From Nitrospirota bacterium (lineage in GTDB: Bacteria > Nitrospirota > UBA9217): 64,000 nucleotides of DNA. The notes beneath the pieces are model-generated. The model was given only the letters and a program-made list of their open reading frames with translations. It had not been told where the DNA came from and searched no databases. The stretch spans positions 6,246 through 70,245 of the forward strand of contig JAKAHZ010000004.1 of the NCBI GenBank assembly GCA_021814615.1. Reading direction: 5' to 3'. A program made the position numbers and the translations under genes. Positions within the stretch are counted from its first letter, which is position 1. Each line of letters begins with the position of its first letter. This document shows positions 1 to 64,000 of the stretch, in pieces.

Positions 1-1973
1 GCGGCCATGGGGATCCGAGCACTTGGACGATCACCGATCCGAACGGCGATGCGATCACGCCGACGCTGGTCGCTTACGGCTCCAGCTCGCAGCGGATCGC
101 GTTCTTCACTCCCACCGCCGCAGGCAAGTATACGGTTTCCGAGGGATCCAACTCCCTGTCGGTCTATGCAGGCTTTTTTGTCGGCGCGATCTCCGGCGGG
201 GCCGAGGACGGAAAGGGCAATCCTTCGGTCGTTGCCGACGGAGGCTGCATGATCTGCCATGACGATGCGACGGCGCCCGACGAATTCACGCCGTGGAAAG
301 GCACGCTCCACTCCAACTTCTTCGCCCGCGGCCTGAACGGCATCACCTCGAACAATAGCGCCTGCGTATCCTGCCATACGGTCGGTTATGACGAGTCGGC
401 GGCCGCGAAGGATGACGGCGGCTATTACAGCAAGCTGACGAACACCGCCACCAATCCCAACAAATGGCAGTATCCGGCCACGCGCAAGGCCGGCAACTGG
501 GCGGCAATGTGGGATCCCGCAACGGGAGCTCCGCAGGTCGCGCGGATGACCAATATCCAGTGCGAGAGCTGTCACGGACCGAACAACAGCGATGCGCATC
601 AGACGGCCCAGAATCCGACCAGTTCCTCGGCTTTCCGCGTCAGCTACGCCGCTGAAGTCTGCGCGGTCTGCCATGCCTCGGGCACGGGCCATCACCTCTA
701 CTCGGAATGGCAGACGCTGAATCCCGACGAGAAGGACCCCGATGCTGTCGGCAGCACCAGCGAATTCGGCATGGGCCATTCGAACCGGCGCGCGGCGGTC
801 AGCATGGGCGCGGGCAGCAACTCCTGCAGGCGCTGCCATGCCGGCCAGGGCTTCCCGAACTTCCTCACGCAGCTGAACGACGGTTTCATCGGGAATCTCG
901 GAACCGATACGGTAAATCCCATCACGATCGACTGGGATGCGTCGAATGTGGAGCCCATCACCTGCACGGCCTGCCACGATCCGCATGACGCGACGAACCC
1001 GAACCAGTTGCGCGTCTACGGCACCACGCCGCTGCTTCCCTCGGGTTTTGCCGCTGTGGGCCTGGGCAAGGGCGCGCTCTGCATCACCTGCCACAACAGC
1101 AGGAACGGCGCCCAGAGCAGCAGCAACGTCAATACCTATCTGCACGAAGACAGCCAGCCCACGAATACGGGCCTGATGAACTACAACAAGGGCAATCCGA
1201 CGAGCTATAGCGCGCCGCATACCGCTTGCCAGGGCGACGTGTTCATGGGCCGGAACGCCTACTTCCAGGGCGCGGGAAACCTGCCCAAGCTCTCGAAACA
1301 TTCGTCCGTGGAGGATGCCTGCGTGGGATGCCATATGAAACTGAATCCCCAGACACACCTCTCCCATGGCGCTCCGGAAGTGAGCTCCCATGTCTTTTAC
1401 ATCACCAACGCGGACGCGCCGAAGCTCTGCGCGAACTGCCATAGCTCGAATGTGAACGGCGAAGCTCTCCAGGCGGGGGTGGAAGCCGCGCTCGAGGCGC
1501 TTAATACGCAGATGGGCAAGAACGTCCTGTCCAAGGCCACGAATACCGTTCTTAACGTCATTGCATGGGATCCGGCGTCGGATGCCTATTCCAGCGCAAC
1601 CGGCACGAACGGGCAGGTCGCCTTCAACCTCGACCTGACAACGGGCGTGAACAGCATGACCACGGCGTCGCTCTTCGAGATTCACGGACAGATCGGTTTT
1701 ATGGTCACGCTGACGAACCCGGTCACCATGGTCATGACGAACGGATCGACCAAATCACTCTCGACCTTCGGCATCCAGATGGGCAACCTGAAATCAGCGG
1801 CTACGGCAAGCTTCCCGGTTCTCTATAACAATAAGGCCGGCAGCCCCATGGTCAAGGCGGGATGGAACTACTTCCTGATCGAGGGAGACAAGAGCAAAGG
1901 CGTTCATAATCCCAGCTTCGTCCAGGGAGTGCTGAACAGCACGATCAGCATGGTCACGAGCACGAATAACTAA
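1..1973 (+). CDS. Multiheme c-type cytochrome, 5'-partial (paralog of the 2091..4799 gene)
   Basis: Frame 3 is open from position 3 with no stop. Its N-terminal part (TWTITDPNG...GKYTVSEG...PDEFTPWKGTLHSNFFARGLNGITSNN) aligns with the internal region of the downstream 902-aa paralog. About 8 CxxCH motifs (CVSCH, CESCH, CAVCH, CRRCH, CTACH, CITCH, CVGCH, CANCH). Confidence 0.85.
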   Translation, partial: GHGDPSTWTITDPNGDAITPTLVAYGSSSQRIAFFTPTAAGKYTVSEGSNSLSVYAGFFVGAISGGAEDGKGNPSVVADGGCMICHDDATAPDEFTPWKGTLHSNFFARGLNGITSNNSACVSCHTVGYDESAAAKDDGGYYSKLTNTATNPNKWQYPATRKAGNWAAMWDPATGAPQVARMTNIQCESCHGPNNSDAHQTAQNPTSSSAFRVSYAAEVCAVCHASGTGHHLYSEWQTLNPDEKDPDAVGSTSEFGMGHSNRRAAVSMGAGSNSCRRCHAGQGFPNFLTQLNDGFIGNLGTDTVNPITIDWDASNVEPITCTACHDPHDATNPNQLRVYGTTPLLPSGFAAVGLGKGALCITCHNSRNGAQSSSNVNTYLHEDSQPTNTGLMNYNKGNPTSYSAPHTACQGDVFMGRNAYFQGAGNLPKLSKHSSVEDACVGCHMKLNPQTHLSHGAPEVSSHVFYITNADAPKLCANCHSSNVNGEALQAGVEAALEALNTQMGKNVLSKATNTVLNVIAWDPASDAYSSATGTNGQVAFNLDLTTGVNSMTTASLFEIHGQIGFMVTLTNPVTMVMTNGSTKSLSTFGIQMGNLKSAATASFPVLYNNKAGSPMVKAGWNYFLIEGDKSKGVHNPSFVQGVLNSTISMVTSTNN

Positions 1974-2090
1974 ACCACGGCAACGAGAGGCCTGTCTTGG
2001 AAGAGACAGCCCTCTTCGAGCTGAAGGTCACAGGTGATCCTCGCGCGCTGACCCGGCGAGGAAACAAAGATAAAGGAGGAAGAACCTGTC

Positions 2091-4799
2091 ATGAGGAAAC
2101 GACATGGAACAGTAGCAATAGGTTTGATCAGTCTGGTACTGCTGGTTTCTCTAATGGCTCTCGGAGGTTGTAAAGGGGACACCGGTTCGGCCGGGAATAC
2201 GAACGGAACGATCAGCGGTGTCGTGACGTCGGCAACGGGAACGGCGCTGCTGGCAGGGGTAACGGTTACGGCGGTAACGAGCGGCACTACGGCGACCACC
2301 GATTCGTCGGGCGCCTACAGTATGTCGGTGCCCGCCGGCACCTATCAGCTGTCCTTCGCGTTGTCCTCCTATACCTCCGGCAGCGCCACTGCCTACGTGG
2401 CTGCCGGAACGACGACGACGATCAATGTGACCATGGCGCAGGCGGCGAGCGGCAAGCCGACCGTCACAATCGCCGTGGCGAACAACAATATCGGATTCGG
2501 CAACTCGATCGACGTGACCGCTTCCGCGACCGACCCGAACGGCGACACGATCAGTTATGTCTGGACCAACGCCACCGGTTCCGGCACGTTGGCAACAGCC
2601 GTGACGCCGACACTCGGCAAGGCCTTGGGCGGCATGGCGGCTCCATCGAACGATCCGGGCGGATACATCACGGCCTACAAGGTCGAAGATCGTTTCGGCA
2701 TCCTGCCTTTGACGTCTGACACGCGCGGTACGCTGACGGTAACGGTGAAAGCCGATGACGGCAAGGGCCAGTCCTCGACCGCATCGGTGGCTATCAATGC
2801 CGCCGGATTCCAGGGCGGCGTGAAATCCGTGGCGCTCGGGGTTCCCGTCTATGTGAACAGCGGCCATGCTGATCCCAGCACCTGGACGATCACCGATCCG
2901 AACGGCGCTTCCGTAACGGCTACGCTTGTGTCCTACGGCACGAACTCGCAGCGCATCGCGGGCTTTACCCCGACTGTGGCAGGCAAATATGTCGTTGCCG
3001 AGGGCGCGAACTCGATGAATATCTATGCGGGGACCTACGCCGGCGCGATCTCCGGCGGTACCGAGGACAGCAAGGGCAACCCGTCGGTTGTCGCAAATTC
3101 CGATTGCACGGGTTGCCACAATGATACGACGGCTCCCGACGAATTCACGCCGTGGAAGGGAACGTTGCATTCCAATTTCTTCGCACGCGGCTTGAATGGC
3201 ATTACGTCGAACAACGGCACCTGCCTGACCTGCCACACGGTCGGTTACGACACCGCCCCGGCATCGCTCGCAGACGGCGGCTACTACAGCAAACTGACGA
3301 ACACGACAACGAACCCGAACAACTGGCAGTATCCTGCCACGCGCAAGCAGGGCAACTGGGCGACCATGTGGTCGACCACCGCCGGCGCGCCGCAGGTCGC
3401 CGCAATGACGAACATCCAGTGCGAGAGCTGTCATGGACCGAACAATGACGATGCTCACAAGACGTCAAGCACGACGCGCGACCGAGTGAACTTCAGCGCC
3501 GAAGTCTGCGCTGTGTGCCACGCTTCAGGCACGGGCCATCACATCTACTCGGAGTGGCTGTCCGGCGGGGCAGACGAGGAGCCTATGCACGCCAACCTCG
3601 AACTTGCCCTCGAAGAAGGCCTGATCTCGAACAGCTCGAGCACGTCGTACACGTCCTGCGCGCGCTGTCATTCCGCCCAGGGCTATTCGCTGTATTCCGA
3701 CATGCTGAATGCTGGAAACATAGGAGGTATCAGGAATGACAACCGGTTCTGGGACGCGTCTACTGTCGAGCCCCAGACCTGCACTGCCTGCCATGACCCG
3801 CATGATGCAACGAATCCGAATCAGCTTCGGCAGTATAATAACATCGCACTGCTGCCTTCCGGTTTCGGCATATCGGGCTTTGGCAAGGGTGCAATGTGCG
3901 CCTCCTGTCACAATACGCGGAACGGTACGATCAGCAACAATGCCGACTTCGTCGGTCTGAGCATGGCGATCCTGCACGAGGATGCCGATGCCGCGCATCC
4001 GACCAGCATGCCGAAGACTGACGGAACATTCTCGAACAACTTCTCCGTGGGTACGCCACATGCCCCCACGCAGACGGATATTTATGCAGGACGGAACGCG
4101 TTCTTCATGGGCTATGGCAACCTGCCGATGCTTTCGAAACATGCCAATGTCGAGGACACCTGCGTCGGCTGCCATATGAAGCTGAACCCGCAGACCCATC
4201 TTTCACACGGCGCGCCGGAAACGAGCGGCCACGTGATGTTCATCGCTGAAGAGGATGCCTCAAAGGTCTGCGCCAACTGCCATAGCGCGAATGTGGGTGC
4301 CGAGGGCATCATTGCGAACTACGCAGCTGCGCGCGACAACCTGGCGTCGGCCATGGCGAACGCTCTGGCGACCCGTATCTCTTCGTCGATCAACGCGGGC
4401 GCTGCGTACGTGGTGATGACGGACCTGGCCACGGGAAGCTCTACGACGCGCATCACTATCCCGAGCACGAATCCGGTTGTTTCGAGCACTTTCGGCATTT
4501 ACAGCAGCAGGCCTTATGCCGTGCTTAACCTGACGAGCGCAATTACCGCGACCTATGGTTCCGGCGCATCGGCCTATTCGAAGACATCGAACAGCGTTGC
4601 CGTACGGTACGACAACTTCTTCGCGTCGGCGAATGTGGGAAGCAAAACGACGAATTACTCGACCAACAGCGACGGCAACATGGTCAAGGCAATGTGGAAC
4701 TTCATGCTGGCGGACCGCGACAAGAGCAAGGGCATTCACAACCCGAGCTTCGTTTTCGGCGTTCTGAGCAAAACGGCTGCGCAGGACCTTTCAAAGTAA
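2091..4799 (+). CDS. Large lipoprotein multiheme c-type cytochrome (N-terminal CarboxypepD_reg-like beta-sandwich repeats, ~9 CxxCH)
   Basis: RBS aaggagg lies upstream. Lipoprotein signal MRKRHGTVAIGLISLVLLVSLMALGGC. Thr/Gly-rich Ig-like / carboxypeptidase-regulatory-like repeats precede the heme domain. Heme motifs: CTGCH, CLTCH, CESCH, CAVCH, CARCH, CTACH, CASCH, CVGCH, CANCH. Confidence 0.85.
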   Translation: MRKRHGTVAIGLISLVLLVSLMALGGCKGDTGSAGNTNGTISGVVTSATGTALLAGVTVTAVTSGTTATTDSSGAYSMSVPAGTYQLSFALSSYTSGSATAYVAAGTTTTINVTMAQAASGKPTVTIAVANNNIGFGNSIDVTASATDPNGDTISYVWTNATGSGTLATAVTPTLGKALGGMAAPSNDPGGYITAYKVEDRFGILPLTSDTRGTLTVTVKADDGKGQSSTASVAINAAGFQGGVKSVALGVPVYVNSGHADPSTWTITDPNGASVTATLVSYGTNSQRIAGFTPTVAGKYVVAEGANSMNIYAGTYAGAISGGTEDSKGNPSVVANSDCTGCHNDTTAPDEFTPWKGTLHSNFFARGLNGITSNNGTCLTCHTVGYDTAPASLADGGYYSKLTNTTTNPNNWQYPATRKQGNWATMWSTTAGAPQVAAMTNIQCESCHGPNNDDAHKTSSTTRDRVNFSAEVCAVCHASGTGHHIYSEWLSGGADEEPMHANLELALEEGLISNSSSTSYTSCARCHSAQGYSLYSDMLNAGNIGGIRNDNRFWDASTVEPQTCTACHDPHDATNPNQLRQYNNIALLPSGFGISGFGKGAMCASCHNTRNGTISNNADFVGLSMAILHEDADAAHPTSMPKTDGTFSNNFSVGTPHAPTQTDIYAGRNAFFMGYGNLPMLSKHANVEDTCVGCHMKLNPQTHLSHGAPETSGHVMFIAEEDASKVCANCHSANVGAEGIIANYAAARDNLASAMANALATRISSSINAGAAYVVMTDLATGSSTTRITIPSTNPVVSSTFGIYSSRPYAVLNLTSAITATYGSGASAYSKTSNSVAVRYDNFFASANVGSKTTNYSTNSDGNMVKAMWNFMLADRDKSKGIHNPSFVFGVLSKTAAQDLSK

Positions 4800-4815
4800 C
4801 ATAGAGGTGCAATCG

Positions 4816-4847
4816 GAAGGACATGCCCTGCATGGGCATGTCCTTCC
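4816..4847 (+). other. Perfect 14-bp stem / 4-nt loop hairpin immediately downstream of the cytochrome gene stop
   Basis: ggaaggacatgccc-tgca-gggcatgtccttcc. No following T-tract. Confidence 0.6.
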
Positions 4848-4955
4848 GTCTCCTTCCGGGGAACGTTTGTAACGGATCCCCCGAAGGTGAAAGGCAGCGG
4901 GATACCTTCCCGCGCATGAAGAACCACTATCGATTTACGGAAAGGAGGCGGCCAC

Positions 4956-6623
4956 TTGAAAGGAATCACGTTGTTATCCCTACGAAGCGGTCCCTTGAGC
5001 GGAACTATCGTTACAGCTCTGTACGTGGTCCTTTCGGTCGTCCTTATGCTGCCGGCGCGTTCGCTGGCTGCGAGCCTTGAGGGCGAATCGAACACCTACG
5101 TGATGTCACGCGAGACCGCGGACAAGACCAAACTGCTCCCGGTTTATGAGTACCTGAATTTTTCTATCCAGAACCTGGGCGATGAATCATTGTCTGCGAA
5201 CGTCGGCGGCTGGTTCCGTTATGATACCAAAGCAGTGGACAACGAAAGCAACCGGGACAATGACCTGCAGTACGCTTATCTGAGCTACAAGAAGAGCGGA
5301 ACCACGGTGAATGTGGGCCGCGTCATGGTCTTCGAAGGCGTGGCTGCGGAACGCGTGGACGGCGCATATGGCCGCACCGATCTCGGCCGCGGTTTCGGCG
5401 TATCGGCGTTCGGCGGCTCCGCGGTCGCAACCGGCCAGACGGGCACGGCCAACACGATCTACGGCGGACGCCTGACCCATCAGATAGCAGGCCTCTATAC
5501 GATCGGATTTTCCTACCTGAAGGAAGATACCTACCCGAACAACCAGCCCGGCGCAAGCAGCGCGACCTTCCGGGAAGAGGAGGGGATCGATCTCTGGGTG
5601 CGGCCGGTCGCCAAGGTGGAGTTGATGGGCCGGTCGAATTACAATGCCGGGACCAAGGGGTGGATGGAGCATACCTATTATCTTGTGCTGGGACCCTTCG
5701 CCAACCTCCGGTTGAACACCGAAGCATCGTGGATCAACTACGAGGACTATTTTTCTTCATCCACGCTCAGTGTTTTCCAGTTCCAGGCAGGCGGGCCTAT
5801 CGATCCGAAGGAAAAAGCCTCGATTCTGGGAGAAGAGGCGGTCTACGGAATCGGCGACAAATGGACTGTCTCTGCTGACTACAAGAGGTACGGCTATGAT
5901 ATCGCCGGGAACGCCAACTATTACGGCGCGAAGGTGAATTACAGCTACGGAAGTGCGGGAGGTTCGGGACTGTCGGTCCATAGAATGGACGGGGTCAGCG
6001 ATCGTCTTCGGTACGATGAGTACCGTCTCTTCACCTACCGGAAGCTGCACAAGTGGGATCTCGCTCTGGATCTCATCGATGTGAAATATGACCAGAAGAT
6101 CAACGACGTGACGAATGCCTATTCAGCATCGGCTGCCGTCGGATACGAGCTTACGGAAAGCCTGAAGGTGGGCGCCGATGTGGAGTATGCGAAGAATCCC
6201 GATTTCGACAAGGATGTCCGCCTCTTCGTGAAGGCTATCTATGCTTTCGATACGGCCAAGAAACACCCGGCCACGGAGCAGGAAAAGCCTGCGCCAGCAG
6301 CGGATGCGCCGAAGCCGGCAGCACCGGCTGAGGCGCCAAAACCGGCGGCTGAACCGGCCGCGGCCCCCGCGCCGGCAGCACCGGCTGAGGCGCCAAAACC
6401 GGCGGCTGAACCGGCAGCGGCCCCCGCACCGGCTGCGCCGGCGGAAGCTCCCAAACCGGCGGCTGAACCGGCAGCGGCCCCCGCACCGGCTGCGCCGGCG
6501 GAAGCTCCCAAACCCGCGGTTGAACCTGCCGCAGCTCCCGCGCCGGCTGCTGATCCTGCAGCACCGGCAACAGCTCCGGCAGGCGCCGGCGGAGAGACCA
6601 CGCAGAAGGAGGGCGCACAATAA
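4956..6623 (+). CDS. Outer-membrane beta-barrel (porin-like) protein with C-terminal Ala/Pro-rich tandem-repeat tail; candidate porin of a porin-cytochrome conduit
   Basis: Signal peptide present. Alternating amphipathic beta-strand pattern rich in Y/G/N/D/T. Aromatic strand end ...KAIYAF is followed by ~130 aa of AAPAEAPKPAAEPAAAPAP repeats. The stop overlaps the start of the next gene (TAATG). Confidence 0.6.
   Translation: MKGITLLSLRSGPLSGTIVTALYVVLSVVLMLPARSLAASLEGESNTYVMSRETADKTKLLPVYEYLNFSIQNLGDESLSANVGGWFRYDTKAVDNESNRDNDLQYAYLSYKKSGTTVNVGRVMVFEGVAAERVDGAYGRTDLGRGFGVSAFGGSAVATGQTGTANTIYGGRLTHQIAGLYTIGFSYLKEDTYPNNQPGASSATFREEEGIDLWVRPVAKVELMGRSNYNAGTKGWMEHTYYLVLGPFANLRLNTEASWINYEDYFSSSTLSVFQFQAGGPIDPKEKASILGEEAVYGIGDKWTVSADYKRYGYDIAGNANYYGAKVNYSYGSAGGSGLSVHRMDGVSDRLRYDEYRLFTYRKLHKWDLALDLIDVKYDQKINDVTNAYSASAAVGYELTESLKVGADVEYAKNPDFDKDVRLFVKAIYAFDTAKKHPATEQEKPAPAADAPKPAAPAEAPKPAAEPAAAPAPAAPAEAPKPAAEPAAAPAPAAPAEAPKPAAEPAAAPAPAAPAEAPKPAVEPAAAPAPAADPAAPATAPAGAGGETTQKEGAQ
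6318..6545 (+). repeat. 4 x 57-nt tandem repeat encoding the 19-aa unit AAPAEAPKPAAEPAAAPAP
   Basis: Units begin at 6318, 6375, 6432 and 6489. Units 1-2 and 3-4 differ by synonymous substitutions, so the protein sequence is conserved. Confidence 0.85.
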
Positions 6624-7066
6624 TGAAGAAGCTCATCTTTACGCTGCTGTTGCTGGCGAGCCTTCCTTTGCTGATAATCGTTCAGTATGCAAACGCCCAG
6701 AGCTATACGGGAGGAAAGCATCCCGTCGAAGTCTCCGCGCCGCCCATGTGCAGCCAGTGTCATTCCGACGGCAGGGCTTCCATGGACCATACGAGCGATT
6801 TTGGATCCAAACGGCATAAGTTCTATGCTGGACAGGACAGCCGGGCATGTGCTGCCTGTCACCGCGATGCTTTTTGCTCCGATTGTCATGCTCATAAGGA
6901 AGAGCTGAAGCCGAGCGACAAGTACCGTGACGCGCCGGAGCGGACGCTTCCTCATCGAGGCGATTATCTGAACCAGCATAAGATCGACGGCAGGATCAAT
7001 CCTACGTCATGCTACCCGTGCCATGGCCGTCAGAATAATGAGAGGTGCCGAGTATGCCACAAATAA
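6623..7066 (+). CDS. Periplasmic pentaheme c-type cytochrome
   Basis: Sec signal MKKLIFTLLLLASLPLLIIVQYANA. Five CxxCH motifs (CSQCH, CAACH, CSDCH, CYPCH, CRVCH). Translationally coupled to the upstream beta-barrel gene. Confidence 0.8.
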   Translation: MKKLIFTLLLLASLPLLIIVQYANAQSYTGGKHPVEVSAPPMCSQCHSDGRASMDHTSDFGSKRHKFYAGQDSRACAACHRDAFCSDCHAHKEELKPSDKYRDAPERTLPHRGDYLNQHKIDGRINPTSCYPCHGRQNNERCRVCHK

Positions 7067-7803
7067 CGAGAAGCGCGCTTCTGACGATGCTCCTCTGCGC
7101 GGGGCTGTTGGCGGTCATCGGCTGCGGGACGGCGAACGATAAGGCGACATTTGACAGCGACAAGGGCCATGAGACGGGCTGGCTGCCCGCAAAGCATGCC
7201 GAGGCGGCAAAGGCCGACTACGCCGCATGCGCGGAATGCCATGGCGAGCAGTACGACGGCGGCCAATCCAAGGTCTCATGCACGGCGTGCCATTTGGGCG
7301 GCCCTACGTCGGCTCATCCCGAGGACTGGACCGGAAATGCAGCGCAGAATCACGCTCCCTATGCAAAGGAAAACGGCATTGCTTCCTGCGCTGCCCAGTA
7401 TTGCCACGGCACGCAGTACGAAGGCGTGGCTGAGAGCGGCCCTGCCTGCATATCGTGCCACATGGGCGGACCGGAGTCCATGCATCCGAAGGACTGGGGA
7501 AACTACACGTACGTGAAGCATGCTTTAACCGTAACCTATGCCGGATCGGATACGTCCAAGTGTGCGAATGCAAACTGCCACGGAAGCGATCTGACCGGCG
7601 TAAAGGGGAGCGGACCCTCTTGTACGAGCTGTCATCTGGGCGGCGCTTTCAGCGTGCACCCGGAAAGCTGGAAAGCCAACTTGTCCGAGCATAAGGCCTA
7701 TGTAGCGAACAACGGCTCGCTGACATGCTCCAATGCCGTGTGTCATGGCACCCAATTGCAGGGTGTTGCCGGAAGCGGACCTGCCTGCACTACCTGCCAT
7801 TAA
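7045..7803 (+). CDS. Lipoprotein multiheme c-type cytochrome with mixed CxxCH and CX4CH heme motifs (triplicated ~60-aa module)
   Basis: Lipobox LLAVIGCG. Motifs CAECH, CTACH, CAAQYCH, CISCH, CANANCH, CTSCH, CSNAVCH, CTTCH. The module CxxCHLGGP..HPEDW/ESW...CX4CHGTQ..GVA.SGP.C.SCH recurs three times. Confidence 0.8.
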   Translation: MPSMPQITRSALLTMLLCAGLLAVIGCGTANDKATFDSDKGHETGWLPAKHAEAAKADYAACAECHGEQYDGGQSKVSCTACHLGGPTSAHPEDWTGNAAQNHAPYAKENGIASCAAQYCHGTQYEGVAESGPACISCHMGGPESMHPKDWGNYTYVKHALTVTYAGSDTSKCANANCHGSDLTGVKGSGPSCTSCHLGGAFSVHPESWKANLSEHKAYVANNGSLTCSNAVCHGTQLQGVAGSGPACTTCH

Positions 7804-7825
7804 GCAGGGTCTGCATGCATTGATG

Positions 7826-7865
7826 CAAAAAGGGAGAATGGCTTTTGCCATTCTCCCTTTTTTTG
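7826..7865. terminator. Bidirectional rho-independent terminator between the convergent cytochrome gene and argB
   Basis: Hairpin gggagaatggc-tttt-gccattctccc is flanked by an A-run on one side and a T-run on the other. Confidence 0.7.
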
Positions 7866-7895
7866 TTGCAGAAAAACAGGCCGTAAGAGCCGCTG

Positions 7896-8780
7896 TTATG
7901 CCAGCGTGATCTCGGTGCCGATGCCTTCGCGGGTGAAGATCTCGAGCAGCAGGGCATGGGGAATCCGCCCATCGATGATATGAACTTTGGCGCATCCTGC
8001 CTCAAGCGCGTCGAAACAGGATTTTGTCTTGGGCAGCATGCCGCCGCTGACCGTCCCCGTCTTGATCATGTGCTCGACCTTTTGCTTGTTGAGCGAAGGG
8101 ATCAGGTTCTTTGCGTTGTCCAGGATGCCGACCTGGTCAGTGAGCAGGATCAATTTTTCTGCGCGGAGCGCTCCGGCGACCGCTCCTGCCACCAGATCTG
8201 CGTTTATATTATACGTCTCCCCGTGCTCGCCGACGCCCACAGGCGCGATGACGGGGATAAAACCGCCTTCGTCGAGGGCCGTGAGCGCGCCCGGCCGGAT
8301 CTCCGTCACCTCGCCGACGAGTCCGATATCGATGATCTCGGTGGCGCCCGTTTCCTCGGAGGTCTTCTTCATCGTGAGTTTCTTGGCCTGGATGAGGCCT
8401 CCGTCCTTGCCGGTGAGACCCACGGCAGTGCCTCCCGAACGGTTGATCAGGTTCACAATCTCCTTGTTCACCTTGCCGCCGAGTACCATTTCCACGATGT
8501 CCATGGTCTCCTTGTCGGTGACCCGCTGGCCGGAGATGAAAGTAGGCTTCTTGCCCATGCGCTCCATCGTTTTGCCGATCTGGGGTCCGCCGCCATGGAC
8601 AATGACCGGATTTATGCCGATGTAGCGCAGGAGGACCACATCCTGGGCGAATCCGGCCTTCAGCGCTTCATCGATCATCGCATTTCCGCCGTACTTGATC
8701 ACGAAGGTCTTGCCGCGAAAGGTCTGGATATAGGGGAGCGCTTCGATCAGGGTTCTGGCTTTTTCGATAAGTTCTTCCAT
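7896..8780 (-). CDS. argB: Acetylglutamate kinase
   Basis: Translation has the VIKYGGNAM and GGGPQIG signatures of the amino-acid kinase family. Length 294 aa. Confidence 0.9.
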
Positions 8781-8835
8781 AGGGTTCTCCGGAAACGATG
8801 TCCGGGCTTTGTGTCCTCGGATTGCCGCGCCGTTC

Positions 8836-10179
<1,344 letters not shown>

Positions 10180-10263
10180 AGATAGTGTCCTGGAAGTGAG
10201 GAGGGTCGGGCCGGAAGGACCCAGGGCGCGGCTGTGTCAAAACGTTGTTACCCAGCCTTCGGA

Positions 10264-10800
10264 TTACAATTCCTCGATCGAAATCTCCCTGTTGGTGTAG
10301 ATGCATATGTCTGCGGCGATCTTCATCGCCTCCCCGACGATGCTGCGGGCATCCAGTGTCGTGTGTTCCGAAAGCGCGCGCGCCGCTGCCAGGGCATAGG
10401 CGCCGCCCGAGCCGATGGCTGCGATGCCGTTCTCCGGCTCAATGACATCGCCGTTGCCGGAGAGGACGAAGGAACGCTCGGCATCGGCGACGATCATGAG
10501 CGCCTCGAGCCGGCGCAGGACTTTATCGGTTCGCCAGTCCTTCGCCAGTTCGACTGCCGACCGCGTCAGATTGCCGCGGTATTGTTCGAGTTTGGCCTCG
10601 AACTTCTCGAAGAGCGTAAAGGCGTCGGCGGTGGCCCCGGCAAAGCCCGCCAGGATCCGTTCGTTGTACAGTCTCCGGATCTTGACCGCGTTATGCTTCA
10701 TCACCGTAGCTCCGACGGTCACTTGACCGTCGCCGCCGATGGCGGTCCTTCCGTTCTTCCTGACGCAGAGGATCGTGGTTGCGTGAGGTGCGGCGTGCAT
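10264..10800 (-). CDS. hslV: ATP-dependent protease subunit HslV (ClpQ-like, with short N-terminal extension before the catalytic Thr)
   Basis: ...[12 protein letters not shown]...GDGQVT..G...KIRR matches HslV. The HATTI context resembles B. subtilis ClpQ/CodW. The exact start (M1, M5 or M10) is uncertain. Confidence 0.8.
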
Positions 10801-10823
10801 GGCGGCAGGGTCCATGGCCAAGA

Positions 10824-11729
10824 TCATTCTTCTCCACCGCTTTCCGATTTCCCGGCGCGACGCGCGCGGGGATGGGCGCGGTCATAGGCGTCCATGAGCG
10901 AATCGAGGTTCAGGTGTGTGTAACGCTGCGTTGTCGATAGACTGGCATGGCCGAGCAGCTCCTGGATCGAGCGCAGATCGGCTCCGGATTCCAGAAGGTG
11001 CGTGGCAAAGCTGTGCCGCAGCGTGTGCGGGGTCGCATTGCTCTGCAGTCCCAGCGCTTTTCGATATTTGGCTACAATACGCTGAACGCTCCGGGCTGTC
11101 AAGCGTTTTCCCGACGGGCCGGTAAAGACGGCGTCGCCGGATGCCGTTTCAGGGCTCTTGCGCGAGCAATAGGCGTCAATGGCGCCGAGTGCATGCCGGC
11201 CGATGGGAACAATCCGCTCCTTGCGGCCTTTGCCGCGGACCCGGAGCAGCCGGTCCTGCCGGTTGATGTCCGCCTGGTCGATCGCCACCAGCTCGCCGGC
11301 GCGGATTCCGGCGGAATAGAGCGTTTCGAGCACTGCTCGGTCGCGGAGAGCGGCGGAAGCATCGCCGTCCGGAGATGCGAGCATGCGGAACGCATCGTCA
11401 ACGCTCAGGACCGCCGGAAGCCTTTTCTCCCGTTTCGGCGTTGAAAGGAGCGCCGCGGGGTTCCGGGCCACGACTCCTTCCCGCAAGAGGTAGCGGAACA
11501 ACGAGCGAATGGCCGCAAGTTTGCGGGCGATGGTCGCTTTCGCCAGCGAACCGGCGTACAGATGGCCCAGATAGCGCCTGAGCTCCAGGTGATCGACATC
11601 GGCGATGTCCCTGGGGCCGAAGAAACGGCAGAACTCCTCGAGATCCGTGCGGTAGCTCCGGTCGGTATGGGGCGAAACATTCCGTACCGTGCGCAGGTAG
11701 ACGAGGAAATCTGCAGCGTGCTTTTGCAT
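10824..11729 (-). CDS. xerC: Tyrosine site-specific recombinase XerC/CodV-like
   Basis: C-terminal [32 protein letters not shown] motif of phage-integrase-family recombinases. Sits immediately upstream of hslVU, as codV does in B. subtilis. Confidence 0.85.
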
Positions 11730-11788
11730 GCACCAACTCTAGCTCAGTGAAGATGAATTTGCAAGGGGAAGGGACGTCCGGCAGGGTG

Positions 11789-14011
11789 TCAGGAGGGGCG
11801 GGAAAGGGCTTTCTTGATCGCCATCCCGATGTCCTGGAGGGAAAAGGGTTTCTGAACGAATCCTGCTGCGCCCTGGCGCAGGAGCTCATTGATGCCCGAA
11901 AAATTGTTGTTGCTGTACCCGGAATAGAGCAAGACGGGGACGGCCGCGTCGATGGTCTTGAGCGAACGAAATACCTCGCTGCCCCCCATTTTTGGCATGA
12001 CCATGTCGAGGATGACAAGAGAGATGTCTCCCCGCCGCTCACGGAATTGCGCTATGCCGCTTACGCCGTTCTCGGCCAGGAATACCGTGTAGCCGAGGGA
12101 TGTCAGGATGTCCCTGCAGAGTTCGCGCACATGCGGTTCGTCGTCAATGACCAGAATCGTACCGCTGCCGCGGATGTCCGTGAGTTCATCGTTTGCAGGC
12201 TGAACGGCAACGCGGGTAACGGGAAGATAGATATTGAACCGTGTGCCTTTGCCCGGTTCGCTGTAGAGGTTAATGTACCCGCCGTGGTTGTTGACGATCG
12301 AATGAACGATGTAGAGGCCGAGTCCCGATCCTTTGCCGGCTTCCTTGGTGGTGAAAAAAGGATCGAAGATTTTCGTCTGGGTTTCCGCATCAATACCCGA
12401 TCCCGTATCAGCGATCGACAGCCTGATGAAACCGCGTTCCTCCGGGTGTCCATCCCCGGTCGTCAAGCTGCGGTCGGACACCAGGGCGGTTTCGATGATG
12501 AGCCTGCCGCCCTTTGGCATGGCGTCCCGCGCATTCACGGCAAGATTGATGATGACCTGCTGGAGCTGCGAAGCGTCGGCGTCGGTGACCGGCAGGCTTT
12601 CGTCGAGGGCCGTCACGAGTTCGATGTCCTTGGGGAGGCTCCGGGAGAGGAGATCGAGGGAGCTCCGTACGATGTCGTTCACGGCAACCGGTTTGGACTC
12701 GAGCTGTTCCTTGCGGGTGATGGTCAGTATCTTCTTGCCGAATTCTGCGCCGCGCTTCGCCGCGTCGTGAATGATCTGCGCCGGCTTGTGGAGCGGGTCT
12801 CCCTCTGTCGTTTGCCTGCAGATGATGCTGGAGTATCCGAGGATAGCCGTGAGAAGGTTATTGAAATCATGTGCCATGCCGCCGGCCAGGGTTCCTACGG
12901 CCTCGAGCTTCTGGGAGCGCATGAGGCGTTCCTGGAACCTTCGCTGTTCCGAGATGTCGATCAGGTATCCGTCGTATCCCGCGATTTTTCCCTGCGCATC
13001 CCGCTCGGGATAGAGCGAAAGGGAAATCGTCAGTTCGCTCCCCTCCCTTCCGACGGCGCGCATATCGCGATGGTGGATCTCTCCGGCCGCGGCCATGGCC
13101 AGGCAGGCAGCCGCGTCGCTGTCTCCGAGGATCGCCTCGCAGAGCGAGGAGATGGGGCCGAAAAGTTCGTGAAACCGGTTGTTTGCCTCGATCAGCATCC
13201 CCTGGGGATCCATGCGGAAGATACCGTGATCCACGCGTTCGAAGAGCGACCGCATCCGGCGGTCCGATTCAACGAGTTGCCGCTCCTTGTCCGCAACGGA
13301 GCGGCACATGGCATGGAATTCCCGGTCCAGGTCCTTGAGCTCCGCGGGCGCGGACGCGGGAAGCGGGGTAGCGGCCGGCACGGCGCCGTGGCTGAACGCT
13401 TCGACGGCCTGATGGATTCTGAGCACCGGATTCACGATCATCCTGCGGATCAGGGCGACGAGCACGATAATGGCGAAAACGGCGATGGATGCGGCGATCA
13501 CCATGGTCGTGATGATGAGCCGGCGCACCTCGGTGCGCAGCGTCGCCGACGACAGGGTGAGCCTGACATAGCCGATGGTGACCGGCTCCGACGAAGGGGA
13601 GGGATGATACACGATGGGGCTGTAGAAATCGTAACTGTCTTCCTGCACGTAGTGGACGGCTTCGGGGGACTGTTCGAAGTGCCGGATCGCCTCGGGAAGG
13701 GGCGCCGAGGTGATCTGGTCGAAGGGGAAGGCATCAATGCTGTTCCAGATCGTGGAAAAGACCTGAAGCCGCGTGACATCGGGCGCCTGGATCACATAGG
13801 ACGCCTTGCGCAGAAGGTCCAGGTCCTCCTTGACCAGCCCTTCTTCCACGGCCTTGGAGAGCGTGTAGGTCAGCGTCTCTCCCCGCATGATCCGGTTCCG
13901 TTCCCGGCTTGCGGTATAGGTCGTCGTGAAAAATACCGTGATGACCGTTCCGATCACCACGATGATCACCGTGACGGCAATCGCGATGCGGGTCTGCAGG
14001 GAGCCCGTCAT
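11789..14011 (-). CDS. Hybrid sensor histidine kinase (2 TM + periplasmic domain, HAMP, PAS, HisKA, HATPase_c, C-terminal receiver)
   Basis: H-box AHDFNNLLTAILGY. N/G1/G2 boxes (NLAVNARDAM, DTGSGI, GSGLGL). Receiver domain ILVIDDEPHV...ILDMVMP. Two hydrophobic segments flank a ~150-aa loop. Confidence 0.85.
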   Translation of the reverse strand: MTGSLQTRIAIAVTVIIVVIGTVITVFFTTTYTASRERNRIMRGETLTYTLSKAVEEGLVKEDLDLLRKASYVIQAPDVTRLQVFSTIWNSIDAFPFDQITSAPLPEAIRHFEQSPEAVHYVQEDSYDFYSPIVYHPSPSSEPVTIGYVRLTLSSATLRTEVRRLIITTMVIAASIAVFAIIVLVALIRRMIVNPVLRIHQAVEAFSHGAVPAATPLPASAPAELKDLDREFHAMCRSVADKERQLVESDRRMRSLFERVDHGIFRMDPQGMLIEANNRFHELFGPISSLCEAILGDSDAAACLAMAAAGEIHHRDMRAVGREGSELTISLSLYPERDAQGKIAGYDGYLIDISEQRRFQERLMRSQKLEAVGTLAGGMAHDFNNLLTAILGYSSIICRQTTEGDPLHKPAQIIHDAAKRGAEFGKKILTITRKEQLESKPVAVNDIVRSSLDLLSRSLPKDIELVTALDESLPVTDADASQLQQVIINLAVNARDAMPKGGRLIIETALVSDRSLTTGDGHPEERGFIRLSIADTGSGIDAETQTKIFDPFFTTKEAGKGSGLGLYIVHSIVNNHGGYINLYSEPGKGTRFNIYLPVTRVAVQPANDELTDIRGSGTILVIDDEPHVRELCRDILTSLGYTVFLAENGVSGIAQFRERRGDISLVILDMVMPKMGGSEVFRSLKTIDAAVPVLLYSGYSNNNFSGINELLRQGAAGFVQKPFSLQDIGMAIKKALSRPS

Positions 14012-14877
14012 GGCACATCCAGGAGGGAAACAACATTCTGGGAACGGATGAACTTCTGTCCCTCCTTGCTGAGAATATAGTCCACGAACCGTTGCACCTC
14101 GGGTTTGGGTGAATGGGGAAGCAGAATGAACAGGGGCCTGCGATAGGGATAGGCGCCGGAAATAATGTTCTTGACCGTCGGTTTGACGCCGTTCACCTTC
14201 AGCAGTTTGACAGCCCGTTTCTGGGCGCTCGAGAAACCGGTGACGGCGAAACCGTCCGGGGTTTTTTCGACCATTTGTTCGACAATGCCGGTGGAAGCGA
14301 GGAACAGCGTGTCCGGCGATTCCACAGGTTCCTTTCCCTGCAGGATGAGCGACTTCGTCGAGGACTCGACGCCGGAAAGTCCGATCCGGGCGCGGGAGAT
14401 GAACAGTTTGATCCGACCATCCCTGCCCTTGAGCTGCTTCCAGTCCCGGATACGGTTCATCAGGATATCGTGGATCTGGGCGGCCGTGACGGAGGAGACG
14501 GTATTGGAGGGATGGACGATGAAGACGAGCGCATCCCAGGCAACCTGCACGAACTGCACATCCTGGGGGTCGTCCTTCTCGCGCGACCGGCAGGAAGCGG
14601 CGAAATCCACTTTTCCGCTCCTGAGATCATCGATGCCAACGGCGCTGCCGCCGCCGCGGACGAGCACCCGGACGCCGGTGCGGCGCTCATACTCCCTCGC
14701 CAGCTCGGTGAGGTATCCCTCGTTGCTGACCGAACAGCCGCTGCCGGCAATGTAATCCGCGGCCAGAACGGGAGTGGTTGGGGTGATCAGGATAATCAGG
14801 AATGCGACGATGACGAATGACGGCAAGAACCGCGCGGCGTTGCGACATGGCTGTGATGAGTAGTGCCAGGGAATCAC
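14008..14877 (-). CDS. Periplasmic phosphate/anion-binding (PstS-like, PBP superfamily) protein co-transcribed with the kinase
   Basis: Signal peptide present. PstS-like fold pattern. Overlaps the kinase start by 4 nt. Confidence 0.55.
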   Translation of the reverse strand: MIPWHYSSQPCRNAARFLPSFVIVAFLIILITPTTPVLAADYIAGSGCSVSNEGYLTELAREYERRTGVRVLVRGGGSAVGIDDLRSGKVDFAASCRSREKDDPQDVQFVQVAWDALVFIVHPSNTVSSVTAAQIHDILMNRIRDWKQLKGRDGRIKLFISRARIGLSGVESSTKSLILQGKEPVESPDTLFLASTGIVEQMVEKTPDGFAVTGFSSAQKRAVKLLKVNGVKPTVKNIISGAYPYRRPLFILLPHSPKPEVQRFVDYILSKEGQKFIRSQNVVSLLDVP

Positions 14878-15005
14878 GACGCCTCCTCCACAGGATGTCC
14901 GGCAGGAGCAAGTAGCTTACAATAGCATAGACCGGCGCAGAATACAAGCATTGCGCTCCGGACTGCCCGGGCCGAAAGGGAAGGGGCGAAGACGCGTCGC
15001 CGCGC

Positions 15006-17285
15006 TTATTCGGACGGCTCGGGCGCGCCCGCGGGAACCGGGATTTCCTTGTATCCGCATTCCTTTTTATAGCAGGCGATGGTGATGCCGGTCTTCTTCG
15101 AGAATTTCTCGACCAGGAAGGGGGCGCCGCACTGCGGGCAGGGGCGGGGGACCGGTTTGTACCAGAGCGCGAACTTGCAGTTCGGATAATTGGCGCAGGA
15201 ATAAAACACCTTGCCGAACCGGGACCGGCGCTCGACGATCTTGCCGCCGTCCTCGGGGCAGGTGACGCCCGTGGACATGCCCTGGGTGTGGTTGCATTCG
15301 GGATACCGGGAGCAGGCGAGGAACTTGCCGAACCGTCCCCGCTTCACGACCATCGGGGAATTGCACTTGGGGCAGAGCTCGTCGGTCGTCTCCTCGGGAG
15401 CCGCCTGCACTTCGCCGCTCTCGGTGCGCACGAAGGGCTTGGTATTTTTGCAGTCGGGGTACCCGGAGCAGGCGAGGAACTGGCCGTTTCTGCCCCATTT
15501 GATCACCATCGGTTTGCCGCACTTGTCGCAGGCGATGTCCGTCGGCGTCAGCTCGGCCTTCAGGTTCTTCATCTCCGACTGGGCGGTCTCGAGGTCCTTG
15601 GCAAAGGGCCCGTAGAAGTCCCTTACCGCCGCGACCCACTTCATTTCGCCTTCCTCGATCTTGTCCAGTTCCGATTCCAGGCGGGCGGTGAACTCCACGT
15701 CGAGAATATTGGCAAAGTACTGGACAAGGAGCTTGTTCACCAGCTCGCCGAGTTCGGTGGGGCGGAACTTGTTCTCCACCTTCTCGACATAATCGCGGTC
15801 CTGGATCGTCGAGATGATGGCGGCGTAGGTGCTCGGCCGTCCGATGCCCTTTTCCTCCAGGGTCTTGACGAGAAGCGCCTCGGAAAAACGCGGCGGCGGC
15901 TGGGTGAAGTGCTGCTTCGGATCGAGCTTGAGCAGCGTCAGGACCTGGCCGTCGGCGAGGGGCGGCAACAGGCCTTCGGCGGCCTCGTCCTCGGCCGGCT
16001 GCTGATCCTCGGATTTCTCCTCGGTGTAGACCGCCATGAAACCGGGGAATTTGACGACCGAGCCGGTGGCCCGGAAGATATAGCCCTTCGCCGTGATGTC
16101 GGCGGAGGTCTGGTCGATGATCGCCGGGTTCATCTGGCTTGCAATGAACCGGTTCCAAACGAGCTTGTACAGCTTGTACTGGTCGGGTTCCAGATGCTGC
16201 TTGATTGCGTCGGGCTCCCGCATGGCCGACGTGGGCCGGATCGCCTCGTGCGCTTCCTGCGCCGTTTTCGCGCTGGCATAGACCGGCGGTTTTTCGGGCA
16301 GGAACGCCGCGCCGTATTTCTTCCCGATCAGTTCCCGGGCCTCGTCCTGCGCCTCCCTGCTCACGCGCGTCGAGTCCGTACGCATGTAAGTGATCAGACC
16401 GACGGTTCCTTCCTTGCCGATATCGACGCCTTCATAGAGGGACTGGGCCACGCCCATGGTCCGGCGCGCGGTGAATCCGAGCTTGCGTCCTGCCTCCTGC
16501 TGCAGTTTGCTCGTGGTGAAGGGGGGGACGGGATTCCTGCGGCGCTCCTTGCGCTCCACCCGCGACACGACATAGCTGGCGCCGGCGAGCGCAGCCAGGA
16601 TCTGCTGCACCTCGTCGTTGTTCCTGACCCGGAGTTTCTCCTCGTCCTTCTTGAGCAGCTTGGCCTCGAACTGCGGCGGGACGGCTCCTTCGAGGAGCGC
16701 GGTGAGCGACCAGAACTCCTCGGGCTTGAAGGCCTTGATCTCCTCCTCTCGTTCGCAGATCAGCCGCACCGCAACCGACTGGACGCGGCCCGCGGACAGC
16801 CCGCGGCGCACCTTTTTCCAGAGCAGGGGGCTGATCTGGTATCCCACGAGGCGGTCGAGGACCCGGCGGGCCTGCTGAGCGTCGACCTTGTTCACATCGA
16901 TCTTGCCGGGCTGCTCGATGGCCTGGAGAATGGCCTTCTTCGTGATCTCGTTGAACAGGACGCGGTAGATCGCCTCGGGAACGACGGCGCTCGAAACGAC
17001 CTCGGCCACATGGGAGGCGATGGCCTCGCCTTCGCGGTCGGGGTCCGTCGCGATCAGCACGCGGTCCGCCTTCTTTGCGGCGCTTTTCAGCTCCTTGACC
17101 ACCGGCGCCTTGCCCTTGATCTGGATGTAGGTGGGAAGAAAGTCCTTCTCGATGTCCACACCGAGCTTGCTTTTGGGAAGGTCCATGATGTGGCCGACGG
17201 ATGCCTTGACCGTATAGTCCTTCCCCAGGTATTTGCCGATGGTCTTTGCCTTTGCCGGAGACTCTACGATAACCAGTGATTTCAT
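15006..17285 (-). CDS. topA: DNA topoisomerase I
   Basis: TOPRIM N-terminus MKSLVIVESPAKAKTIGKYLG and DPDREGEAIA. Multiple C-terminal C4 zinc ribbons. Length 759 aa. Confidence 0.92.
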   Translation of the reverse strand: MKSLVIVESPAKAKTIGKYLGKDYTVKASVGHIMDLPKSKLGVDIEKDFLPTYIQIKGKAPVVKELKSAAKKADRVLIATDPDREGEAIASHVAEVVSSAVVPEAIYRVLFNEITKKAILQAIEQPGKIDVNKVDAQQARRVLDRLVGYQISPLLWKKVRRGLSAGRVQSVAVRLICEREEEIKAFKPEEFWSLTALLEGAVPPQFEAKLLKKDEEKLRVRNNDEVQQILAALAGASYVVSRVERKERRRNPVPPFTTSKLQQEAGRKLGFTARRTMGVAQSLYEGVDIGKEGTVGLITYMRTDSTRVSREAQDEARELIGKKYGAAFLPEKPPVYASAKTAQEAHEAIRPTSAMREPDAIKQHLEPDQYKLYKLVWNRFIASQMNPAIIDQTSADITAKGYIFRATGSVVKFPGFMAVYTEEKSEDQQPAEDEAAEGLLPPLADGQVLTLLKLDPKQHFTQPPPRFSEALLVKTLEEKGIGRPSTYAAIISTIQDRDYVEKVENKFRPTELGELVNKLLVQYFANILDVEFTARLESELDKIEEGEMKWVAAVRDFYGPFAKDLETAQSEMKNLKAELTPTDIACDKCGKPMVIKWGRNGQFLACSGYPDCKNTKPFVRTESGEVQAAPEETTDELCPKCNSPMVVKRGRFGKFLACSRYPECNHTQGMSTGVTCPEDGGKIVERRSRFGKVFYSCANYPNCKFALWYKPVPRPCPQCGAPFLVEKFSKKTGITIACYKKECGYKEIPVPAGAPEPSE

Positions 17286-17413
17286 GGTGGTGTTGACCTT
17301 TCACGCCGGGAACGGGTGCCGCCGGGGACGCATGGCGATGCTCCGTTCCGCAGCGGCTGCGGGCGCCTGCTTCTCAGTGTGCTCGGCCTCGCTCTGCTAC
17401 CGAAGCCGAAGCC

Positions 17414-17884
17414 CTAATGCCACGATGCTCCCTTGCGCTCGGGGACCGGGGCGTCGTCCTCTTCCGGTTCATCCCTGCCTTCAAAAAAGTTGAGGATCAG
17501 CAGGGGCTTTACGTCGGAAAGACCGATCTTCCTGCGGTGCAGGGACAGGGCTTTCTCGATGATCTCCTCGCGCTGGTCCGCCGTAATGATGCCGAGCAGT
17601 GCCAGCTTGGAAACGAACCCGAAGGCGTCGACGGCGAATCGCGTCCGCTCTTCGGCGGTCATGGTGCGCATGCCGCCCTGCATCAGGGCATCGCCCGGTT
17701 GCTCGGCGCGCAGGGCATCGAGCGACAGGGATTGCATCATCGTGAGGGCGGTGTCCACGTCCTGAGGATGATAGCCGCTCTTCACCAGGGCGTTCATGAT
17801 GCTTCCTTCCTTATTGAACAGATCCTGGCGCGACTGCACCTGGCCGGCAATGAGCGAGACGAGATGCATAAAATGTTCTTCCAC
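17414..17884 (-). CDS. smg: Smg (DUF494) protein
   Basis: 156-aa acidic protein located between dprA and topA, the conserved smg position. Family-level similarity only. Confidence 0.6.
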   Translation of the reverse strand: MEEHFMHLVSLIAGQVQSRQDLFNKEGSIMNALVKSGYHPQDVDTALTMMQSLSLDALRAEQPGDALMQGGMRTMTAEERTRFAVDAFGFVSKLALLGIITADQREEIIEKALSLHRRKIGLSDVKPLLILNFFEGRDEPEEDDAPVPERKGASWH

Positions 17885-17909
17885 GTGCTATGGTACCGGT
17901 CCTTTCTGA

Positions 17910-19034
17910 TTACGTAGCGACCCTCATAAAATACTTCCCCGGAAGCTGTTTTGCAAGTCCCTTCAATTCGAGGACCGTCAGAACGCCGCTGAGCCGCCCG
18001 GGATCGCTGCCCAGTTTCGCGCCGAGGTCGTCGATGTGCAGGGGCTCGGACGTGAGCTGCGAGAGCGCCGCCGCCTCGTCGGGCGAAAGGAGCGGCAGCG
18101 GCGGCTGAAGCTGCGGAGGCACGTCCCGGCCTCCGAGGTGGCGGAGCACGTCTGCGGCCTGGGAGACGAGGATCGCCCCCTGGCTGATCAGGCTGTTCGA
18201 TCCCTTGCTCACCGGCGAACTGACGTTGCCCGGCACGGCAAAGAGTTTCCTGCTCTGCTTACGGGCGAAGTCCGCGGTGATCAGGGAGCCGCTGTCCTCG
18301 GATGCTTCGATGATGACCGTGCCTGCCGCAAGGCCGCTGATAATGCGGTTCCTGCCGGGAAAGTAGCCGCTCTCCGGGCGCGTGCCGAAGGGATTCTCCG
18401 AGAGGACCGCGCCGTTCACGGCGATCTCCTCCAGAAGTCCGCGGTTTTCGGGAGGATAGGCCACATCGATGCCGCATCCCAGGACCGCGATGGTCCTGCC
18501 GCCGCCCGCCAGGGCGCCCTGGTGCGCGGCGGTATCGATGCCCCGCGCGCAACCGCTTACGACGGTCCGGCCCGCCTGGGCGAGTTCATTAGCCATGCGG
18601 CGAGTGACCGTGAGGCCGTATTGAGTCGGCGTTCTCGTCCCCACCAGCGCAACCGCCCCGCCGTCTCCCGCCGTGAGCGTGCCGCGCACATACAGGTAGA
18701 GCGGGGCATCGGGAATGTCCCTGAGACAGGCGGGAAAGGCGTCGTCAGCCGATGTGAGCACGGCAACGCCTGCGGACTCCGCCCGCTCAAGCTCCTGCTC
18801 GGCCTGCTCCCGCCAGGCGTGCGAGCCGATGGCCAGCGCTACCTTGTCCGGCACGCCCGGAACCGCGGCGATCTCCTCCGGGGTCGCGGCAAGCACCTTG
18901 CCCGGAGAGCCGAAGGCCGCCGCCAGTTTGCGGAACGTCCGGCGTCCCACGCCGGGCACTGAGTTCAGCCCGATCCATGCAAGTGTCTCTGAAGGTGTGG
19001 ATGTCATGCGCGGTCCCTCGCTACGGGATAGCAA
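17910..19034 (-). CDS. dprA: DNA processing protein DprA (Smf)
   Basis: Rossmann-like DprA core (...TIAVLGCGIDVAYP..N..L...SE.P.G..P....FP.RNRIISGL...V.IEA...SGSLITA..A). Length 374 aa. Confidence 0.85.
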   Translation of the reverse strand: MLSRSEGPRMTSTPSETLAWIGLNSVPGVGRRTFRKLAAAFGSPGKVLAATPEEIAAVPGVPDKVALAIGSHAWREQAEQELERAESAGVAVLTSADDAFPACLRDIPDAPLYLYVRGTLTAGDGGAVALVGTRTPTQYGLTVTRRMANELAQAGRTVVSGCARGIDTAAHQGALAGGGRTIAVLGCGIDVAYPPENRGLLEEIAVNGAVLSENPFGTRPESGYFPGRNRIISGLAAGTVIIEASEDSGSLITADFARKQSRKLFAVPGNVSSPVSKGSNSLISQGAILVSQAADVLRHLGGRDVPPQLQPPLPLLSPDEAAALSQLTSEPLHIDDLGAKLGSDPGRLSGVLTVLELKGLAKQLPGKYFMRVAT

Positions 19035-19118
19035 TTATACAGACAGCCGGGGTTTAGTCAAGGAAAATCTCCCGGCAGGTTGGTGGACGGTGCAGCATGT
19101 TGCGCAACGGAAAGGAGA

Positions 19119-19796
19119 TTATGAACGCCCGGCTCGCCGGAAAAGCGCGGGCAGAAGGGTAAAAAGGGCGAGGATCACCAGTGCAAGGAGCATCCTGCCG
19201 GAAAGGATATCACCGGCGGTCCTGATCGTTTCCAGCTGCATTCCCGCAAAGGCGAAGACCGCCGTTCCCGGAAGGATGCCGACGGCAGTGGTCCAGAGGA
19301 AGTCCTTGAGCGGGATGGACGTGAGGCCCGACAGGAAATTGACGAGAAAAAAGGGAAAGACGGGAATGAACCGGAGGGTGAGCAGGTACCGCCTGCCGTT
19401 CCGGTCCAGTTCTTCATTGAACCGCCTGAGCTGGAGGGCATAGGCCTGCTGCAGCCGGGCCCCGAGCAGGTGCCGGGCGGAAAGAAACGCGAGCGCTGCG
19501 CCCATGGTCGCGCCGAGATCGACGGCGGCAACGGCGGCCGCGACGCCGAAGAGATAGCCGCCTGCCACGGTCATGACCGCTGCGCCGGGGATCGAAAGCG
19601 CCGTGACGCATATATAGGCCAGGACGTACAGGAACAGAGCGGCTGCGCGATGGTTGTGCACGAAGAGCGCGAGCGTGTCGCGGTGCTTCCGGATGTTCTC
19701 GAAGGTGAGCAGATCGCCGACCCCCGCGAAACGGAGCGCGATGATCGCCGCGGCGAACAGGAGAAGCAGCGAGAGTTTTGCCGGCCGGGAGGTCAC
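19119..19796 (-). CDS. TVP38/TMEM64 (DedA/SNARE-associated) family membrane protein
   Basis: Multi-TM 225-aa protein with typical DedA-family topology. Overlaps the downstream gene by 4 nt. Confidence 0.6.
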   Translation of the reverse strand: MTSRPAKLSLLLLFAAAIIALRFAGVGDLLTFENIRKHRDTLALFVHNHRAAALFLYVLAYICVTALSIPGAAVMTVAGGYLFGVAAAVAAVDLGATMGAALAFLSARHLLGARLQQAYALQLRRFNEELDRNGRRYLLTLRFIPVFPFFLVNFLSGLTSIPLKDFLWTTAVGILPGTAVFAFAGMQLETIRTAGDILSGRMLLALVILALFTLLPALFRRAGRS

Positions 19797-21231
19797 GTGC
19801 GCCTCTTGCCGAAGAGGCGGGCGGCGATCTTCACCAGAGGATTCTTGCGCAGGCGGTCGATGTAGTAGTATTTCGCCGGCTGGCGGACCACGTCGGTGTA
19901 GGTGGGGTAGGCATGGATCATGGACGAGAGGTCGGTGAAGGGCCGGCGGAGATGGCGGAGGAGCTGGGCTTCATGGATTAGCTCGCCGGCCCGCTCTCCC
20001 AGGATGTGGGCGCCCAGCAGCATGCCGCGGCGGTCGCAGATGAATTTCGCCATCCCGAAGGAGGTGCTGTCGGTCCTGCTTCGGTCGATGTTCGCGTAGT
20101 CGTACCGGAGCACGGAGATCGATTCCCCGTGGAGCGTTCTCGCTTCCTCCTCGGTGATGCCCGCATGGGCGAGTTCGGGATCGGTGAAGGTGCACCAGAC
20201 CACCGTATTGTAGACCGCCCGCTTCCGGAAGGGCAAGAGGGCGTTCCGCGTTGCCGTGATGGCCTGGTATTCGGCCATATGGCTGAATTGATAGGGGCCC
20301 ACCACATCGCCGCAGGCATAGATGTTCCGGGCCGTGGTCCGCAGATACGCGTCGGTCCGGATGCCCTTCGCGCCGTAGGCGACGCCGGCGTTCTCCAGGT
20401 CAAGTCCCGCCGTGTTCGGCGCGCGCCCGACGGCGACGAGGAGTGCCGCGCTTTTCACCGTCTCGCGCCGACCCGAACGCTGCGCGGTCAGGTTCACCGT
20501 TTCCCCTTCCCGTGACACGTTCAGGACCCGTGTCTCCGGGAGGATCCGGATTCCTTCCTCCTGCAGGCGGCCGGCCAGCATGCGGGCGAGCTCACGGTCC
20601 TCATGCGGCAGGATGGCATCGTACTTTGCTATGACCGTTGTGGGTACGCCGAGGCGGGAGAAGGCCTGGGCCAGTTCGATGCCGACCGGACCGGCGCCGA
20701 GCACCGCGAGGGACGACGGGAGGTCTTCGATCGCGAAGATGTTCTCGTTCGTATAATAGGGGACGCTTTCGATGCCTTCGATCGCCGGAACTGCGGCGGA
20801 GGTGCCGGTGCAGATCATGAATTTCGACGCCGAGAGGACCGTGCCGTCCAGATCGACCAAGTGGTTGTCGAGAAAACGCGGGCTGCCGAAGAGCACGGCG
20901 ATGCCCGCCTTCTCGAAGACCGACGCGGGATGGCTGTCCGAGACCTTTTTGACTGCTGCCCGCGCATAGGCCATGGCGTTCTTCGCCGAAAGGACGGGAT
21001 TCCCGGCGAGCGACAGACCGTAGGTCTCCAGATGCCGGGTCTGGTGCGCAACGCGCGCCGCCTTGAGCAATGCCTTGCTCGGCACGCATCCCGCGTTGGT
21101 GCATTCGCCGCCGAGCAGGTTCTTCTCGATCATGGCGACCTTCTTGCCCATGCCGGCGGCGATCTTGGAGGTCACAAAGCCGGCTGCGCCGGCCCCGATC
21201 ACGATGAGGTCATAGTCATAGCGGGGCATGG
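19793..21231 (-). CDS. FAD-dependent pyridine nucleotide-disulfide oxidoreductase (dihydrolipoamide dehydrogenase / mercuric reductase-like)
   Basis: GXGXXG motif IVIGAGAAG. Redox-active disulfide motif GGECTNAGCVPSK. Start taken at the internal MPRYDYD. Confidence 0.8.
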
Positions 21232-21922
21232 TCTTCCTCCGGGATGCGGGCGGTAAAGGCGGGATCGGCAAGCAGCGCCAAGGTCCTTCTGCACGAGCCC
21301 GTCGAACCTGCGTTTCTGCGGGCAAGGTCCAAAAGGTCTTCGATGGTATCGACGTCCCGGAACTGCCGCAATTCACGGACCGTCAGGTTCGCCGAGTGCA
21401 GCCGCTCGCGGGTTGCCGCGAGGACCCGCGGTGTGCTCCAGGGGATGTTCCGGAAAAGCCCTGACCTGAATGACCCGCGCCGGAAGCCGATGAGATAGTA
21501 GCCGCCGTCCGCTGCCGGACCGATCACCGTATCAGCATCGTCAAGCGCCTGCGCTGCGGATTCGAGGATGCCGGCGGACAGATCGGGAATATCGCTGCCG
21601 ATAAGTATCGCCCCTTCCGATCCGGATGCGAAGGCCCGGCTGAAGGCATGGGCCATCCGCTCGCCCAGATCAGCGCCGGTCTGCGGCTGATAACGGCGAT
21701 GCGGGCCGAGCCACCGGGCCAGGTGGCCGGCCGCTTCAGCGGGATGGAATACGATGATGCAGGGATGGCCGGAGGCATCGATGGCATCGAGCATGTCCTC
21801 CACGCATGCCCGGTAGATCTTTTCCGTGCGGTCCCGTCCCAGGGACGCCGCAATCCGGGATTTGACCGGTTCGTGAAGGGGGGATTTGACGAAAAACAGT
21901 ATGGGAACGGTATCGCGCATGG
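21216..21922 (-). CDS. DUF2064 / rSAM-selenodomain-associated transferase 1-like (TIGR04282-like)
   Basis: ~235-aa nucleotidyltransferase-like fold (...ILFFVKSP...GGYYLIG...). Positioned in the cluster with the rSAM/Cys-rich and GT2 genes. Confidence 0.55.
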
Positions 21923-21993
21923 TCGTCAGGACATCCTTCGTATCGATACTATACCATGCGTGCAAGGGGGTGTCCTGCGAATTGCGAGCAGGG

Positions 21994-22839
21994 TCACCAG
22001 GACAGGAGATAGTCCGCGTCGCTGGTTTTGGCGGTCCGGGGATCGCCCTGGACGGGACCCATGGGAAGCACCACGCGCGACGCAATTGTCGCCTCTTCAG
22101 CCACTTGAGCGGGAATGCCTTTTCTCCAGGCATGGCCGAAGCCCGTGAGTACGGCCACTTTCATGCCGGGATTGTGCTTCCGATAGTTCAGGAGGTAGAA
22201 CGCCATCGACTTGTCCCACACCTGCTGGGCTTCGCAGAAGTGCAGGAATTCGCTGGATGAGCGATGTTCGTGGCCGCGATAGGCATCTCTGATGAACCGC
22301 TGGTAGGCGGGATCCACATTGCAGCTCAAGCCCGGGGGGAGCTGCTTCCGCAGTTTTTCCGGCAGAGCGTCGAATCCCTTCTTGGCGACGGCGTCGGAGA
22401 TGCTGTCGGGAATATTCAGGCCGATCAGGGGGATGCGGTGTTCGCGGGTGTACAGGAAAATATCGCGGTAGAGCGGCCAGGGCATGCGCCAATTTTCATA
22501 GTAATCGGGGAGGAACCGCTCGAGGGAGAGCGTTCCTCCGACCCAGGCATCAAGGGTCTTCTGGCTCTCGGCGCGAAACATCTCCAGCCCCACGGCAAAG
22601 GAGGTGTCGGTCTCGTGCAGGGCCTGAATGATGTCGAGTTCCAGCCGGTGCAGCTCGGGTTCGTCGTGCAGTTCCCCGATGTAGATGATGTCCGCGGTCC
22701 TCAGGTCGTCCATCATCGTTTCGAAGGAGACGGTTTTCCCGTCGCGGACGCGGAACACTCCGCCGTCGCTTTCCTGTCTGGCCGGAAGGAAGGCGACGAT
22801 GAGGAGCAGGCAGATGCCGATGATCAGAGCATACTTCAT
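21994..22839 (-). CDS. ChaN-like heme-binding lipoprotein (Cofac_haem_bdg / Tiki superfamily)
   Basis: Signal/lipoprotein N-terminus MKYALIIGICLLLIVA. ChaN-family motifs IIYIGELHDEPE and GFGHAWR. Confidence 0.6.
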   Translation of the reverse strand: MKYALIIGICLLLIVAFLPARQESDGGVFRVRDGKTVSFETMMDDLRTADIIYIGELHDEPELHRLELDIIQALHETDTSFAVGLEMFRAESQKTLDAWVGGTLSLERFLPDYYENWRMPWPLYRDIFLYTREHRIPLIGLNIPDSISDAVAKKGFDALPEKLRKQLPPGLSCNVDPAYQRFIRDAYRGHEHRSSSEFLHFCEAQQVWDKSMAFYLLNYRKHNPGMKVAVLTGFGHAWRKGIPAQVAEEATIASRVVLPMGPVQGDPRTAKTSDADYLLSW

Positions 22840-22973
22840 ACTTGATTGTGGCTCACCTCTGGGTCCCTGTCAAGGCGTCTGGGAGGGATAGATGTAGATG
22901 GCGATGAAAGGAACCGGGTGCTCTCCCCCGGTTGTGTTCAGCAGGCGACCGCCTGCGGTGTCGTCGAGCCTGT

Positions 22974-23935
22974 TCAGGAGGAACCCTGGCCCGCGGTGCA
23001 GCCGGCGCAGTGGCGCTGGAGGCGGATCGTTCTTGCCATGAGCCGGGCCCGGTCGAAGTCCCTGATATGGAGCGGCGACCCTTCGGGGAGAGGGATGCCG
23101 GCTGCAAGGTTGAAATCGCAATCGTAGAGCAGTCCGTTCCATCCTACGCTGATCAGTTTTCTGCACATGAGGCCATTGAGTGTCGCTGGATTGTAGGCAG
23201 CTTCGAGCGACCGGAGGTAGGCGTCGAGCCTTCCTTCCCGGTCCAACGCTTCGCGGAACCTTCCGACGGGCATGTTGGCGAAAGCATAGAGGCGGTTGAA
23301 ACTGATGCCGTAGCGCTCCGCCAGGGTATTCCGGAAACCCTGCTCCAGCGACGCCTGGGGCGGCGGCAGAACGGCGCCGCGCGGATTATATACAAGGCTC
23401 AGGGGCCTCCCGCCGGCAACGCCGAACCCGAGGCCGTTCAACTCCCGGAGCGCGGCAATGCTCTTGTGGAACACGCCGTTCCCCCGGACCGCATCGACGT
23501 TATCCTCAAGATACCAGGGAAGGGAGGCGACGATCTCCACGGCCTCATCGGCATAGAAGCGGGGCAGATCCTTGTGGCCGTCTTCGGAAAAGACCGCCAG
23601 GTTCGTCCGTACGATCACATGCCGGCTGAGCCTGCGGGCGGAGCGGACAAGGTGGCGGAAGAGGGGATGCAACTCGGGAGCGCCGCCGGTAATATCCAGG
23701 GCGAGTGAAGGCATCGCTGCAAGGACCGCGAGCACCTGATCCATCGTTTCGCGGACCATCACCTCCGAACGCCCCGGTCCCGCGGAGAGGTGGCAATGGG
23801 AGCAGGAAAGATTGCAGCGGTACCCGATGTTTACCTGCAGAACGGCGATATCCAGCGGATCGAGAGTGCGCGGCGGCGAGAGGCGCGCCTGTCCTTCAAG
23901 GGGAATGCTGTTCTTGTTAAGCGGGATGATCATCG
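22974..23935 (-). CDS. Radical SAM/Cys-rich domain protein (ArsS-like, TIGR04167-like); ends ...CAGCTAGQGSS-TGA and may read through via selenocysteine to 22938
   Basis: CNLSCSHC radical SAM motif. C-terminal Cys-rich HCAGCTAGQGSS followed by an in-frame TGA, then 11 more sense codons (TGSTTPQAVAC), then TGA. Start taken at the internal MIIPLNKN; the ORF extends upstream to 24113. Confidence 0.75.
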
Positions 23936-24030
23936 GCTTGTTCAGTGGGGCAGATCGTCCCCCGGTCGCGGTTACTACTATACCACCTCCGGGACGATCT
24001 CTGCAAAAGGATAGGGGGATTCCGTCGTTG

Positions 24031-24756
24031 CTAGCGGTAGTACTTTGCCAGCTCTTCGGGAGGGACGCCCGCGCAGTAGAGGCATTGGAGCATCCAGTTA
24101 CGCGTTGTGGCACGAAGCACGCCTTCCCGTTCCCATCGCCTGGCCGAGGTGAGCGCCTTTTCCGGGAGCACGGCGATCCGGTCTCCCCGTTTCCTGATCC
24201 TCGCCATGAGCTCTACATCTTCCATGAGCGGAATCTCGCGGAAGCCTCCGATCCGTTCGAAATAGGCGCGTCTCAGGAAGATCGCCTGATCGCCGAAGGG
24301 GACCCTGGTGATCCGGGTCCTGCAGGCAACGTAGCGCTCGGTGATCCGGAAATACCAGCGTGAAGAATCGATGCCCAGGTCGAAACAGCCGCCGACGGAC
24401 AAGGGATCCAAGAGACAGGCGGCAATGAGCGAGTCGGCGTGTGCGGGGAGCAGGGTGTCTGCGTGGAGGAAAAGGATGACCTCTCCTGCGGCGCGGCTCG
24501 CGCCACGGTTCATCTGGATCGCACGTCCGGGGGCCGAGAGCAGAGAAACGACATCTTGAACATCCAGCGCGCTGAGCGTGCTTCCCTGCGGATCTCCGTC
24601 CACGACGATGATCTCGACCGGCAAACGGTCGCAGACAGCGGTGACGCGCCGGACTGTTCCGTTGATCCGGTTCTCCTCGTGCAGGACCGGGATGACGACG
24701 GAAAGGAACGTCGGCTGGAGTCCGGGTGCATCAGGGATGGCTGAAAGATGTTCCAC
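24031..24756 (-). CDS. Family 2 glycosyltransferase (rSAM/selenodomain-associated transferase 2-like, TIGR04283-like)
   Basis: GT2 signature VVIPVLHEE...IIVVDGDP. Length 241 aa. Adjacent to the rSAM gene. Confidence 0.65.
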   Translation of the reverse strand: MEHLSAIPDAPGLQPTFLSVVIPVLHEENRINGTVRRVTAVCDRLPVEIIVVDGDPQGSTLSALDVQDVVSLLSAPGRAIQMNRGASRAAGEVILFLHADTLLPAHADSLIAACLLDPLSVGGCFDLGIDSSRWYFRITERYVACRTRITRVPFGDQAIFLRRAYFERIGGFREIPLMEDVELMARIRKRGDRIAVLPEKALTSARRWEREGVLRATTRNWMLQCLYCAGVPPEELAKYYR

Positions 24757-24768
24757 GGTAAGGAAAGA

Positions 24769-25410
24769 TCACTTATTGCGGGAAGGGCAGATATCGCGCA
24801 GCACACACGCGTCGTGCAGCTGTTTTCGCGCCTGGCAGACCGCGCGTCCATGGTAGATGAGCAGATGCGAGAGGTTCCCCCATTCCTTCTTCGGCGTGAT
24901 CGCCATGAGGTCCTGCTCGATCTTGACGGGATCGGTGTGTTTCGTGAACCCCAGCAGGTATGCCACCCGTTTCACGTGGGTATCCACGGCGATGCCGGAT
25001 TCGATGCCGAAGGCGCTGTGCAGCACGATATTGGCGGTCTTGCGCGCCACGCCGGGAAGGGTGACGAGTTCCTCCATGGTTTGGGGGACCGCGCCGCCGA
25101 AGGCGTCCATGATCATGGCGGCGGTTTTCCGGATGTTCTTCGCCTTGTTGTTGAAGAAATTGACGGACCGGACGTCCTGTGCCAGCTTTTCCGCCGGAGT
25201 ATCGGCAAAGGACCGGATGGTCCGGTATTTTTTGAACAGCGCAGGCGTGACCTTGTTTACCTGCACGTCCGTGGTCTGGGCGGACAGGATCGTCGCGACA
25301 AGCAGTTCGAAGGGGGTCTGGAAGGCAAGGGCTGTTTTCGGCTTTCCCGAGTATTCCTTTTTCAGCCGCTTAAGGATGATCCCGACCCGTTCCTGTTTGT
25401 CCGTGGCCAT
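24769..25410 (-). CDS. nth: Endonuclease III
   Basis: HhH-GPD core LPGVARKTANIVL. C-terminal [4Fe-4S] cluster motif C-x6-C-x2-C-x5-C. Confidence 0.9.
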   Translation of the reverse strand: MATDKQERVGIILKRLKKEYSGKPKTALAFQTPFELLVATILSAQTTDVQVNKVTPALFKKYRTIRSFADTPAEKLAQDVRSVNFFNNKAKNIRKTAAMIMDAFGGAVPQTMEELVTLPGVARKTANIVLHSAFGIESGIAVDTHVKRVAYLLGFTKHTDPVKIEQDLMAITPKKEWGNLSHLLIYHGRAVCQARKQLHDACVLRDICPSRNK

Positions 25411-25556
25411 GAACCGCTCCCCGCGTCAATACTTGACAGATTCGTAAGAACCCACCACAGAGTCACGGAGACACAGAGAAAAGCAAGTTGAAAATACGAG
25501 GATTTTCTCAGTGTCCTCAGTGTCTCCGTGGTAATAATCGACTTACTGTGACTTTA

Positions 25557-27344
25557 TCAATACTTATGACAGTTCTTGCAGATATCCTTGGGCGCGTTCG
25601 CCGGATACCGGAAGAGCTTCATCGAATCGGAGCTGTGCGGATTGTGGCAGCTGGCGCAGGAGAAAGGCTTCCCTTCGCGAGCGGGGTCCCGTTCTTTCTT
25701 GCTCAGTTTGTGCGGTTTTCCGCCGTCGGCATGCTTCGGGATGCCGAGCGGATGGCCGCCGGTGCCGAATCCGGAGATGGCGTGTGGCTTCTTGGCTACG
25801 TCGTCGTGGCAGTCGAGGCAGACGAGCGAGGGCGCCTTGAGCAGGATGGCATAGAAATCCGACGAATGCGGCGTGTGGCAGGAGAGGCACATGCCGTCGG
25901 CGACGGGCGGATGCACGTTCTTCTTCGTGAATTCCGCCTTGTCGTGGCAGGTATAGCAGAGATCGGGGACCGCCGAAAGGAGGAGCCGTTCGTTCTTCGT
26001 TGAATGGGGGGTGTGGCAGCCCGTGCATCCCATCCCGACCGCGGCGTGAACGACCTGTTTCGTGAATTTGGCCTTGTCGTGGCAGGTGTAACAGAGGTCG
26101 GGCTGCGCTGAGAGAAGCAGCCGTTCGTTCTTTGACGAATGGGGGGTATGGCAGGCGGTGCATCCCATGCCGAGCGCGGCATGCACCACTTTCTCGGTGA
26201 ACTTGGTCTTGTCGTGGCACTGGTAGCAGAGCTCGGTTCCTTCGGCCTTCAGCAGCTTGCCGGTATCGGTCGAGTGGGGGCTGTGGCAGGCGGTGCATCC
26301 CATGCCGATTGCCGCATGCACGACTTTCTCGGTGAACTTGGCCTTGTCATGGCAGGTGTAGCAGAGGTCGGCGCCGTCAGCTTTCAGGAGCTTGTCGGCC
26401 TTGGTCGAATGAGGGCTGTGGCAGGCGGTGCATCCCTTGCCCAGAGCGGCATGGACCGTCTTGTGCGTGAACTGCGCCTTGTCATGGCACTGGTAGCAGA
26501 GCTCCGGCGCCTCGGCTTTCAGGAGCTTGGGCGTGGCGGTTGAATGGGGATTGTGGCAGGATGTGCAGCCCATGCCGATGGCGCCGTGGACGGTCTTCTG
26601 CGTGAACTTGGATTTGTCGTGACACTGGTAGCAGAGCTCGGCGCCTCCGTTTTTCAGCAGTTTCTCCGATGACGTGGAATGGGGATCATGGCAGGCGGTG
26701 CATCCCATGCCGATGGCCGCATGGACCGTCTTCTGCGTGAACTTGGACTTGTCGTGGCACTGATAGCAGAGCTCCGGCGGCTCGGCCTTCAGGAGCTTGG
26801 GCGTCGGCGTGGCATGGGGGGCATGGCAGGCGGTGCAGCCCATGCTGATTGCGGCGTGGACCGTCTTCTGGGTGAACTTCGACTTGTCGTGGCAGGTGAA
26901 GCAGAGCGCCGGCTGCTCCTCGTTCAGGAGCTTGGCGTTGTCCGAAGAATGGGGATTGTGGCAGCCGGTGCAGCCCATGCTGACGGCCGCATGGACCGTC
27001 TTGTTCGTAAAGGAGGCCTTGTCATGGCATTGATAGCAGAGCTCGGGCTGCTCGGCGGAGAGGCCCCGCTTGATATTGTTCGTGATCTTGTGCGGAACGG
27101 GGATCATGGCGCCCAGTCCGGTGTGGCAGGTGCGGCACCCCATGTCCAGCGCCGCATGGACGACCTTCTGTTTCGCCAGGCGGGAATGGCACATCAAGCA
27201 GTCCACTTCCTCGGCTTCTGCGGCAGGCGGCGGAAGGAGCAGCAGGAACGCAGCCAGTACCGCCAGAGCCGCCATACGCCGGAGCACTGCGGAGAACGGG
27301 CGCCTGCGGGCTGGATTCATTTCGAAATGATGTGCTGTAGCCAT
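25557..27344 (-). CDS. Tandem-repeat multiheme c-type cytochrome (~23 CxxCH; nine 45-aa diheme repeat units)
   Basis: Signal peptide present. Repeated unit KFT.KTVHAA.GMGCT.CH.PHS....KLLKAE..ELCYQCHDK. Ends CKNCHKY. Confidence 0.85.
   Translation of the reverse strand: MATAHHFEMNPARRRPFSAVLRRMAALAVLAAFLLLLPPPAAEAEEVDCLMCHSRLAKQKVVHAALDMGCRTCHTGLGAMIPVPHKITNNIKRGLSAEQPELCYQCHDKASFTNKTVHAAVSMGCTGCHNPHSSDNAKLLNEEQPALCFTCHDKSKFTQKTVHAAISMGCTACHAPHATPTPKLLKAEPPELCYQCHDKSKFTQKTVHAAIGMGCTACHDPHSTSSEKLLKNGGAELCYQCHDKSKFTQKTVHGAIGMGCTSCHNPHSTATPKLLKAEAPELCYQCHDKAQFTHKTVHAALGKGCTACHSPHSTKADKLLKADGADLCYTCHDKAKFTEKVVHAAIGMGCTACHSPHSTDTGKLLKAEGTELCYQCHDKTKFTEKVVHAALGMGCTACHTPHSSKNERLLLSAQPDLCYTCHDKAKFTKQVVHAAVGMGCTGCHTPHSTKNERLLLSAVPDLCYTCHDKAEFTKKNVHPPVADGMCLSCHTPHSSDFYAILLKAPSLVCLDCHDDVAKKPHAISGFGTGGHPLGIPKHADGGKPHKLSKKERDPAREGKPFSCASCHNPHSSDSMKLFRYPANAPKDICKNCHKY
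25941..27155 (-). repeat. 135-nt tandem repeat array (about 9 units) inside the cytochrome gene
   Basis: The gtcgtggcac/gtcatggcag motif recurs at 25941, 26076, 26211, 26346, 26481, 26616, 26751, 26886 and 27021 with an exact 135-nt period. Confidence 0.85.
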
Positions 27345-27377
27345 GACGACGAAATCCTCCGTGAACAGGGATATCGA

Positions 27378-28187
27378 TCAGTATTTATGGCAGTTCTTGC
27401 ACAACTCCATCGGCGTGCGGGCGGGATACCGGAACAGCCTGACAGAGTCGGAACTGTGGGGATTGTGGCAGCTCGTACAGGAAAAGGGTTTGCCCTGACG
27501 GGCGGGATCCATCTTCTCCTTCTTTTTTCCTTCCGGTTCTTTTTTCTCCTTCTTTTCGGCCTTGGGCAGGCCCAGGGAATGCCCGTTGCCGCCGAACCCC
27601 GCGAGGGCATGGGGTCTCTTGGCGACTTCCTCATGGCAGTCGAGGCAGATCACGGACGGAGCCTTCTGAAGCAGGGCATAATTATCCGAGGAGTGGGGAT
27701 CGTGGCAGACCAGGCACATTTTATCCGCGACGGGCGGATGGACGTTCTTCTTCGTGAATTCCGCTTTGTCGTGGCAGTTCATGCACAGGTCGGGCACCGG
27801 AGCGATCAGGAGCTTCTCGTTGTCCGATGCATGGGGATTGTGGCATGCAGTGCAGCCCATGCCGATGGCAGCATGAACGACCGTGTGGGTAAACTTCGCC
27901 TTGTCGTGGCATCCATAGCAGAGCTCGGGCTGGTCCGCGGAAAGGCCTTTGGCGAAGGAGGTGGTTTTCTTGTGCGGCACCTTGAGCGCGTCATCGATGC
28001 CGCTGTGGCAAGCCGGGCAGCCCATGGAGACCGCAGCATGCACGACCTTCTTCTTGGCCGTGAGGCCGGCATGGCACTTGGAACAGTCGACCTCCTTCTT
28101 TGCCGGCGCTTCTGCAGCTGATGAGGGAAGGACGAAGAACAGGGAAACGATTGCCGCACTCAGGGCACAGCTGAGAAATCTGCGCAT
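27378..28187 (-). CDS. Multiheme c-type cytochrome (9 CxxCH), short paralog of the 595-aa repeat cytochrome
   Basis: Signal peptide present. Same diheme module and an identical C-terminus CKNCHKY. Confidence 0.85.
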   Translation of the reverse strand: MRRFLSCALSAAIVSLFFVLPSSAAEAPAKKEVDCSKCHAGLTAKKKVVHAAVSMGCPACHSGIDDALKVPHKKTTSFAKGLSADQPELCYGCHDKAKFTHTVVHAAIGMGCTACHNPHASDNEKLLIAPVPDLCMNCHDKAEFTKKNVHPPVADKMCLVCHDPHSSDNYALLQKAPSVICLDCHEEVAKRPHALAGFGGNGHSLGLPKAEKKEKKEPEGKKKEKMDPARQGKPFSCTSCHNPHSSDSVRLFRYPARTPMELCKNCHKY

Positions 28188-28442
28188 CTATCACAACTCC
28201 TGTTGATGGGGATGATAAGAGGCCGGAGACAACAGGCTGAATTGTAGCCCATTTTCCTCTTCCATGCAATGGTCTTGTGCAGAGAGTCCTGGATTCCCGA
28301 CAGAATGCGAGGGCGTCGGACAGTTGCGCATCTCGACGATAGGACGTTCTTCTGCAGCGAGAGGAAAAAGTCCCCCGGTCCTTGAAAAGGACCGGGGGGA
28401 GAGGAGGCCGGGACAGGGGGAGTCCCGGACACGAGAAGGTTT

Positions 28443-30059
28443 TTAGGGCAAGAAGGTCATGCTCATATCGATACCGGCGGCATTATCAGTGCGCAGATCG
28501 GCAGGCATCGGTCCGGCATGGGCTTTCACCTTCGGCGCTATCGAGGACCAGCCCAACGCCTCGATGCTGTAGAACGCTCCGGGGAGGGGCTGATCCGCGG
28601 TGCCGCCCGGGAGGTTCGACAGGGTATAGCTGCCGCCGGAAACGACCTCGCTGTTGATCCGGAGCGCATTCACGATCATCCCGCCATGCACCGCGAAGAC
28701 CACACCGCGATCCAGGACGCCGGTCTTGTCCGCGGGAATCTGGATACTGCCGGACACGGTCCGTGCCGTTGCCGGCGCCTTTACGTTCAGGGGACCGAAT
28801 ATCAGGTCCGCATGCTGCGGGTCCACGGGAAGGGGATCGCTGTGCTCGTAGAGTACCGCGTCCGCGACAGCCCGGAATCCTCCCGCACCCTCCACGGGAA
28901 CGACTGTGGTCAGGTTGACGGCCGCGGGATCGTAGACGCCCACATCGATCGGTTCTGCGGAGAGCGGAAAACCCGCGAAGGCGCCGGTCAGGGGACCGAA
29001 GTGTCGGATCCTGATCAGGTAGGGCGCTTCATTCGCTCCGGGAAGGGTCTGGTAGAACTTCGCCCAAGCGCCTGTCGGCGAGGCGATCGTGGCGCTCACC
29101 GGATAATCCGGGGCGGCAGCAGAAGTGAGCGTGACCGGGGGAATTTCCGTAGGCGATGCAGTCGGGGTCGTCCCCTGTACCGCGGGAACGTTCCTGATGA
29201 TCGCCGTCCGGTAGCCGATGCCGCGGATCACGATATCGTAGGAGCCGGGAACGAGCGGATAGAGGATGAACCGGCCGGTGGCCGGGTCCGCAATGAAGGT
29301 GGCCCTTCTGAGCACGTGTACCGCGCCGTCGGCGGAAAGCTGTTCGGCTTTGATCACGAACCGGGCGGTCGCCGTATTCGCCGATGCGATCGTGTCGATG
29401 TGGCCGGTGATGGCGCCGGCATTGTCCAGATCGAAGGATGCAAGGTTCGGCTTGAGGATATATTCGGTCTGGCCGTCGTGGTCGATCTTCACAATGTCGT
29501 GGCCTGCGTCGAAATCCAGGGCGAGCTTGAGCTTGCCGTTCTTCTTGACCTCGAAGGTTCCTTCCAGCCTGATGCCCTTCTGCGCTCCCGGTATGCGGAG
29601 GGGATAGGCCGCCGCATCGCCGGTCAGGTTCACCTGGTTGTTGTAGGCGAGTCCCGCATCGGTGGCCGAGGCGGCGAGCGGCGCTTCCGTGGCGGCGAGG
29701 ATGATCCGGATCTGCTCATAAGTCCCTTCGGGAAGCTCGATGTTGTCCCAGACCGGAACGCTGATCGCGCCGTTGGAAAGATCCAGGAGATCCAGGGTGA
29801 CCGGGGCCGCAAGCGGGAACTTCTCCCAGCCGGTCTGGTCCGGCCCCGACTGCTTCGATTGGCTGAACCAGAGGTCCTTGACGGTGATCCAGGCATGGTC
29901 CATGCCGTCGGCAGGCGCGTCGGTAATACTTACCGCTACTGCGCCCATTGCTGCGCCGGAAGTGCCCGATGTGGTCGATGCGCTTCCGGACCCGTTTGAG
30001 CATGCCTGCAGCAACAGGATGAGAAATGCACTGATCCAGAGATTGCGGATGGTCTTCAT
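28443..30059 (-). CDS. DUF4382-like lipoprotein, hypothetical
   Basis: Lipobox LLLQAC. The MDHAWITVKDLWF region resembles DUF4382. Downstream beta-sandwich-like region. Start taken at the internal MKTIRN; the ORF extends to 30086. Confidence 0.45.
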   Translation of the reverse strand: MKTIRNLWISAFLILLLQACSNGSGSASTTSGTSGAAMGAVAVSITDAPADGMDHAWITVKDLWFSQSKQSGPDQTGWEKFPLAAPVTLDLLDLSNGAISVPVWDNIELPEGTYEQIRIILAATEAPLAASATDAGLAYNNQVNLTGDAAAYPLRIPGAQKGIRLEGTFEVKKNGKLKLALDFDAGHDIVKIDHDGQTEYILKPNLASFDLDNAGAITGHIDTIASANTATARFVIKAEQLSADGAVHVLRRATFIADPATGRFILYPLVPGSYDIVIRGIGYRTAIIRNVPAVQGTTPTASPTEIPPVTLTSAAAPDYPVSATIASPTGAWAKFYQTLPGANEAPYLIRIRHFGPLTGAFAGFPLSAEPIDVGVYDPAAVNLTTVVPVEGAGGFRAVADAVLYEHSDPLPVDPQHADLIFGPLNVKAPATARTVSGSIQIPADKTGVLDRGVVFAVHGGMIVNALRINSEVVSGGSYTLSNLPGGTADQPLPGAFYSIEALGWSSIAPKVKAHAGPMPADLRTDNAAGIDMSMTFLP

Positions 30060-30749
30060 CAGAATCCTCCTCCGTATGGTGTGCACGTTCGGCCGCGTGT
30101 TGATGAATGAGACAGTGGGAAGAGAAAAAGGTTGAATGATGACCGAGGGTAATTAGCACTCACACAAAGGCTGATTATTTGCTAGTTTTTAAGATAGGTG
30201 AGCTTGAGATAAAGGAATAGCCGTAGGCGACCTTATCGCCCCTTGCAAAGCCCTGTCGAACATTCAGCGGGGCTTTTTTGTTGGGCGCGGTTTTTTCGTA
30301 CACCGCGAGAGAGTTCCCACCGCATCCTTTCACGGCCTGGATGGCCTGATTTTGTCTTCGCCTTTCATGACGGTACAGAAATAGGACCGCGTATGCTTGC
30401 TCGCATTGCGAAGCAGACGGGTCTCCTGCCTTCTGATTTGTAGAATAGCCGAATTAATCTAATCTTTCGCAAAACGTCGAAGACATTCTACGGCAGTTCG
30501 AGCAACGGGGAAAGAAAAGAGCCCGAAGGATGTATCCTTCAGGCTCATGATCCCCTCTCTGTTCATGGCCGGGGAGGCTGACCCATGCCGCGGCCCTGTC
30601 CGCCGCCGCGCGCTCCCGAAATCATATCGCGCATTTCGCGCTGGAATTCCTGAGCTCTTGCATGTCCGAGTTCCGCGGCTCAGTCCGCGCAGAAGCGGCA
30701 ATGCGGCGGGTTGCGATCAAATGTCTATTTGAAAATAAAAAATACATAT

Positions 30750-30778
30750 TTGACTTGTCCATCCCGCTGCGGTATAGT
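30750..30778 (+). promoter_or_regulatory. Sigma70-like promoter upstream of the tetR-emrA-emrB-like operon
   Basis: TTGACT - 17 nt - TATAGT in an AT-rich stretch about 55 nt upstream of the tetR ATG. Confidence 0.5.
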
Positions 30779-30831
30779 GGCCCCTCGAGCGTCCGGGGTC
30801 CCGAAAGGTCCGCTCCGGCGCGGGAGGGTCG

Positions 30832-31470
30832 ATGAAACCACGTGTGCATGGCGGGCAGAAGACGGACGCCGGGGGCCAGGATACCGCCGGCCGCATCATC
30901 TCCATGGCGACACGGCTCTTCGCCGAAAACGGTTATGACGGCACGTCGATCAAGCAGATCAGCGAGCAGGCGGGCGTCAATATCGCGGCGGTGAACTACC
31001 ATTTCGCGTCGAAGGAAAACCTGTTCCGCCGCATCATCGAGCAGTTCCTGTCCGATCTCTTCGTCTCGTCCCGGAAGACCCTGACGCCGCCGCAGAATGC
31101 GGAGGATATGAAGGTCCGTCTCGAGATATTCGTACGCCAGACGATCGAGGCGATCATCCGCCAGCCCGATGTCACGACGATTATCCAGCGCGAAGGAGTG
31201 CGGAGCGCCGAGATTTTCAAGAAAACCATTCTCCAGCACCGCGCGGCGTTGAACGCGTTTCTGGAACATGCGCGGACAATCGGATTGCTCGCGGCAGATG
31301 TGGATCCCGAATTCGCCGCGGCCTTTCTCATGGCCCAGATCGCGCAGGGGACACGGAAGGATCGGGCGAAACGGGAATTCTTCGGCCAGACGCCCGTGTC
31401 GGAGCGATGCCGCAATCAATGGATTCGCCAGACGATCCGGCTGTTCTGCGGCGGCATTCTGGCGGCGTGA
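30832..31470 (+). CDS. TetR/AcrR family transcriptional regulator
   Basis: HTH TetR_N region ENGYDGTSIKQISEQAGVNIAAVNYHFASKENLF. Confidence 0.85.
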   Translation: MKPRVHGGQKTDAGGQDTAGRIISMATRLFAENGYDGTSIKQISEQAGVNIAAVNYHFASKENLFRRIIEQFLSDLFVSSRKTLTPPQNAEDMKVRLEIFVRQTIEAIIRQPDVTTIIQREGVRSAEIFKKTILQHRAALNAFLEHARTIGLLAADVDPEFAAAFLMAQIAQGTRKDRAKREFFGQTPVSERCRNQWIRQTIRLFCGGILAA

Positions 31471-31555
31471 CCGGCGATGCAGGAACGACGGGAGTGCGCG
31501 GAGTTGCCGGCGAAGGGCTGCCGGTAGGATATTGGAGCGCAGGAGGTACGGAAGG

Positions 31556-32680
31556 ATGTTTATGCAGAAGATGGCCGACGAGGGAACGGCGACGGCGAAA
31601 GGAGCCACCGCCAGACAATGGGGCTTCAGGATGGTTATCGCTCTTTGCCTGGTTGCCGGCCTAGCCTATTCGGTGAAGAAGGCAGCCTATGCCTTTGCCC
31701 ATGAAAGCACGGACGACGCCTTCATCGAAGGGACGGTGGTGCCCATCAGCTCCGAGGTGAAGGGCAGGGTCACCAGGGTGCTCGTCGCGGACAACCAACT
31801 GGTCAGGGCCGGGGACCCGCTCGTGGAGATCGCGGCGGACGATTACGCCGCCGTGGTACAGGCGCGCAGGGACGCCGTTTCCCGCCTGAACGCCGAGCAG
31901 CAGGAGACCCGCGCGTTGATCAAGGCGAAGACCATGGCGCTTGCACGGGCGCGCGCGGACCTGGGCGCGGCCGAATCAGGGGCCGCGCTCGCGGAAAAGG
32001 ACCTGAACCGGAGCTCCGAACTCCGGAAGAAGGAGGTCATCTCGCCGAGCCAGTACGATCAGGCGGAACTGCGCCAGAAGGACGCCGCTGCCCGCCTGGC
32101 CTCGGCGCAGGCGGCGGTTTCGGAGACGGAAGCGGCGGTCGAAGCGCTGAACGCGCAGCTCGCGACGCAAAGCTTCAGGATCAGGGAAGCGGCAACGGCG
32201 CTCGACCTCGCCCGGCTGGATCTCGGCAGGACGACGATTACGGCGCCGGCCGCCGGAAGGATCGCGAAGAAGAACGTTGACGAGGGCAAGTACGTGCAGC
32301 CGGGCCAGCCGCTGCTCGCGATCGTGGACGACAGCAGCCTCTGGGTTGTGGCGAACTTCAAGGAAACCCAGATCGGCCGCATGAAACCGGGCCAGCGCGT
32401 GGATATTGCCGTGGACGCCTATCCGGGCGTCACCTTCGCGGGACACGTGCAGAGCATGCAGCCCGGCACCGGGGCGGTATTCAGCCTCCTGCCGCCGCAG
32501 AACGCCTCGGGCAACTTCGTGAAGGTGGTGCAGCGCGTTCCCGTCAAGATCCTCATCGACGGGAAACCCGACCCGGACCGTCCCCTCCGGCCGGGGCTTT
32601 CGGTTTATCCCTCGGTGGCGATCAAGGAACCGGCCGGGAACGATCAGGCAGCGAGTGTGGGGCATGGCGACATCAGATAA
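31556..32680 (+). CDS. HlyD/EmrA-family membrane fusion protein
   Basis: RBS aggagg then ATG at 31556. N-terminal TM, long coiled-coil and biotinyl-like lipoyl folds typical of EmrA. The listed ORF start at 31268 is an upstream out-of-context extension. Confidence 0.8.
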   Translation: MFMQKMADEGTATAKGATARQWGFRMVIALCLVAGLAYSVKKAAYAFAHESTDDAFIEGTVVPISSEVKGRVTRVLVADNQLVRAGDPLVEIAADDYAAVVQARRDAVSRLNAEQQETRALIKAKTMALARARADLGAAESGAALAEKDLNRSSELRKKEVISPSQYDQAELRQKDAAARLASAQAAVSETEAAVEALNAQLATQSFRIREAATALDLARLDLGRTTITAPAAGRIAKKNVDEGKYVQPGQPLLAIVDDSSLWVVANFKETQIGRMKPGQRVDIAVDAYPGVTFAGHVQSMQPGTGAVFSLLPPQNASGNFVKVVQRVPVKILIDGKPDPDRPLRPGLSVYPSVAIKEPAGNDQAASVGHGDIR

Positions 32681-34211
32681 GGGCATCATTACGCTCACGG
32701 TCATGCTGGGAACCATCATGGCCGCCCTCGATTCGAGCATCGTGAACGTGGCCTTGCCGTACATGCGCGGGACCCTGGGGACCTCGGTCGAGGAGATCAC
32801 CTGGGTGGCGACGGCCTACATCCTCGCCACGGTCATTGTCATGCCCATCGTGGGCATGCTGAGCAGCCGGTACGGCAGGAAGAACTTCTACCTCTTCAGC
32901 ATCGTGAGCTTCACCGTCAGTTCGATGCTCTGCGGCCTTGCCTGGGACCTGCCCTCCATGGTCCTGTTTCGCGTGATCCAGGGCGTGGGCGGCGGCGTCC
33001 TGATCCCCGTCGCCCAGGCGATCCTGCGGGAGACCTTTCCGCCGGAAGAGCAGGGCAAGGCCATGGGGCTCTACGGCTTCGGCGTGGTTCTGGGGCCCGC
33101 CTTCGGGCCCACCCTGGGCGGCTGGCTCACGGACCATTTCTCCTGGCCTTGGATCTTCTATATCAACGTGCCGATCGGGATCATCAACATTCTGATGGTC
33201 ATGCGCTACATCAAGGACCCTCCGTACCTGGTGCGCGAAAAGACGAAGATCGACGGCCTGGGCCTGGCGTTCATGACCGTCGGCCTGGGAGCGCTCCAGA
33301 TCATGCTCGAACGGGGGGAGCGGGAGGCCTGGTTCGAGTCGGATACGATCCGGCTGCTCCTGGTTCTCTCGGTCGCCAGCCTCGCGTTCTTTGTGTGGCG
33401 CGAGCTGACCTGTGACAAGCCAGCCGTGGACCTCAGAATCCTGAAGGACCTCAATTTCACATCAGGCTCCCTGATCGGGGGCGTGATCGGGATGGGCCTC
33501 TTCGGCAGCCTGTTTTTGCTGCCCCTCTTCCTGCAGCAGCTCCTGGGGTACCCGGCCCTGGATTCCGGCGTCGCCCTCATGCCCCGGAGCCTTGCCATGG
33601 CCGTGGCCATGCCGGTGGCCGGCAGGTTTTACAACCGGCTGGGGCCGCGGATTCTGATCGGGGCGGGCCTCGTCGTAACGGCGCTTTCGTTCTATCAGCT
33701 CTCGCTCCTGTCGCTCAACGTGGGGTATCTGGACATCTTCTTCCCCCAGTTCCTGCAGGGCATCGGGTTCGGCCTGATCTTCGTGGCACTCAGCACCGCT
33801 TCGCTTGCCACCATCGAGCGGCAGAACATGACTGCCGCAGCGGGATTGTACAATGTGGTTCGCCAGGTCTTCGGGAGCATCGGCATCGCCCTGTCGGCAT
33901 CCCAGCTGACCAAGGCGATGACGGAGTATCACGCAGTCCTCGCGGAGAAGGTAACGGAATACGGGGAAACCGGCATCCGGTGGGTCGGAACGGTTGCCGG
34001 CGCCATGCAAGGGCAGGGTGCAGATCCCGCCGCCGCCCGGCAGATGGCTCTGACGCTCCTGGACGGCGAAGTGTCCCGCCAGGCGAGCATGCTGGCGTTC
34101 AATCACCTGTACGTGCTCGTCACGTTCCTGTTTCTTATTTCCTTTCCCCTGATCTTTTTTCTGAAGTCCGCAAAGAAACAGGAAGGGGCGGAGGAAATGA
34201 TCGCAGAGTGA
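32655..34211 (+). CDS. MFS transporter, DHA2 (EmrB/QacA) family, 14-TM drug efflux
   Basis: MFS motif A-like region. 14 hydrophobic segments. Overlaps the emrA-like gene. Confidence 0.85.
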   Translation: MWGMATSDKGIITLTVMLGTIMAALDSSIVNVALPYMRGTLGTSVEEITWVATAYILATVIVMPIVGMLSSRYGRKNFYLFSIVSFTVSSMLCGLAWDLPSMVLFRVIQGVGGGVLIPVAQAILRETFPPEEQGKAMGLYGFGVVLGPAFGPTLGGWLTDHFSWPWIFYINVPIGIINILMVMRYIKDPPYLVREKTKIDGLGLAFMTVGLGALQIMLERGEREAWFESDTIRLLLVLSVASLAFFVWRELTCDKPAVDLRILKDLNFTSGSLIGGVIGMGLFGSLFLLPLFLQQLLGYPALDSGVALMPRSLAMAVAMPVAGRFYNRLGPRILIGAGLVVTALSFYQLSLLSLNVGYLDIFFPQFLQGIGFGLIFVALSTASLATIERQNMTAAAGLYNVVRQVFGSIGIALSASQLTKAMTEYHAVLAEKVTEYGETGIRWVGTVAGAMQGQGADPAAARQMALTLLDGEVSRQASMLAFNHLYVLVTFLFLISFPLIFFLKSAKKQEGAEEMIAE

Positions 34212-34248
34212 GGTCCGAATGCGGAATGCCGGAGGCTGTGAGGAAGTC

Positions 34249-34887
34249 ATGTCAACTGCTCAAAAAAAGGTGATCACCATTTCCCGGCAACTGGCGAGCG
34301 GAGGCGCTTATATCGGCCATCTGATCGCCCAAAAGACCGGGTACCGTTATGTGGAGCGGGAGGTCCTGCACAGGGCGGCGCGGGAACTCGGTGTGGACAT
34401 CCGGGACGTCGCCGGCCAGGACGAGAAGAAGAGCGGGTTCGTCGAGAGCCTGATGAAGAGCTTCGTCTTCGGGACGCCGGAAGCGGTCTACATCCCCCCG
34501 GCCCGGCGGCCGGTGTATGACGAGGAGCTCTATGAGGCCGAGTGCCGCATCATCCGAAAGATCGCCGAGCGCAGCGATATCGTCCTCGTGGGCCACGCGG
34601 GATTCAGCGTGCTGGCCGGCCAGCCGCATGCGTTTCACCTGTATATCCATGCGCCGAAGGAATTCCGCGTCAGCCGCCTTTCGGCGTTTCACTCCCTGAA
34701 CCGGGAAGCGGCTCTCGCGGAGATCGACGAATCGGATCAACGGCGGGAGAAATACCTCCGTTCGCGCACGGGCAAGGAGTGGCACGATGCGCGGAACTAT
34801 CATCTCTGTCTGGATGCGTCGATACTGAGATTTGAAGCTGCGGCGGATATGATCGTCAACCTCGTGCATGAGGCGAAGCAACGCTGA
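34249..34887 (+). CDS. Cytidylate kinase-like family (AAA_28) protein
   Basis: P-loop-like ITISRQLASGGAYIG. Start taken at MSTAQKK. Confidence 0.5.
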   Translation: MSTAQKKVITISRQLASGGAYIGHLIAQKTGYRYVEREVLHRAARELGVDIRDVAGQDEKKSGFVESLMKSFVFGTPEAVYIPPARRPVYDEELYEAECRIIRKIAERSDIVLVGHAGFSVLAGQPHAFHLYIHAPKEFRVSRLSAFHSLNREAALAEIDESDQRREKYLRSRTGKEWHDARNYHLCLDASILRFEAAADMIVNLVHEAKQR

Positions 34888-34894
34888 GGTTGCT

Positions 34895-35395
34895 ATGAAA
34901 GGTTTTTCCCGAGCAGTTCTTGTCGTCAGCCTGCTTTTCCCCGCAGCTGCCCCGGCGCTGACGCTGGAGGAAGGCCTGAAGATCGTGGATGAGGCCGGCC
35001 GTGACGCGCGCATCGCGCGGTCCCAGGAGGACGCGGCGCGGTCAGCCTGGCTGCCGCAGTCGAGCGGAGCGAGCTCCTGGCGCTCAAGCTAACGAGGGAC
35101 AAGATCGTCGATGCGGTCCGGCTCGACGTGGAGTCCGCCTATCTCGACTTTGAAAGTTCCGCCAAGAAAATCGAGGTTGCGAAGGCAGCCGTTGCCCGGG
35201 CGGAGGAGAACGCACGGCTGCAGCAGCTGCGGTACCAGGAAGGCGTGGCGACCGCTACGGAAGTTCTGGACTCGGTCACGCTCCTGTCCACGGACCAGAC
35301 AACTCGTGGCGCGCGCTGTATTCCTACGAGCGCGCAAGGGCGCGCCTGATCCATGCGATGGGCAGGGATCTTCAGGCTGCGTACCGGAACTAGAT
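34895..35395 (+). pseudogene. Degraded TolC-like outer-membrane efflux factor gene remnant (frameshifted and internally deleted)
   Basis: Three frames in succession carry signal plus TolC N-terminus (LTLEEGLKIVDEAGRDARIARSQEDAAR), then TolC C-terminal repeat (ESAYLDFESSAKKIEVAKAAVARAEENARLQQLRYQEGVATATEVLDS), then terminal ALYSYERARARLIHAMG. Total ~0.5 kb against ~1.4 kb for an intact gene. Confidence 0.6.
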
Positions 35396-35524
35396 CGAAG
35401 CGGGAACGGGGGGGAGCGGCTTGTTCGTCCGGGCAACGGCAGGGTGTGCGGCAGGCCGTGGAGAAGCTGGCGGGAAGAAAAACGGCCGGGCGTGACGGGA
35501 ATGCATCAGCCCGGCCTGAGGGGA

Positions 35525-36130
35525 TCAATCCTGGGGTGATCGCCGTCTCTGGCCGTCGGGGTTCGGCCCCCTGCCGGGTCCCATGCCCTGGCCCATGCCG
35601 CGACCCTGTCCGCCGCCGCGCGCTCCCGTGATCAGGTCGCGCATCTCGCGCTGGAACTCCTGCTGGAAGATCAGGAACCGGGCCTGCTGTTCCACCGTGA
35701 GCAGCGTTCTGATATCCTTCAACTCGCGGTTCCTGAGCTCCTGCATGTCCCGGTGATTCTGCTCGATCCTGTCCAGGGCGCTCTTGAGCCGGTTGTCGTC
35801 GGGTTTCTGCGGCCTGAGCAGCGCGCGAAGCTCCTGCATGAGCTCCATCTGGCCCTTCATGATCTCCCGCCGCCTCTGGTCCTGGCTGCTCAGGATGGAC
35901 GAGAGTTTCGAACTCGTTGCATCGTCCAGCCTGAGCTCCTCCATCATCCGCCACATCCTCACCGCCTCGATCTTCTTCCTGATCTCCTCGCGCCGCTCCG
36001 GCGAAGGCTGGCTGTCGGCCCCGGGATCGGCGAATTCGCCGGGAGGGGGAGCCTGCCGCTGCTGCGCAGCGGCGGGAAGCCCGGAGAAGATCAAGAGCGA
36101 TGCAGCGATGAGAACTCGTGTCAGCTTCAT
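35525..36130 (-). CDS. Periplasmic LTXXQ-motif protein (CpxP/Spy family) with Gly/Arg-rich tail
   Basis: Signal peptide present. Repeated helical motifs and an LTVEQQ motif. Located downstream of the ECF sigma/anti-sigma pair. Confidence 0.55.
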   Translation of the reverse strand: MKLTRVLIAASLLIFSGLPAAAQQRQAPPPGEFADPGADSQPSPERREEIRKKIEAVRMWRMMEELRLDDATSSKLSSILSSQDQRRREIMKGQMELMQELRALLRPQKPDDNRLKSALDRIEQNHRDMQELRNRELKDIRTLLTVEQQARFLIFQQEFQREMRDLITGARGGGQGRGMGQGMGPGRGPNPDGQRRRSPQD

Positions 36131-36177
36131 GGTATGCCTCCTGAATGCGAGGGTCGTTCCGTCGATTCTATGCTCAA

Positions 36178-36843
36178 CTAACCTGAATAGTCACCAAGCG
36201 TACTCGTGCGCGGGTATTTCGCGCCTGATTTCTTTTCCTGTTTCAGCATGTGGTCCAGCCGGTCCAGTTCGCTGCTGCTGAGATCGGCGAGGTCTTCGGA
36301 CAGATCGCGTTCCGAGGTTTCGCGGAGATTCTCCGCGACCGCTTCCTTCACCGGAACGAAAGCATTCTCCGCCCACCGGGAGACTGCCTGGAACTCCTGC
36401 GAGGACAGTTCCGCGAGTTGCCCCGTATCGACCGTTTCTGTTTCGTCGATCGAGGCGACCAGACCGGTTGTCGGAAGAGGACCCGTGGTCTCCGTCCGGG
36501 ATTTGACCAGCACCCAGGAGAGGGAGGCCACCACGAGCAGGGCGGCAGCGGCCCAGGACAGGCGCGGGAGAGACCATTGGCCGAACACCCGGTCGAATAA
36601 TGACGGGGTGGGGGTGCGCTTTGTCTCCGCATCCCGCCTGACCCTTCCGGGCAGGACGGCCCAGAATGCCTCGCCGGGATCGGGGACCGCTTCCTCGGCA
36701 AGCATGCGCAGGAGTTCCAGTTCCGCGGAGCAGTCTTCGCAGGAACGGCAGTGCTCCTCGATCCGTAACCGGTCTGCCTGGCCGAGACCGTTCTCCAGAT
36801 AGGCGGGCAGGAGTTCCTTGTATTCGGGTTTTGCGCAGTTCAT
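36178..36843 (-). CDS. Anti-sigma factor (zf-HC2 zinc-finger, single TM)
   Basis: H..C..C motif EEHCRSCEDC. Central TM. The start overlaps the sigma-gene stop. Confidence 0.65.
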   Translation of the reverse strand: MNCAKPEYKELLPAYLENGLGQADRLRIEEHCRSCEDCSAELELLRMLAEEAVPDPGEAFWAVLPGRVRRDAETKRTPTPSLFDRVFGQWSLPRLSWAAAALLVVASLSWVLVKSRTETTGPLPTTGLVASIDETETVDTGQLAELSSQEFQAVSRWAENAFVPVKEAVAENLRETSERDLSEDLADLSSSELDRLDHMLKQEKKSGAKYPRTSTLGDYSG

Positions 36844-37427
36844 TGCGACCTCGTATCAGCGGAAGCCGGTTCCTTGTTTTCTGCGGGCTTGCTGCTCTCC
36901 TGTTCCTGCATCAGGACCTTCAGCTTCTGCACGCCGTGATGGAAATTCGCCTTTGCCGTGCCGATGGTGCAACCCAGGATGCCGGCGATCTCATCGAAGC
37001 TCTTCTGCTCCTGGATGCGGAGCATGACCGTAAGCCGCTGCTTTTCCGGCAAGGAGACGACGGACCGCCGCAGGCGGAGCCGCGTTTCCTTGCCGATCAG
37101 GGACTCGACGATCTTCGGGTCTCTCCGGATGACCACGTCGTCCAGGGAACAGCGCTGGATGACCTTCCGGTCCCGGTAGACGTTCTTCGCCAGGTTGATG
37201 GCGATCTGGTACAGCCAGGTTTTGAAGCTGGACCGCCGTTCGAACCCGCCGACGCCGGTGAAGGCCTTGACGAAGGTCTTCTGCAGCAGGTCCGCCGCGT
37301 CGTCCTGATCGCTCACCATCCGGTAGAGCATGGCGTAGAGCGGCTTCTGGTGCTTTCTGACCAGTTCATCGAAGGCTTCGCGGTCGCCGGCAGCATGGCG
37401 GTCCAGGAGCGCGCTGTCCTCATCCAT
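36840..37427 (-). CDS. ECF (sigma-70 family) RNA polymerase sigma factor
   Basis: Region 2 and region 4 signatures (FDELVRKHQKPLYAMLYRMV...; SFDEIAGILGCTIGTAKANFHHGVQKL). Start taken at the internal MDEDSALL. Confidence 0.8.
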   Translation of the reverse strand: MDEDSALLDRHAAGDREAFDELVRKHQKPLYAMLYRMVSDQDDAADLLQKTFVKAFTGVGGFERRSSFKTWLYQIAINLAKNVYRDRKVIQRCSLDDVVIRRDPKIVESLIGKETRLRLRRSVVSLPEKQRLTVMLRIQEQKSFDEIAGILGCTIGTAKANFHHGVQKLKVLMQEQESSKPAENKEPASADTRSQ

Positions 37428-37488
37428 AGGTACCCCGTTGTTTGATGGGTGAGACACGGTCGTGTGCAAAAGGTTGAATGCTGCCGGA

Positions 37489-39699
37489 TCAGACCTTCGC
37501 CGCGGGCGGGGCTGCGGCAGCGGCAGCCTCGCGGTGGAAGCAGACGCGGTTCCTGCCGTTCCGCTTGGCGTGGTAGAGCGCCTCGTCTGCGCAGGCAACC
37601 AGGATGTCGCGATTCTCCGTATCCTCGGGGAAGGCGGCGACGCCGATGCTCAGCGTGATTTTGAGTTCGCCGTCGAAGACCCGCGCGGCGACGGTCTGCT
37701 CCATGACCGCGCGGATGCGCTCGGCGATGAGCCCGGCGCCTTTCGCGTCCGTCTCGATCATGCCCACGGCGAACTCTTCGCCGCCGTAGCGGGCGACGAA
37801 GTCCGTGGCGCGGACCGTCTCCCGCAGTACCTTGGCGACGGCCTTGATGGCAAGGTCGCCCACGGGATGGCCGTACTTGTCGTTCACGCCCTTGAACTTG
37901 TCGATGTCCATGAGCAGGATGGAGAAGGGGCGGGGTGTGCGTTCCAACTCCTTGTACCGCTCGGCGAGCTTCTCCATGAAGGTCCGGTGGTTCAGGAGAC
38001 CCGTCAGGCCGTCGCAGCGCGCCATGTTCTCGATCTGTTCGAAGAGCTTGGCATTGGCCGCGACAAGCGATATCTGGTTCAGGAGCGTATCGAGCAGGCT
38101 GTCCCGCTGGTATTCGGAGAACGCAGCGGGCTTGAGCGACGAGAGGAAGACCGCCCCGAGAAAATTATTGTTCGTGACCAGGAGCCTGCCATACATGGAT
38201 CGGAGAGGGCGCTGCAGCTCCTTGAAGGGGAACAGCCCGATGTCCCTGCCACGGCTGCCGAAATCGGACGTATAGTATTTGCCGATCCGCTGTTCGGTCC
38301 AATGCTTGTGCATGTGGACCATGATGGCGCTCGCTTCCAGGGGGAATGTCTTGCCGAGGAAGCTTTTGTCGTAGCCATGGAGCCCGACGAACTGCAGGTT
38401 CTGCCCGCCTTCGGCCTCGGTCGCCAGCACGCAGGCGCCGAAATCAAATGGCACGACGCTCTGAATTTTCGGGATCACGGTGCTCATGATCTCTCCGAAC
38501 TTGAGGCTGTTGTTGAGGTCCGTGCTGATCTCGTGGAGCGCGCTGAAGTGATCGGCGCGTGCCTTGAGCTTGAGGGTTAGCGAGGTGTTCTCGATGATCT
38601 GCACGAAGAAGGGCGCGAAATTGTTCAGCATGTCCTGGTTCTCATCGGAGAACGCGCCCGGTTCCAGGCTGTCCACGGCGAGGACCGCAATGGCCTGATC
38701 GTTATTGACGATCGGCAGCATCAGCAACGACCGGACCGCCGGCAACCGGGCGTCTCCCCGATAGTAGCCGAGGTTGTCGAGGGGGGTGCCCAGCGCGGTG
38801 AGGTCCGAGATGTTCTGCGTCTGGCGCTGGTCCGCGCAGATGACGATGAGCTTCCTGCCGCTTTCGTCCGGGAGCGCGCCCAGCGGAAGAACGGCATCGG
38901 GGCTCTCGGTCCTGATCGCGCGAAGCGTGTACACGTCCGTCTCATCCCGGAATTCGCGGAGAAAGAGCGCGTAGGTATGGGCCGGCACGAAGCCGTAGAT
39001 CATGTCGATGAGGCCGTTGAAGGTGATCTCGCGCTGCTGCACCGACTGGAGATGGACGGCCCGCCGGTGGTCCGTGGAGAGAGATTGCAGTTCGCCGGTG
39101 ACAGCGAAGGGATCGACAGCATCGGCGCCCTTGATCAGCCGCTCGTGCGCGTCCCGGACCCTGTCCTCCTCGCGCAGGCGCTGACGGATGATGGAGCTGG
39201 TGGCCATGGAGACGCCGGCAAGGGCCACGGGATAGCCTGCGTACTTGTCCCACTGTGCAGGATCGAACTGGCGGCCCACATACAGGTTCGCTGACTCGAT
39301 GGCGATGACCAGGAGCACCATGGAGAGCGCCTGGGGAAGGCGGGAGAGGGAGGAGAACACGACGGCGAGGACGAAATAGGCCGGCCAGAGCGACGCGTGA
39401 GTCTCGCCAGCGAGCTGGATCACGAAGTTCAGGAGCACGACGCCCAGTACGATGAAACTGAACGGCAGGGGATAGAGCGGCGTCCCGGTGAAGACGAAGT
39501 CGTAGGTGCACCAGAGGAGGAGAAAGAGGTAGCCGGCGACCCAGGGGAAGAACCAGGAACTGGAGATTCCCGATTCGAGGAAGAGCCCGGCAGCGGCGAG
39601 AAAGGTGTAGACGATCAGACCGGCAGTCACCAGTCTTCTCACTGTTTGCGTCTCCTCAGCAGTTCCTCTTCCCGGTACTTGCGGTAGAGCACGTCCCAT
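37489..39699 (-). CDS. Membrane-anchored GAF-domain diguanylate cyclase (GGDEF)
   Basis: N-terminal multi-TM region, GAF-like regions, and a C-terminal GGEEF active-site motif with RYGGEEF context. Confidence 0.8.
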   Translation of the reverse strand: MGRALPQVPGRGTAEETQTVRRLVTAGLIVYTFLAAAGLFLESGISSSWFFPWVAGYLFLLLWCTYDFVFTGTPLYPLPFSFIVLGVVLLNFVIQLAGETHASLWPAYFVLAVVFSSLSRLPQALSMVLLVIAIESANLYVGRQFDPAQWDKYAGYPVALAGVSMATSSIIRQRLREEDRVRDAHERLIKGADAVDPFAVTGELQSLSTDHRRAVHLQSVQQREITFNGLIDMIYGFVPAHTYALFLREFRDETDVYTLRAIRTESPDAVLPLGALPDESGRKLIVICADQRQTQNISDLTALGTPLDNLGYYRGDARLPAVRSLLMLPIVNNDQAIAVLAVDSLEPGAFSDENQDMLNNFAPFFVQIIENTSLTLKLKARADHFSALHEISTDLNNSLKFGEIMSTVIPKIQSVVPFDFGACVLATEAEGGQNLQFVGLHGYDKSFLGKTFPLEASAIMVHMHKHWTEQRIGKYYTSDFGSRGRDIGLFPFKELQRPLRSMYGRLLVTNNNFLGAVFLSSLKPAAFSEYQRDSLLDTLLNQISLVAANAKLFEQIENMARCDGLTGLLNHRTFMEKLAERYKELERTPRPFSILLMDIDKFKGVNDKYGHPVGDLAIKAVAKVLRETVRATDFVARYGGEEFAVGMIETDAKGAGLIAERIRAVMEQTVAARVFDGELKITLSIGVAAFPEDTENRDILVACADEALYHAKRNGRNRVCFHREAAAAAAPPAAKV

Positions 39700-39917
39700 T
39701 CGGGGCTGCCCTCGGGCACCTTGCGGGAAAGGGACTGGATCGTTTTCCGCGCGGCGCTGTCCGCCTCGTCGTCGAACTTGAGCTCCTCGGTGAAGACCCG
39801 CTTGATCTCTCGGAGCACCCGCTCGTCCGCGACCAGGGGTTCTGCTGCGCGGCCCTTCAAAATGCCGTCGGCGATCAGGTGCGAAACGTGCGATATGCGG
39901 TCTTCGGACAGTCGCAT
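39639..39917 (-). CDS. DUF507 family protein (second of a tandem pair)
   Basis: 93 aa starting MRLSEDRISHVSHLIADGI. Paralogous to the upstream gene. The ATG overlaps the upstream TGA. Confidence 0.55.
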   Translation of the reverse strand: MRLSEDRISHVSHLIADGILKGRAAEPLVADERVLREIKRVFTEELKFDDEADSAARKTIQSLSRKVPEGSPEWDVLYRKYREEELLRRRKQ

Positions 39918-40198
39918 CAGAGCACCATCCCCCGTTCCTTGGCGATTTTCTGCTTGGTTAGTTCGAAGACCTTGCGGTAGTCCATGTTCCCCTTGGCGAT
40001 CTCCGATTCGAAGGCGGCCAGCTTCTTTTCCACTTCCTTGTTCAGACGGTCCTCGGCGAGGAGATCGGCGGTGATGATCTCGGCGATCTTCAGGGTGAGC
40101 TCCCGGCGCGTGCCTGCGGGCTTTACGAGCTTCTTCGATTCGAGGCTTACGGCCATGGCTTCGGCGATATGGGCGATCAGTTCCTTGGAGAGACGCAT
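39917..40198 (-). CDS. DUF507 family protein (first of a tandem pair)
   Basis: 93 aa starting MRLSKELIAHIAEAMAVSLE. Paralog of the adjacent downstream gene. Confidence 0.55.
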   Translation of the reverse strand: MRLSKELIAHIAEAMAVSLESKKLVKPAGTRRELTLKIAEIITADLLAEDRLNKEVEKKLAAFESEIAKGNMDYRKVFELTKQKIAKERGMVL

Positions 40199-40332
40199 GG
40201 AAACTCCTTCCGCTGCGCATTATACCAGAAAAGGGATGCACGGAGAACCGAAAAGGGAAAAGGGAAAGGCGCAGTCGCTCTCTGAAGGAAGCGAATGCGG
40301 GAAGGAACCGCAGGCCCGGTAAGCGGCCATCT

Positions 40333-41391
40333 CTATGCGGGTTGGCAATGCGGTGATCCCTTGGAGGGGAAGAGCCGGGCCGCAGCCATCCAAATCAGGA
40401 GGGGCGCGACCATACCGAAGATGCGTGCGGACCAGAGAATCTTTGTGAGGAAAGCCGGGTCCGGCCCCCGCCACGCAAAGACGATGCCGGAACAAAGGAC
40501 GGTCAGAAGGTGCTGCAGCGAGAGCAGCAAGAAGCCTGTCGCGACACGTTTGGCCTGCGTCGCTCGTCGGACCGAGCGGGCATTCGCCGCGAAGAGCACC
40601 GACAAGAGCACGGCATTCAGGATATCGTAGGTAAGGTCGCTGTGCAGGGTGCCTGCCGCCGTTCGGAACAGGATGATCCTTCCCTCGGCGGAAACCGTGA
40701 GGCTGCTCGGGACGGCGCCGATGAGGGCGTTTGCCGTTGCGGCGATGAGTACCGCGTAGCGTTCGATCAGCAGATGAATGGCCCCGAACGCGGCGATGCT
40801 CGCGAGGATGCAGGAGAAGACCGTTCGCGCCGCCGCGCTGGTAAGCGGGATGCTCTTGTTGACCCAGAGGAACCAGGTCGCGAAGACGATGACGGCAAAT
40901 GCGCCCTGCAACAGGTAGACATGCACGAGGTCGAACAGGTTGTTTGCATAATGGCCTACCATGCCGAGTACGCCGATCCGCAATATGTTCAGGGCCATGA
41001 TGACGAAAAATCCGGTCAGAATCCCTGCAAGGCGGTAGGCGCGGGTGTGCGAACGGAACGGCAGCACGCCTGCGCAGTAGATGGCGAAATACTGAAGGGC
41101 GGTGCATTCATGGGTTATCTCCATGGGAAAGTCGTAGAGGGTCAGGATCGTTCCCGAGAGCGCGGCGGGAATAGAGAACAGGCTCCAGAACCGGTAAGCA
41201 AGATAGGCAGTAAAGGGCTTTACCCAGTCGAATATTCCCCAAGGAGACTGCGAAAGGCAGAAAAATGCCGTCAGGAAAAAAAGAAAGGTAAGGATGAACC
41301 TGCGGTCGATGCTGAAGAGGCGCGGTGTGTCGTTCTGATTCTGCATGGTTGCAAACGTCTCTGCCGGGGCGGCGGTCGTCTGAATTCGCAC
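40333..41391 (-). CDS. Exosortase/archaeosortase-family polytopic membrane protein (putative)
   Basis: About 8 TM segments. Conserved Cys/Arg/Asn context (THECTALQYF, ALNILRIGVLG). Lies immediately downstream of a protein bearing a C-terminal TM + Arg-cluster sorting signal. Confidence 0.45.
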   Translation of the reverse strand: MRIQTTAAPAETFATMQNQNDTPRLFSIDRRFILTFLFFLTAFFCLSQSPWGIFDWVKPFTAYLAYRFWSLFSIPAALSGTILTLYDFPMEITHECTALQYFAIYCAGVLPFRSHTRAYRLAGILTGFFVIMALNILRIGVLGMVGHYANNLFDLVHVYLLQGAFAVIVFATWFLWVNKSIPLTSAAARTVFSCILASIAAFGAIHLLIERYAVLIAATANALIGAVPSSLTVSAEGRIILFRTAAGTLHSDLTYDILNAVLLSVLFAANARSVRRATQAKRVATGFLLLSLQHLLTVLCSGIVFAWRGPDPAFLTKILWSARIFGMVAPLLIWMAAARLFPSKGSPHCQPA

Positions 41392-41448
41392 GGGCCGGGA
41401 TCGTTCAGGACCCCGGCCCGTCCGTGTCTTCTGGGTTGTGCTTCCCGG

Positions 41449-43182
41449 CTATGCTGATCGGTTCTTCCTGCCTCTCCTGCCGTTCATGACGGCCGCCAGG
41501 ACCATGGCGGCCGCGAGCACCGAATACAGGATGCGGTTGCCGGCAGGCGTGGCGGTCGTCATTACCGGCCCCGTCGCCACGGTCGATGTCACCGAGTTAC
41601 TCGTGACAGCCGTGTGGTTCGCGTCGGCGGCGGTTGTGACGCTCGTGGTCTCCGACTGGCCGTTGGTCGCTCCGGCGGGCGCGCTTACGGTCAGGGTCGC
41701 CGTCAGGAACGATCCACCCGCGTTGATCGGCCCTATCGACGCCGGCAGCGTCGAGGCGTTGAAGTTCGCGTTGGGAGTGGCCGGCAGGTCGGTACTCGAC
41801 AGAGAGAATGTGGTGGATCCGCACGCAAGCTGGGAGCTGTCATTGTTCGTTACCTGGATCGTATAGTTTATGGATCCTCCGGGGGCGACATTCTGCGATG
41901 CAGGGGTTAACGTGACCGTCGGATTGGCCCGCGTGCAGACCGGGGCCGTGATGGTCAGGGTCGCCGAGGCGGAGTCGTTGTACGTGGGGGTGCCGAGGCC
42001 CGATCCCGTGCCGCCCGTTACCCGGGCGGTCAGGGTGTTGGTCGTCGTTGCCGTCGCCTGAATGTCCAACGTGATGAGGTAGTTCGCGGTGGTCGTCGTG
42101 ACGCTCAGGGGCGTGCTGAACGTCAGCGTCGCCGAGTTTGTTCCGACCGTGTAGGTGACGCCCGAAACCAGCGTGTCGACGCCCGCATTGTACGCGCCGA
42201 GCGTGCCGGCGTCGTTATAGACGCTGATGTTCGCGACGTTGGCCGCGGTAAATTGCGCGCTCGTGGTCAGGACCAGGGTGTTGATCTGGCCGGTGCCCGA
42301 CGACAGGTACGCCGTGAAGCTGTCGATCGCGTTGTTGGCCGAGCCCTGCTGCGCATTCGCGTTCGCCACCGTCGCGCCGTTCCCCACAGAGAGGTTGCCG
42401 GATGCGACCGCGGGCAGGAACGTCGCGATTGAGCCCACCCACCAATTGCTGGCTGAAGAGGTCAAGGTGGCTGATGACGTTGCCGCCGAATTCGCGGTGT
42501 TGTCAGTCATGGCAGTTGAGACGTTGGTTGCGGACCGTGAAAGGTTCAGCGTCCAGGCGCCGTTGGTCCCGCCGGGCGTATTGAACGTCGCATTGCCGCC
42601 CACGGTGAAGCCGCCGATCAGCAGTTCGTTCGCCTGCGCTGTGGCTGCAGTGGTGCCTGACGATAGTGCCGTGCCCTGCGCGGCGGTATTGTTGATGGCT
42701 GTTTTGTCAAGGGGCGATGCCGTCAACACGCCGGAATACTCCTGCACCACGGCAGAGGTGTCCCAGGTGCCGATGGTCAGCGTCACCGTGGTCTGGCCCG
42801 CAGTAGTGTTCGGGCAATACCATATCGCGTGGTCTGAAGGCCCGCCTCCGTTCACGCCTGATGCGGCCGTCGCTTTGGCCCAGGTGCATCCGCCGCCGCT
42901 CACGGCCGTGACGCCGCCGGCAGCCGCGTCATTGGTTCCCGCTACGAGGATAAGAGTATCTCCGGCGGCCGTCGACGGGATCGTGACCGCTAGGCTGGTA
43001 CAGGAGACGCAGGAATTCGTTCCCCCCGTGCCCACCCGCGCCGCAGCTGAGGCCGCGGAGGGGCTATACGCCTGATGTGCAAAAACGCCGAGAAGCAGGG
43101 TGATCGTCATGGCGAAACGGCTCGTCGGCCGATGTTGCCAATTACTCAAACTCAGACTGGTCCTTCGCGAGGATCTGTTCAT
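41449..43182 (-). CDS. Secreted Thr/Ala/Ser/Gly-rich low-complexity protein with C-terminal TM + RRGRK sorting signal (putative exosortase substrate)
   Basis: SD aaggagg sits 7 nt before the ATG at 43180-43182. Signal peptide present. C-terminus ...TPAGNRILYSVLAAAMVLAAVMNGRRGRKNRSA. Confidence 0.6.
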   Translation of the reverse strand: MNRSSRRTSLSLSNWQHRPTSRFAMTITLLLGVFAHQAYSPSAASAAARVGTGGTNSCVSCTSLAVTIPSTAAGDTLILVAGTNDAAAGGVTAVSGGGCTWAKATAASGVNGGGPSDHAIWYCPNTTAGQTTVTLTIGTWDTSAVVQEYSGVLTASPLDKTAINNTAAQGTALSSGTTAATAQANELLIGGFTVGGNATFNTPGGTNGAWTLNLSRSATNVSTAMTDNTANSAATSSATLTSSASNWWVGSIATFLPAVASGNLSVGNGATVANANAQQGSANNAIDSFTAYLSSGTGQINTLVLTTSAQFTAANVANISVYNDAGTLGAYNAGVDTLVSGVTYTVGTNSATLTFSTPLSVTTTTANYLITLDIQATATTTNTLTARVTGGTGSGLGTPTYNDSASATLTITAPVCTRANPTVTLTPASQNVAPGGSINYTIQVTNNDSSQLACGSTTFSLSSTDLPATPNANFNASTLPASIGPINAGGSFLTATLTVSAPAGATNGQSETTSVTTAADANHTAVTSNSVTSTVATGPVMTTATPAGNRILYSVLAAAMVLAAVMNGRRGRKNRSA

Positions 43183-43343
43183 GAGAGTTCCTCCTTGTTT
43201 TTTCCGAACGTACAAAAACCCTCAAAATGCTCGCTCATGCAAGACTCGAAAACGTGTGCAGGGAACTCAGACGTAACATCAGAGGATTCCACCGAACACT
43301 TGGAAATGAACCTGAGCGAGACCGGGACGGTTACGGGAAAAAC

Positions 43344-43757
43344 TTAGGACGGGAATGGGGGGGAGAGACCTGAGTAGGGAAGTCGCGTTCGTTGGAGACA
43401 GGAGAATCTCGCGTCATCGAGGCGAGAATAATGGATCAATAACGGCGCTGGCAGCGGCCGTTCTATGGGGATTGCGGCGGCAAATTGTGCTTTGGCTTTT
43501 GATACTGTCCTGCTGGCACCGTGGAAGCGGGTGTCATTATCGATGCCGCATAAGTAGTGAGGGGCCGATGCAAGGAGAACCGAAAGGCTGAATGATTGAT
43601 GTTCATTCAGCCTTTCATCGTCGTCATTGTCGTCGAGGTATTCATTGAAAGCGTAGGCGAGAGGGGTCTCATCCGAGATCGCATCGATAGAGATCCCGAA
43701 GAATACAGCGATGATCAGGAAGGAAACTGTAAGGAATCGAAGGATCCTGTCGGTCAT
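43344..43757 (-). CDS. Hypothetical small acidic membrane-anchored protein
   Basis: N-terminal TM FLTVSFLIIAVFFGI followed by an acidic tract. No family recognised. Confidence 0.3.
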   Translation of the reverse strand: MTDRILRFLTVSFLIIAVFFGISIDAISDETPLAYAFNEYLDDNDDDERLNEHQSFSLSVLLASAPHYLCGIDNDTRFHGASRTVSKAKAQFAAAIPIERPLPAPLLIHYSRLDDARFSCLQRTRLPYSGLSPPFPS

Positions 43758-44227
43758 AGTTCAGCGGTTACTGATACTAGGATTTACAATACGATTTCAG
43801 AACATGTCATGAATTCCTGATTATAATTGCAAAAAGTGTGCAAGGTTATGTCAAGTGTTGAAATGGACATACATTGTTAATCGCTTCCAGATGCTAACTC
43901 ATTGATGTTACATGTATAATATGCGTAAACATGGCTTATTAATTTTATTTGAAATTTATATGGTAATATTTACAATTATTTATATGTAAGTAAATCAAGT
44001 AATTGTTTTGTTGAATTATGTTCAAGCAAAGTGCGTAAAAGAAAACTCAATTTCAGCATAGCAGATGCCTTTTACTGAGCGAATAGATCCGACTGAGCAA
44101 AAATACTCAGTGTATTAATGAAGCAGCCATGGATGTTTTTTTGGATATATGGTGCCACTTGTCCTCCGAAATGGGTGGACAAGCGTGATAAAATATCCCG
44201 TCCAAAACAATCCGGGAGGAGTGCGAA

Positions 44228-44839
44228 TTGAGAAAAGACGACACGAGGCGATTTCTGCTTGACGCGATGTTGAAACTTGTCTCAGAGAGGGGCTATGCCG
44301 GCGCCAAAACGCGTGATGTTGCTGCGGAAGCGGGCGTGACAGAATTGACCCTCTTCAGGCATTTCGGGTCGAAGGAGAGGATGTTCGAGGAAGTCTTGAA
44401 GAACTATACGTTCATTCCGCGGTTCAAGAATCTCATGCCTGAACTGGCAGGTCTTTCCGCGGAGGACGCCATCGAACTGATCGCTTCGCGGTATCTCGAA
44501 ACACTGCTCGAGAGGAAACCGCTCATCAAGATATTGCATGCAGAGGTGCACACCTATCCGGAGAGCATCAGGACCGTCTATAACAATTTCATGCGTGAGA
44601 TGCAGGGTACGCTATCGGCCTACATTCAGTCGTTACAGAAGCAGGGCATCCTGAACCACGACATGTCGGCAATCATCGCGTCCCGCATGTTTTTGTGGGT
44701 GCTTTTTTCCTATTTCCGGACCGAAGTGATTATGAACAATGGGGGCGTGAAAAAGAAGGATGTCCGGGAGATCGTCAGGATCTTCTCCCGGGGGGTGCTT
44801 CCGAGAACGTCGGGGGCGGACGGCGGCGGGGCCTCATGA
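44228..44839 (+). CDS. TetR/AcrR family transcriptional regulator
   Basis: HTH GYAGAKTRDVAAEAGVTELTLFRHFGSKERMF. Confidence 0.85.
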   Translation: MRKDDTRRFLLDAMLKLVSERGYAGAKTRDVAAEAGVTELTLFRHFGSKERMFEEVLKNYTFIPRFKNLMPELAGLSAEDAIELIASRYLETLLERKPLIKILHAEVHTYPESIRTVYNNFMREMQGTLSAYIQSLQKQGILNHDMSAIIASRMFLWVLFSYFRTEVIMNNGGVKKKDVREIVRIFSRGVLPRTSGADGGGAS

Positions 44840-45838
44840 CGCCGTGGACCGTCGCACCTTCCGGAAATCCGCCCAGATGTCCACGACGCCCAGGGCGATG
44901 ACCGCAACAATGCTGGGGAGGGCGAGGATGATCGTGTGGAGGAAGCCGCGCCAGACCGCGGGGACCCGGACCTTGCGAAGAAGATATTCCACGAGGGCGA
45001 CGCCCTGCGCGAGATAGACGAGGAGATAGAGCAGCACCAGGTTGAGGCCCACGAAGAACGCCGTGGTCTGGGCAGGATCGATGGTGCCCCAGGCGACGAG
45101 GATGAGCGTCACGATGAGCCCCCAGACCCACTGGTCCGGAGCCTGCCAGAGCGCGAGCGGCGTTGCCTGCGCCAGCGGGGATCCGGGCGTGCGACGGATG
45201 ATGAGGGAGCGCGCCATGCCGTAACAGGCGGCGGATTGGATCAAGCTCGTGGCGAGGATGATGCCGGGGATGAGCCGGACGAAATAATGGATCACGCTGT
45301 CGGAAACGAAGGACAGCGCCTGGGCTACGTCGCCGAGGCCGATCTTCGCATAGGTCTCCTTCGCTTCGGTCAGGCTGTTCCTGAGGAACGCCTCGGCCGC
45401 AGACAGGGGGTCCTTTCCCGCCTTCAGGAAGAGCAGGGCAAGGAGTGAGCCGATGAGAAACACCGGGAGCGCGCCGCCCAGGATCACGGCCTGCTCGGGC
45501 CGATGCCCCCGCGCCATGGATTCAGCGATCGCCAGGGCCATGGTCCCCAGGCTGAGGAAAAAGACCAGGAGCGCCACATGCCATCCCCCCAGGGCCGCCA
45601 TGAGGAGCGACGCCAGGATGATCGCAAGAACCGCTGCCCGCCTGCCTTCCCGAAGGTGCACCAGGATGAGCGGCACCGGCGAGAACAGGAGCGCGATCTG
45701 GCTGATGATCGGGATGGGGAACAGGCCCAGGGCGCAGAGGCCCGCCGACTGGAGCGCTGCGATAATGACGGGGCGGAAAGGCATGGGGTCTCCGGATTCG
45801 ATATGAAATGCATTCACAACCAAAGCAACCGCATTCAA
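44834..45838 (-). CDS. DUF2232 (YybS-like) membrane protein
   Basis: Multi-TM ~330-aa protein directly downstream of rpsF-ssb-rpsR, the conserved yybS position. Confidence 0.55.
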   Translation of the reverse strand: MNAVALVVNAFHIESGDPMPFRPVIIAALQSAGLCALGLFPIPIISQIALLFSPVPLILVHLREGRRAAVLAIILASLLMAALGGWHVALLVFFLSLGTMALAIAESMARGHRPEQAVILGGALPVFLIGSLLALLFLKAGKDPLSAAEAFLRNSLTEAKETYAKIGLGDVAQALSFVSDSVIHYFVRLIPGIILATSLIQSAACYGMARSLIIRRTPGSPLAQATPLALWQAPDQWVWGLIVTLILVAWGTIDPAQTTAFFVGLNLVLLYLLVYLAQGVALVEYLLRKVRVPAVWRGFLHTIILALPSIVAVIALGVVDIWADFRKVRRSTAS

Positions 45839-46039
45839 CGCTGAAGAATCATGATGGCCTATGAACCTCGCTGAATATGACCGGAGTGCAAGACATCATA
45901 TGCAGACTTGCGTCATTCTGCGTTGATTGCATTCCCTGCAACTGCTTCAGAGGAAAAGCGAGGACTACAAAAAAAAGGGAAACCCCGCTGTGACTGCGGC
46001 GGGATTTCCCGGATGGTTCGGTGCGGTTGCTGTCGTGAT

Positions 46040-46381
46040 TTACGCGTTCCTGTCGCCCGAGAAGGGCAGGAGCGCGATGTTCCGGCACCGCTGGATCGCC
46101 ACCGTGATCTCGCGCTGATGGCGGGCGCAATTGCCGGAGATGCGGCGGGGAAGGATCTTCCCGCGCTCGGTAACGAAGAACTTCAGGGTCTTCAGGTCCT
46201 TGTAGTCGATGAACGGCGTCTTGTCGACGCAGAATCTGCAGACTTTGCGGCGCACCTGGAACCGCTTCTTGCGGTCGCCGGGGCGGCCTTCGCGGGGAGG
46301 CCTGCTGCCGCCTTCGCGCGGTCCGCCTGCGGGCCGTGCTGCCGGCGCTGCTGCCGGCCTGCTCTCGGTATTCTCTGCCAT
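46040..46381 (-). CDS. rpsR: 30S ribosomal protein S18
   Basis: Translation ...CRFC...IDYKD...[41 protein letters not shown] matches S18. Confidence 0.9.
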
Positions 46382-46435
46382 GGTAGGCTCCTCTTAAATG
46401 TGCTTCCGCCTCTGCCTTCGGCTGCCGGGATTCAC

Positions 46436-46855
46436 CTAGAAGGGGATATCCTCGTCTCCTGCCGGGGGCTCGGGCATCGGTTCCGAATCGCTTCCGCTCC
46501 TGCTGCCGGGGGCAGCCTGGCCGGAACGTTTCGGCATGAAATTGACGGCCTGCGCAACCACTTCGACCTTGCTGCGCTTCTGGCCGGTCTCCTTGTCGTC
46601 CCATCTGCGCTGCTGCAATCTGCCGTCCACCAGGATGCCATCGCCCTTGTTCAGGTACTGGCCGCAGTTTTCCGCCTGCTTCCCGAACACGACGATGTCG
46701 ATGTAGCTCACCTCGTCCTTGGTCTCGTCGCCCTGCTTGTACCGGCGGTTCACGGCGATGGCGAAGCTCGCCACGGCGGTGCCGTTGGGCGTGTACCGGA
46801 CCTCGGGATCCCGGGTGAGGTTGCCGAGGAGGATCACTTTGTTGAAACTGACCAT
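46436..46855 (-). CDS. ssb: Single-stranded DNA-binding protein
   Basis: OB-fold N-terminus NKVILLGNLTRDPEVRYTPNG and an acidic C-terminal tail ending DEDIPF. Confidence 0.92.
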   Translation of the reverse strand: MVSFNKVILLGNLTRDPEVRYTPNGTAVASFAIAVNRRYKQGDETKDEVSYIDIVVFGKQAENCGQYLNKGDGILVDGRLQQRRWDDKETGQKRSKVEVVAQAVNFMPKRSGQAAPGSRSGSDSEPMPEPPAGDEDIPF

Positions 46856-46897
46856 GCTGCTCCTTCCTGGATGCTGAACGGACGGTGATGCGCGGGA

Positions 46898-47278
46898 CTA
46901 ACGACGCTCGACCGAAGGCCTGCTGCCCGGTGCCGCCGCTGCTGCTGCCGGCTTTTCCTTTTTCGGCTTCGGCGGAGCCTTGACGCGCAGCTCCTTCTCC
47001 AGCTTGATGGAGAGGAACTTGATGACCGCGTCGGTGAGCTTGTAGGTGCGCTCGAGCTCGTTGATCACGGCCGGCGTGCCCTTGAACTGGAAGAACACGT
47101 AGTGGCCGCGCTTCTGCTTCTTCACTTCATAGGAAAGCTTCTTCTTGCCCCAGTCCTCGAACTTGACCATTTCGCCGCCCTGCTTGGCGACCACGTCCTG
47201 CATCTTCTTGATCACGGCGTTGGTCTCGTCGTCGGTGATGTTGGGGTTGACGATGAAGATTGACTCGTAGATCGGCAT
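46898..47278 (-). CDS. rpsF: 30S ribosomal protein S6
   Basis: N-terminus MPIYESIFIVNPN...YEV.K...G.YVF.QF matches S6. Confidence 0.9.
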   Translation of the reverse strand: MPIYESIFIVNPNITDDETNAVIKKMQDVVAKQGGEMVKFEDWGKKKLSYEVKKQKRGHYVFFQFKGTPAVINELERTYKLTDAVIKFLSIKLEKELRVKAPPKPKKEKPAAAAAAPGSRPSVERR

Positions 47279-47684
47279 CTGTACTACCTCCTCGTGGGTT
47301 ATAGCCCCCGTAGAGCATTTCCTTCACGCTTCCGCTCCCCTCCGGGGAGAGGGCAGGGGTGAGGCTCGTATCGGGAGCAAGGAGTAATCTCCCGGATCGC
47401 GGGAGAATCGACCTTACTCGTTTTAAGGAGCTAGAAAAATAGCATGACAGGGGGAGAAATGCAAGGAAAATTTCGGGATTATGGGAGCAGGAGCTGTCTT
47501 CTTCCGCAGGAGTTTCAGAAATTTGAATGTCGCTGCTGAGCCTCAGCCGCCATTCGATCCTGAGTCGCGCTATCCCCTAAAAATACCCTGTATTCTGCGA
47601 GTAATTACTTGACCGTAGCTGCATTTTTCAGCATAATAGCGCTACTTTTTTGAGCGTTGATGATCTTTTTATCCGGAGGGTTCG

Positions 47685-50600
47685 ATGCACAGGCATTTCT
47701 ATCGGAAAAACCATGTCCCGTATTTCATGGCATTGTTCGTTCTTCTTTTCTCGCTCTTTGCTTGCGGCGGAGGGGGAGGGGGCGGCGGCAGCGCGAACGA
47801 TGGCTTGAACACCGGCGGCACCACGACCAATCCCGGCGACACGATCGCCACGGGTCAGGCCAAGATCACCGGCACGGTCCAGCCGGATCCCAACAGCCCC
47901 ACGTCGGCAGCAGGCCAGAACTCAGGCGCCACGGTATATGTCGTCGGCCAGCAGGACAAGGCTGCGACGACCGATGCCAACGGCAACTTCACGCTCACCG
48001 TGGACGCCACGCTCACGGGCACGGTCCTGTCCAGCCCCAAGGGCTTCTTCGCTTCGCTCTTCAAGGCAGCGGGGGACGTGAAGCAGTACGGCCTCGTTGT
48101 TATCAGCTCCCAGAACAGCCACGGAAGAAAGACGGAAGTGCAGGTCACCGAGGGGCAGGCGAACAGCCTCGATACGATCTATATCAACACGGTCGGCTCG
48201 ATCACGGGCAAGGCATACCTCCAGGGCCAGACGGACCACACGGGTATCCGGGTCTACATCCCCGGCACCTCTTTCCAGGCCACGACGGATGCGAACGGGA
48301 ACTACAACATGACCGGTGTGCCCTCCGGCACCTATGACATCGTGCGGGCGGACTACCCCGGCACGGTCTATCACTATGCCGCGGTGGCGAAGGTCACGGT
48401 AGCATCGAATCAGGCGACCGCGCTTCCCGACATGCTGCTGCAACTGTCCACCGGACCGAATGGCAGCATCCTGATCAACAAGGGGGATGCCTACACCACG
48501 TCCAAGACCGTCACTGTGTCCATCGCGCCGAGCGCCAACGCCGTGCTGATGATGGTTTCGGAAGATATCAATTTCCAGGGAATTAGCTGGGAGCCGGTAT
48601 CCGCTGCGAAACAATACACCTTTGCAGGTTCATACGACGGCGGGAGCACCGCAAGGATTTATGCGCGGTTCTCGGATAGCAGCGCCCTGGAGAGCACGCC
48701 GGTCTCTGATGACATCTTCATCGATACGAATCCGCTTGCCACGATCACATCCCCGGTGAATTCAGGCGTCATCTCCGATACCAAACCGGCCTTCAACTGG
48801 AAATATGCACCGGCCGTCCAGATGCCGAACGCCCGGTATCACATCCAACTGACCACGGTGGCTGATACGGGTTTTTCCTCACCGCTGGCAGACGCGACGA
48901 CAGCTGCTAATGTTACGCAATATGCCTATGCCGGAGCGGCGCTGAATAATCTGAGCGGCTATATCTGGCGCGTGGCGATGGTTGACGAGGCAGGGAAACA
49001 ATGGAGCTGGGCAGGACCATGGTCTTTTTCGATCGATCTGAGCACGGTCACGCTGTTGAAACCGGATTTTGGCTCATATGTCAATAAGGCTGCGAACGAC
49101 ACAGGCATCACCTTCATGTGGCAGGCGAATGCGAATGCCTCCACCTATGAGCTTGCGTTGTGTCGAAACGATGCAAGTCTGTCCTGCGGAACGGCATATA
49201 CGGTAACTGCGCCCGGCATCAGCAAGCAGATATTGCCGATCAGTACAGGTGATGGTTTATATAATTGGGCTGTAACGCCGATCGACGCAAACGGAGTCAG
49301 GGGTAAGCGATCCGATGTGTGGCAATTCGATCTTGACAAGACCGTTCCGGGAATCGTTCTTGTCAGTCCATCGGGTGGCGCGCAGAACGTATCAAAACTG
49401 TCCCCGATCACCGTGCAGTTTGACGACGCTTTAGACGGCTCTACGATCATCAGCCCCGCGACGAATTTCACGCTGAACAGCGGAGCCGTTCCGGGAACCG
49501 TAAGCTATTCAGTATCCGCAAATACCGCGACATTCACCCCGGCAAGCACGCTGGGCTTCGGAGTGACCTATGCGGCCACCGTTACGACAGCGATAAAGGA
49601 CCCGGCAGGAAACGCTCTCTTCTCCGGACAGACATGGACCTTTTCCACGAAGAACGTTCCTGAACAGTGGACGTTTGCTGCCGATGGCGGATCGTCAAGT
49701 TTGAACTACAGTACTGCCAACGAAGCGGATACGCCGCAAATGGCTGTTCTCGGCAATGGTTTGTTCGCCTTCTGGTCGGAAGCAGGAAATATTCGCGGCT
49801 CGGTTTATAGCGGAAGTACCTGGTCGTTCATCGATGGTGGCGGAGCGACAAGTACCATATCAAGCGCCGGCGGATATCCCCGGCCTGCCGTGTACGGCAA
49901 TGAGTTGTACTTGTTGTGGATATCCGGTGGAACCGTCAACATGAAGAAATACGATGCAAACGGTTCCTGGACTTCTGTTTCAGGCGGTGCAATGGGATTC
50001 AATTATGATTATATGAAAACGTCCAGTGGAAATGCCATTGCAGCTGCCAACAAACTCTATGCGATATGGAGCGAAAATAACAATTCGAGTATTTTGCAGA
50101 TTCGGGCGAAAGTGTATACTGCGGGAACGTTCTCGTTCATTGACGGCGGAGGCGCGAATGGGATTAATTATGATCCTACTCGTATTACCAGCGGTTCGCC
50201 TGCGGCTGTCGCGATGAATGACAAGCTGTATATTGCATGGACGGAAAGGAATGTCTCAGGAATCGATCAGATCAGGATAAAGGTGTACAACGACAGTACT
50301 GCGACGTGGTCGTTCATTGATGGCGGCGGCGCGAACGGAGTGAATGCTGACGGGACGAAAAACGCAGCGTATCCTTCGCTGGCTTTCATGGGCAATACGC
50401 TTTATGCTTCATGGGCCGAGCAGGGTGCGTCTGTAAATCAGATTCGGGTCGCTGCATATTCGAGCGGGACCTGGTCGTTTATCGATAACGGTGGCATAAA
50501 CAAGAGTCCGACGAATCAAGCGTGCAATCCTAAGCTTGCTGTCTTGAGCGGAGTGCTCTATGCAACCTGGGCGGAAGGAATGTGCATATATGATCCGAAT

Positions 50601-50810
50601 GGAGATGAAATTCGAGTTGCGGCATTCGGCAATGGGTCATGGGCATTCGTGGATGGCGGAGCAGTAACGGGGCTGAATCTTGATTCTACGAAAATGGCCT
50701 ATGCGCCTCAGATTACGATCTATAACAATAAACCCTATATAACGTGGGCTGAAACGAATGCCAGCACGGGCACATCGCATAATCAAGCATTGGTAAAGGT
50801 CGGGCAGTGA
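47685..50810 (+). CDS. Large surface lipoprotein paralog 1 (poly-Gly linker, CarboxypepD_reg-like domains, Ig/FN3-like domains, C-terminal beta-propeller-like WSFIDGGG repeats)
   Basis: Lipobox LFSLFAC followed by GGGGGGGG. N-terminal ~330 aa shared with the two downstream paralogs. Six C-terminal repeats of the form LY..W.E...IR...Y...TWSFIDGGG. The start may instead be the internal MALFVLL. Confidence 0.75.
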   Translation: MHRHFYRKNHVPYFMALFVLLFSLFACGGGGGGGGSANDGLNTGGTTTNPGDTIATGQAKITGTVQPDPNSPTSAAGQNSGATVYVVGQQDKAATTDANGNFTLTVDATLTGTVLSSPKGFFASLFKAAGDVKQYGLVVISSQNSHGRKTEVQVTEGQANSLDTIYINTVGSITGKAYLQGQTDHTGIRVYIPGTSFQATTDANGNYNMTGVPSGTYDIVRADYPGTVYHYAAVAKVTVASNQATALPDMLLQLSTGPNGSILINKGDAYTTSKTVTVSIAPSANAVLMMVSEDINFQGISWEPVSAAKQYTFAGSYDGGSTARIYARFSDSSALESTPVSDDIFIDTNPLATITSPVNSGVISDTKPAFNWKYAPAVQMPNARYHIQLTTVADTGFSSPLADATTAANVTQYAYAGAALNNLSGYIWRVAMVDEAGKQWSWAGPWSFSIDLSTVTLLKPDFGSYVNKAANDTGITFMWQANANASTYELALCRNDASLSCGTAYTVTAPGISKQILPISTGDGLYNWAVTPIDANGVRGKRSDVWQFDLDKTVPGIVLVSPSGGAQNVSKLSPITVQFDDALDGSTIISPATNFTLNSGAVPGTVSYSVSANTATFTPASTLGFGVTYAATVTTAIKDPAGNALFSGQTWTFSTKNVPEQWTFAADGGSSSLNYSTANEADTPQMAVLGNGLFAFWSEAGNIRGSVYSGSTWSFIDGGGATSTISSAGGYPRPAVYGNELYLLWISGGTVNMKKYDANGSWTSVSGGAMGFNYDYMKTSSGNAIAAANKLYAIWSENNNSSILQIRAKVYTAGTFSFIDGGGANGINYDPTRITSGSPAAVAMNDKLYIAWTERNVSGIDQIRIKVYNDSTATWSFIDGGGANGVNADGTKNAAYPSLAFMGNTLYASWAEQGASVNQIRVAAYSSGTWSFIDNGGINKSPTNQACNPKLAVLSGVLYATWAEGMCIYDPNGDEIRVAAFGNGSWAFVDGGAVTGLNLDSTKMAYAPQITIYNNKPYITWAETNASTGTSHNQALVKVGQ

Positions 50811-50846
50811 TCACGTGCTGTGTATCAGGAAGACAGGAATACATTC

Positions 50847-50874
50847 GAGGGGCCTTCGGGCCCCTTTTTTTATT
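50847..50874 (+). terminator. Rho-independent terminator after paralog 1
   Basis: Hairpin gaggggcc-ttcg-ggcccc followed by tttttttatt. Confidence 0.8.
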
Positions 50875-51012
50875 TGGTTCATTTTTGGGAATGGTCTCAA
50901 ACCACAGATTGATATCGCCGAAAAATACCCCGGCATTCTGTGAATTATCCCTTGACCGGAAATGCAGGATAATGAATAATACGGCCCACTGTAGAGCTAT
51001 TCCAGTTCGTCG

Positions 51013-54000
51013 TTGCCGATCAGTCGGCGAAGCACTAGGAGGAACCGTATTATGGATCGTCGGAAACACGTATCACTCTGGACGTTGACTGCCCTTATCA
51101 TCGCACTATCCCTTATTCTCACCGCATGCGGAGGCGGAGGGGGCGGCGGCGGAAGCACTGACGGCACGACGTCGGGCTCGACCAACACAACCACGTCGAC
51201 GGGTCCCACGGGAACGAATCCCGATGTCATTCCCGCGGGCCAGGCCAAGATCACCGGCACCATCCAGCCCGATCCGGCGGACACCTCGGCCAACGGCCAG
51301 CAGGCCGGCGCATCGGTCTATGTCATCGGTCAGCAGAACAATGCTGCGACCGCTGACGCGAACGGCAATTTCACCCTCACCGTCGACGCTACGCTCACCG
51401 GCACGATCCTGCAGGCCCCGTCGTTCTGGGCCAAGATCTTCGGCGCAACGGCGACGGCCAAGCAGTTCGGCCTCGTGGTGCTGAGCTCGGCAAAAGGCCA
51501 CGGCAAGAAGACCGAGGTACAGGTGACCGAAGGCCAGGTTAATACGCTCAACACGATCTACATCAACACGGTGGGCCAGATCTCGGGCAAGGCATTCCTC
51601 CAGGGCCAGGCGGACCACACAGGCATCCGCGTCTACATCCCCGGCACCTCCTTCCAGGCAACGACCGACGCTGCGGGCAACTATGTGATGAGCAACGTAC
51701 CGTCGGGCAGCTACGACCTGGTTCGCGCGGACTATCCGGGGACTGTGTATCACTATGCCGTGGTCGCGAAAGTTACGGTCAGCACGAACGCAACAACGAC
51801 GCTGCCCGATATGCTCCTGCAGACCAATGTGGGTGCAAGCGGCAGCGTGTTGATCAATAATGGAGCCGCATACACGACTTCAGCCGCAGTGAAGCTCTCC
51901 ATTGCGCCAACGGATAGTGCAGTGCTGATGGCGGTGTCCGAAGACGCATCTTTTACCGGCACGCTGACCTGGGAGCCCGTGACGCCGACGAAGAACTATA
52001 CCTTCTCCGGTTCTTATTCCCCGGGGAAAACTGCGAACATCTATGTGAAATTCGCCGACATGAGCGGTCTTCCTACCGCGGGGTCTGCTTCCGCTTCCAT
52101 CTATATTGACACCGATCCGAAGGCGACGGTTACTGCGCCGGTGAATGCGGGCACCATCGCAAACACGAAGCCCCAGCTTTCCTGGTCCTATACACCGCCC
52201 ATGCCGAGCCCCAAATACCACGTGCAGGTGGCTACCGATGCTGCTTTTGCGTCGATTGTGGCCGGCCAGGATCAGACAAACTTGACCCAGGCGCAGTACA
52301 CGCTCTCATCGGCGATTCAGCAGGGGACCTATTACTGGCGGGTAGCAATCATCGATAGCGCCGGTACGCAATGGAACTGGGCGGGACCCTGGTCCTTCAC
52401 GATCAACCTGAGCTCGGTTACCCAGAACGCTCCTGCGAACGGCAGCTTCACCATGGTTACGACGCCCACGCTGACCTGGAGCGCCAACCCGAATGCAGCC
52501 TCCTACATCGTGAGCCTGGCGACAAACTCGGCGCTTACCGGCAGCACGACGTTTACGACCGCGCAGACCAGTTACACGCTTCCCGCGCAGGCAGACGGAA
52601 CGTATTATTGGGCAGTCACGCCGGTAGATATCTTCAGCATCCAGGGAACCCGTTCCACGGTATGGAGCCTGGTGATCGACACGACGGCGCCGGCGGGCAG
52701 CGTCGTGATCAATGAGAAACCGCTGGTCAGCAGCACGAGCTCGACCATGGGTGCGACGGTCACGCTCCAGCTCTCGGCAACCGACACCTACGGCGTTGCG
52801 GCGTACTTTACCCGGGGGTATATCGGCACACCGCCGCTTGCGGATGATCCGGGTTGGGTCTCTATCACGAACGCTCCCACGAACTATTCCGCACCGAATG
52901 TTTCGTTCACACTTTCTGCGGGGAGTGGTGTGAAATACGCTTATGTGTGGTTCAAAGACCAGGCAGGCAACGTCTCGGCTTCGCCGGTTTCGGACACAAC
53001 CAAGCAGATTGCCTTTTCTGCAATGACCGCGTACTCGAACGCCGCCAGGGATGTCGGCAAGTATCCAACCATGAAGATCGACAGCGGTGGCCGGCCCTAT
53101 CTTGGCTATTACGATTTGGATACCGCGACAGGGTTCGGCAGGCTTTCGTATACGCTTGTCACGAGCATAAGCAACTTCCCTAATATGAGCTGGAATACTC
53201 CGAATGTCGTCGACAGCCAGGCGAATACAGACATCGGGAGATGGTCGTCGATGGTTGTGGTCCCGAACTATGCGTTCTTCAGCTACCATGACGTTACGAA
53301 CACCAAACTGAAATTCGCCAGTTGCGTCTTGTCGTGCACGACCTACACGGTTGACTCCGGTTCATTCAGGAACCTCGGAAGATACTCTTCCCTGGCAATT
53401 CAGTCCGGAGCGACCTATACCGCACATATCAGCTATCTCGACTATAATGGCGGTGGACCGAATACCAATTTGAAATATGCCGCCGGCTTGAATAGTTCCT
53501 GGACTGTTACAACCCTTGATAGCACCACCAATGCTACGACTGCCAGTGTGAATGATCCTACGTCGATAGCCCTCGACGTAAACAATAAGGCGCATATCAG
53601 TTACACCGGCGGGGGGATCTGGGCGCTGAAATACGCCACAAACTCGTCCGGTACGTGGACGGTAAATCAGCTGGACTCGAAGGGATATAAATCGGCAATC
53701 GCGGTCGAGGCAACAACACCTCCCAAGGTTCATATCAGCTATTCGGGGACGGGAGGTATCAAATATGCCACCAATGCATCCGGTTCCTGGGTCACGACCG
53801 TCGTTGACGGAACAACTACAGCCGGCGCCGAGAAGACGGGTATTTTCATCGATGACCTCGGCTATGTACACATTGTGTATGTCTCGTCATTCAACGGGGA
53901 TCTGATGTATGCCACGAATAGATACGGTTCATGGACCCCTGTCCTGATCAATCCATCGTCGGCAACGTCAACTTTCGAGTCGCCGTCAATTGTGATCGAT

Positions 54001-54105
54001 ATGTCGACAGATATAATGTATGGGTTCAAACACAACTATGTACATATTGGTTACTATGATAGCTTTAACAAGAAAGCGATGCATTCCTACACGCAGTTGC
54101 CGTAG
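51013..54105 (+). CDS. Large surface lipoprotein paralog 2 (same N-terminal architecture, divergent C-terminal propeller with HI.Y...LKYATN repeats)
   Basis: Lipobox LILTAC followed by GGGGGGGG. N-terminus near-identical at protein level to paralog 1. Different C-terminal repeat family. Confidence 0.75.
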   Translation: MPISRRSTRRNRIMDRRKHVSLWTLTALIIALSLILTACGGGGGGGGSTDGTTSGSTNTTTSTGPTGTNPDVIPAGQAKITGTIQPDPADTSANGQQAGASVYVIGQQNNAATADANGNFTLTVDATLTGTILQAPSFWAKIFGATATAKQFGLVVLSSAKGHGKKTEVQVTEGQVNTLNTIYINTVGQISGKAFLQGQADHTGIRVYIPGTSFQATTDAAGNYVMSNVPSGSYDLVRADYPGTVYHYAVVAKVTVSTNATTTLPDMLLQTNVGASGSVLINNGAAYTTSAAVKLSIAPTDSAVLMAVSEDASFTGTLTWEPVTPTKNYTFSGSYSPGKTANIYVKFADMSGLPTAGSASASIYIDTDPKATVTAPVNAGTIANTKPQLSWSYTPPMPSPKYHVQVATDAAFASIVAGQDQTNLTQAQYTLSSAIQQGTYYWRVAIIDSAGTQWNWAGPWSFTINLSSVTQNAPANGSFTMVTTPTLTWSANPNAASYIVSLATNSALTGSTTFTTAQTSYTLPAQADGTYYWAVTPVDIFSIQGTRSTVWSLVIDTTAPAGSVVINEKPLVSSTSSTMGATVTLQLSATDTYGVAAYFTRGYIGTPPLADDPGWVSITNAPTNYSAPNVSFTLSAGSGVKYAYVWFKDQAGNVSASPVSDTTKQIAFSAMTAYSNAARDVGKYPTMKIDSGGRPYLGYYDLDTATGFGRLSYTLVTSISNFPNMSWNTPNVVDSQANTDIGRWSSMVVVPNYAFFSYHDVTNTKLKFASCVLSCTTYTVDSGSFRNLGRYSSLAIQSGATYTAHISYLDYNGGGPNTNLKYAAGLNSSWTVTTLDSTTNATTASVNDPTSIALDVNNKAHISYTGGGIWALKYATNSSGTWTVNQLDSKGYKSAIAVEATTPPKVHISYSGTGGIKYATNASGSWVTTVVDGTTTAGAEKTGIFIDDLGYVHIVYVSSFNGDLMYATNRYGSWTPVLINPSSATSTFESPSIVIDMSTDIMYGFKHNYVHIGYYDSFNKKAMHSYTQLP

Positions 54106-54174
54106 CCAAAGTAGCGTCAAGAGAAATATTTATTAACCCGACGTCGTCGGATATGGCATCGCAATAGCTGAATG

Positions 54175-54209
54175 AAAAGCCCGGGAGAATATCTCCCGGG
54201 CTTTTCTTG
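54175..54209 (+). terminator. Rho-independent terminator after paralog 2
   Basis: Hairpin gcccgggaga-atat-ctcccgggc followed by ttttcttg. Confidence 0.7.
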
Positions 54210-54307
54210 TTTCAGGTCCTTTTCACCGGGAATTATCACTTGACCTTCCGGGCGACTTGTTCAATAATAGCAGCCATCTCTAATGTACCCTGTCTTGGGG
54301 AGGGACC

Positions 54308-57280
54308 ATGAACCGGATGAAAATACCCTCGACACTGTTAACGCTGCTTCTTGTGCTGATCGTCGGCTCTGTTCTTTCCGCCTGCGGCGGCGGGGGAGGA
54401 GGAGGCGCGACGGGTTCGGGCGGAGACGGCACGAACAGCTCCGGCACGGGAACCGGCGGCAACGGGGGGCAGTCGCTGACCACTGGCCAGGCGCAGATCA
54501 CCGGCACGGTCCAGCCTGATCCGGCCGATGCAACCGCGAACGGACAGAATGCGAATGCCACCGTGTACGTGGTCGGCCAGCAGGACAAGGCGGTCACGAC
54601 CGACGCAAACGGCAATTTCACGTTGACCATGGATACGACCCTGTCCGGCACGATCCTCAAAGCCAAGTCGTTCTGGGCGTCGATCTTCGGCGCTTCCGCA
54701 GCGACCAAACAGTACGGTCTCGTGGTCATCAGCAATGCCCTGGGGCATGGTCACAAGACCGAGGTCGATGTGGTCGACGGACAGGTCAACACGCTGTCCA
54801 CGATCTATATCAATACCGTAGGCTCCATCAGCGGAAAAGCCTTCCTGCAGGGAGCGACCGATCATACGGGGATCACCGTCTACATCCCCGGGACGTCCTT
54901 TATCGCTATGACGGCGGCCGACGGTTCCTACAGGATCACGAATGTCCCGTCGGGAACCTACGATTTCGTCCGTGCGGAGAAGCTGGGCAGCACCTACCAT
55001 TATGCGATCACCTCGAAGGTGACGGTTACGACGAACGCCAATACGGTCCTGCCCGATATGCTGCTGCACCTTTCGGCCGGACCCAACGGCGCCGTCCTGA
55101 TAAACGGCGGAGCCGCATATACGACATCCACAAGCGTGCAGCTGTCGATCGCTTCCAGCGACAACGCGGTCCTGATGATGACCTCCCAGGACAACACCTT
55201 CGCTGGAGTCACCTGGGAGCCGGTCGCCGCGTCGAAGCCCATGAACTGCATCGGCAATTTCGACGGCGGCGGCACGTGCACGGTCTACGCGCGGTTCGCC
55301 GAAGCGAGCGGTCTGGAAAGCACCCCTGTCTCGGCTTCCATCGTGATCGACACCAAGCCTCTCGTGACCTCGACGACCGGTACGGTCATCGGCAGCTCCA
55401 AGCCGACGTTGACCTGGACCTATGGACTTGCCATGCCCAATCCCCAGTATCACATCCAGATTGCGTCAGATGCGGCATTTGCGAACATCGTGGATGATCA
55501 GACGACCACGGCGAATACGGCGCAGTATACCTATGCCAAGACCACGCCGCTCGCAAACCTCACGCCCTATTACTGGCGGGTGTCGATGATCGACGCATCG
55601 GGCCATGAATGGGGCTGGGCCGGACCGTGGCAGTTCACGGTCGATCTCGGGACCGTGTCACTCTTGTCACCGGCCGACGGTACGGGCAGCGTGAGCTGGA
55701 TCAACGATACTACGCCCACATTCACCTGGCAGGCGAATGCGAAGGCCGCGTCGTACAGCTTCCTGTTGAAAGACAAAAACAGCAATATAGTGGCTAACGT
55801 CTCCGGCATAACGGCGACCTCCTATACCCAGCCCACGCCCCTTGCAAATGGAAGCGGCTACTCATGGAACGTAACGCCCGTGGATGCCTACGGCGTCCCC
55901 GGGACCCCGTCGAGCACCTGGGTCATGAATATTTCCACGTACGTCCCGGGCGGATCGCCGACGGTCACGATCAACAGCGGGAATCCTATCACATCATCGA
56001 CCAACGTGACGGTGACCGTGGCAGGAACCGTGATGGACATGCCGGGGCCCAAGATCGACGGATGGTACATCTCGGAAACGAACGTTGCCCCCGACCCGGC
56101 TGCATCGGGCTGGATCGCCATCGCGACGCCCAAATCGACCTGGAGCGGCGGAACGTCGCAGTACACCATGAGCGCTTCCGGCGGGCTTAAGACTCTCTAT
56201 GTGTGGTACAAGGACAATGCGGGCAATGTGGGTGGACCAAGAACAGGAACCATTCAGATGCTGAACTTCGTGATCAGCACGGTCGACGGCGGGGCCGGCT
56301 CGAACGTCGGATCGAATGTCAGGATGTCGTCGGCGAACGGCACCGTGCAGATGAGCTACTATGATTCAACCAACCAGCGGATGAAATACGCCAAGCTCGT
56401 CTCGGGAACGACCTGGTCGATCGTCTCGTCTGCCCCAACGACGACCATCAAATGCGAATCACTGGCCGTGGAAAGCGGAGGAAAAGTGCATCTGAGCTGC
56501 ACGAGGAGTACCGGCATCGGCGGCGAGCTATGGTACCTGGCCACGAATGCCTCGGGCGTCTGGCAGGCGCCGGTGCTTGTGGACAACAGCTCCATGAACA
56601 TGGGATACGGATCGATCGTAGTGGACGGCTCCGGCTTCGCTCATATCAGCTATGCGGACATTATCAACGGAGCGTTGAAATACGCGACGAACAAGAGCGG
56701 CAGCTGGCAGACCCAGGCCATCGAAGGATCGACCTCGAACCGCGTGGGCGTGGATTCATCGATCGTCACCGACAATTCCAATACGGTGCATATCGGTTAC
56801 TACGATACGACGAACATGCGGCTGAAGTATGCCAAGGGTGTCTATAGCTCCTGGACCTATACGGCGATCGTGTCCGCGAAAACCACGACCGACGTGGGCC
56901 AGAAGCCGTCGCTGGCGATCGACAAGACAACAGGGACGCTGCACCTCACCTATGACAATACGACGAGCGGCTCGGTGCAGTACATAGCCGACCCGTCGTC
57001 AGTCTGGGGTTCGCCGGTGACCCTGGGGACTCCGGGAACGACCAGCGCGGTGTTCTTCGATCCCGTCACATCAGCGATCCATGTGACCTTCTATAATGCG
57101 ACGAACCAGGACCTCTATTATGCGACCAATGCGTATGGAGGGAAATGGGGCGTCGCCCCGGTTGACACGGCCGGATTCGTCGGCGGAGACAATGCCCTGA
57201 CCGTCACGAGCGACGGGACCGTGCATATCGGATACTGGGACAATACGACCGGTTCGCTCAAGTATGCGCACGTGCCCTGA
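54308..57280 (+). CDS. Large surface lipoprotein paralog 3
   Basis: Lipobox VLSAC followed by GGGGGGG. Same N-terminal domains. C-terminal repeats H[IL].Y.D..N..LKYA. Confidence 0.75.
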   Translation: MNRMKIPSTLLTLLLVLIVGSVLSACGGGGGGGATGSGGDGTNSSGTGTGGNGGQSLTTGQAQITGTVQPDPADATANGQNANATVYVVGQQDKAVTTDANGNFTLTMDTTLSGTILKAKSFWASIFGASAATKQYGLVVISNALGHGHKTEVDVVDGQVNTLSTIYINTVGSISGKAFLQGATDHTGITVYIPGTSFIAMTAADGSYRITNVPSGTYDFVRAEKLGSTYHYAITSKVTVTTNANTVLPDMLLHLSAGPNGAVLINGGAAYTTSTSVQLSIASSDNAVLMMTSQDNTFAGVTWEPVAASKPMNCIGNFDGGGTCTVYARFAEASGLESTPVSASIVIDTKPLVTSTTGTVIGSSKPTLTWTYGLAMPNPQYHIQIASDAAFANIVDDQTTTANTAQYTYAKTTPLANLTPYYWRVSMIDASGHEWGWAGPWQFTVDLGTVSLLSPADGTGSVSWINDTTPTFTWQANAKAASYSFLLKDKNSNIVANVSGITATSYTQPTPLANGSGYSWNVTPVDAYGVPGTPSSTWVMNISTYVPGGSPTVTINSGNPITSSTNVTVTVAGTVMDMPGPKIDGWYISETNVAPDPAASGWIAIATPKSTWSGGTSQYTMSASGGLKTLYVWYKDNAGNVGGPRTGTIQMLNFVISTVDGGAGSNVGSNVRMSSANGTVQMSYYDSTNQRMKYAKLVSGTTWSIVSSAPTTTIKCESLAVESGGKVHLSCTRSTGIGGELWYLATNASGVWQAPVLVDNSSMNMGYGSIVVDGSGFAHISYADIINGALKYATNKSGSWQTQAIEGSTSNRVGVDSSIVTDNSNTVHIGYYDTTNMRLKYAKGVYSSWTYTAIVSAKTTTDVGQKPSLAIDKTTGTLHLTYDNTTSGSVQYIADPSSVWGSPVTLGTPGTTSAVFFDPVTSAIHVTFYNATNQDLYYATNAYGGKWGVAPVDTAGFVGGDNALTVTSDGTVHIGYWDNTTGSLKYAHVP

Positions 57281-57302
57281 TCGGTGGGTCAATTCGTCTC
57301 CC

Positions 57303-57330
57303 TGAGGGGCCTTCGGGCCCCTTTTTTATT
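57303..57330 (+). terminator. Rho-independent terminator after paralog 3 (same hairpin as after paralog 1)
   Basis: Hairpin gaggggcc-ttcg-ggcccc followed by ttttttatt. Confidence 0.8.
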
Positions 57331-57414
57331 CTGGCGAGGAGCGCTAGCAGAACAACAGGTATTGCGCGAGTCCCACGAGGAAGACGAGCAGAAAAGGGCG
57401 CGAGGGCGGAATGT

Positions 57415-58059
57415 TCAGAGCCTCATATCTCGGTCGCTGATCGGCTGGAAAGGACGGGCGCAATGGCCCGTGAATTCATTGAACTCCTGCACAAAGGCAA
57501 GGAATGCATCGCTATCGATGCACCCGTCCTTGATGAAAGGATGGCGACGGTTTGACCGGACGTGGTCCAAGTCCCGGCGCAAAGCATCGGAAAGAGCAAG
57601 CTCCTGAAATTCCCGTTCAGCCGCCGGAGACAGACCCGCCAGGTCCGTGTCCTTGCGCTTCGGATTGTTCTTGATGGCCTGGATCTTCAGACCGATGATA
57701 TCTTCAGGTAGCAATACGCGTATTTTGGCCGTTCCTCCGTAAATGTCCCGTTCCACCGCCCTCGACAGCATGGCCATGCTCACTTCGCGGAATGCGTGAA
57801 TCATATCGACTTCTCCGAAGGCGGCGATGGGTGACCGGTACTGGGAGACGTTCTCCGTTCTGTACTCGAGGCGGTAGCCCAGCTCTTCCATGATTGTGTC
57901 GATCCTGGCCAGATCCTGCCGCGCCACGAGAAAATCAATATCGATAGTGGCCCTGCCGACGCCCCAGAGGCCCAGAGCGAAACCGCCCATCAGTCCGTAG
58001 GCGACAGACTGATCTTGAAACCGGCTGATCAGGTTCGAAATGACCGTTCGGAAGTCCAT
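57415..58059 (-). CDS. Nucleotidyltransferase-fold protein (AbiEii/DUF6036-like), putative
   Basis: YGLMGGFALGLWGVGRATIDIDFLV resembles a minimal nucleotidyltransferase GS..D.D motif. Confidence 0.35.
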   Translation of the reverse strand: MDFRTVISNLISRFQDQSVAYGLMGGFALGLWGVGRATIDIDFLVARQDLARIDTIMEELGYRLEYRTENVSQYRSPIAAFGEVDMIHAFREVSMAMLSRAVERDIYGGTAKIRVLLPEDIIGLKIQAIKNNPKRKDTDLAGLSPAAEREFQELALSDALRRDLDHVRSNRRHPFIKDGCIDSDAFLAFVQEFNEFTGHCARPFQPISDRDMRL

Positions 58060-58114
58060 AGATTCGCTCGACCTTCAAACCTTACTATAAACAGCGTGAA
58101 ATGGCAAGAGACGT

Positions 58115-59314
58115 TCACCGCATTGCATATTGTGCGAGTCCCACGAGGAAGACGAGCAGCACGGGAAGGTAGAGCAGCCGGTAGGTGCCGGCAAGGTCGG
58201 CTTTGAAGTAGCGGGCTGTGAGCAGGAGACAGAGGTGCGTGGGCGAGAGCATGATCCCGGCAAAGCCGCTGGCGAAGGCGAAGGTGACCGTGGACGGATC
58301 GGGATGGCCGCCGGTCATGGCGACCACGAGCGGGAAGGTGGATCCCACGAAGGCCACGGTCACGCCGGTCAACAGCCCCACGATGAAAGGCAGGGCGAAG
58401 AACACGGCGGCAGGCGGCATGCCGCTTTCGCGGAAGAAACGGGGCAGGGAATCGATGGCGCCCGATGCGTCGAGCATGCCCTTGTAGGCCATGACGCCCA
58501 GCACCATGACGATGATGTTCAGCGAGATGCTTTCCTTGAGCGCCGTGCCCATCTCCTTCCAGGAATACCGGTAGACCGCGAAGAGCGCGATAACGATCAC
58601 CGTCATCGCCGGGGACAGGCCGAGTCCGGCAAAGGCCACGAGCACCACGGCTCCCGCGATAGGCAGGAGGGCGAGTGCCAGGTCGAGGACGTCCTTTCTG
58701 CTCCTTGTTCCTTCCACGCGATGCCCCTCCACGCCTCGGAAACAGAGGAACGCCCCGACCAGGACGAGCGCAAGGGGCAGGGGCGACTGCGACAGCATGA
58801 ACCGGTTCACGGGAATGTGCGTGATCGCGGCGGCAAGGATCACGCCGGGGTAGAGGGGCGAGAAATATTCCCAGGGATGGCGGAACCAGTAGTTGATCAA
58901 GGCTCGCCGCTCGGGCGAGACGGTGCTCGTTCCGGCGGCCTCCTGGACCAGGGGCGCGGAGAAGGCTGCGCCGCCGGCCGAAGGCAGGAGGCCGATGATC
59001 CCGGGAAGGACCGCCATGGAGACCCGTCGGTCACGTGCGATTGCGGACAGGGACTCCGTCATCTGCCTGAGCAGGCCCCGTTTCCGGATGATGTTCTCGA
59101 CCACCATGATCAACACCAGTCCGCCGACGAGGTTCAGGGTCACGGGATCGACGCTTGATCCGGCGAACACGGCCAGCTGATCCATCGGGCCGATGCTGTA
59201 GAGCGCTCCCAGGAAGACGGATGCCGCGAGCATGACCCAGCCGAGGTTCCAGCGGAACCGGAGCAGGCTTACGATGAGGATGAAGGACAGGACGATCTTG
59301 ACGAGGTCGATCAC
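58115..59314 (-). CDS. DUF401 family polytopic membrane protein
   Basis: About 10 TM segments. A GTG start overlaps the TonB-like stop (GTGA). The long 687-aa ORF in this frame runs on through the TonB-like gene region in another frame and is not real. Confidence 0.5.
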   Translation of the reverse strand: MIDLVKIVLSFILIVSLLRFRWNLGWVMLAASVFLGALYSIGPMDQLAVFAGSSVDPVTLNLVGGLVLIMVVENIIRKRGLLRQMTESLSAIARDRRVSMAVLPGIIGLLPSAGGAAFSAPLVQEAAGTSTVSPERRALINYWFRHPWEYFSPLYPGVILAAAITHIPVNRFMLSQSPLPLALVLVGAFLCFRGVEGHRVEGTRSRKDVLDLALALLPIAGAVVLVAFAGLGLSPAMTVIVIALFAVYRYSWKEMGTALKESISLNIIVMVLGVMAYKGMLDASGAIDSLPRFFRESGMPPAAVFFALPFIVGLLTGVTVAFVGSTFPLVVAMTGGHPDPSTVTFAFASGFAGIMLSPTHLCLLLTARYFKADLAGTYRLLYLPVLLVFLVGLAQYAMR

Positions 59315-60174
59315 CGGACGTAGGCCTCGCTCAGGTAGAAGAGAACGGCGGCGCGGATGGAATACCTTTCCATTTTCCAATCGTCGGGAAGGGGCTGGAA
59401 GGGAGCTGCATTCCTGATGGCGCGCAGGGCTTCGTCGTCCAGGATCTTGTAGCCCGACGATTTGAGCAGCTCCAGGTCGCCGAGGGACCCGTCTTTCATG
59501 ATGTCGAATTTTATGTACAGCGTCCCCTGGAGGCCCGACATGGCGGCTAGTTCGGGGTATTTGAGCACGCTCTCGACCTTGATCTTGAGCCACCGGTTGT
59601 AGGACATGAACTTGAACTCGTTCGTGTCCAGGGTCACCGAATTCTCGCCGGGCTTGCTGTCGGGCATGCCCTTTTTCGCCAACTCGTCGATGTCCGTCTG
59701 GGAAAGGAAGGGAAGCGGCCCTCCTTTCTCGTAAGGCGTTACGCCTTCCGTTCCTTTCCTGCCTTTGCCGGTCTCGGATTTGCCCTGTTCGCTTCCTTCC
59801 GGCCTGCCGAGCGCCGGCTTGGTCTTCGGCACCGACACGTCGGGCGCATCGCCGAACTGCTTGGGCGCCGGAATGTTCCGGGGCGGAAGGATCTGCTCCG
59901 GTTGGACCGGCTGCGGAGGCACCGGCGGCAGGGGGACCGCCTTCGGCACGGGCTGCACCTTGGGAGGCTGGAGGGGGGGGAGCTTGCGGATCACGTCCTT
60001 CGGCAGATCGACGATGTCCACCGGCAAGATCTCGAGCGGCTTCGTCATGCGCCCGGCCAGGAAGAGGATCGATGCGAAGAAGAGGAGGTGCAGGCCGACC
60101 GAGGCGGCGATGAATCGGCTGAAGTGTGGGGAGCGGAACATGGGTTCTGGGGGAACGGGGATAGGCCCGATCAA
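59311..60174 (-). CDS. TonB-family energy transducer (N-terminal TM, Pro-rich spacer, TonB_C domain)
   Basis: TM segment FIAASVGLHLLFFASILFLAG. PxP-rich spacer (QPPKVQPVPKAVPLPPVPPQPVQPEQ). C-terminal GTLYIKFDI...GYKILDDEALRAIRNAAPFQPLP. Confidence 0.75.
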   Translation of the reverse strand: MIGPIPVPPEPMFRSPHFSRFIAASVGLHLLFFASILFLAGRMTKPLEILPVDIVDLPKDVIRKLPPLQPPKVQPVPKAVPLPPVPPQPVQPEQILPPRNIPAPKQFGDAPDVSVPKTKPALGRPEGSEQGKSETGKGRKGTEGVTPYEKGGPLPFLSQTDIDELAKKGMPDSKPGENSVTLDTNEFKFMSYNRWLKIKVESVLKYPELAAMSGLQGTLYIKFDIMKDGSLGDLELLKSSGYKILDDEALRAIRNAAPFQPLPDDWKMERYSIRAAVLFYLSEAYVR

Positions 60175-60301
60175 TCATCGTACAATATCAACAACTACAC
60201 CAAACTATACCGCGAAGTCGCGAAGGACGCTAAGGGGAGTCCGGTTTTTTCCGAATTTTCCCCATCCGCGTCCAGGAGAAGGGTTTGTTTCTTCGCCGTA
60301 T

Positions 60302-61345
60302 CTAAAGCTTCTTCTGCATTTGGTCTGATACTTCCCGCGTGAGCCGAAGGATCGCTTCGGCCTTTTCGGGAGTCAGGCTGCCCATGCCGCACGACGGCGT
60401 GATCAGGGCCTGACGCAGGATCGTCGCCCGGCTGACGCCTGCTGCTTCCAGCTTCCGCATGCTCCCTTCGAGCAGGGTGATGAGGCTTTCGGCGGTCTCG
60501 TTTCCGGTGAAGGCGCCGGTGGGAACGATGCCCCAGGCAAGGCTGCCGCCCCGCTCCAGGAATGCCTTGATCGCCGCGGGATAGAGCAGCACGCGTTCGG
60601 CGTATCCGAAGGCGTCGAAATTGACGATATCGACGTTCGTCCCGAAGATCATCGGCCAGTCAGCGTTGCCGCAGCAGTGAATGCCCGCGATGCCGCCCAG
60701 CTCGTGGATGAGCCCGATGATCTCGTTCAGTTTTTCCGCCACCATCTCCGGCGATGCGGCGGAAAACGCCGATCCCAGCGATTCCATGGCGGGTTCGTCG
60801 ATGAAGATGATCACCGGCAGGCCGAAGGGCTTGAAGGTCTCGATCTGCCAGGCGGCCTTCATGGCAAGGCCCTTGACCACGGCGTCGAAGACCACGTCGT
60901 TATGGATGATGTCCTTGCCCGTCTCGTCCTTGAAGGAGATGCCCGCGGTCAGGGGGCCGGTGATGTGGCCTTTCAGGAACCGCGCGCCCTTCGGCAGCCC
61001 TTTTTTGATTGTCCGCAAAAAGCCGTAGAACCCCGCGGCATAGGTTTCGGTGATCCGGAAATAGCCGTAGTCCTTCTGGATGTAGCGCTCGAAGAACTTC
61101 TCGAGCGCCGGCGTGAGATCTCCCGAAGTGTCGAAAGAGAACCGCTGCTTTGTTTCGTCGATCACGAGGCCGGGCAGGGACTCGCTGTACTGGCCGTCCA
61201 TGTGCTCCCGGAAGCCGAGCTTCGGGAGCTGCGGCCAGATGGGCGCTTCGGGCAGATAGCGGATCGAGAGCGCTGCGGCCTGGTCAGGATCTGCGACAGG
61301 CAGGCTTCCGATGCCGGTGGCAAGACAGTTGAACTCGGTGGTCAT
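60302..61345 (-). CDS. URO-D/MetE-like (cobalamin-independent methionine synthase-like) family protein
   Basis: TIM-barrel methyltransferase-like pattern with an IHCCGN zinc-site-like motif. Start taken at the internal MTTEFN. Confidence 0.4.
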   Translation of the reverse strand: MTTEFNCLATGIGSLPVADPDQAAALSIRYLPEAPIWPQLPKLGFREHMDGQYSESLPGLVIDETKQRFSFDTSGDLTPALEKFFERYIQKDYGYFRITETYAAGFYGFLRTIKKGLPKGARFLKGHITGPLTAGISFKDETGKDIIHNDVVFDAVVKGLAMKAAWQIETFKPFGLPVIIFIDEPAMESLGSAFSAASPEMVAEKLNEIIGLIHELGGIAGIHCCGNADWPMIFGTNVDIVNFDAFGYAERVLLYPAAIKAFLERGGSLAWGIVPTGAFTGNETAESLITLLEGSMRKLEAAGVSRATILRQALITPSCGMGSLTPEKAEAILRLTREVSDQMQKKL

Positions 61346-61506
61346 TACGGCGTCCTTTCTCGCTCTGTTTTTTATTATATAAGCCGCTCCGGTAAAATAC
61401 AACTTAATCTTGACGGATTCATGCTGAAGCGCGAGCCAGACCGTTTTCCCCGATGGAGGAAGCAAAAAAACTTTACACCACGTGCCGGACCCGGTAATAT
61501 CCTGCC

Positions 61507-61872
61507 ATGAAAGTTAAATATGGAACCAAGGCCGTGAAGCAGGCGAAACTGGAGACCTGGGACAATCCGTCGCCGGACCGGGACTATGTGATCGAGATCA
61601 GCTATCCCGAGTTCACCTGTCTCTGCCCGCGTTCGGGGTACCCGGACTTCGCCGAGATCGCCATCTCCTACGTGCCGGACAAGAAGATCGTGGAGCTCAA
61701 GGCGCTGAAACTCTGGCTGAACGGGTTCCGCGACCGCTCCATCTCCCATGAGGCCGTGACGAACCTGATCTTCGACGAGCTGAACCGGACCCTGCAGCCC
61801 CGCGAGCTCGAGGTAACCGGCGACTTCAACGTCCGCGGCAATGTGAAGACCGTCATCCGTGTCGCGCTCTGA
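61507..61872 (+). CDS. queF: NADPH-dependent 7-cyano-7-deazaguanine reductase (type I)
   Basis: QueF motifs E(F)[13 protein letters not shown] and a conserved E..K..L. Length 121 aa. Confidence 0.85.
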
Positions 61873-62007
61873 CGCGCATCCACAGGAACGAATTACCCGA
61901 TCATCCGGAGTGGCACGGGAACTTCGGCCGGAGCTTTCGGGTCGGCGGATGAGGTATAATGGCATTGCACGGGAGAGATCAACGCGAGTTGTTGTGAAGG
62001 AGCGGGT

Positions 62008-62391
62008 ATGTTCGGATTGGGAGTCCCTGAGCTGATCGTCATTTTCGTTATTGCCCTGATCGTTTTTGGGCCGAAGAAGCTGCCGGAACTGGGCAAGGCC
62101 CTGGGCAAGGGCATCGCCGAGTTCAAGCGCGCTTCGCAGGAGATGAAGGATACGATCGAGACCGAGGTGCGGAACGCTGAACACTCCATCGATTTGAAGA
62201 AATTGAAGGACGACGTGGAGGGCATCCAGACGGATATCAAGAAGGAACTGGCCGAGGCTGTAAAGCCCGCGCCTGCTGCGGCGGAACAGCCAGCCCCGGA
62301 AGGAACCCAACCGGCACAGACCGCGTCCTCCGGTGAAGCGAGCGCTGAAACCAACAAGGAGAAATCCGTCGATCCCTATGGCAAATCCTGA
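62008..62391 (+). CDS. tatA: Twin-arginine translocase TatA/TatB-family subunit
   Basis: N-terminus [35 protein letters not shown] plus an amphipathic helix and acidic tail. Confidence 0.85.
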
Positions 62392-63184
62392 AGAAGGCAA
62401 GATGTCGTTCTGGTCCCATCTTGAAGAACTCCGGAAACGACTGGTCAACATGGCCATTGCCATCGGTATCGGCTTTATCCTCTGCTTTTCCTATTCCGAA
62501 GAAATTCTCGGGCTGTTGCTGCTGCCGATGAATGCCACGGTGAATTACGGGCTGACATTCCCCTTTATCACCTTCACGCCCAACAAGACCGTCCAGACAC
62601 TTCACTTTACCACGCTGACCGAACCCTTCATGGCCCATCTCAAGATCGGCTTGGTCGCCGGCATCATCCTCGTTGTCCCGTTCCTTCTCCGCCAGGTCTG
62701 GCTCTTCATCGCGCCGGGGCTTCTGCCGCGGGAGCGGCGGTATGCCGGACAGTTCGTCTTTTTCTCCACGCTCTTCTTCGCGGCCGGCGTGGCGTTCTGC
62801 TTCCTCCTTCTGCTGCCCAGCGCGGTGCCGTTCCTTATCTCCTACAAGACCGAACACCTGACGCCCATCATCAAGATCGGCGATTATATCAGCTTCACGC
62901 TCACCTTCATGCTCGCCACGGGCGCCGTGTTCGAGCTGCCGCTCCTCATGATCCTGCTCGGACGCATGGGCATCATCCAGACGGAAAGCCTGACCAAGTT
63001 CCGCAAGTATGCCTTCCTGATCGCGTTCATCATCGGCGGCATCGTGACGCCCACGCCCGATCCCTTCAACATGACCATCATGTCCATCCCCATCTATCTG
63101 CTGTACGAGCTGGGCATCCTCGGCGTCCGCATCCTCGGCAGGCCGAAGCAGGGCTCTGACGAAACATCGTCGACAGAGACATAG
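62378..63184 (+). CDS. tatC: Twin-arginine translocase subunit TatC
   Basis: Six TM segments. N-terminus [13 protein letters not shown]. The start is either 62378 or 62402. Confidence 0.85.
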
Positions 63185-63450
63185 GTAATAAACACTGACG
63201 CATATGAACCGCGAAGCCGCCCCCGAGTTAATCATTCGAGGGCAGGCTGCGGACGCGAAGAATTCCAATTACGAAATAGCTTCAACGCTGATTGACGCTG
63301 AGAGAATATGAAGAGTCCTGATACTGCTTTATCAGCGTAATTCATTGGTTTTCTCATAGCTTTTTCAGCGTTTCATTGGTGTTCGTCTTCCCCTCGCGCG
63401 CTAGGCGTCTCGGCGATTGACGCTTGGTATGGTTTCTTGAAAAGGTTCCC

Positions 63451-63942
63451 ATGAAAACCGTTTCCTTCATCGCGGCGAAGTCGGGCAGCGGCAAGACCAC
63501 CTTGATCGAGAAGATCGTGCCGCTCTTGAAGGCCCGGGGCCTCCGGGTGGCGGTGATCAAGCACGCGTCGAAGGGATTCGACCTGGACCGGCAGGGAAAG
63601 GACTCCTGGCGGTTCCGTGAAGCGGGCGCAGATACGGTCCTGCTCGTGGGGCCCGGGGGGCTCGCGCTGCAGCAGCGGCTGGACAGCCGGCCGGCCCTTG
63701 CCGATCTGGAGCGCATGGCGGGGAACGCGGACGTCATCATCACGGAAGGATTCAAAGCCGAAGCGAAGAACCGGATCGAGGTCTTCCGCGAGGGAGTGTC
63801 CGGCGAAAGGCCGCTCGCGAGCAGCGACGCGTCGATACTCGCCATCGCCAGCGATCGGAGGTTCGATCTCGGCATTCCGTGGCTCGACCTGAACGATGCA
63901 GCGGGAGTCGCCGCATTTATCGCGAGCAAATTGCAATTGTAA
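63451..63942 (+). CDS. mobB: Molybdopterin-guanine dinucleotide biosynthesis adapter protein MobB
   Basis: Walker A motif SGSGKTTL. MobB-length P-loop protein. Start taken at MKTVSF. Confidence 0.75.
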   Translation: MKTVSFIAAKSGSGKTTLIEKIVPLLKARGLRVAVIKHASKGFDLDRQGKDSWRFREAGADTVLLVGPGGLALQQRLDSRPALADLERMAGNADVIITEGFKAEAKNRIEVFREGVSGERPLASSDASILAIASDRRFDLGIPWLDLNDAAGVAAFIASKLQL

Positions 63943-64000
63943 CATGATGTGAAACGACGATTGAATGCGGGAAATCGCGTTTTTCGTTGACTTGATCTGC

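Follow-up and report, generated by a model that had tools for sequence, protein, structure and literature searches.

The five-gene cluster that opens our 64,000-nt window of Nitrospirota DNA probably encodes a porin–cytochrome electron conduit of the outer membrane, accompanied by terminal surface cytochromes, with a core that most likely belongs to the Ext family of Geobacter. We infer this from computational analysis rather than experiment and give the reading a probability of about 0.72. The core consists of three genes, encoding a β-barrel protein, a pentaheme cytochrome and a lipoprotein cytochrome, and two genes for large nonaheme cytochromes, cytA and cytB, lie upstream of it (Table 1). 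A preliminary description had called the five genes co-oriented, and an ORF check of the window returned each of them on the + strand with its coordinates unchanged.

Table 1. Features of the conduit cluster (positions in the window)
Feature	Position	Strand	Description
cytA, 3′ part	1..1973	+	in-frame translation from base 3; cut by window start
cytB	2091..4799	+	902-aa nonaheme lipoprotein cytochrome
Hairpin in cytB/barrel gap	4814..4848	+	perfect 15-bp stem, GC-rich, no U tract
Predicted 22-strand barrel gene	4956..6623	+	555 aa; alternative start 4995
57-nt tandem repeat	6314..6550	+	4.2 copies, in C-terminal tail of barrel gene
Pentaheme gene	6623..7066	+	147 aa, 5 CXXCH
Lipoprotein cytochrome gene	7045..7803	+	252 aa; 5 CXXCH + 3 CX4CH
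Intrinsic terminator	7828..7868	.	15-bp stem, A run 5′, U7 3′

The cluster adjoins argB-hslUV. The terminator downstream of its last gene is canonical (folding z-score −4.4) and common to the conduit operon and the convergent argB. The region around the other hairpin, from 4800 to 4870, folds at −38.5 kcal/mol with a z-score of −5.8, and 0 of 200 shuffled sequences fold as well. This hairpin may mark a transcript boundary or act on RNA stability. Its position suggests that cytA and cytB are transcribed apart from the core, and the five genes are probably not on one transcript. A scan for promoter and terminator consensus sequences found fewer sites than in shuffled sequences and missed both clear hairpins, and an Rfam search of the whole window gave no matches.

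The barrel gene has a TTG start with AGGAGG six bases upstream, whereas the NCBI start lies 13 codons downstream (P0001, 542 aa). With either start the protein has a signal peptide, and it contains no Cys. The AF2 model (pLDDT 81.7) has 22 strands, and large outer-membrane barrels, MtrB among them, account for all of its best structural matches. The barrel spans approximately residues 40–432 and ends in an aromatic motif, ...KAIYAF. The protein combines a signal peptide, a closed all-β barrel and a C-terminal aromatic β-signal, as expected of outer-membrane barrels. On the model, the 555-aa protein is predicted with good confidence to be a 22-strand transmembrane β-barrel; the proposal of a signal-peptide β-barrel, which would have fallen had no barrel been predicted, is thereby borne out. 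Behind the barrel follows a 124-aa Pro/Ala-rich tail. It includes a 19-aa Pro/Ala-rich repeat, the 57-nt units of which match at 91% with no indels. Among 93 barrel homologues the tail has a median length of 10 aa and is at least 40 aa long in 15; that of the window is the longest. Pfam and NCBIfam returned nothing for the barrel protein, even at E ≤ 10, and a PDB sequence search with the barrel profile recovered neither MtrB nor any meaningful relative.

The ATG of the pentaheme gene shares one base with the TAA of the barrel gene (TAATG), an overlap originally noted, and its product has exactly five CXXCH motifs. The signal peptide is of the signal-peptidase-I type (ANA-QS). In the family alignment, the five CXXCH motifs and exactly five further His (H33, H56, H65, H111 and H119) are invariant. 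Most family members have a lipobox (LYAC), as do most of the distant representatives, whereas the window protein has Asn at the site of the lipobox Cys. Searched in full with HMMER, the pentaheme profile gave 472 representatives; in the clusters of profile matches, the only named proteins are from Desulfobulbaceae, and no Geobacter names occur. PDB sequence searches recovered neither MtrA nor another solved protein with the profile, and no meaningful relative with the single sequence.

The lipoprotein cytochrome has a lipobox (IGC) and is built of repeats of about 57 aa, each with one CX2/4CH...CXXCH pair. Its gene overlaps the pentaheme gene by 22 nt, or by 13 nt if translation starts at the alternative ATG at 7054. 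The protein had been introduced as an 8-heme lipoprotein; the count of eight motifs and the lipid anchor hold, and the motifs are corrected here to five CXXCH and three CX4CH. Across eight orthologues, seven further His are invariant, as are the lipobox Cys and each of the eight motifs, and an eighth His is present in six. The lipoprotein encoded at this position in related loci has between 4 and about 21 heme motifs of this kind. The Geobacter CxxxxCH...CXXCH family, which would be expected for such a protein, did not appear in the Pfam and NCBIfam searches, and a single-sequence search of the PDB found no meaningful relative. For the pentaheme and lipoprotein cytochromes, the Pfam and NCBIfam matches are to cytochrome c7/c3 and are sub-threshold only. 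None of the three core proteins exceeds a curated Pfam or NCBIfam threshold, and none has a solved sequence relative.

The cytochromes cytA and cytB are the two paralogous lipoproteins of about 900 aa first noticed in the window. Full-length cytA (P0242) has 910 aa, of which 656 codons lie in the window; BLASTP aligns it with cytB along the full length at 58% identity. Each has nine CXXCH motifs and a lipobox, FSGC in cytA and LGGC in cytB. In cytB, the lipobox is followed by a CarboxypepD_reg domain (residues 41–120), β-sandwich domains (approximately 124–335), a heme domain (approximately 336–770) and a C-terminal sheet/helix domain. The Pfam matches of cytA are MtrC/MtrF domain II/IV (5e-12), Paired_CXXCH and Cytochrome c552. 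With nine c-type hemes on an NrfA-like scaffold, both proteins are OcwA-like. Unlike OcwA (PDB 6I5B), the surface cytochrome with nine hemes from Thermincola potens, they are lipoproteins of a diderm; they also have an N-terminal CarboxypepD_reg and Ig-like stalk of about 300 residues and, at the C-terminus, a further domain of about 130. A PDB sequence search with cytB gave no meaningful relative and did not recover OcwA at E ≤ 1. The MtrC/OmcA type is characterized by ten hemes, PF22113 pentaheme domains II/IV and an MtrC/OmcA N-terminal domain.

Linkage was counted in 64 independent loci from species-representative genomes. The pentaheme gene directly follows the barrel gene in 62, the contigs of the other two stopping within the barrel gene, and a gene like that of the lipoprotein cytochrome is third in 59, with a typical overlap of about 18 nt. 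The barrel and pentaheme genes are translationally coupled in nearly all loci. The triad is carried by Nitrospirota MAGs and by Geobacteraceae/Desulfuromonadales, that is, by two phyla. The order barrel, pentaheme, lipoprotein is far beyond chance; the suspected grouping, which scattered homologues in related genomes would have undone, is thus a conserved one. A large surface cytochrome is nearby in most loci: an OcwA/NrfA-like nonaheme protein behind a β-sandwich stalk here, an MtrC/OmcA-type decaheme elsewhere. The core is kept with cytB-like, MtrC-like or no neighboring large cytochrome. Metagenomes contain more than 200 barrel and about 700 pentaheme homologues, the latter 146–148 aa long. 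To call the architecture unusual was an overstatement, as the layout is common in metagenomes and matches ExtBCD and ExtEFG in gene order and pentaheme content.

In Geobacter sulfurreducens, ExtBCD (of ExtABCD, GSU2645-2642) and ExtEFG (GSU2726-2724) are each encoded as a barrel, then a pentaheme, then a multiheme cytochrome (PMC6148476). ExtC and ExtF, each a pentaheme lipoprotein, share 49% identity, ExtD is a predicted lipoprotein, and ExtG is a predicted periplasmic dodecaheme cytochrome. ExtB and ExtE are treated as one porin family, of which Holophaga also has members. Within Geobacter, the bemidjiensis/M18/M21 group is listed as having ExtF homologues of 43–46% identity, and some species have a decaheme lipoprotein upstream of extE. 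Among cultured carriers of the triad, the closest belong to Geobacteraceae (Geomonas, with two species, and Geomesophilobacter). Geomonas azotofigens and G. diazotrophica are cultured carriers, and Geomonas loci L057 and L058 resemble the extE layout, with a decaheme lipoprotein upstream of the barrel gene. The bemidjiensis group is now divided between Geomonas and a sister genus.

The window likewise has the barrel gene directly followed by the pentaheme and then a multiheme cytochrome. In both systems the pentaheme is the best-conserved part, the outer cytochrome is swapped non-orthologously, and the carriers include Geobacteraceae and Desulfuromonadales. There are differences. ExtC and ExtF are reported to have a lipobox, as most of the pentaheme family does, whereas the window pentaheme lacks the lipobox Cys. 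Barrel strands number 22 as predicted here, against 18 (ExtB) and 21 (ExtE) reported with another prediction method. Unlike Ext, the third gene encodes a CX4CH/CXXCH-repeat lipoprotein; the cluster has no neighboring ExtA-like gene, belongs to a Nitrospirota bacterium and lies beside argB-hslUV. Exact-match scans of metagenome contigs with the published extB and extC deletion-primer sequences gave 0 matches. Compared by gene order and published descriptions, the core most likely belongs to the ExtBCD/ExtEFG family.

The logic of Geobacter porin–cytochrome conduits, which had been recognized at the outset, is also that of OmbB-OmaB-OmcB: a porin, a non-lipoprotein cytochrome and a lipoprotein cytochrome, in the same order. 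The components differ in size, as had been said, with 5 and 8 (5+3) heme motifs here against 8 in OmaB and 12 in OmcB, and on these heme counts, compared by description, membership was rejected. Membership in MtrCAB of Shewanella (PDB 6R2Q) was rejected as well, since the barrel has 22 rather than 26 strands and the inner cytochrome five rather than ten hemes. The gene order of MtrCAB also differs, and PDB profile searches with the barrel and the pentaheme did not find the 6R2Q chains. It is unlikely, in our judgment, that barrel and pentaheme form an independent minimal conduit type unrelated to Ext, Omb/Oma and Mtr. Under that proposal a five-heme protein of about 121 residues would wire a 22-strand barrel, be inherited vertically beside argB-hslUV in an uncultured Nitrospirota clade, mark metal respiration or electroactivity there, and be coupled to OcwA-type reductases. 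To our knowledge, such reductases have so far been characterized in a single Gram-positive bacterium (Thermincola). The cluster looks like the Ext-type conduits of Geobacter rather than a new machine.

In the proposed conduit, the 22-strand barrel would sit in the outer membrane with the pentaheme, a compact protein of about 121 mature residues and five bis-His hemes, threaded into its lumen as an insulated heme wire; the fit is judged from geometry. Electrons would pass from the pentaheme to the lipid-anchored 8-heme repeat cytochrome at the outer face. This cytochrome would feed the two lipid-anchored OcwA/NrfA-like nonaheme cytochromes, which, on their β-sandwich stalks, may touch minerals, humics, shuttles or partner cells. 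The inner end would be supplied by periplasmic multiheme cytochromes encoded elsewhere, candidates being the 9- and 23-heme Paired_CXXCH proteins at 25.5–28.2 kb. Since the default location of a diderm lipoprotein is on the periplasmic side, placing the three lipoprotein cytochromes at the cell surface is an assumption.

The same conduit may instead run inward, taking electrons from Fe(II), a cathodic mineral or a syntrophic partner by direct interspecies electron transfer. Porin–cytochrome conduits work either way, MtoAB and PioAB being related to MtrAB; iron oxidizers occur in the phylum, and no result of our analysis sets a direction. Inward flow is also what the literature on Oet-/Ext-type conduits of syntrophic sulfate reducers assumes (PMC10553843). 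Against it stand the genetically studied Ext conduits, which act in reduction, the partner cytochromes, whose types (OcwA and MtrC/OmcA) are known as terminal reductases, and the closest cultured carriers of the triad. These are Geobacteraceae, a family known for iron reduction. We therefore regard inward flow as a minority reading, of perhaps one chance in five.

A much less probable reading dispenses with the conduit. The barrel would be a plain solute channel, or would serve to export or anchor the cytochromes, and cytA and cytB would be periplasmic or surface enzymes of the NrfA/octaheme reductase type whose substrate is a nitrogen or sulfur oxyanion and whose electrons come from the small cytochromes. 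The fold of cytB is equally close to nitrite reductases and to OcwA, so an enzymatic role for it is possible. The CXXCK catalytic motif, however, is found in neither cytA nor cytB. The conservation of the core whichever large cytochrome adjoins it, or none, makes it independent of an NrfA-like enzyme, and the near-universal coupling of the barrel and pentaheme genes likewise argues against this reading.

We thus return to the electron conduit as the probable function of the cluster. Cultured Nitrospirota are known chiefly as nitrite oxidizers, iron oxidizers, sulfate reducers and magnetotactic bacteria. When the literature was searched for this conduit in the phylum, it returned only unrelated reports of Cyc2 and of a Manganitrophus porin–cytochrome. 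Should this reading hold, an entire clade of uncultured Nitrospirota from the subsurface, soil and groundwater has a conserved, chromosomally fixed outer-membrane conduit, and its members would be candidates for respiration of iron, manganese or humic substances, or for electron uptake. The core is also attractive for structural work, with a predicted 22-strand barrel and a five-heme insert about half the size of MtrA; the Ext conduits that it resembles are known from genetics only. That OcwA-like and MtrC-like terminal cytochromes replace one another around the same core is a natural experiment in how a conduit is matched to its acceptor.

The five-gene cluster claimed in the preliminary description was found in full at the start of the window, with every gene on the + strand. 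Two large lipoprotein cytochrome genes, cytA and cytB, precede a triad composed of a barrel gene, a pentaheme gene and a lipoprotein cytochrome gene. CytA and CytB each have nine CXXCH motifs and a lipoprotein signal peptide, and they are 58% identical over their full length (BLASTP, P0242). Two starts are possible for the barrel gene: a TTG preceded by a good Shine-Dalgarno sequence, and a site 13 codons downstream, the one used in the NCBI annotation (P0001). The described overlap between the pentaheme ATG and the barrel stop codon is borne out and amounts to one common base; the lipoprotein cytochrome gene in turn overlaps the pentaheme gene. Between cytB and the barrel gene lies a hairpin with a perfect 15-bp stem but no U tract, and a canonical terminator, facing the convergent argB, lies 3′ of the lipoprotein cytochrome gene. 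The G+C content of the cluster is the same as that of the remainder of the window.

Features of the cluster and of possibly related loci in the window
Feature	Position	Strand	Properties
Five-gene cluster	1-7803	+	five genes
cytA	interrupted by window start	+	full-length deposited protein P0242, 910 aa
cytB	2091..4799	+	902 aa
Barrel gene	4956..6623	+	555 aa, Cys-free, signal peptide
Pro/Ala-rich tail of barrel protein	6252..6620	+	124 aa
Pentaheme gene	6623..7066	+	147 aa, signal-peptidase-I type leader, exactly five CXXCH
Lipoprotein cytochrome gene	7045 or 7054..7803	+	252 aa, five CXXCH and three CX4CH
Two neighboring multiheme cytochromes	25557..28187	-	Paired_CXXCH_1 domains dominate both
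DUF4382 protein	28443..30086	-	547 aa; weak CarboxypepD_reg match too
Three tandem ORFs	47685..57280	+	1041, 1030, 990 aa; CarboxypepD_reg-like domains

Linkage was examined in 64 loci obtained by a scan that took a single genome for each species. They come from MAGs of Nitrospirota and of Geobacteraceae/Desulfuromonadales and from three cultured strains (Geomesophilobacter sediminis, Geomonas azotofigens and Geomonas diazotrophica); their neighboring genes were identified by tblastn and by ORF and heme-motif scans. The pentaheme gene, ~147 aa and with five CXXCH without exception, lies directly 3′ of the barrel gene in 62 of the 64, the two remaining contigs stopping within the barrel gene. 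A gene like that of the window's lipoprotein cytochrome is next in order in 59. The co-localization of homologues, on which the preliminary description made its reading depend, is thus observed. Across loci, the third core gene encodes a modular lipoprotein with 4 to ~21 CX2-4CH motifs. Just as in the window, argB and hslU adjoin the triad in the loci from Nitrospirota, an arrangement that speaks for stable vertical inheritance rather than for a genomic island. Two Nitrospirota genomes have two complete triads in tandem (locus L011, 8385..17084; locus L017, 10001..18604) with a cytB-like nonaheme gene between them, so the conduit has undergone duplication within the clade.

The cytB family has a broad distribution that includes MAGs of Nitrospirota, Myxococcota, Chloroflexota and Acidobacteriota, and a large lipoprotein cytochrome is found near the triad in most related loci. 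Only 10 of the 53 large cytochrome ORFs of these loci are cytB-like, and the four decahemes examined are all clear MtrC/OmcA-type proteins (PF22113 at ~1e-46). The terminal cytochrome is thus exchangeable around a constant core. CytA and CytB are OcwA/NrfA-like, and the cluster might be read as an NrfA-like enzyme with a channel rather than a conduit; this is less likely, as the core is retained whichever large cytochrome accompanies it, and no CXXCK site is present in CytA or CytB. The recurring barrel-pentaheme-lipoprotein order and the invariant heme motifs, considered next, support the earlier interpretation as a porin-cytochrome conduit.

In an alignment of 36 pentaheme sequences, the five CXXCH motifs and exactly five other histidines are invariant, a pattern that fits five bis-His hemes. 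The pentaheme profile also matches the mid-region of four representative proteins of ~340–370 aa, P0400 (12 CXXCH by count), P0412, P0417 and P0421, at E values of 1e-15 to 1e-19, so the five-heme module is found within larger cytochromes as well. Among eight orthologues of the lipoprotein cytochrome, invariance extends to the lipobox Cys, to each of the eight motifs (the three CX4CH among them) and to seven other histidines; an eighth histidine is present in six. Since CX4CH heme sites are known from cytochromes c3, the eight hemes attributed to this protein are a fair count.

The barrel protein is confidently predicted to form a 22-strand transmembrane beta-barrel, the other point on which the preliminary description made its reading depend. 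It matches no Pfam or NCBIfam model, even at E = 10. It has at least 214 homologues, with ~50–62% identity among the 120 matches listed. The Pro/Ala-rich tail follows the terminal aromatic strand (...KAIYAF) and is encoded in part by 4.2 tandem copies of a 57-nt repeat. A C-terminal extension beyond this strand is an unusual placement for an outer-membrane protein. The tail ranges from 6 to 124 aa among homologues, the window's being the longest seen. Because the strand number is even, the tail should be periplasmic, and it might be a spacer toward peptidoglycan or periplasmic partners. Regardless of tail length, a ...K-E-G... motif is conserved at the C-terminus of the barrel proteins (6600..6623 in the window). 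These residues are encoded by AAG GAG GGx, which is also the Shine-Dalgarno sequence for the pentaheme gene that overlaps the barrel gene; thus, the conserved C-terminus most likely reflects a translation signal, not a protein constraint.

Among known conduits, the OmbB-OmaB-OmcB unit was ruled out by heme counts (5 and 8 versus 8 and 12), and the MtrCAB unit by predicted strand number and heme count (22 strands, 5 hemes); profile searches found no similarity to the MtrCAB structure, 6R2Q. In Geobacter sulfurreducens, ExtB is a porin, ExtC a pentaheme lipoprotein and ExtD a multiheme lipoprotein, and ExtE, ExtF (a pentaheme lipoprotein) and ExtG form a parallel set (PMC6148476). ExtC and ExtF are 49% identical, ExtB and ExtE were modelled as a single porin family with members also in Holophaga, and no ExtG homologue meets the published criteria. 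Some clusters have an extra decaheme lipoprotein upstream of extE, and outer lipoproteins frequently undergo non-orthologous replacement. ExtF homologues (43–46% identity) are present in the bemidjiensis/M18/M21 group. This group has since been reclassified as Geomonas and a sister genus. Each of these published traits has a counterpart in the window or the related loci, and most pentaheme family members likewise have a lipobox; unlike ExtC and ExtF, the window's pentaheme lacks the lipobox Cys. By analogy with the published descriptions, therefore, we infer that the core is an Ext-type conduit. The "unusual architecture" of the preliminary description is better described as resembling Ext and not Omb/Oma/Omc.

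The proposed conduit would be a heme wire across the outer membrane, with the pentaheme inside the barrel, the eight-heme lipoprotein at the barrel rim and the OcwA-like nonahemes as terminal contacts. The lumen of a 22-strand barrel is the size of that of a TonB-dependent receptor, which houses a ~150-residue plug; on geometric grounds it is plausible that the mature pentaheme, at ~121 residues, fits within.

Elsewhere in the window, the two neighboring multiheme cytochromes are of 595 aa (23 CXXCH; Paired_CXXCH_1, E 1e-129) and 269 aa (9 CXXCH; E 4e-42), and the DUF4382 gene lies directly upstream of them in the direction of transcription. In some Geobacter extA is located apart from its conduit. 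As at least one of the ExtA homologues listed is annotated as a doubled-CXXCH protein, the 23- and 9-heme cytochromes could, by analogy, be separately encoded periplasmic feeders of the conduit. The three tandem ORFs, the 1041- and 990-aa products of which also have Ig-like domains, contain no heme motifs and appear to be related large surface proteins that share domains of the CytA/CytB stalk type.

A literature search for this kind of conduit in Nitrospirota yielded no description of it, the reports retrieved being on Cyc2 and on porin–cytochromes of Manganitrophus. The conduit core is no new principle. It belongs to a common, uncurated family whose structure is unsolved and which is compact enough for a good model.

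Follow-up and report, generated by a model that had tools for sequence, protein, structure and literature searches.

We found an in-frame UGA, at 22976..22974 on the minus strand of the 64-kb stretch of DNA analysed here (the window), that is very probably a selenocysteine (Sec) codon of an ArsS gene, served by a hairpin located downstream of it (probability roughly 0.86). We favour this reading because Sec and Cys codons alternate at the position among homologues, because conservation downstream of the UGA is of the kind seen in coding sequence, and because the downstream hairpin covaries and is linked to TGA-type genes. According to the proposed mechanism, the ribosome would pause at the UGA, and SelB-GTP-Sec-tRNA(Sec) would bind the GGUC apical loop of the hairpin that begins 17 nt downstream. 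Sec would then be inserted as residue 320 in place of termination, and translation would run through the hairpin for 11 codons to a second UGA at 22940..22938. The predicted product has 331 residues and ends with GSS-U-TGSTTPQAVAC. The gene comprises the following elements:

22977..23933, minus strand: arsS coding sequence up to the predicted recoded codon (319 codons, MIIPLNK...GQGSS)
22974..22976, minus strand: in-frame UGA of the putative GSS-U motif (GxxU), the site of the Cys/TGA census of homologous loci
22941..22973, minus strand: eleven codons after the predicted Sec (TGSTTPQAVAC), whose last 16 nt double as the putative SECIS hairpin
22941..22956, minus strand: putative bacterial SECIS hairpin, with the 5' arm GCAGGC (22956..22951), the loop GGUC (22950..22947) and the 3' arm GCCUGC (22946..22941)
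22938..22940, minus strand: UGA directly after the hairpin, the predicted true stop, in the same layout as in five homologous loci (L087, L090, L094, L107 and L132)

The profile matches assign the window gene to TIGR04167 (rSAM_SeCys), which is named 'arsenosugar biosynthesis radical SAM (seleno)protein ArsS' in NCBIfam. With Cys in place of the stop, the ArsS protein matched TIGR04167 with 407.4 bits (cutoff 300) over profile positions 6-302 of 303. It also matched PF12345/DUF3641 with 170 bits over positions 1-134 of 134, and PF04055 with 32 bits. The TIGR04167 and PF12345 profiles both align 3 residues beyond the UGA position. Both the radical SAM motif and the C-terminal, Cys-rich DUF3641 domain are present; the CxxxCxxC motif of the former reads CNLSCSHC, and its residues C40, C44 and C47 do not vary among the aligned sequences. 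No paper linking ArsS with selenocysteine came up in a literature search, and the connection was found via TIGR04167. Selenoprotein catalogues list a 'Radical SAM domain protein' under TIGR04167 with the motif GxxU and the example AAR34688.1, as a 'predicted' bacterial selenoprotein (PMC9312934, PMC13188914), and a TIGR04167 selenoprotein was also included in a metagenome survey in 2007 (PMC1976440). The window arsS therefore adds one more member to a selenoprotein family that is already known, and it represents no new recoding event or mechanism. It shares with TIGR04167 the UGA at G-S-S-[C/U], the CxxxCxxC motif, the DUF3641 domain and the TIGR04282 and TIGR04283 partners, but differs in that its ORF would read through the SECIS, which is a minority form, and in that a ChaN-like gene lies within the cassette.

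The arsS gene likely starts with the ATG at 23933, 319 codons before the UGA, and not with the GTG at 24113 at which the mechanically called ORF begins, because the public gene call is 319 aa long and the homologues have 311-327 aa. Up to the UGA, arsS is identical to this public gene call (P0001; contig DAIEQF010000019.1, GCA_027348025.1). Clustering at 90% identity groups this gene call with the GenBank entry MDA8099047.1, which comes from a 'Nitrospiraceae bacterium' MAG, is annotated as a 319-aa ArsS and ends at the UGA. Among solved structures, a PDB sequence search matched distant radical SAM cores but no ArsS.

The minus-strand arsS ORF reads ...HCAGCTAGQGSS and is followed by the UGA. 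In translation, the residues preceding this first TGA of the frame are ...RHCAGCTAGQGSS, also given as ...RLQRHCAGCTAGQGSS. A sequence-only reading of the window had proposed that arsS ends in a TGA at the place of the last Cys of its family, that 11 codons (TGSTTPQAVAC) remain open between this TGA and a second one, and that a GCAGGC-GGUC-GCCUGC hairpin with SECIS-like character and an fdhF-like apex begins 17 nt after the first UGA. The terminal codon was confirmed at 22976..22974, translation gave the same 11 codons, and the hairpin lies at 22956..22941; the comparisons described below bear out the remaining points.

We examined the DNA of 160 homologous loci (80 species-representative genomes and 80 metagenomes) and located the motif in 159. 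The codon after G-x-G-[ST/F/G]-[ST/G] is TGC in 73 loci, TGT in 21 and TGA in 65, so that the window TGA aligns with a TGC, TGT or TGA codon at the last Cys of the family in 159/159 loci. An ordinary terminator would be expected to appear as TAA and TAG too, and neither of these, nor a non-Cys sense codon, occupies the position in any of the 159 loci. At the protein level, the 120 closest clusters comprise 83 that end exactly at GS[ST] and 37 that carry Cys and a short tail. The conserved Cys positions of the C-terminal half are C257, C272, C309, C312 and the UGA-encoded residue 320, and we infer from this alignment that Sec320 stands in for the last of the five conserved Cys residues in DUF3641.

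The frame after the UGA reads ACA GGC TCG ACG ACA CCG CAG GCG GTC GCC TGC and then reaches the second TGA (22940..22938). Among 60 distinct TGA-type sequences, position +2 is Gly in all 60 (GGN, with a variable third base), position +3 is Ala or Ser in 59 (GCN or TCN), and position +4 is small or hydrophobic. The Cys-type proteins show the same pattern, with Gly at +2 in 93/93 and Ala or Ser at +3 in 74/93. One Cys-type homologue (P0002) reads GSSCTGSTTQQ..., and its tail GSSCTGSTTQQDGG and that of another homologue (P0003), GSSCTGATALQAVAADD, resemble the peptide predicted after the UGA in the window. We thus judge the codons after the UGA to be conserved like coding sequence, because the peptide stays constant while the wobble positions vary.

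The usual Sec-type form has a 6-residue tail, a stop in the stem base and a hairpin outside the ORF. In 48/60 TGA-type sequences, the stem base contains the real stop, which is mostly UAG and is five codons downstream of the UGA. The tail predicted for the window protein is instead of the U-x10-C type (12 residues), with the ORF running through the hairpin, a form found in 6/60 distinct sequences (the window and five others). UAG forms the base of the SECIS stem in most Sec-type genes (L002, L046 and others), as in UAGCAGGC...GCCUGCUG, which would place termination inside the very element that promotes Sec insertion.

The window hairpin alone folds at -10.2 kcal/mol, and none of 200 shuffled sequences folds as well. 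Within 36-41 nt of its GC-rich context, the folding is no better than that of shuffled sequences (z = -0.26 to -0.44); the single sequence is thus not above chance, and its significance rests on the comparison of homologues. Published constraints for bacterial SECIS elements are a loop of 3-9 nt on a stem of 4-16 bp, G in the first two loop positions, a UGA-to-loop distance of 16-37 nt and an MFE of -7.5 kcal/mol or lower (PMC13188914). The window hairpin lies within all four, having a 4-nt loop on a 6-bp stem, a loop that starts with GG and then U, and a spacing of 23 nt between UGA and loop, at the folding energy given above. Rfam contained no matching family, either at the gathering threshold over the whole window or in E-value mode over 22850..23050. 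We also considered an intrinsic terminator as the identity of the hairpin and ruled it out: no U-tract follows the hairpin, and a terminator scan was empty on the minus strand there.

We compared the hairpin region of the 60 distinct TGA-type sequences with that of 93 Cys-type sequences. The hairpin is conserved in 60/60 TGA-type genes, beginning 15-19 nt after the UGA (24 in one), and the consensus of all 60 sequences is UGA-N17-(A)GCAGGC-GGUC-GCCUGC(U). The window hairpin is exactly the commonest form among them. RNAalifold recovered the six-pair stem with compensatory changes at 3/6 pairs (23:40, 25:38 and 27:36). In the alignment, 93% of cells are paired, and shifting the 3' partners by 1-3 columns lowers this share to 24-40%; 14 cells carry double changes, and no column shuffle out of 500 matched the real alignment in pairing or in covariation score. 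Perfectly paired stems of 6 bp or more, 12-26 nt downstream, are found in 56/60 TGA-type but only 18/93 Cys-type sequences, and a loop starting with G-G/U in 53 TGA-type but 5 Cys-type sequences. The hairpin, which covaries in TGA-type homologues, is thus largely absent from Cys-type ones. It is kept both where it lies past the real stop (48/60) and where it lies inside the ORF (6/60), which indicates that the constraint acts on the RNA.

Cys-converted relatives show broken hairpins. One of them (L125) keeps GGUCGCCUGCUGA without the 5' arm, and the hairpin of another (L122, with TGT) is a degraded copy of the element of a TGA-type locus (L134). Judging from these remnants, the L125-like and L122 cases look like recent Sec-to-Cys conversions. 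Remnants of the SECIS are also retained by Cys-type genes with 12-residue tails (L125, L119, L104 and L127).

The GGUC apical loop is common to the window hairpin and the SECIS of Escherichia coli fdhF, for which the arrangement is UGA-N18-GGUC; a comparison with 5,419 E. coli genomes confirmed the 41-nt fdhF sequence. In both cases, a stem-loop lies directly downstream of a Sec UGA (a predicted one in arsS) inside the mRNA. However, the loop of fdhF follows the UGA by 18 nt and that of the window hairpin by 23 nt. Moreover, the upper stem of fdhF has a bulged U, whereas the window stem is a perfect, GC-rich helix of 6 bp with no extended lower helix. From its sequence, the putative window element resembles the fdhF element and is not the same element.

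We weighed three other explanations for the UGA. It might be a genuine stop of a 319-residue ArsS whose Sec trait has been lost or is unexpressed, leaving the hairpin as a relic. Gene callers and PGAP do give a 319-aa product (MDA8099047.1 is named ArsS without 'seleno'), and the window offers no Sec machinery: ARAGORN found neither a tRNA nor a tRNA-Sec in the 64 kb, and selA, selB and selD are absent among the 36 window ORFs scanned with NCBIfam. Nevertheless, a 64-kb window is expected to miss the sel genes by chance. After a loss of Sec, the hairpin and the frame would decay as they did in the Cys-converted L125 and L122, but here the hairpin is identical to the commonest form, and the reading frame past the UGA remains open and retains the conserved xG[AS] motif. 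Furthermore, as the Cys/Sec position is filled in 159/159 homologues, an enzyme cut short before it would probably not work. We therefore consider a genuine stop improbable. The search for a second long ORF of high GC3 that ends in UGA and is followed by a hairpin with a GG/GU loop yielded none in the window other than arsS.

It is very improbable that the UGA is suppressed without selenium, either by insertion of Cys via the Sec pathway under Se limitation or by near-cognate read-through with Cys or Trp. Cys is functionally accepted at the site in 94 homologues, and the identity of the inserted residue is not distinguished by sequence, but the conserved SECIS-type hairpin with its G-G/U loop is a specific signal for SelB-dependent decoding. 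A reassigned UGA conflicts with the many ordinary window ORFs that end in UGA, as the arsS ORF itself does at its final stop. Lastly, it is scarcely credible that the TGA arose through faulty sequencing or assembly or through decay into a pseudogene, although a single base change (TGC to TGA) would suffice. A sequencing error is unlikely because three near-identical members of the cluster, which come from independent assemblies, share this stop codon. In addition, each of the 65 independent TGA-type loci has a matching hairpin, and apart from this codon the gene is undamaged, with a score far above the family cutoff.

The function of a Sec-containing ArsS can be considered in the light of the Cys-containing enzyme. 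ArsS of the Synechocystis type, which contains Cys, adenosylates dimethylarsenite, DMAs(III), to 5'-deoxy-5'-dimethylarsinoyl-adenosine in arsenosugar biosynthesis (PMC13598754). The window protein belongs to the same family and presumably catalyses the same chemistry by analogy, but differs from it by a predicted Sec in place of the last Cys. We know of no activity assay of any Sec-form ArsS. In the AlphaFold2 model of the Cys-type homologue P0002, the pLDDT is 82 overall and below 50 for residues 318-332. This model suggests that the C-terminal Sec tail is probably mobile, and the low-pLDDT tail would fit a mobile arm with a role in binding the As(III) substrate or in redox cycling. Sec320 is plausibly an arsenic-binding or redox residue.

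We also considered, as a doubtful extension of the Sec reading, that the U-x10-C tail defines a functional subclass. The terminal Cys and Sec320 would then form a selenenylsulfide or As-chelating couple on the mobile arm and, together with the ChaN-like gene, would point to an altered ArsS pathway. Of the 106 distinct Cys-type tails, those that end in Cys are almost confined to the 12-residue class (9/14). The terminal Cys of the 12-residue tails may be a relic of a former SECIS, because at least one of these loci, L125, still has three parts of the earlier hairpin, namely its loop, 3' arm and UGA.

The genes around arsS lie on the same strand:

24031..24756, minus strand: TIGR04283-family arsenosugar-biosynthesis glycosyltransferase (GT2), the upstream partner (239 bits, cutoff 182)
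21994..22839, minus strand: ChaN-like gene, PF04187 (Tiki/ChaN haem-binding superfamily; 194 bits)
21216..21920, minus strand: TIGR04282-family (DUF2064) arsenosugar-biosynthesis glycosyltransferase, the downstream partner (187 bits, cutoff 134; limits from the public gene call)
19793..21229, minus strand: FAD-dependent pyridine nucleotide-disulphide oxidoreductase (MerA-like; family match)
19119..19796, minus strand: VTT/DedA membrane protein (family match)

The sequence-only reading had named partner genes of the rSAM/selenodomain cassette on both sides of arsS and an additional ChaN-like gene beside it. Both observations hold, as the TIGR04283 and TIGR04282/DUF2064 genes score above their cutoffs and the ChaN-like gene separates arsS from the TIGR04282 gene. 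A TIGR04283 homologue is found near arsS in 36/159 loci, many of which have short flanks. Homologues of the oxidoreductase and of the VTT/DedA protein are found near arsS in 29/159 and 12/159 loci, respectively, and these two genes may be part of an extended arsenic-related cassette.

No ChaN-like homologue was found in the flanks of the 159 other arsS loci, and we ruled out the ChaN-like gene as a conserved member of the cassette. A sigma-70-like site, TTGACA-17-CACAAT (22873..22845, minus strand), which is a consensus match, lies just upstream of this gene. The lack of homologues at the 159 loci and this promoter-like site of its own suggest that the ChaN-like gene was independently acquired and is independently expressed. 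The N-terminal sequence of its product, MKYALIIGICLLLIVAFLP, resembles a signal or anchor sequence and not a canonical lipobox.

The main value of these results lies in annotation. GS[ST] is the recorded C-terminus of the window gene product, of MDA8099047.1 and of 83 among the 120 closest clusters; on the Sec reading, such records omit the Sec residue and the tail, which amounts to a systematic truncation. The family-specific SECIS consensus, UGA-17 nt-GCAGGC-GGUC-GCCUGC, can be used for re-annotating ArsS genes, and the Sec-to-Cys conversions that it exposes leave recognisable hairpin remnants. The Sec reading would also imply that the Nitrospiraceae-like MAG uses selenocysteine.

Several other features of the window were observed. 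Three consecutive ORFs of 1048, 1036 and 998 aa at 47664..57280 (plus strand) have no NCBIfam match at E <= 1e-8. An exosortase-family protein at 40333..41448 (minus strand), with a weak XrtH-like match (64 bits, below the cutoff of 86 bits), adjoins unannotated ORFs. Large multihaem c-type cytochromes with regularly repeated CxxCH motifs are encoded at 25557..27344 (minus strand), 27378..28187 (minus strand) and 3..1973 (plus strand). One cytochrome, of 595 aa, is built of near-identical repeats of about 35 residues (...LCYQCHDKSKFTQKTVHAAIGMGCTACH...), and the antisense strand of the cytochrome repeats also yields long spurious ORFs.

Follow-up and report, generated by a model that had tools for sequence, protein, structure and literature searches.

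MtrA is the decaheme transmembrane wire of Shewanella. Among other multiheme cytochromes, the known filament subunits carry 4–8 hemes each and polymerize, c7 repeats are triheme units of ~70–80 aa, and those that abound in the periplasm of Geobacter have been suggested to store electrons. To our knowledge, Shewanella and Geobacter are the only bacteria in which electron passage over the ~20-nm periplasm is well understood; both rely on small diffusing cytochromes. The 10 bis-His hemes of MtrA span 80 Å, and the heme chains of the pentaheme NrfB and the tetraheme STC superpose on segments of it (PMC7198977).

The two cytochrome genes described here were found on the reverse strand of a contig from an uncultured Nitrospirota bacterium, within a 64-kb stretch of DNA that was analyzed as a whole (hereafter the window). 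Gene B (27378–28187), the first of the pair, encodes a 269-aa protein with nine CxxCH motifs, and gene A (25557–27344), the second, encodes a 595-aa protein with 23; CX3-4CH variants were found in neither. The initial annotation had described A as a cytochrome with ~23 hemes whose 45-aa diheme unit recurs at a 135-nt period, and B as an adjoining 9-heme paralog with an identical C-terminus. Both descriptions held. The repeats are in frame with the coding sequence and far stronger than chance would give, and CKNCHKY forms the last seven residues of A and of B. The GC3 of gene A was 0.81, a value like that of genuine genes elsewhere in the window. The stop codon of gene B is separated from the start of gene A by 33 nt, and a ribosome binding site signal precedes each gene (AGGAG, 9 nt upstream of the gene B ATG; GGAGG, 11 nt upstream of the gene A ATG). 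An intrinsic-terminator-like hairpin on the same strand (28372–28398), with a 12-bp stem containing 9 GC pairs and followed by a T-run, is placed between the pair and the upstream gene for a DUF4382 lipoprotein. Taken together, the short gap, the two ribosome binding sites and the upstream terminator suggest that A and B form a two-gene operon. Just 3′ of the gene A stop codon, RNA folding revealed a long imperfect hairpin without a T-run (25452–25534, reverse strand), with a free energy of −39.6 kcal/mol (z = −3.5) that was equaled by none of 200 shuffled sequences; it may be a transcript-end or stabilizing element.

The first 44 residues of A (27213–27344) correspond to a predicted Sec signal peptide, in which, as read by eye from the translation, the n-region is rich in Arg, a hydrophobic core follows and the cleavage motif is AEA; no lipobox Cys was seen. 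The true start of A may be Met9. The signal peptide of B is ~25–27 aa long. Both proteins are multiheme c-type cytochromes of the doubled-CXXCH type (PF09699/TIGR01905), predicted to be secreted without lipidation and to have a probable periplasmic location.

Tandem Repeats Finder detected period-135 arrays across positions 25936–27056 (scores 494–1029, 77% matches), along with super-periods of 270 and 405 nt. These arrays, the unit table, identity matrices and nearest-neighbor analysis defined eight regular diheme units of 135 nt or 45 aa (25941–27020, reverse strand; aa 109–468), which hold hemes 4–19 at a strict heme spacing of 22/23. Nine tandem repeats had originally been counted; eight are in perfect register, but the ninth is diverged, shifted by one residue (20–27% identity in ungapped register), and constitutes the start of the C-terminal module. 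The array is preceded by an N-cap (27021–27212; aa 45–108) with hemes 1–3 at spacings of 21 and 33, delimited from spacing patterns in homologs and conserved throughout the subfamily described below, with C49, H53, H63, C70, H74, and C103 invariant. It is followed by a C-cap (25557–25940; aa 469–595 and the stop codon) with hemes 20–23, in which the diverged ninth unit leads into a 54-residue linker with invariant H521 and H531, and CKNCHKY comes last. In B, a single regular diheme unit (aa 96–140) lies between a 3-heme N-cap and a 4-heme C-cap, and the latter is 69% identical to that of A. Of the "about four units" first ascribed to B, only this one is regular, although Pfam does score four doubled-CXXCH stretches.

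As initially noted, each unit of A contains two CxxCH motifs and two further His (VH...GCxxCHxPH...CxxCH). These extra His, and also H521, H531, and H570 of the C-cap, were invariant or nearly so in 40–47 homologs. A has 51 His in total, and the 26 non-motif His of its mature chain suffice for 23 hemes, so that bis-His ligation, as had been predicted, could apply to all of them. A Met before the first CxxCH (MGC) is nearly conserved in most units, which makes His/Met ligation of some hemes conceivable, although in unit 5 the position is taken by Lys.

Based on profile matches, the repeat unit is the known doubled-CXXCH domain, which places two CxxCH in each ~41-aa domain and occurs in tandem copies; in A, the 22/23 spacing runs through all eight units. 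PF09699 scored 422.5 bits in A against a cut-off of 20.6 (11 stretches, E = 1e-129) and 142.1 bits in B (4 stretches, E = 4e-42), while TIGR01905 scored 370.8 and 122.6 bits, respectively, against a cut-off of 25.2. PF14522 reached 106 bits in A, against 422 for PF09699, and the period is a 45-aa diheme one, in agreement with the earlier view that A is distinct from triheme c7-repeat proteins. TIGR03508 (DmsE/MtrA family) scored 296 bits in A against a cut-off of 192.2, a value drawn from five partial stretches, the best covering model positions 86–223 of 258; in B it scored 92.3 bits, under the cut-off. The match to PF22678 (NrfB-like) was weak. Doubled-CXXCH proteins fell into 5229 representative clusters at E ≤ 1e-3, some with 20–42, 52, and 129 CxxCH. 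A is a member of unusual length in a widespread family and not a new kind of protein, and its heme count by itself is not exceptional, since doubled-CXXCH proteins with 20–129 hemes exist elsewhere.

The repeat count of A is genuine. A tandem array in short-read metagenome assemblies might have been expanded or collapsed during assembly, but such an artefact is extremely improbable here and was rejected. The units share 64–84% pairwise nucleotide identity, the longest exact run common to two of them (26 nt) is shorter than usual assembly k-mers, the gene stays in frame throughout, and its caps show conservation. Gene A was recovered on seven contigs, and the five that were compared, originating from five samples and two pipelines, carried an identical gene, without a mismatch along the whole gene in ENA ERZ27237554 and in Logan SRR17201078, SRR13241953, and SRR13299515, and likewise along the final 1729 nt in ENA ERZ27237587; an expansion by assembly was thus not seen. 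Copy-number variation in a recombination-prone array had been anticipated. The number of hemes does vary between species, from 9 to 23, but it is the same in all compared assemblies of this organism. As the units are old and diverged, with third codon positions 56% identical, the array does not appear to be highly recombination-prone today.

By their sequences, A and B belong to a Nitrospirota-centered subfamily with fixed ends, of which no description was found in a literature search. In its members, k diheme units stand between an N-cap with three hemes and a C-cap with four, giving 7+2k hemes; homologs had 9, 11, 13, 15, 17, and 19 hemes, with 13 the commonest number and the end modules constant. 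B represents k = 1 (9 hemes) and A represents k = 8 (23 hemes), the longest member among the sampled homologs, a sampling that comprised a scan of a genome collection with a single protein as query and a word-indexed protein search, which missed A itself and a 17-heme homolog (locus L005). Long and short paralogs lie side by side in relatives as well, with 15+9 hemes at locus L001 and 15+11 hemes at L009. Nearest-neighbor analysis revealed that units u2, u3, u4, and u6, and likewise u7 and u8, are mutual nearest relatives at 78–84% identity, and the best identity to any foreign unit was ≤76% for the former group and ≤80% for the latter. As seen from these comparisons, the extra units of A arose by lineage-specific internal tandem duplication. 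Identities among the units of 0.78, 0.82, and 0.56 at first, second and third codon positions indicate that the copies have diverged since duplication under purifying selection.

No functionally linked partner gene was found inside the A/B operon. It is flanked by the DUF4382 lipoprotein gene, which ends in a separate terminator, and by nth with an arsenosugar cluster (ArsS/TIGR04283/TIGR04282). The DUF4382 lipoprotein was rejected as a partner because a strong terminator lies between, and because the pairing occurs only in the contigs of this organism and in none of the related loci. The downstream genes, nth and the arsenosugar cluster, were also rejected; a sister species (TopA 87%) keeps the arsenosugar cluster without the cytochromes. 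Among 13 other Nitrospirota loci, seven encode an NHL beta-propeller lipoprotein 3′ of the family gene, and four of these seven have a 4-heme cytochrome close by. A tblastn search of the whole window yielded neither an NHL-propeller homolog nor a match to the 4-heme protein, and with two larger cytochrome queries it matched genes A and B only; the conserved context of the family is therefore missing here. No porin gene adjoins the family genes, either at this locus or in the 13 related Nitrospirota loci examined. The sole barrel-like candidate in the window, a 555-aa protein (4956–6623), is encoded with an MtrC/OmcA-domain lipoprotein cytochrome in a porin-cytochrome-like cluster (249–7803), which is kept beside hslU/argB in related genomes. 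This cluster lies 18 kb from A/B on the opposite strand and has small cytochromes of its own.

MtrA (6r2q_A) was the sole significant PDB relative, both by sequence and by fold. It matched at E = 1.4e-20 in phmmer and at E = 1.9e-25 with the family profile, and in the alignment CxxCH falls on CxxCH and the H...CxxCHx[P/V]H pattern is kept. The AF2 models were heme-free and mediocre, with a pLDDT of 63 for A (residues 156–334 below 50) and 67.5 for B. In Foldseek, the B model matched 6r2q_A at E = 2.9e-4 (TM 0.51, 238 columns), and the A model at E = 4e-4 with a TMq of 0.20, owing to its poor middle. This expanded middle is unreliable because shorter homologs leave the alignment empty there; the rod shape and dimensions below were extrapolated from MtrA and not taken from the model. 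A resemblance to polymer or nanowire-type cytochromes, proposed at first, did not stand up, as no filament cytochrome appeared when both models were compared with the whole PDB at E ≤ 10. Profile matches to 7tfs, which we take to be OmcE (its table entry reads "Cytochrome c"), and to 9yuq, a 16-chain multiheme entry, were marginal (E ~1e-3 to 2e-4), fell in the last ~35 residues, and had no single stretch that passes alone. The PDB sequence matches also included 8k9e (E ~1e-4), a 219-aa chain named "Cytochrome c7-like domain-containing protein," and among those listed there was no description of a c7-repeat dodecaheme. NrfB and STC were absent from the significant sequence and Foldseek matches of A and B.

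We consider A and B to be MtrA-like modular bis-His heme wires that would pass electrons through the periplasm, with a lineage-specific expansion of units in A (probability about 0.8). By homology to MtrA, both would fold as thin rods with little secondary structure, each holding its bis-His hemes in an unbroken line; scaling from MtrA gives extrapolated lengths of roughly 7 nm for B and 19–20 nm for A. A would then most likely carry, and could buffer, electrons in the periplasm, on a path linking quinol-oxidizing cytochromes of the inner membrane with acceptors in the outer membrane or the periplasm, for which the porin-cytochrome-like cluster of the same window is a candidate.

Alternatively, the C-terminal part of A (or B) could be threaded, in the manner of MtrA, through a beta-barrel of the outer membrane whose gene lies elsewhere, such as the one at 4956–6623; the extra units would then project over the periplasm, and A, as one polypeptide, would conduct electrons between the vicinity of the inner membrane and the cell surface. 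This is consistent with MtrA being the closest solved relative, with the TIGR03508 score of A, with the presence in the window of a porin-cytochrome-like cluster that relatives conserve next to hslU/argB, and with an extrapolated length of about 195 Å, which would cover the outer membrane and much of the periplasm. However, that score is built from five partial repeat matches and B has only 92 bits, neither this locus nor the 13 related ones has an adjoining porin, and the cluster is distant, on the other strand and equipped with its own cytochromes, so that threading through a porin, while possible, seems unlikely. It is doubtful, too, that A serves chiefly to store electrons in the periplasm, as a capacitor and not a directional wire, whose 23 low-potential hemes would buffer fluctuating acceptors or donors, the paralog pair adding capacity. 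Such a role would suit the very high heme density (23 hemes in ~551 mature residues), the signal peptide without a membrane anchor and the operon without a dedicated partner, but it leaves unexplained the strictly conserved caps with a variable number of in-line units and the MtrA-like linear pattern of those units; moreover, storage and conduction are mutually compatible. That A is an extracellular, polymerizing nanowire-type cytochrome is very improbable, even though many stacked bis-His hemes are expected and the last ~35 residues resemble 7tfs and 9yuq marginally. Homology to nanowires was rejected on the Foldseek and profile searches described above, known filament subunits are short and polymerize while the length of A is built into a single chain, and secretion-system or filament-associated genes were absent among the neighbors.

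With A and B taken as MtrA-like periplasmic wires, it is conceivable, if rather improbable, that the 7+2k subfamily acts as a set of molecular rulers, in which constant ends would dock to partners and the diheme units would set the reach in steps of ~1.8 nm. A, at about 19–20 nm, would span the entire periplasm as one polypeptide and link inner- and outer-membrane redox machinery directly, without diffusible shuttles, B would make short-range contacts, and long and short pairs (15+9, 15+11) would correspond to two fixed envelope distances. A family that varies in length by diheme steps between conserved ends would lend itself well to testing the idea of static periplasmic wires, and could also be used directly as a scaffold when heme wires of a set length are to be engineered. 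For now, the main outcome is that a well-documented protein of unusual length joins a very large, mostly uncharacterized class.

A and B share with the MtrA/DmsE/PioA/MtoA group (TIGR03508; 6R2Q chain A) the doubled-CXXCH pattern with distal His on either side of the motif, a Sec signal peptide without a lipid anchor, and an expected linear chain of bis-His hemes. They differ from it in heme number (10 in the MtrA group, 23 in A and 9 in B), in the perfectly periodic 45-aa unit of A, in having their own conserved N- and C-caps, and in lacking an adjoining MtrB/PioB-type porin or MtrC-type partner; in addition, the TIGR03508 cut-off is reached by A only via repeated partial matches, and by B never. 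Generic PF09699/TIGR01905 cytochromes from Geobacter, Anaeromyxobacter, Acidobacteriota, and others contain the same domain, also tandemly repeated, but the long ones have irregular spacing (e.g., 25/23/29) and other end modules, in contrast to the tighter subfamily of A, with its 7+2k series and strict 22/23 spacing. NrfB and STC are much shorter than A and non-repetitive. The GSU1996-type c7-repeat dodecaheme and the OmcS, OmcE, and OmcZ filaments have in common with A the concept of a long one-dimensional heme array; however, the c7-repeat proteins are made of triheme units, unlike the 45-aa diheme unit of A, and the filaments gain their length by polymerizing small subunits, whereas A attains its length within one chain.

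The cytochrome pair consists of two ORFs on the minus strand, gene B (27378..28187; 269 aa) and gene A (25557..27344; 595 aa), which starts 33 nt downstream of B. Both products end in CKNCHKY, and a motif scan counted 23 CxxCH motifs in A and 9 in B, with no CX3-4CH variants in either, in agreement with the initial annotation of a repeat-built protein with about 23 hemes and a 9-heme neighbor. Both are predicted to carry an N-terminal signal peptide that has an AEA-type cleavage site and lacks a lipobox (read from the translations, no predictor run). Shine-Dalgarno-like sequences, AGGAG and GGAGG, one per gene, were found at plausible distances, and the GC3 of the pair (0.74–0.81) was in line with that of the genuine genes elsewhere in the window.

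Tandem Repeats Finder revealed period-135 arrays at 25936..27056 (77% matches), with super-periods of 270 and 405 nt also present. Slicing protein A every 45 residues from residue 109 gave eight units in perfect register (u1–u8; aa 109–468, window 25941..27020, minus strand), with the consensus K.xFTxKxVHAAxxMGCTxCHxPHSxxxxKLLxxxxxxLCYxCHD. Each unit supplies two CxxCH sites, 22 residues apart, and two further His; a ninth slice was shifted by one residue, with 20–27% identity in register. Mature A has 26 non-motif His for 23 hemes, so it is possible that every heme is bis-His.

Nucleotide identity between the units of A was 64–84%, with values of 0.78/0.82/0.56 at codon positions 1/2/3, and the longest exact repeat within the gene was 26 nt. 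The units are old duplications under purifying selection, unlike the near-identical copies that mislead assemblers. A database look-up found the exact 595-aa protein on seven contigs; no precomputed Pfam hits are recorded for it there. Gene A was compared on five of these contigs, from five samples and two pipelines: it was full length with zero mismatches in ENA ERZ27237554 and in Logan SRR17201078, SRR13241953 and SRR13299515, and matched exactly in ERZ27237587, where the comparison covered the last 1729 nt only. The combined B and A region had zero mismatches in three contigs. Assembly expansion of the repeats is ruled out by the diverged units, the short exact repeats and the identical independent contigs, and the repeats were not out of frame. 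The initial annotation had also allowed for copy-number change between strains; no sign of it was seen within this population on the five contigs compared.

Pfam assigned the repeats to PF09699, “Doubled CXXCH motif” (11 stretches in A, E 1e-129; four in B), and NCBIfam to TIGR01905, while c3, c7 and NrfB-like models scored far below PF09699. The only strong match of A among all PDB sequences was 6r2q chain A (E 1.4e-20), aligned CxxCH on CxxCH with flanking His kept; a profile of 40 family members matched the same chain at E 1.9e-25. The molecule name in the hit table was wrong, and the fold search bore out that 6R2Q is the Mtr complex. AlphaFold2 models, built without hemes, were of moderate quality for both proteins (pLDDT 63 for A, 67.5 for B); residues 156–334 of A fell below 50 because shorter homologs have no residues in that part of the alignment. 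MtrA was the only significant Foldseek match against the PDB for both models (for B, E 2.9e-4, TM 0.51, 238 columns). The polymer or nanowire likeness proposed initially is unsupported: filament cytochromes were absent from the Foldseek PDB matches of both models, and the family profile matched 7tfs and 9yuq marginally, over the last ~35 residues only.

These results suggest, with a probability of about 0.8, that A and B are secreted, MtrA-like wires of unequal length with multiple bis-His hemes, serving periplasmic electron transfer. In MtrA, ten hemes, all bis-His, span 80 Å with their porphyrin planes parallel and perpendicular in alternation, and the protein chain forms little secondary structure (PMC7198977). 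Extrapolating from MtrA by heme number, B would be ~7 nm and A 19–20 nm long. It seems unlikely that the proteins form a length-tunable, single-chain wire spanning the periplasm. The MtrA-like pair might act as a free periplasmic bridge or ruler, be threaded through a distant porin in the manner of MtrA, or serve as an electron store, three versions that look the same to sequence tools alone.

A candidate partner for the threaded version lies in a porin-cytochrome-like cluster at 249–7803 (plus strand), comprising a 574-aa protein with 8 CxxCH whose start, close to the window edge, is uncertain, a 902-aa lipoprotein that carries 9 CxxCH and matches MtrC/OmcA domains II/IV, proteins of 147 and 252 aa with five CxxCH each, and a barrel-like 555-aa protein (4956–6623, plus strand). 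The last has a signal peptide, alternating strands, a final strand ending in ...VKAIYAF, and an Ala/Pro-rich tail of ~120 residues with about four copies of PAAPAEAPKPAAEPAAAPA; it had no Pfam or NCBIfam match and looks like an outer-membrane beta-barrel. A similar cluster adjoins hslU/argB in related genomes (L040–L042). The cluster might plausibly supply electrons to the periplasmic cytochromes or accept electrons from them. Elsewhere in the window, three tandem paralogous lipoproteins of ~990–1041 aa (47685–57280, plus strand) each carry a poly-Gly run directly after the lipobox Cys and CarboxypepD_reg and Ig-like (Big_5, Rha78A_N) domains, and an exosortase (EpsH-like) gene adjoins that of a 588-aa protein without a family match (40333–43215, minus strand).

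On the upstream side of the pair, a strong terminator-like hairpin (28372..28398, minus strand) follows a DUF4382 lipoprotein gene. Directly 3′ of the gene A stop is a long, stable, imperfect hairpin (25452–25534, minus strand; -39.6 kcal/mol, z -3.5), followed by no T-run, which may mark the 3′ end of the transcript or stabilize it. Beyond it lie nth and then an arsenosugar-type cluster (19793–24756, minus strand) encoding an ArsS radical SAM protein (TIGR04167, 398 bits), TIGR04283 and TIGR04282 transferases, a ChaN-like heme-binding protein, an FAD disulfide oxidoreductase and a VTT/DedA protein, and appearing unrelated to the cytochromes. The window neighbors do not accompany the cytochromes in the other genomes examined, except nth in the syntenic relative L001, so the pair is apparently a self-contained operon of two genes, with no adjacent partner gene. 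At 7 of 13 Nitrospirota loci (L006, L008, L009, L012, L020, L021, and L023), a gene of the 9–15-heme family is directly followed by one for an NHL-repeat six-bladed beta-propeller protein of ~340–390 aa, with a lipoprotein signal in the one sequence inspected (L008); a ~250-aa 4-heme cytochrome lies nearby in four of the seven and a 6–7-heme cytochrome in three. No NHL propeller homolog was found in the window, from which this recurrent module is absent.

In L001 (TopA 80% identical), the order is nth, a 15-heme gene, a 9-heme gene and dprA-topA-xerC-hslVU. The L001 genes (9187–12223) and those of L002 run nth, long (15-heme), short (9-heme), all on one strand, and the window runs short, long, nth. 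L001 and the window thus share the same paralogs in opposite order, with four fewer units in L001, indicating that the pair is rearranged relative to nth. L009 has 15-heme and 11-heme genes side by side.

The nearest homologs, from Nitrospirota or Thermodesulfovibrionales MAGs, had up to 57–61% identity and were mostly shorter than A. They share a plan in which hemes 1–3 are spaced ~21 and ~26–33 residues, followed by k CxxCH pairs at 22–24/23 spacing and a C-terminal module with a 33–62-residue gap, a final spacing of 26 and the end C..CHK[YMF], so that hemes = 7+2k. By CxxCH spacing, members have 9 (P0068, L018, L020–L023, and B), 11, 13 (the commonest class by far), 15 (P0001, L009, and L010, the last labelled Mn-Nitrospirae-1), 17 (L005, P0043), 19 (L007) or 23 hemes, A being the longest among those sampled. 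In alignments of 40–47 sequences, the invariant columns were the Cys and His of the conserved ends together with both additional His of each unit. In a unit nearest-neighbor analysis, u1 of A was closest to the first unit of a 15-heme homolog (76%), u2, u3, u4, and u6 to each other (78–84%), and u7 and u8 to one another (84%; nearest foreign unit L005.u4, 78–80%), which indicates that the extra length of A came from tandem duplication inside this lineage.

A word-indexed protein search missed A’s own sequence and the 17-heme homolog of L005, so its negatives call for caution where a protein is highly repetitive. HMMER, run exhaustively against 1.84 billion representatives, gave 5229 clusters at E ≤ 1e-3; the best matches include doubled-CXXCH proteins with 20–42, 52, and 129 motifs, whose spacings and ends differ from those of A, and the count of 23 hemes is therefore not remarkable by itself. 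Neither the domain nor the fold relative nor the general class is new, and the domain also occurs in much larger arrays. New but modest are the Nitrospirota 7+2k subfamily with conserved ends, for which no description was found in the literature searched, with A its longest observed member, and the documented lineage-specific expansion of A, with the short paralog B alongside.

Follow-up and report, generated by a model that had tools for sequence, protein, structure and literature searches.

A putative three-gene protein-sorting cassette with a tandem exosortase-like enzyme and a PAG-type C-terminal signal in a Nitrospirota bacterium

Introduction

Although exosortases and archaeosortases are widespread, hardly any biochemistry exists for them, and new subfamilies in which one enzyme clearly serves one substrate are the easiest place to start. 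In this superfamily, the Cys, Arg and His residues of the inferred catalytic triad are nearly invariant (Haft preprint 10.1101/2023.06.07.544157). Tripartite C-terminal sorting signals are recognized by the Haft criteria, which comprise eight attributes including a hydrophobic segment of transmembrane (TM) length and a terminal basic cluster. Attribute 2 is the repeated occurrence of the signal per genome or, for dedicated systems, the regular adjacency of enzyme and target.

A stretch of 64,000 nt from a Nitrospirota bacterium (assembly GCA_021814615.1, contig JAKAHZ010000004.1; from here: the window) contains a gene for a polytopic membrane protein next to a gene for a low-complexity secreted protein. 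The original prediction had been that these constitute an exosortase-like enzyme and its single target. Here we ask whether this locus encodes a dedicated sorting system, which signal it uses and which further components belong to it. The features of the locus are compiled in Table 1; its proteins are recorded as MDA8099066.1–MDA8099068.1 (locus tags M0042_05520/05525).

Table 1. Features of the sorting cassette in the window
Feature	Position	Strand	Remarks
Sortase ORF	40333..41391	-	352 aa counted from GTG
Sortase N-terminal module (apparently active)	40849..41346	-	Residues 16-181 of the 352-aa ORF; TIGR04178, PF09721, hhalign
Putative catalytic Cys96	41104..41106	-	Invariant in alignments; codon position verified
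Putative catalytic Asn135		-	In the sortase N-terminal module; invariant in alignments
Putative catalytic Arg138	40978..40980	-	Invariant in alignments; codon position verified
Putative catalytic His157	40921..40923	-	Invariant in alignments; codon position verified
Sortase C-terminal module (pseudo-sortase)	40333..40848	-	Residues 182-352; diverged second sortase fold without Cys/Arg/His
GC-rich hairpin, 13 bp	41390..41421	-	Target-to-sortase spacer; without U tract
Target ORF	41449..43215	-	588 aa counted from TTG
Target gene (MDA8099067.1)	41449..43182	-	577 aa from ATG; secreted, beta-rich, Thr/Ala/Ser/Gly/Asn-rich
Target N-terminal export signal region	43039..43182	-	MNRSSRR...FAMTITLLLGVFAHQAYSPSAASAAA; read from sequence
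Signature motif T-P-A-G	41539..41550	-	Residues 545-548; abuts hydrophobic segment
Tail TM segment ILYSVLAAAMVLAAVMNG	41479..41532	-	18 residues, hydrophobic
Basic cluster RRGRKNR	41458..41478	-	Predicted cytoplasmic stop-transfer; equivalent R/K cluster in all related tails
Small accessory "GLSPP" protein (MDA8099068.1)	43344..43757	-	137 aa; N-terminal hydrophobic segment, acidic stretch, invariant C-terminal G-L-S-P-P...S

Results

Family assignment and start codon of the sortase

The assignment of the membrane protein to the exosortases/archaeosortases was borne out: it scores above the cutoffs of the generic signature model TIGR04178 (42.2 bits, cutoff 23) and of PF09721 (30.0 bits, cutoff 25.7), and its Cys/Arg/His residues are invariant. 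The comparison with the exosortase TIGRFAMs that had been proposed as a check ended with this generic signature, as none of the named subfamily cutoffs among the NCBIfam exosortase/archaeosortase models was reached. The best named subfamily was XrtH (TIGR04177) with 64.6 bits against a cutoff of 86 (64.8 bits for the 337-aa form described below), an E value of 1e-17 and a match spanning the full 158-position model. ArtB (TIGR04144) followed with 50.2 bits (cutoff 150), then XrtX with 45.8 (cutoff 170), XrtM with 33 (cutoff 125) and ArtE with 31 (cutoff 95), while all others scored lower. The same picture was obtained for 39 representatives of the sortase family, all of which matched TIGR04178 and had XrtH as their top model. 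The residues C96, N135, R138 and H157, or C81, N120, R123 and H142 when numbered as in P0001, are invariant both in an alignment of three sequences and in that of all 39. On sequence grounds, the subfamily is an uncurated branch of the exosortase/archaeosortase superfamily.

The AlphaFold2 (AF2) model of the sortase (pLDDT 91) contains nine long helices, as in a polytopic membrane protein; a hydropathy scan gave nine windows above threshold, two of them overlapping neighbours, and does not represent an independent count of TM segments. Neither sequence nor Foldseek comparison found a relative of solved structure for exosortases and archaeosortases. The extent of the ORF stood as predicted, but its start had to be moved from GTG 41391 to the probable ATG 41346. 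This codon, encoding Met16 and giving a protein of 337 aa, is most likely the true start because every homologue and the NCBI record begin there, and because GTG 41391 falls within the 13-bp GC hairpin.

Domain architecture of the sortase

The enzyme appears to consist of two sortase folds in tandem. For this comparison we used a profile of short sortases, built from matches of 155–215 aa that mostly lack an assignable named subfamily. In hhalign, the N-terminal half matched this profile with a probability of 100 % and an E value of 1e-47, and the C-terminal half with 95.3 % and 2.4e-8 over 166 collinear columns; reversed controls reached at most 1.3 %. The order of secondary-structure elements repeats across the two halves of the AF2 model, and the C-terminal half is kept in about 50 representatives of 300–360 aa. 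By profile comparison and model, the enzyme joins an apparently active N-terminal module to an inactive, diverged duplicate. The latter is probably a built-in partner or a substrate-docking module. This natural pairing of an active with an inactive copy also raises the possibility that short sortases, XrtH and ArtB among them, function as dimers.

Target protein and its C-terminal tail

As the original prediction had it, the gene of the 577-aa target immediately precedes that of the sortase; both ORFs are on the minus strand. Its ATG at 43182 is supported by the Shine-Dalgarno sequence AAGGAGG located 7 nt upstream, while the NCBI call starts at Met25 and comprises 553 aa. Thr (17.7 %), Ala (15.9 %), Ser (11.3 %), Gly (9.7 %) and Asn (8.1 %) together make up 62.7 % of the protein, charged residues only 5.9 %. 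No domain of Pfam or NCBIfam was matched. The AF2 model, based on an alignment of five sequences, shows an N-terminal helix at residues 20–38 and a C-terminal helix at residues 548–576; its overall pLDDT was 45, and it was therefore left out of the fold search. The orthologue in the related locus L001 is 50 % identical and carries, by inspection, a classical signal peptide ending in AQA. N-terminal hydrophobic segments were likewise seen by inspection in the cargo proteins of the window, L001 and L005 and in six of nine mini-proteins of a sister branch (see below), namely those printed whole. Export by the Tat pathway via SSRRTS was considered and appears unlikely, because the hydrophobic region begins about 17 residues past the RR pair.

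The target ends in T-PAG-N-R-ILYSVLAAAMVLAAVMNG-RRGRKNR-SA (coordinates verified), the motif beginning 32 residues before the C-terminus and the basic cluster stopping 2 residues before it. The predicted arrangement of PAG, hydrophobic helix and basic cluster was hence found as described. The prediction that the signal is not of the PEP, PGF or PEF type held as well: none of the curated sorting-signal models (PEP/PGF/PEF/IPTL/VPXXXP-type, GlyGly-CTERM) matched the tails in the NCBIfam search at E<=10, a search in which HMMER filters may drop weak matches to short models. PAG at a fixed site is expected by chance in about 0.06–0.1 % of proteins with a target-like composition.

Association of tail and sortase in related loci

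A conserved motif in homologous targets had been anticipated, and it was present beside homologous sortases even on unrelated passengers. In 17 of 17 distinct loci with available upstream DNA, a tail-bearing ORF immediately precedes the sortase gene and shares its strand, with sortases as low as about 28 % identical, otherwise unrelated flanking genes and a distribution over two phyla. Locus scans were performed with the A5 alignment of 13 sequences, the 39-sequence alignment being too diverse for pattern design; scans of genomes and metagenomes with three close sortases (A1) found nothing.

All tails share the same design of motif, hydrophobic segment of TM length and basic end. The family-wide form, [S/T/V]-P-[A/L/V]-G-[G/N/S] followed by the TM segment and the basic cluster, was present in 17/17 loci. 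Pro and Gly are the only two motif residues invariant throughout, and the other three positions vary within [STV], [ALV] and [GNS]. Among the eight loci with the layout of the window, in which the tail is fused to the cargo, seven have PAG and one has PVG. Haft attributes 1 and 3–8 apply to the tails, attribute 6 being judged by inspection. For attribute 2 the window offers a single tail, and the adjacency rule was used in its place, given enzyme-target adjacency in 17/17 loci. A PAG-type CTERM signal is not described in the literature searched, and motif, sortase subfamily and accessory proteins are contained in no NCBIfam or Pfam model and in no paper found there.

The passengers, on the other hand, vary. 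Those of the window and L001 are related to each other, those of L005, L011, L017 and L020 contain Calx-beta domains or resemble them, and that of L012 is different again. The cargo of the window and the Calx-beta cargo of L005 align at 23 % and have the tail alone in common, and three passenger homologues without a neighbouring sortase (P0165–P0167) lack the tail. As judged from these comparisons, the tail follows the sortase and is portable between unrelated passengers. The upstream cargo is most likely a surface protein processed by the adjoining sortase.

It is less clear that the pairing is exclusive. Exosortase/archaeosortase systems are mostly one-to-many (Haft attribute 2), and our scan of the source genome covers 64 kb, so that the neighbour might be merely a linked substrate of a true sortase that also serves further PAG-type proteins elsewhere in the genome. 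We regard this as rather unlikely, since adjacency is universal among the 17 loci, the 64-kb window contains no second tail, none of 2,734 ORFs in 277 kb of related loci matched the tail pattern outside the cassettes, and regular co-occurrence in consecutive genes marks dedicated systems according to the Haft rule. The predicted single target accordingly applies to the window and these 277 kb.

A sister branch with separate mini-proteins

In a sister branch of nine loci, the tail is a free-standing mini-protein of about 66 aa, composed of a signal peptide, a GPPxPP linker, P-[LV]-G-G, a TM helix and KSRR. The named hosts are Geobacter and Geomonas, the other loci being metagenome contigs; Geomonas sp. 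RF6 (CP087999.1) is a complete genome carrying a relative. The mini-protein gene overlaps the start of the sortase gene by 19–26 nt in four of the nine loci and is separated from it by a few bases to about 120 bp elsewhere. The cargo proteins of this branch are highly variable, up to 3,671 aa long and without tail, but end in a conserved Trp/Tyr-rich domain of about 85 aa, and they are accompanied by a secreted protein of about 175 aa.

The motifs of this branch end in Gly-Gly (PLGG or PVGG) and superficially recall the GlyGly-CTERM signals cleaved by rhombosortase. The tails might, then, be processed by another enzyme, such as a rhombosortase, a myxosortase-type CAAX protease or a signal peptidase, with the exosortase homologue functionally unrelated. 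This appears very improbable: adjacency to the exosortase homologue is kept across two phyla despite unrelated flanks, rhomboid or CAAX-protease genes are absent from the called-gene tables of the related loci, the curated signal models including GlyGly-CTERM do not match, and the tails have no invariant Cys.

The mini-protein substrate also hints at a different role of the tail, as its processing would yield a Pro-rich peptide of only about 15–20 residues, a poor fit to simple release of cargo. The subfamily could represent a modular two-piece surface-anchoring system rather than a cut-and-release sortase, in which the sortase turns the mini-protein into an anchor or adaptor rich in Pro, the cargo docks on it or is ligated to it via its aromatic C-terminal domain, the inactive module is the docking site of the second partner, and the fused form in the window is a "Rosetta stone" of both pieces. 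We consider this extension speculative and on balance doubtful.

Even less probable, in our view, is that the tail is never cleaved and serves as a permanent anchor or partner helix docked on the sortase-like protein, e.g. on its inactive module, with P-x-G as helix cap or docking element and the catalytic residues acting elsewhere. The free-standing mini-proteins with gene overlap or close spacing typical of subunits, the large cargo without tail and the conserved non-catalytic second module are consistent with such a role. However, a motif abutting a TM helix that is followed by an Arg/Lys cluster is what characterises cleaved sorting signals, the Cys/Arg/His set is intact in 39/39 members, and in the fused-type loci a strong hairpin separates the cargo and enzyme genes, which suggests unequal stoichiometry.

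Accessory gene, hairpin and flanking genes

The cassette extends beyond the two genes at 40333–43182 to which it had been assigned. Both stand, and upstream of them a third gene encodes the GLSPP protein; this gene, the tandem nature of the enzyme and the mini-proteins of the sister branch had been missed. Homologues of GLSPP with a C-terminal S-G-x-S-P-P are located within the cassettes of L001, L005, L011, L017, L019 and L021, but not in L012 nor in the sister-branch loci except for the hybrid L021. The copy of the window is the most divergent (18–25 % identity) and has a lower GC3 of 0.58. Neither GLSPP nor the extra components of the sister branch have a curated counterpart in Pfam or NCBIfam. 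We rejected GLSPP as the true substrate, considering that it lacks a tail of TM segment plus basic cluster and does not occur in L012 or in the sister-branch loci apart from L021.

The hairpin in the spacer between target and sortase genes has a folding z of -4.26, and none of 200 shuffled sequences folded as well. In L001, L005, L011 and L012, the corresponding spacer likewise contains a hairpin, with stems of about 10–20 bp whose sequences are unrelated. The element is probably an intra-operon attenuator or mRNA stabiliser. Scans for promoters and terminators yielded nothing above shuffled expectation.

With regard to the surroundings, the suggested check for a nearby exopolysaccharide (EPS) locus found none: Pfam annotation of the flanks at 19.8–37.4 kb and 44.2–61.5 kb contained no glycosyltransferase, polysaccharide-export or chain-length genes. 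A divergent TetR gene (44228..44839) was dismissed as cassette regulator, as it is conserved in no related locus.

Discussion

Taken together, we consider it likely that the locus is a self-contained three-gene protein-sorting cassette, in the order GLSPP protein, cargo and sortase, whose enzyme cleaves at or beside PAG. The 577-aa cargo would be exported via its N-terminal signal and stay attached to the inner membrane through its C-terminal helix, with RRGRKNR on the cytoplasmic side and T-P-A-G consequently at the outer face of the membrane. There, the adjoining polytopic enzyme would recognise this motif, and Cys96, together with Arg138 and His157, would cut at or beside PAG and remove helix and basic tail. 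If archaeosortase A is a guide, the C-terminus thus created would be either set free or joined to a moiety of the membrane or envelope. Probably, the spacer hairpin ensures that much cargo but little enzyme is made.

The signature P-A-G / P-V-G / P-L-G extends the known specificity code, and the compact cassette brings with it uncharacterised accessory proteins. Through the relative in the complete Geomonas genome, cleavage, the attached moiety and what the mini-protein does may become open to experiment. Models built from this subfamily could name surface proteins now called hypothetical in Nitrospirota, Geobacter and Geomonas, as far as named records reach.

Comparison with known sorting systems

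According to its TIGRFAMs description, XrtH (TIGR04177) pairs with the IPTLxxWG-CTERM signal. It is the closest named subfamily to the N-terminal module, but the sortase scores below the curated cutoff, its target motif is [STV]-P-A-G-[NGS] instead of IPTLxxWG, and it is twice as long as XrtH because of the second, inactive sortase module. ArtB (TIGR04144, "archaeo_VPXXXP") resembles that module as a short single-module sortase, and both motifs open with a beta-branched residue followed by Pro, whereas ArtB is archaeal, has a different motif and lacks the tandem module.

Archaeosortase A, the member that has been studied by experiment, removes the C-terminal helix of the PGF-CTERM S-layer glycoprotein of Haloferax volcanii, to which a lipid is attached. 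It belongs to the same superfamily, with a Cys/Arg/His active site, a tripartite signal abutting a TM helix and a Thr/Ser-rich, probably glycosylated cargo as in the window. Unlike the enzyme described here, it recognises PGF instead of PAG and has many targets, and the ArtA model weakly matches 4 of the 39 sortase-family members. The host of the window is a diderm bacterium, and the fate of the protein after cleavage must therefore differ.

The gene for XrtA/EpsH usually lies within an EPS locus, and the enzyme acts on many PEP-CTERM proteins. Superfamily, bacterial origin and a low-complexity Thr/Ser-rich cargo are shared with our cassette. The latter, however, is free of EPS genes for about 15 kb around it, has a single linked target and lacks a PEP motif; the XrtA model matches 1 of the 39 members. 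Rhombosortase/GlyGly-CTERM systems differ in that the motif of the window is PAGN and not GG, and the called genes of the loci include no rhomboid. The cassette resembles the dedicated one-to-one cassettes described by Haft in having consecutive enzyme and target genes in every locus, but differs from these by its extra conserved parts, namely GLSPP and, in the sister branch, the ~175-aa protein, the mini-protein signal and the Trp-rich cargo domain.

Sortase and cargo

Both ORFs of the original prediction are present on the minus strand as described, and the target, here termed cargo, most likely has the length proposed: an AAGGAGG Shine-Dalgarno sequence lies 7 nt 5' of the ATG at 43182, therefore 577 aa is the best call for the cargo (the NCBI annotation starts at Met25 and gives 553 aa). 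Thr, Ala, Ser, Gly and Asn make up 62.7% of the protein and charged residues only 5.9%. With checked coordinates, its C-terminus reads T-PAG-N-R-ILYSVLAAAMVLAAVMNG-RRGRKNR-SA, which bears out the predicted PAG motif, hydrophobic helix and basic cluster. The exosortase identity of the neighbouring membrane protein held in the HMM search, where it scored above the cutoff on TIGR04178, the general signature of exosortases and archaeosortases (42.2 bits, cutoff 23), as well as on Pfam PF09721 (30.0, cutoff 25.7). The model matches were confined to residues ~30-180.

All sortase homologues and the NCBI record MDA8099066.1 (337 aa) start at Met16 (ATG 41346) and the upstream GTG falls within a GC hairpin; therefore, the true gene is probably 40333..41346. 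No named subfamily cutoff was reached (XrtH 64.6 vs 86, ArtB 50.2 vs 150, XrtX 45.8 vs 170). XrtH was the top named model for all 39 full-length members that we aligned (20-47% identical to the query; best E 2e-23), and these fall below its curated cutoff as estimated from E-values, bit scores being shown for the window sortase (P0001) only. NCBI labels the relatives, where it names them, with the generic 'archaeosortase/exosortase family protein' and once with 'hypothetical protein'.

The sortase has extremely few close relatives. A first query found none among 185,579 species-representative genomes, and among 5.8 billion proteins there were two at 45-47% identity, from a Nitrospiraceae MAG and a JGI metagenome (P0002). 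When 1.84 billion representatives were searched with a profile, ~50 proteins (300-360 aa) matched over the full length and many of 160-200 aa matched the N-terminal half only. Invariant in the 39-member alignment are C81, A83, N120, R123, H142 and W161, of which C81, N120, R123 and H142 correspond to C96, N135, R138 and H157 of the 352-aa ORF. Cys, Arg and His form the inferred catalytic triad of the superfamily (Haft preprint, 10.1101/2023.06.07.544157).

A confident AF2 model built on this alignment (pLDDT 91.1, pTM 0.79) contains the same order of secondary structures twice: helices, three short strands, long helices. Compared with a profile of 70 short hits of 155-215 aa, the N-half matched with 100% probability (E 1e-47) and the C-half with 95.3% over 166 collinear columns (E 2.4e-8), against ≤1.3% (E 0.04-0.12) for reversed-sequence controls; compared directly, the halves reached 40-43% (E 4e-5 to 3e-4). 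Since the C-half matches the short-sortase profile, its columns for the catalytic Cys, Arg and His not being conserved, the enzyme is a predicted active module fused to a degenerate duplicate. Neither sequence nor Foldseek searches found a relative of solved structure.

Coordinates of the window cassette, its surroundings and features of related loci
Location	Feature	Coordinates	Strand	Remark
Window	sortase ORF	40333..41391	-	polytopic membrane protein, downstream of cargo gene
Window	cargo ORF	41449..43215	-	588 aa from first TTG
Window	GLSPP gene	43344..43757	-	5' of cargo gene
Window	inverted repeat	43581..43617	-	inside GLSPP ORF
Window	signalling cluster	35525..39699	-	directly downstream of cassette and two DUF507 genes
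Window	three tandem secreted proteins	47685..57280	+	1041, 1030, 990 aa
Window	multiheme cytochromes, DUF4382 protein	25557..28187	-	
Window	AbiEii-like protein	57415..58059	-	
L021	sortase, GLSPP, cargo	4201-8461		in this order
L006	mini-protein	7796-7996		
L007	mini-protein	7801-7998		
L008	mini-protein	7813-8019		
L009	mini-protein	~5590-5815		
L010	mini-protein	7823-8026		
L014	mini-protein	1573-1776		
L015	mini-protein	1584-1796		
L016	mini-protein	5823-6026		
L024	mini-protein	865-1059		
L006	Trp/Tyr-rich domain	~7000-7260		
L007	Trp/Tyr-rich domain	~7000-7261		
L008	Trp/Tyr-rich domain	~7010-7271		
L010	Trp/Tyr-rich domain	~7020-7282		
L021	Trp/Tyr-rich domain	~8200-8461		
L006	~175-aa protein	7274-7786		
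L007	~175-aa protein	7258-7788		
L008	~175-aa protein	7276-7800		
L009	~175-aa protein	5040-5582		
L024	~175-aa protein	335-862		

The tail and its link to the sortase

Both close relatives have a large secreted protein directly upstream of the sortase on the same strand. The cargo of locus L001 ends in ...TQSPAGNAYVYAVLAAGMVLFVTQRSRKKRAETR and that of L005, whose unrelated body bears a Calx-beta domain, in ...TKSPAGGPLVFGLLSFGMLVYGVIRNRRAVK. Genome and metagenome scans yielded further loci with the tail fused to the cargo (sortases 30-37% identical), with the motifs VPAGN (L011, L017, L020), VPAGS (L012) and VPVGN (L019). PAG thus occurs in 7 of 8 distinct fused-type loci, at a chance expectation of 0.06-0.1% per protein for this fixed site, which agrees with the conserved motif anticipated in homologous targets. 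Three proteins sharing the N-terminal body of the window cargo (P0165-P0167) have neither a sortase neighbour nor the tail. A tail-pattern scan of 277 kb of related loci (2,734 ORFs) matched cassette ORFs only, and the 64-kb window holds no second tail of this kind.

The tails show Haft attributes 1 and 3-8 of C-terminal sorting signals, in line with the predicted substrate architecture. In place of attribute 2, several signals per genome, Haft gives a rule for dedicated systems, namely that enzyme and target genes are consecutive, and this holds in every locus. The signal is also non-PEP as proposed: no NCBIfam sorting-signal model matched at E≤10, and the literature searched does not mention a PAG-type CTERM signal. 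Fused-type and sister-branch motifs (see below) together give the family-wide signal [S/T/V]-P-[A/L/V]-G-[G/N/S], in which P and G never vary (17/17 loci). The tail is a conserved signal, portable between cargo bodies and tied to the sortase, and its pairing with the enzyme has good support.

Accessory gene, spacer and surroundings

The GLSPP protein, named after its C-terminal residues, has 137-161 aa and belongs to no Pfam or NCBIfam family. It combines a hydrophobic segment at the N-terminal end with an acidic stretch, and its C-terminal S/T-G-x-S-P-P is invariant. Its gene lies 5' of the cargo gene in the window, L001, L005, L011, L017 and L019 and 3' of the sortase in L021; L012 lacks it. 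A perfect 15-bp inverted repeat (TGAAAGGCTGAATGA / TCATTCAGCCTTTCG) marks the exact point where the window copy diverges from homologues, which read ...VLIKKKR... at this place. A small insertion could account for the repeat, or it could be a hairpin with a regulatory role. Each of the five fused-type loci that were folded has a strong GC hairpin, lacking a U tract, in its cargo-to-sortase spacer (window 13 bp, z -4.3; L012 18 bp, z -6.9). This hairpin may act as an attenuator or stabiliser decoupling cargo from enzyme level.

Flanking genes are not conserved between loci, and nothing resembling an EPS locus lies within ~15 kb of the window cassette. Its neighbours are an ECF sigma/anti-sigma pair, a GGDEF cyclase, DUF507, TetR, DUF2232, ribosomal genes, cytochromes and Ig-like proteins. 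The downstream same-strand signalling cluster, not conserved in related loci, combines a GAF-GGDEF diguanylate cyclase with polytopic N-terminus, an ECF sigma factor, a zf-HC2 anti-sigma factor and a Metal_resist (Spy/CpxP-like) periplasmic protein, and adjoins two DUF507 genes. The three tandem secreted proteins share CarboxypepD_reg-like and Rha78A-N Ig-like domains, the first adding Big_5; none carries a sorting tail. Elsewhere lie two paired-CXXCH-rich cytochromes (595 aa with 11 Paired_CXXCH stretches, 269 aa with 4), followed by a DUF4382 protein, and a protein similar to AbiEii type IV toxin-antitoxin nucleotidyltransferase.

Sister branch and proposed mechanism

More distant full-length sortases (28-40% identity over the aligned part) form a sister branch to which Geomonas sp. 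RF6 and Geobacter MAGs belong; metagenome contigs supply most of the other loci. A four-gene cassette occurs in 7 of 9 distinct loci (L006-L008, L010, L014-L016). Gene 1 encodes a large, highly variable secreted protein of 233 to 3,671 aa without TM tail, with S8 peptidase, RCC1, Fn3-associated and other domains. A conserved Trp/Tyr-rich domain of ~85 aa, without Pfam or NCBIfam family, closes these otherwise unrelated proteins (KPGWTM...NW.IDG...YWWNG.TYDSW...PWKGYW.LNLD..H.LTIQ). Gene 2, between the giant cargo and mini-protein genes, encodes a ~175-aa secreted protein of no known family with an internal …DGYDNAYDTISPGNLNA… and the end EQP (…EQPKSGD in L024). Gene 3 encodes a ~66-aa mini-protein consisting of signal peptide, GPPxPP linker, T/V-P-[L/V]-G-G/N, TM helix and KSRR; its motif is PLG in three and PVG in six of the nine loci, always directly upstream of the two-module sortase. 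This fourth gene starts within ~120 bp of the mini-gene, with an overlap of 19-26 nt where calls show it (4 loci). In L009 the Trp-rich domain is mid-protein and the mini-gene, uncalled there and in L013, was found by translation; the L024 contig stops before the large gene. Intermediate between the two layouts are L019, a fused locus with PVG, and L021, a hybrid with components of both cassette types. The L021 cargo has the Trp-rich C-terminal domain, and its contig stops before the position where a mini-protein could show.

The mini-protein layout points to the main rival explanation, in which the tail serves as a stable partner helix and not as a cleaved signal; this rival seems quite improbable to us. 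The Trp/Tyr-rich domain could bind the Pro-rich mini-protein; a two-piece anchor system, the more radical reading, we consider unlikely. Most likely, by analogy, the window cargo follows a course like that of archaeosortase A and PGF-CTERM, on which our model is based. After Sec export, the C-terminal helix would retain the cargo, its basic cluster lying on the cytoplasmic side, and T-P-A-G would be recognised at the outer face of the membrane. Cys96, helped by Arg138 and His157, would then attack, helix and basic tail would be removed, and the new C-terminus would be released or transferred to an envelope moiety. We infer the cleavage, its site, the acceptor and the topology, and likewise any function of the inactive module and of the GLSPP protein.

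Comparison with known systems

The enzyme has the defining features tested for the exosortase/archaeosortase superfamily and scores below the cutoffs tested for XrtH, ArtB, XrtX, XrtA and any other curated subfamily; it belongs to the superfamily but to no curated subfamily. The window cassette most closely resembles Haft's dedicated one-enzyme/one-target systems. It differs from them in its own motif, the tandem active/inactive architecture of the enzyme, the GLSPP accessory protein and a sister branch in which the signal is a separate mini-protein.
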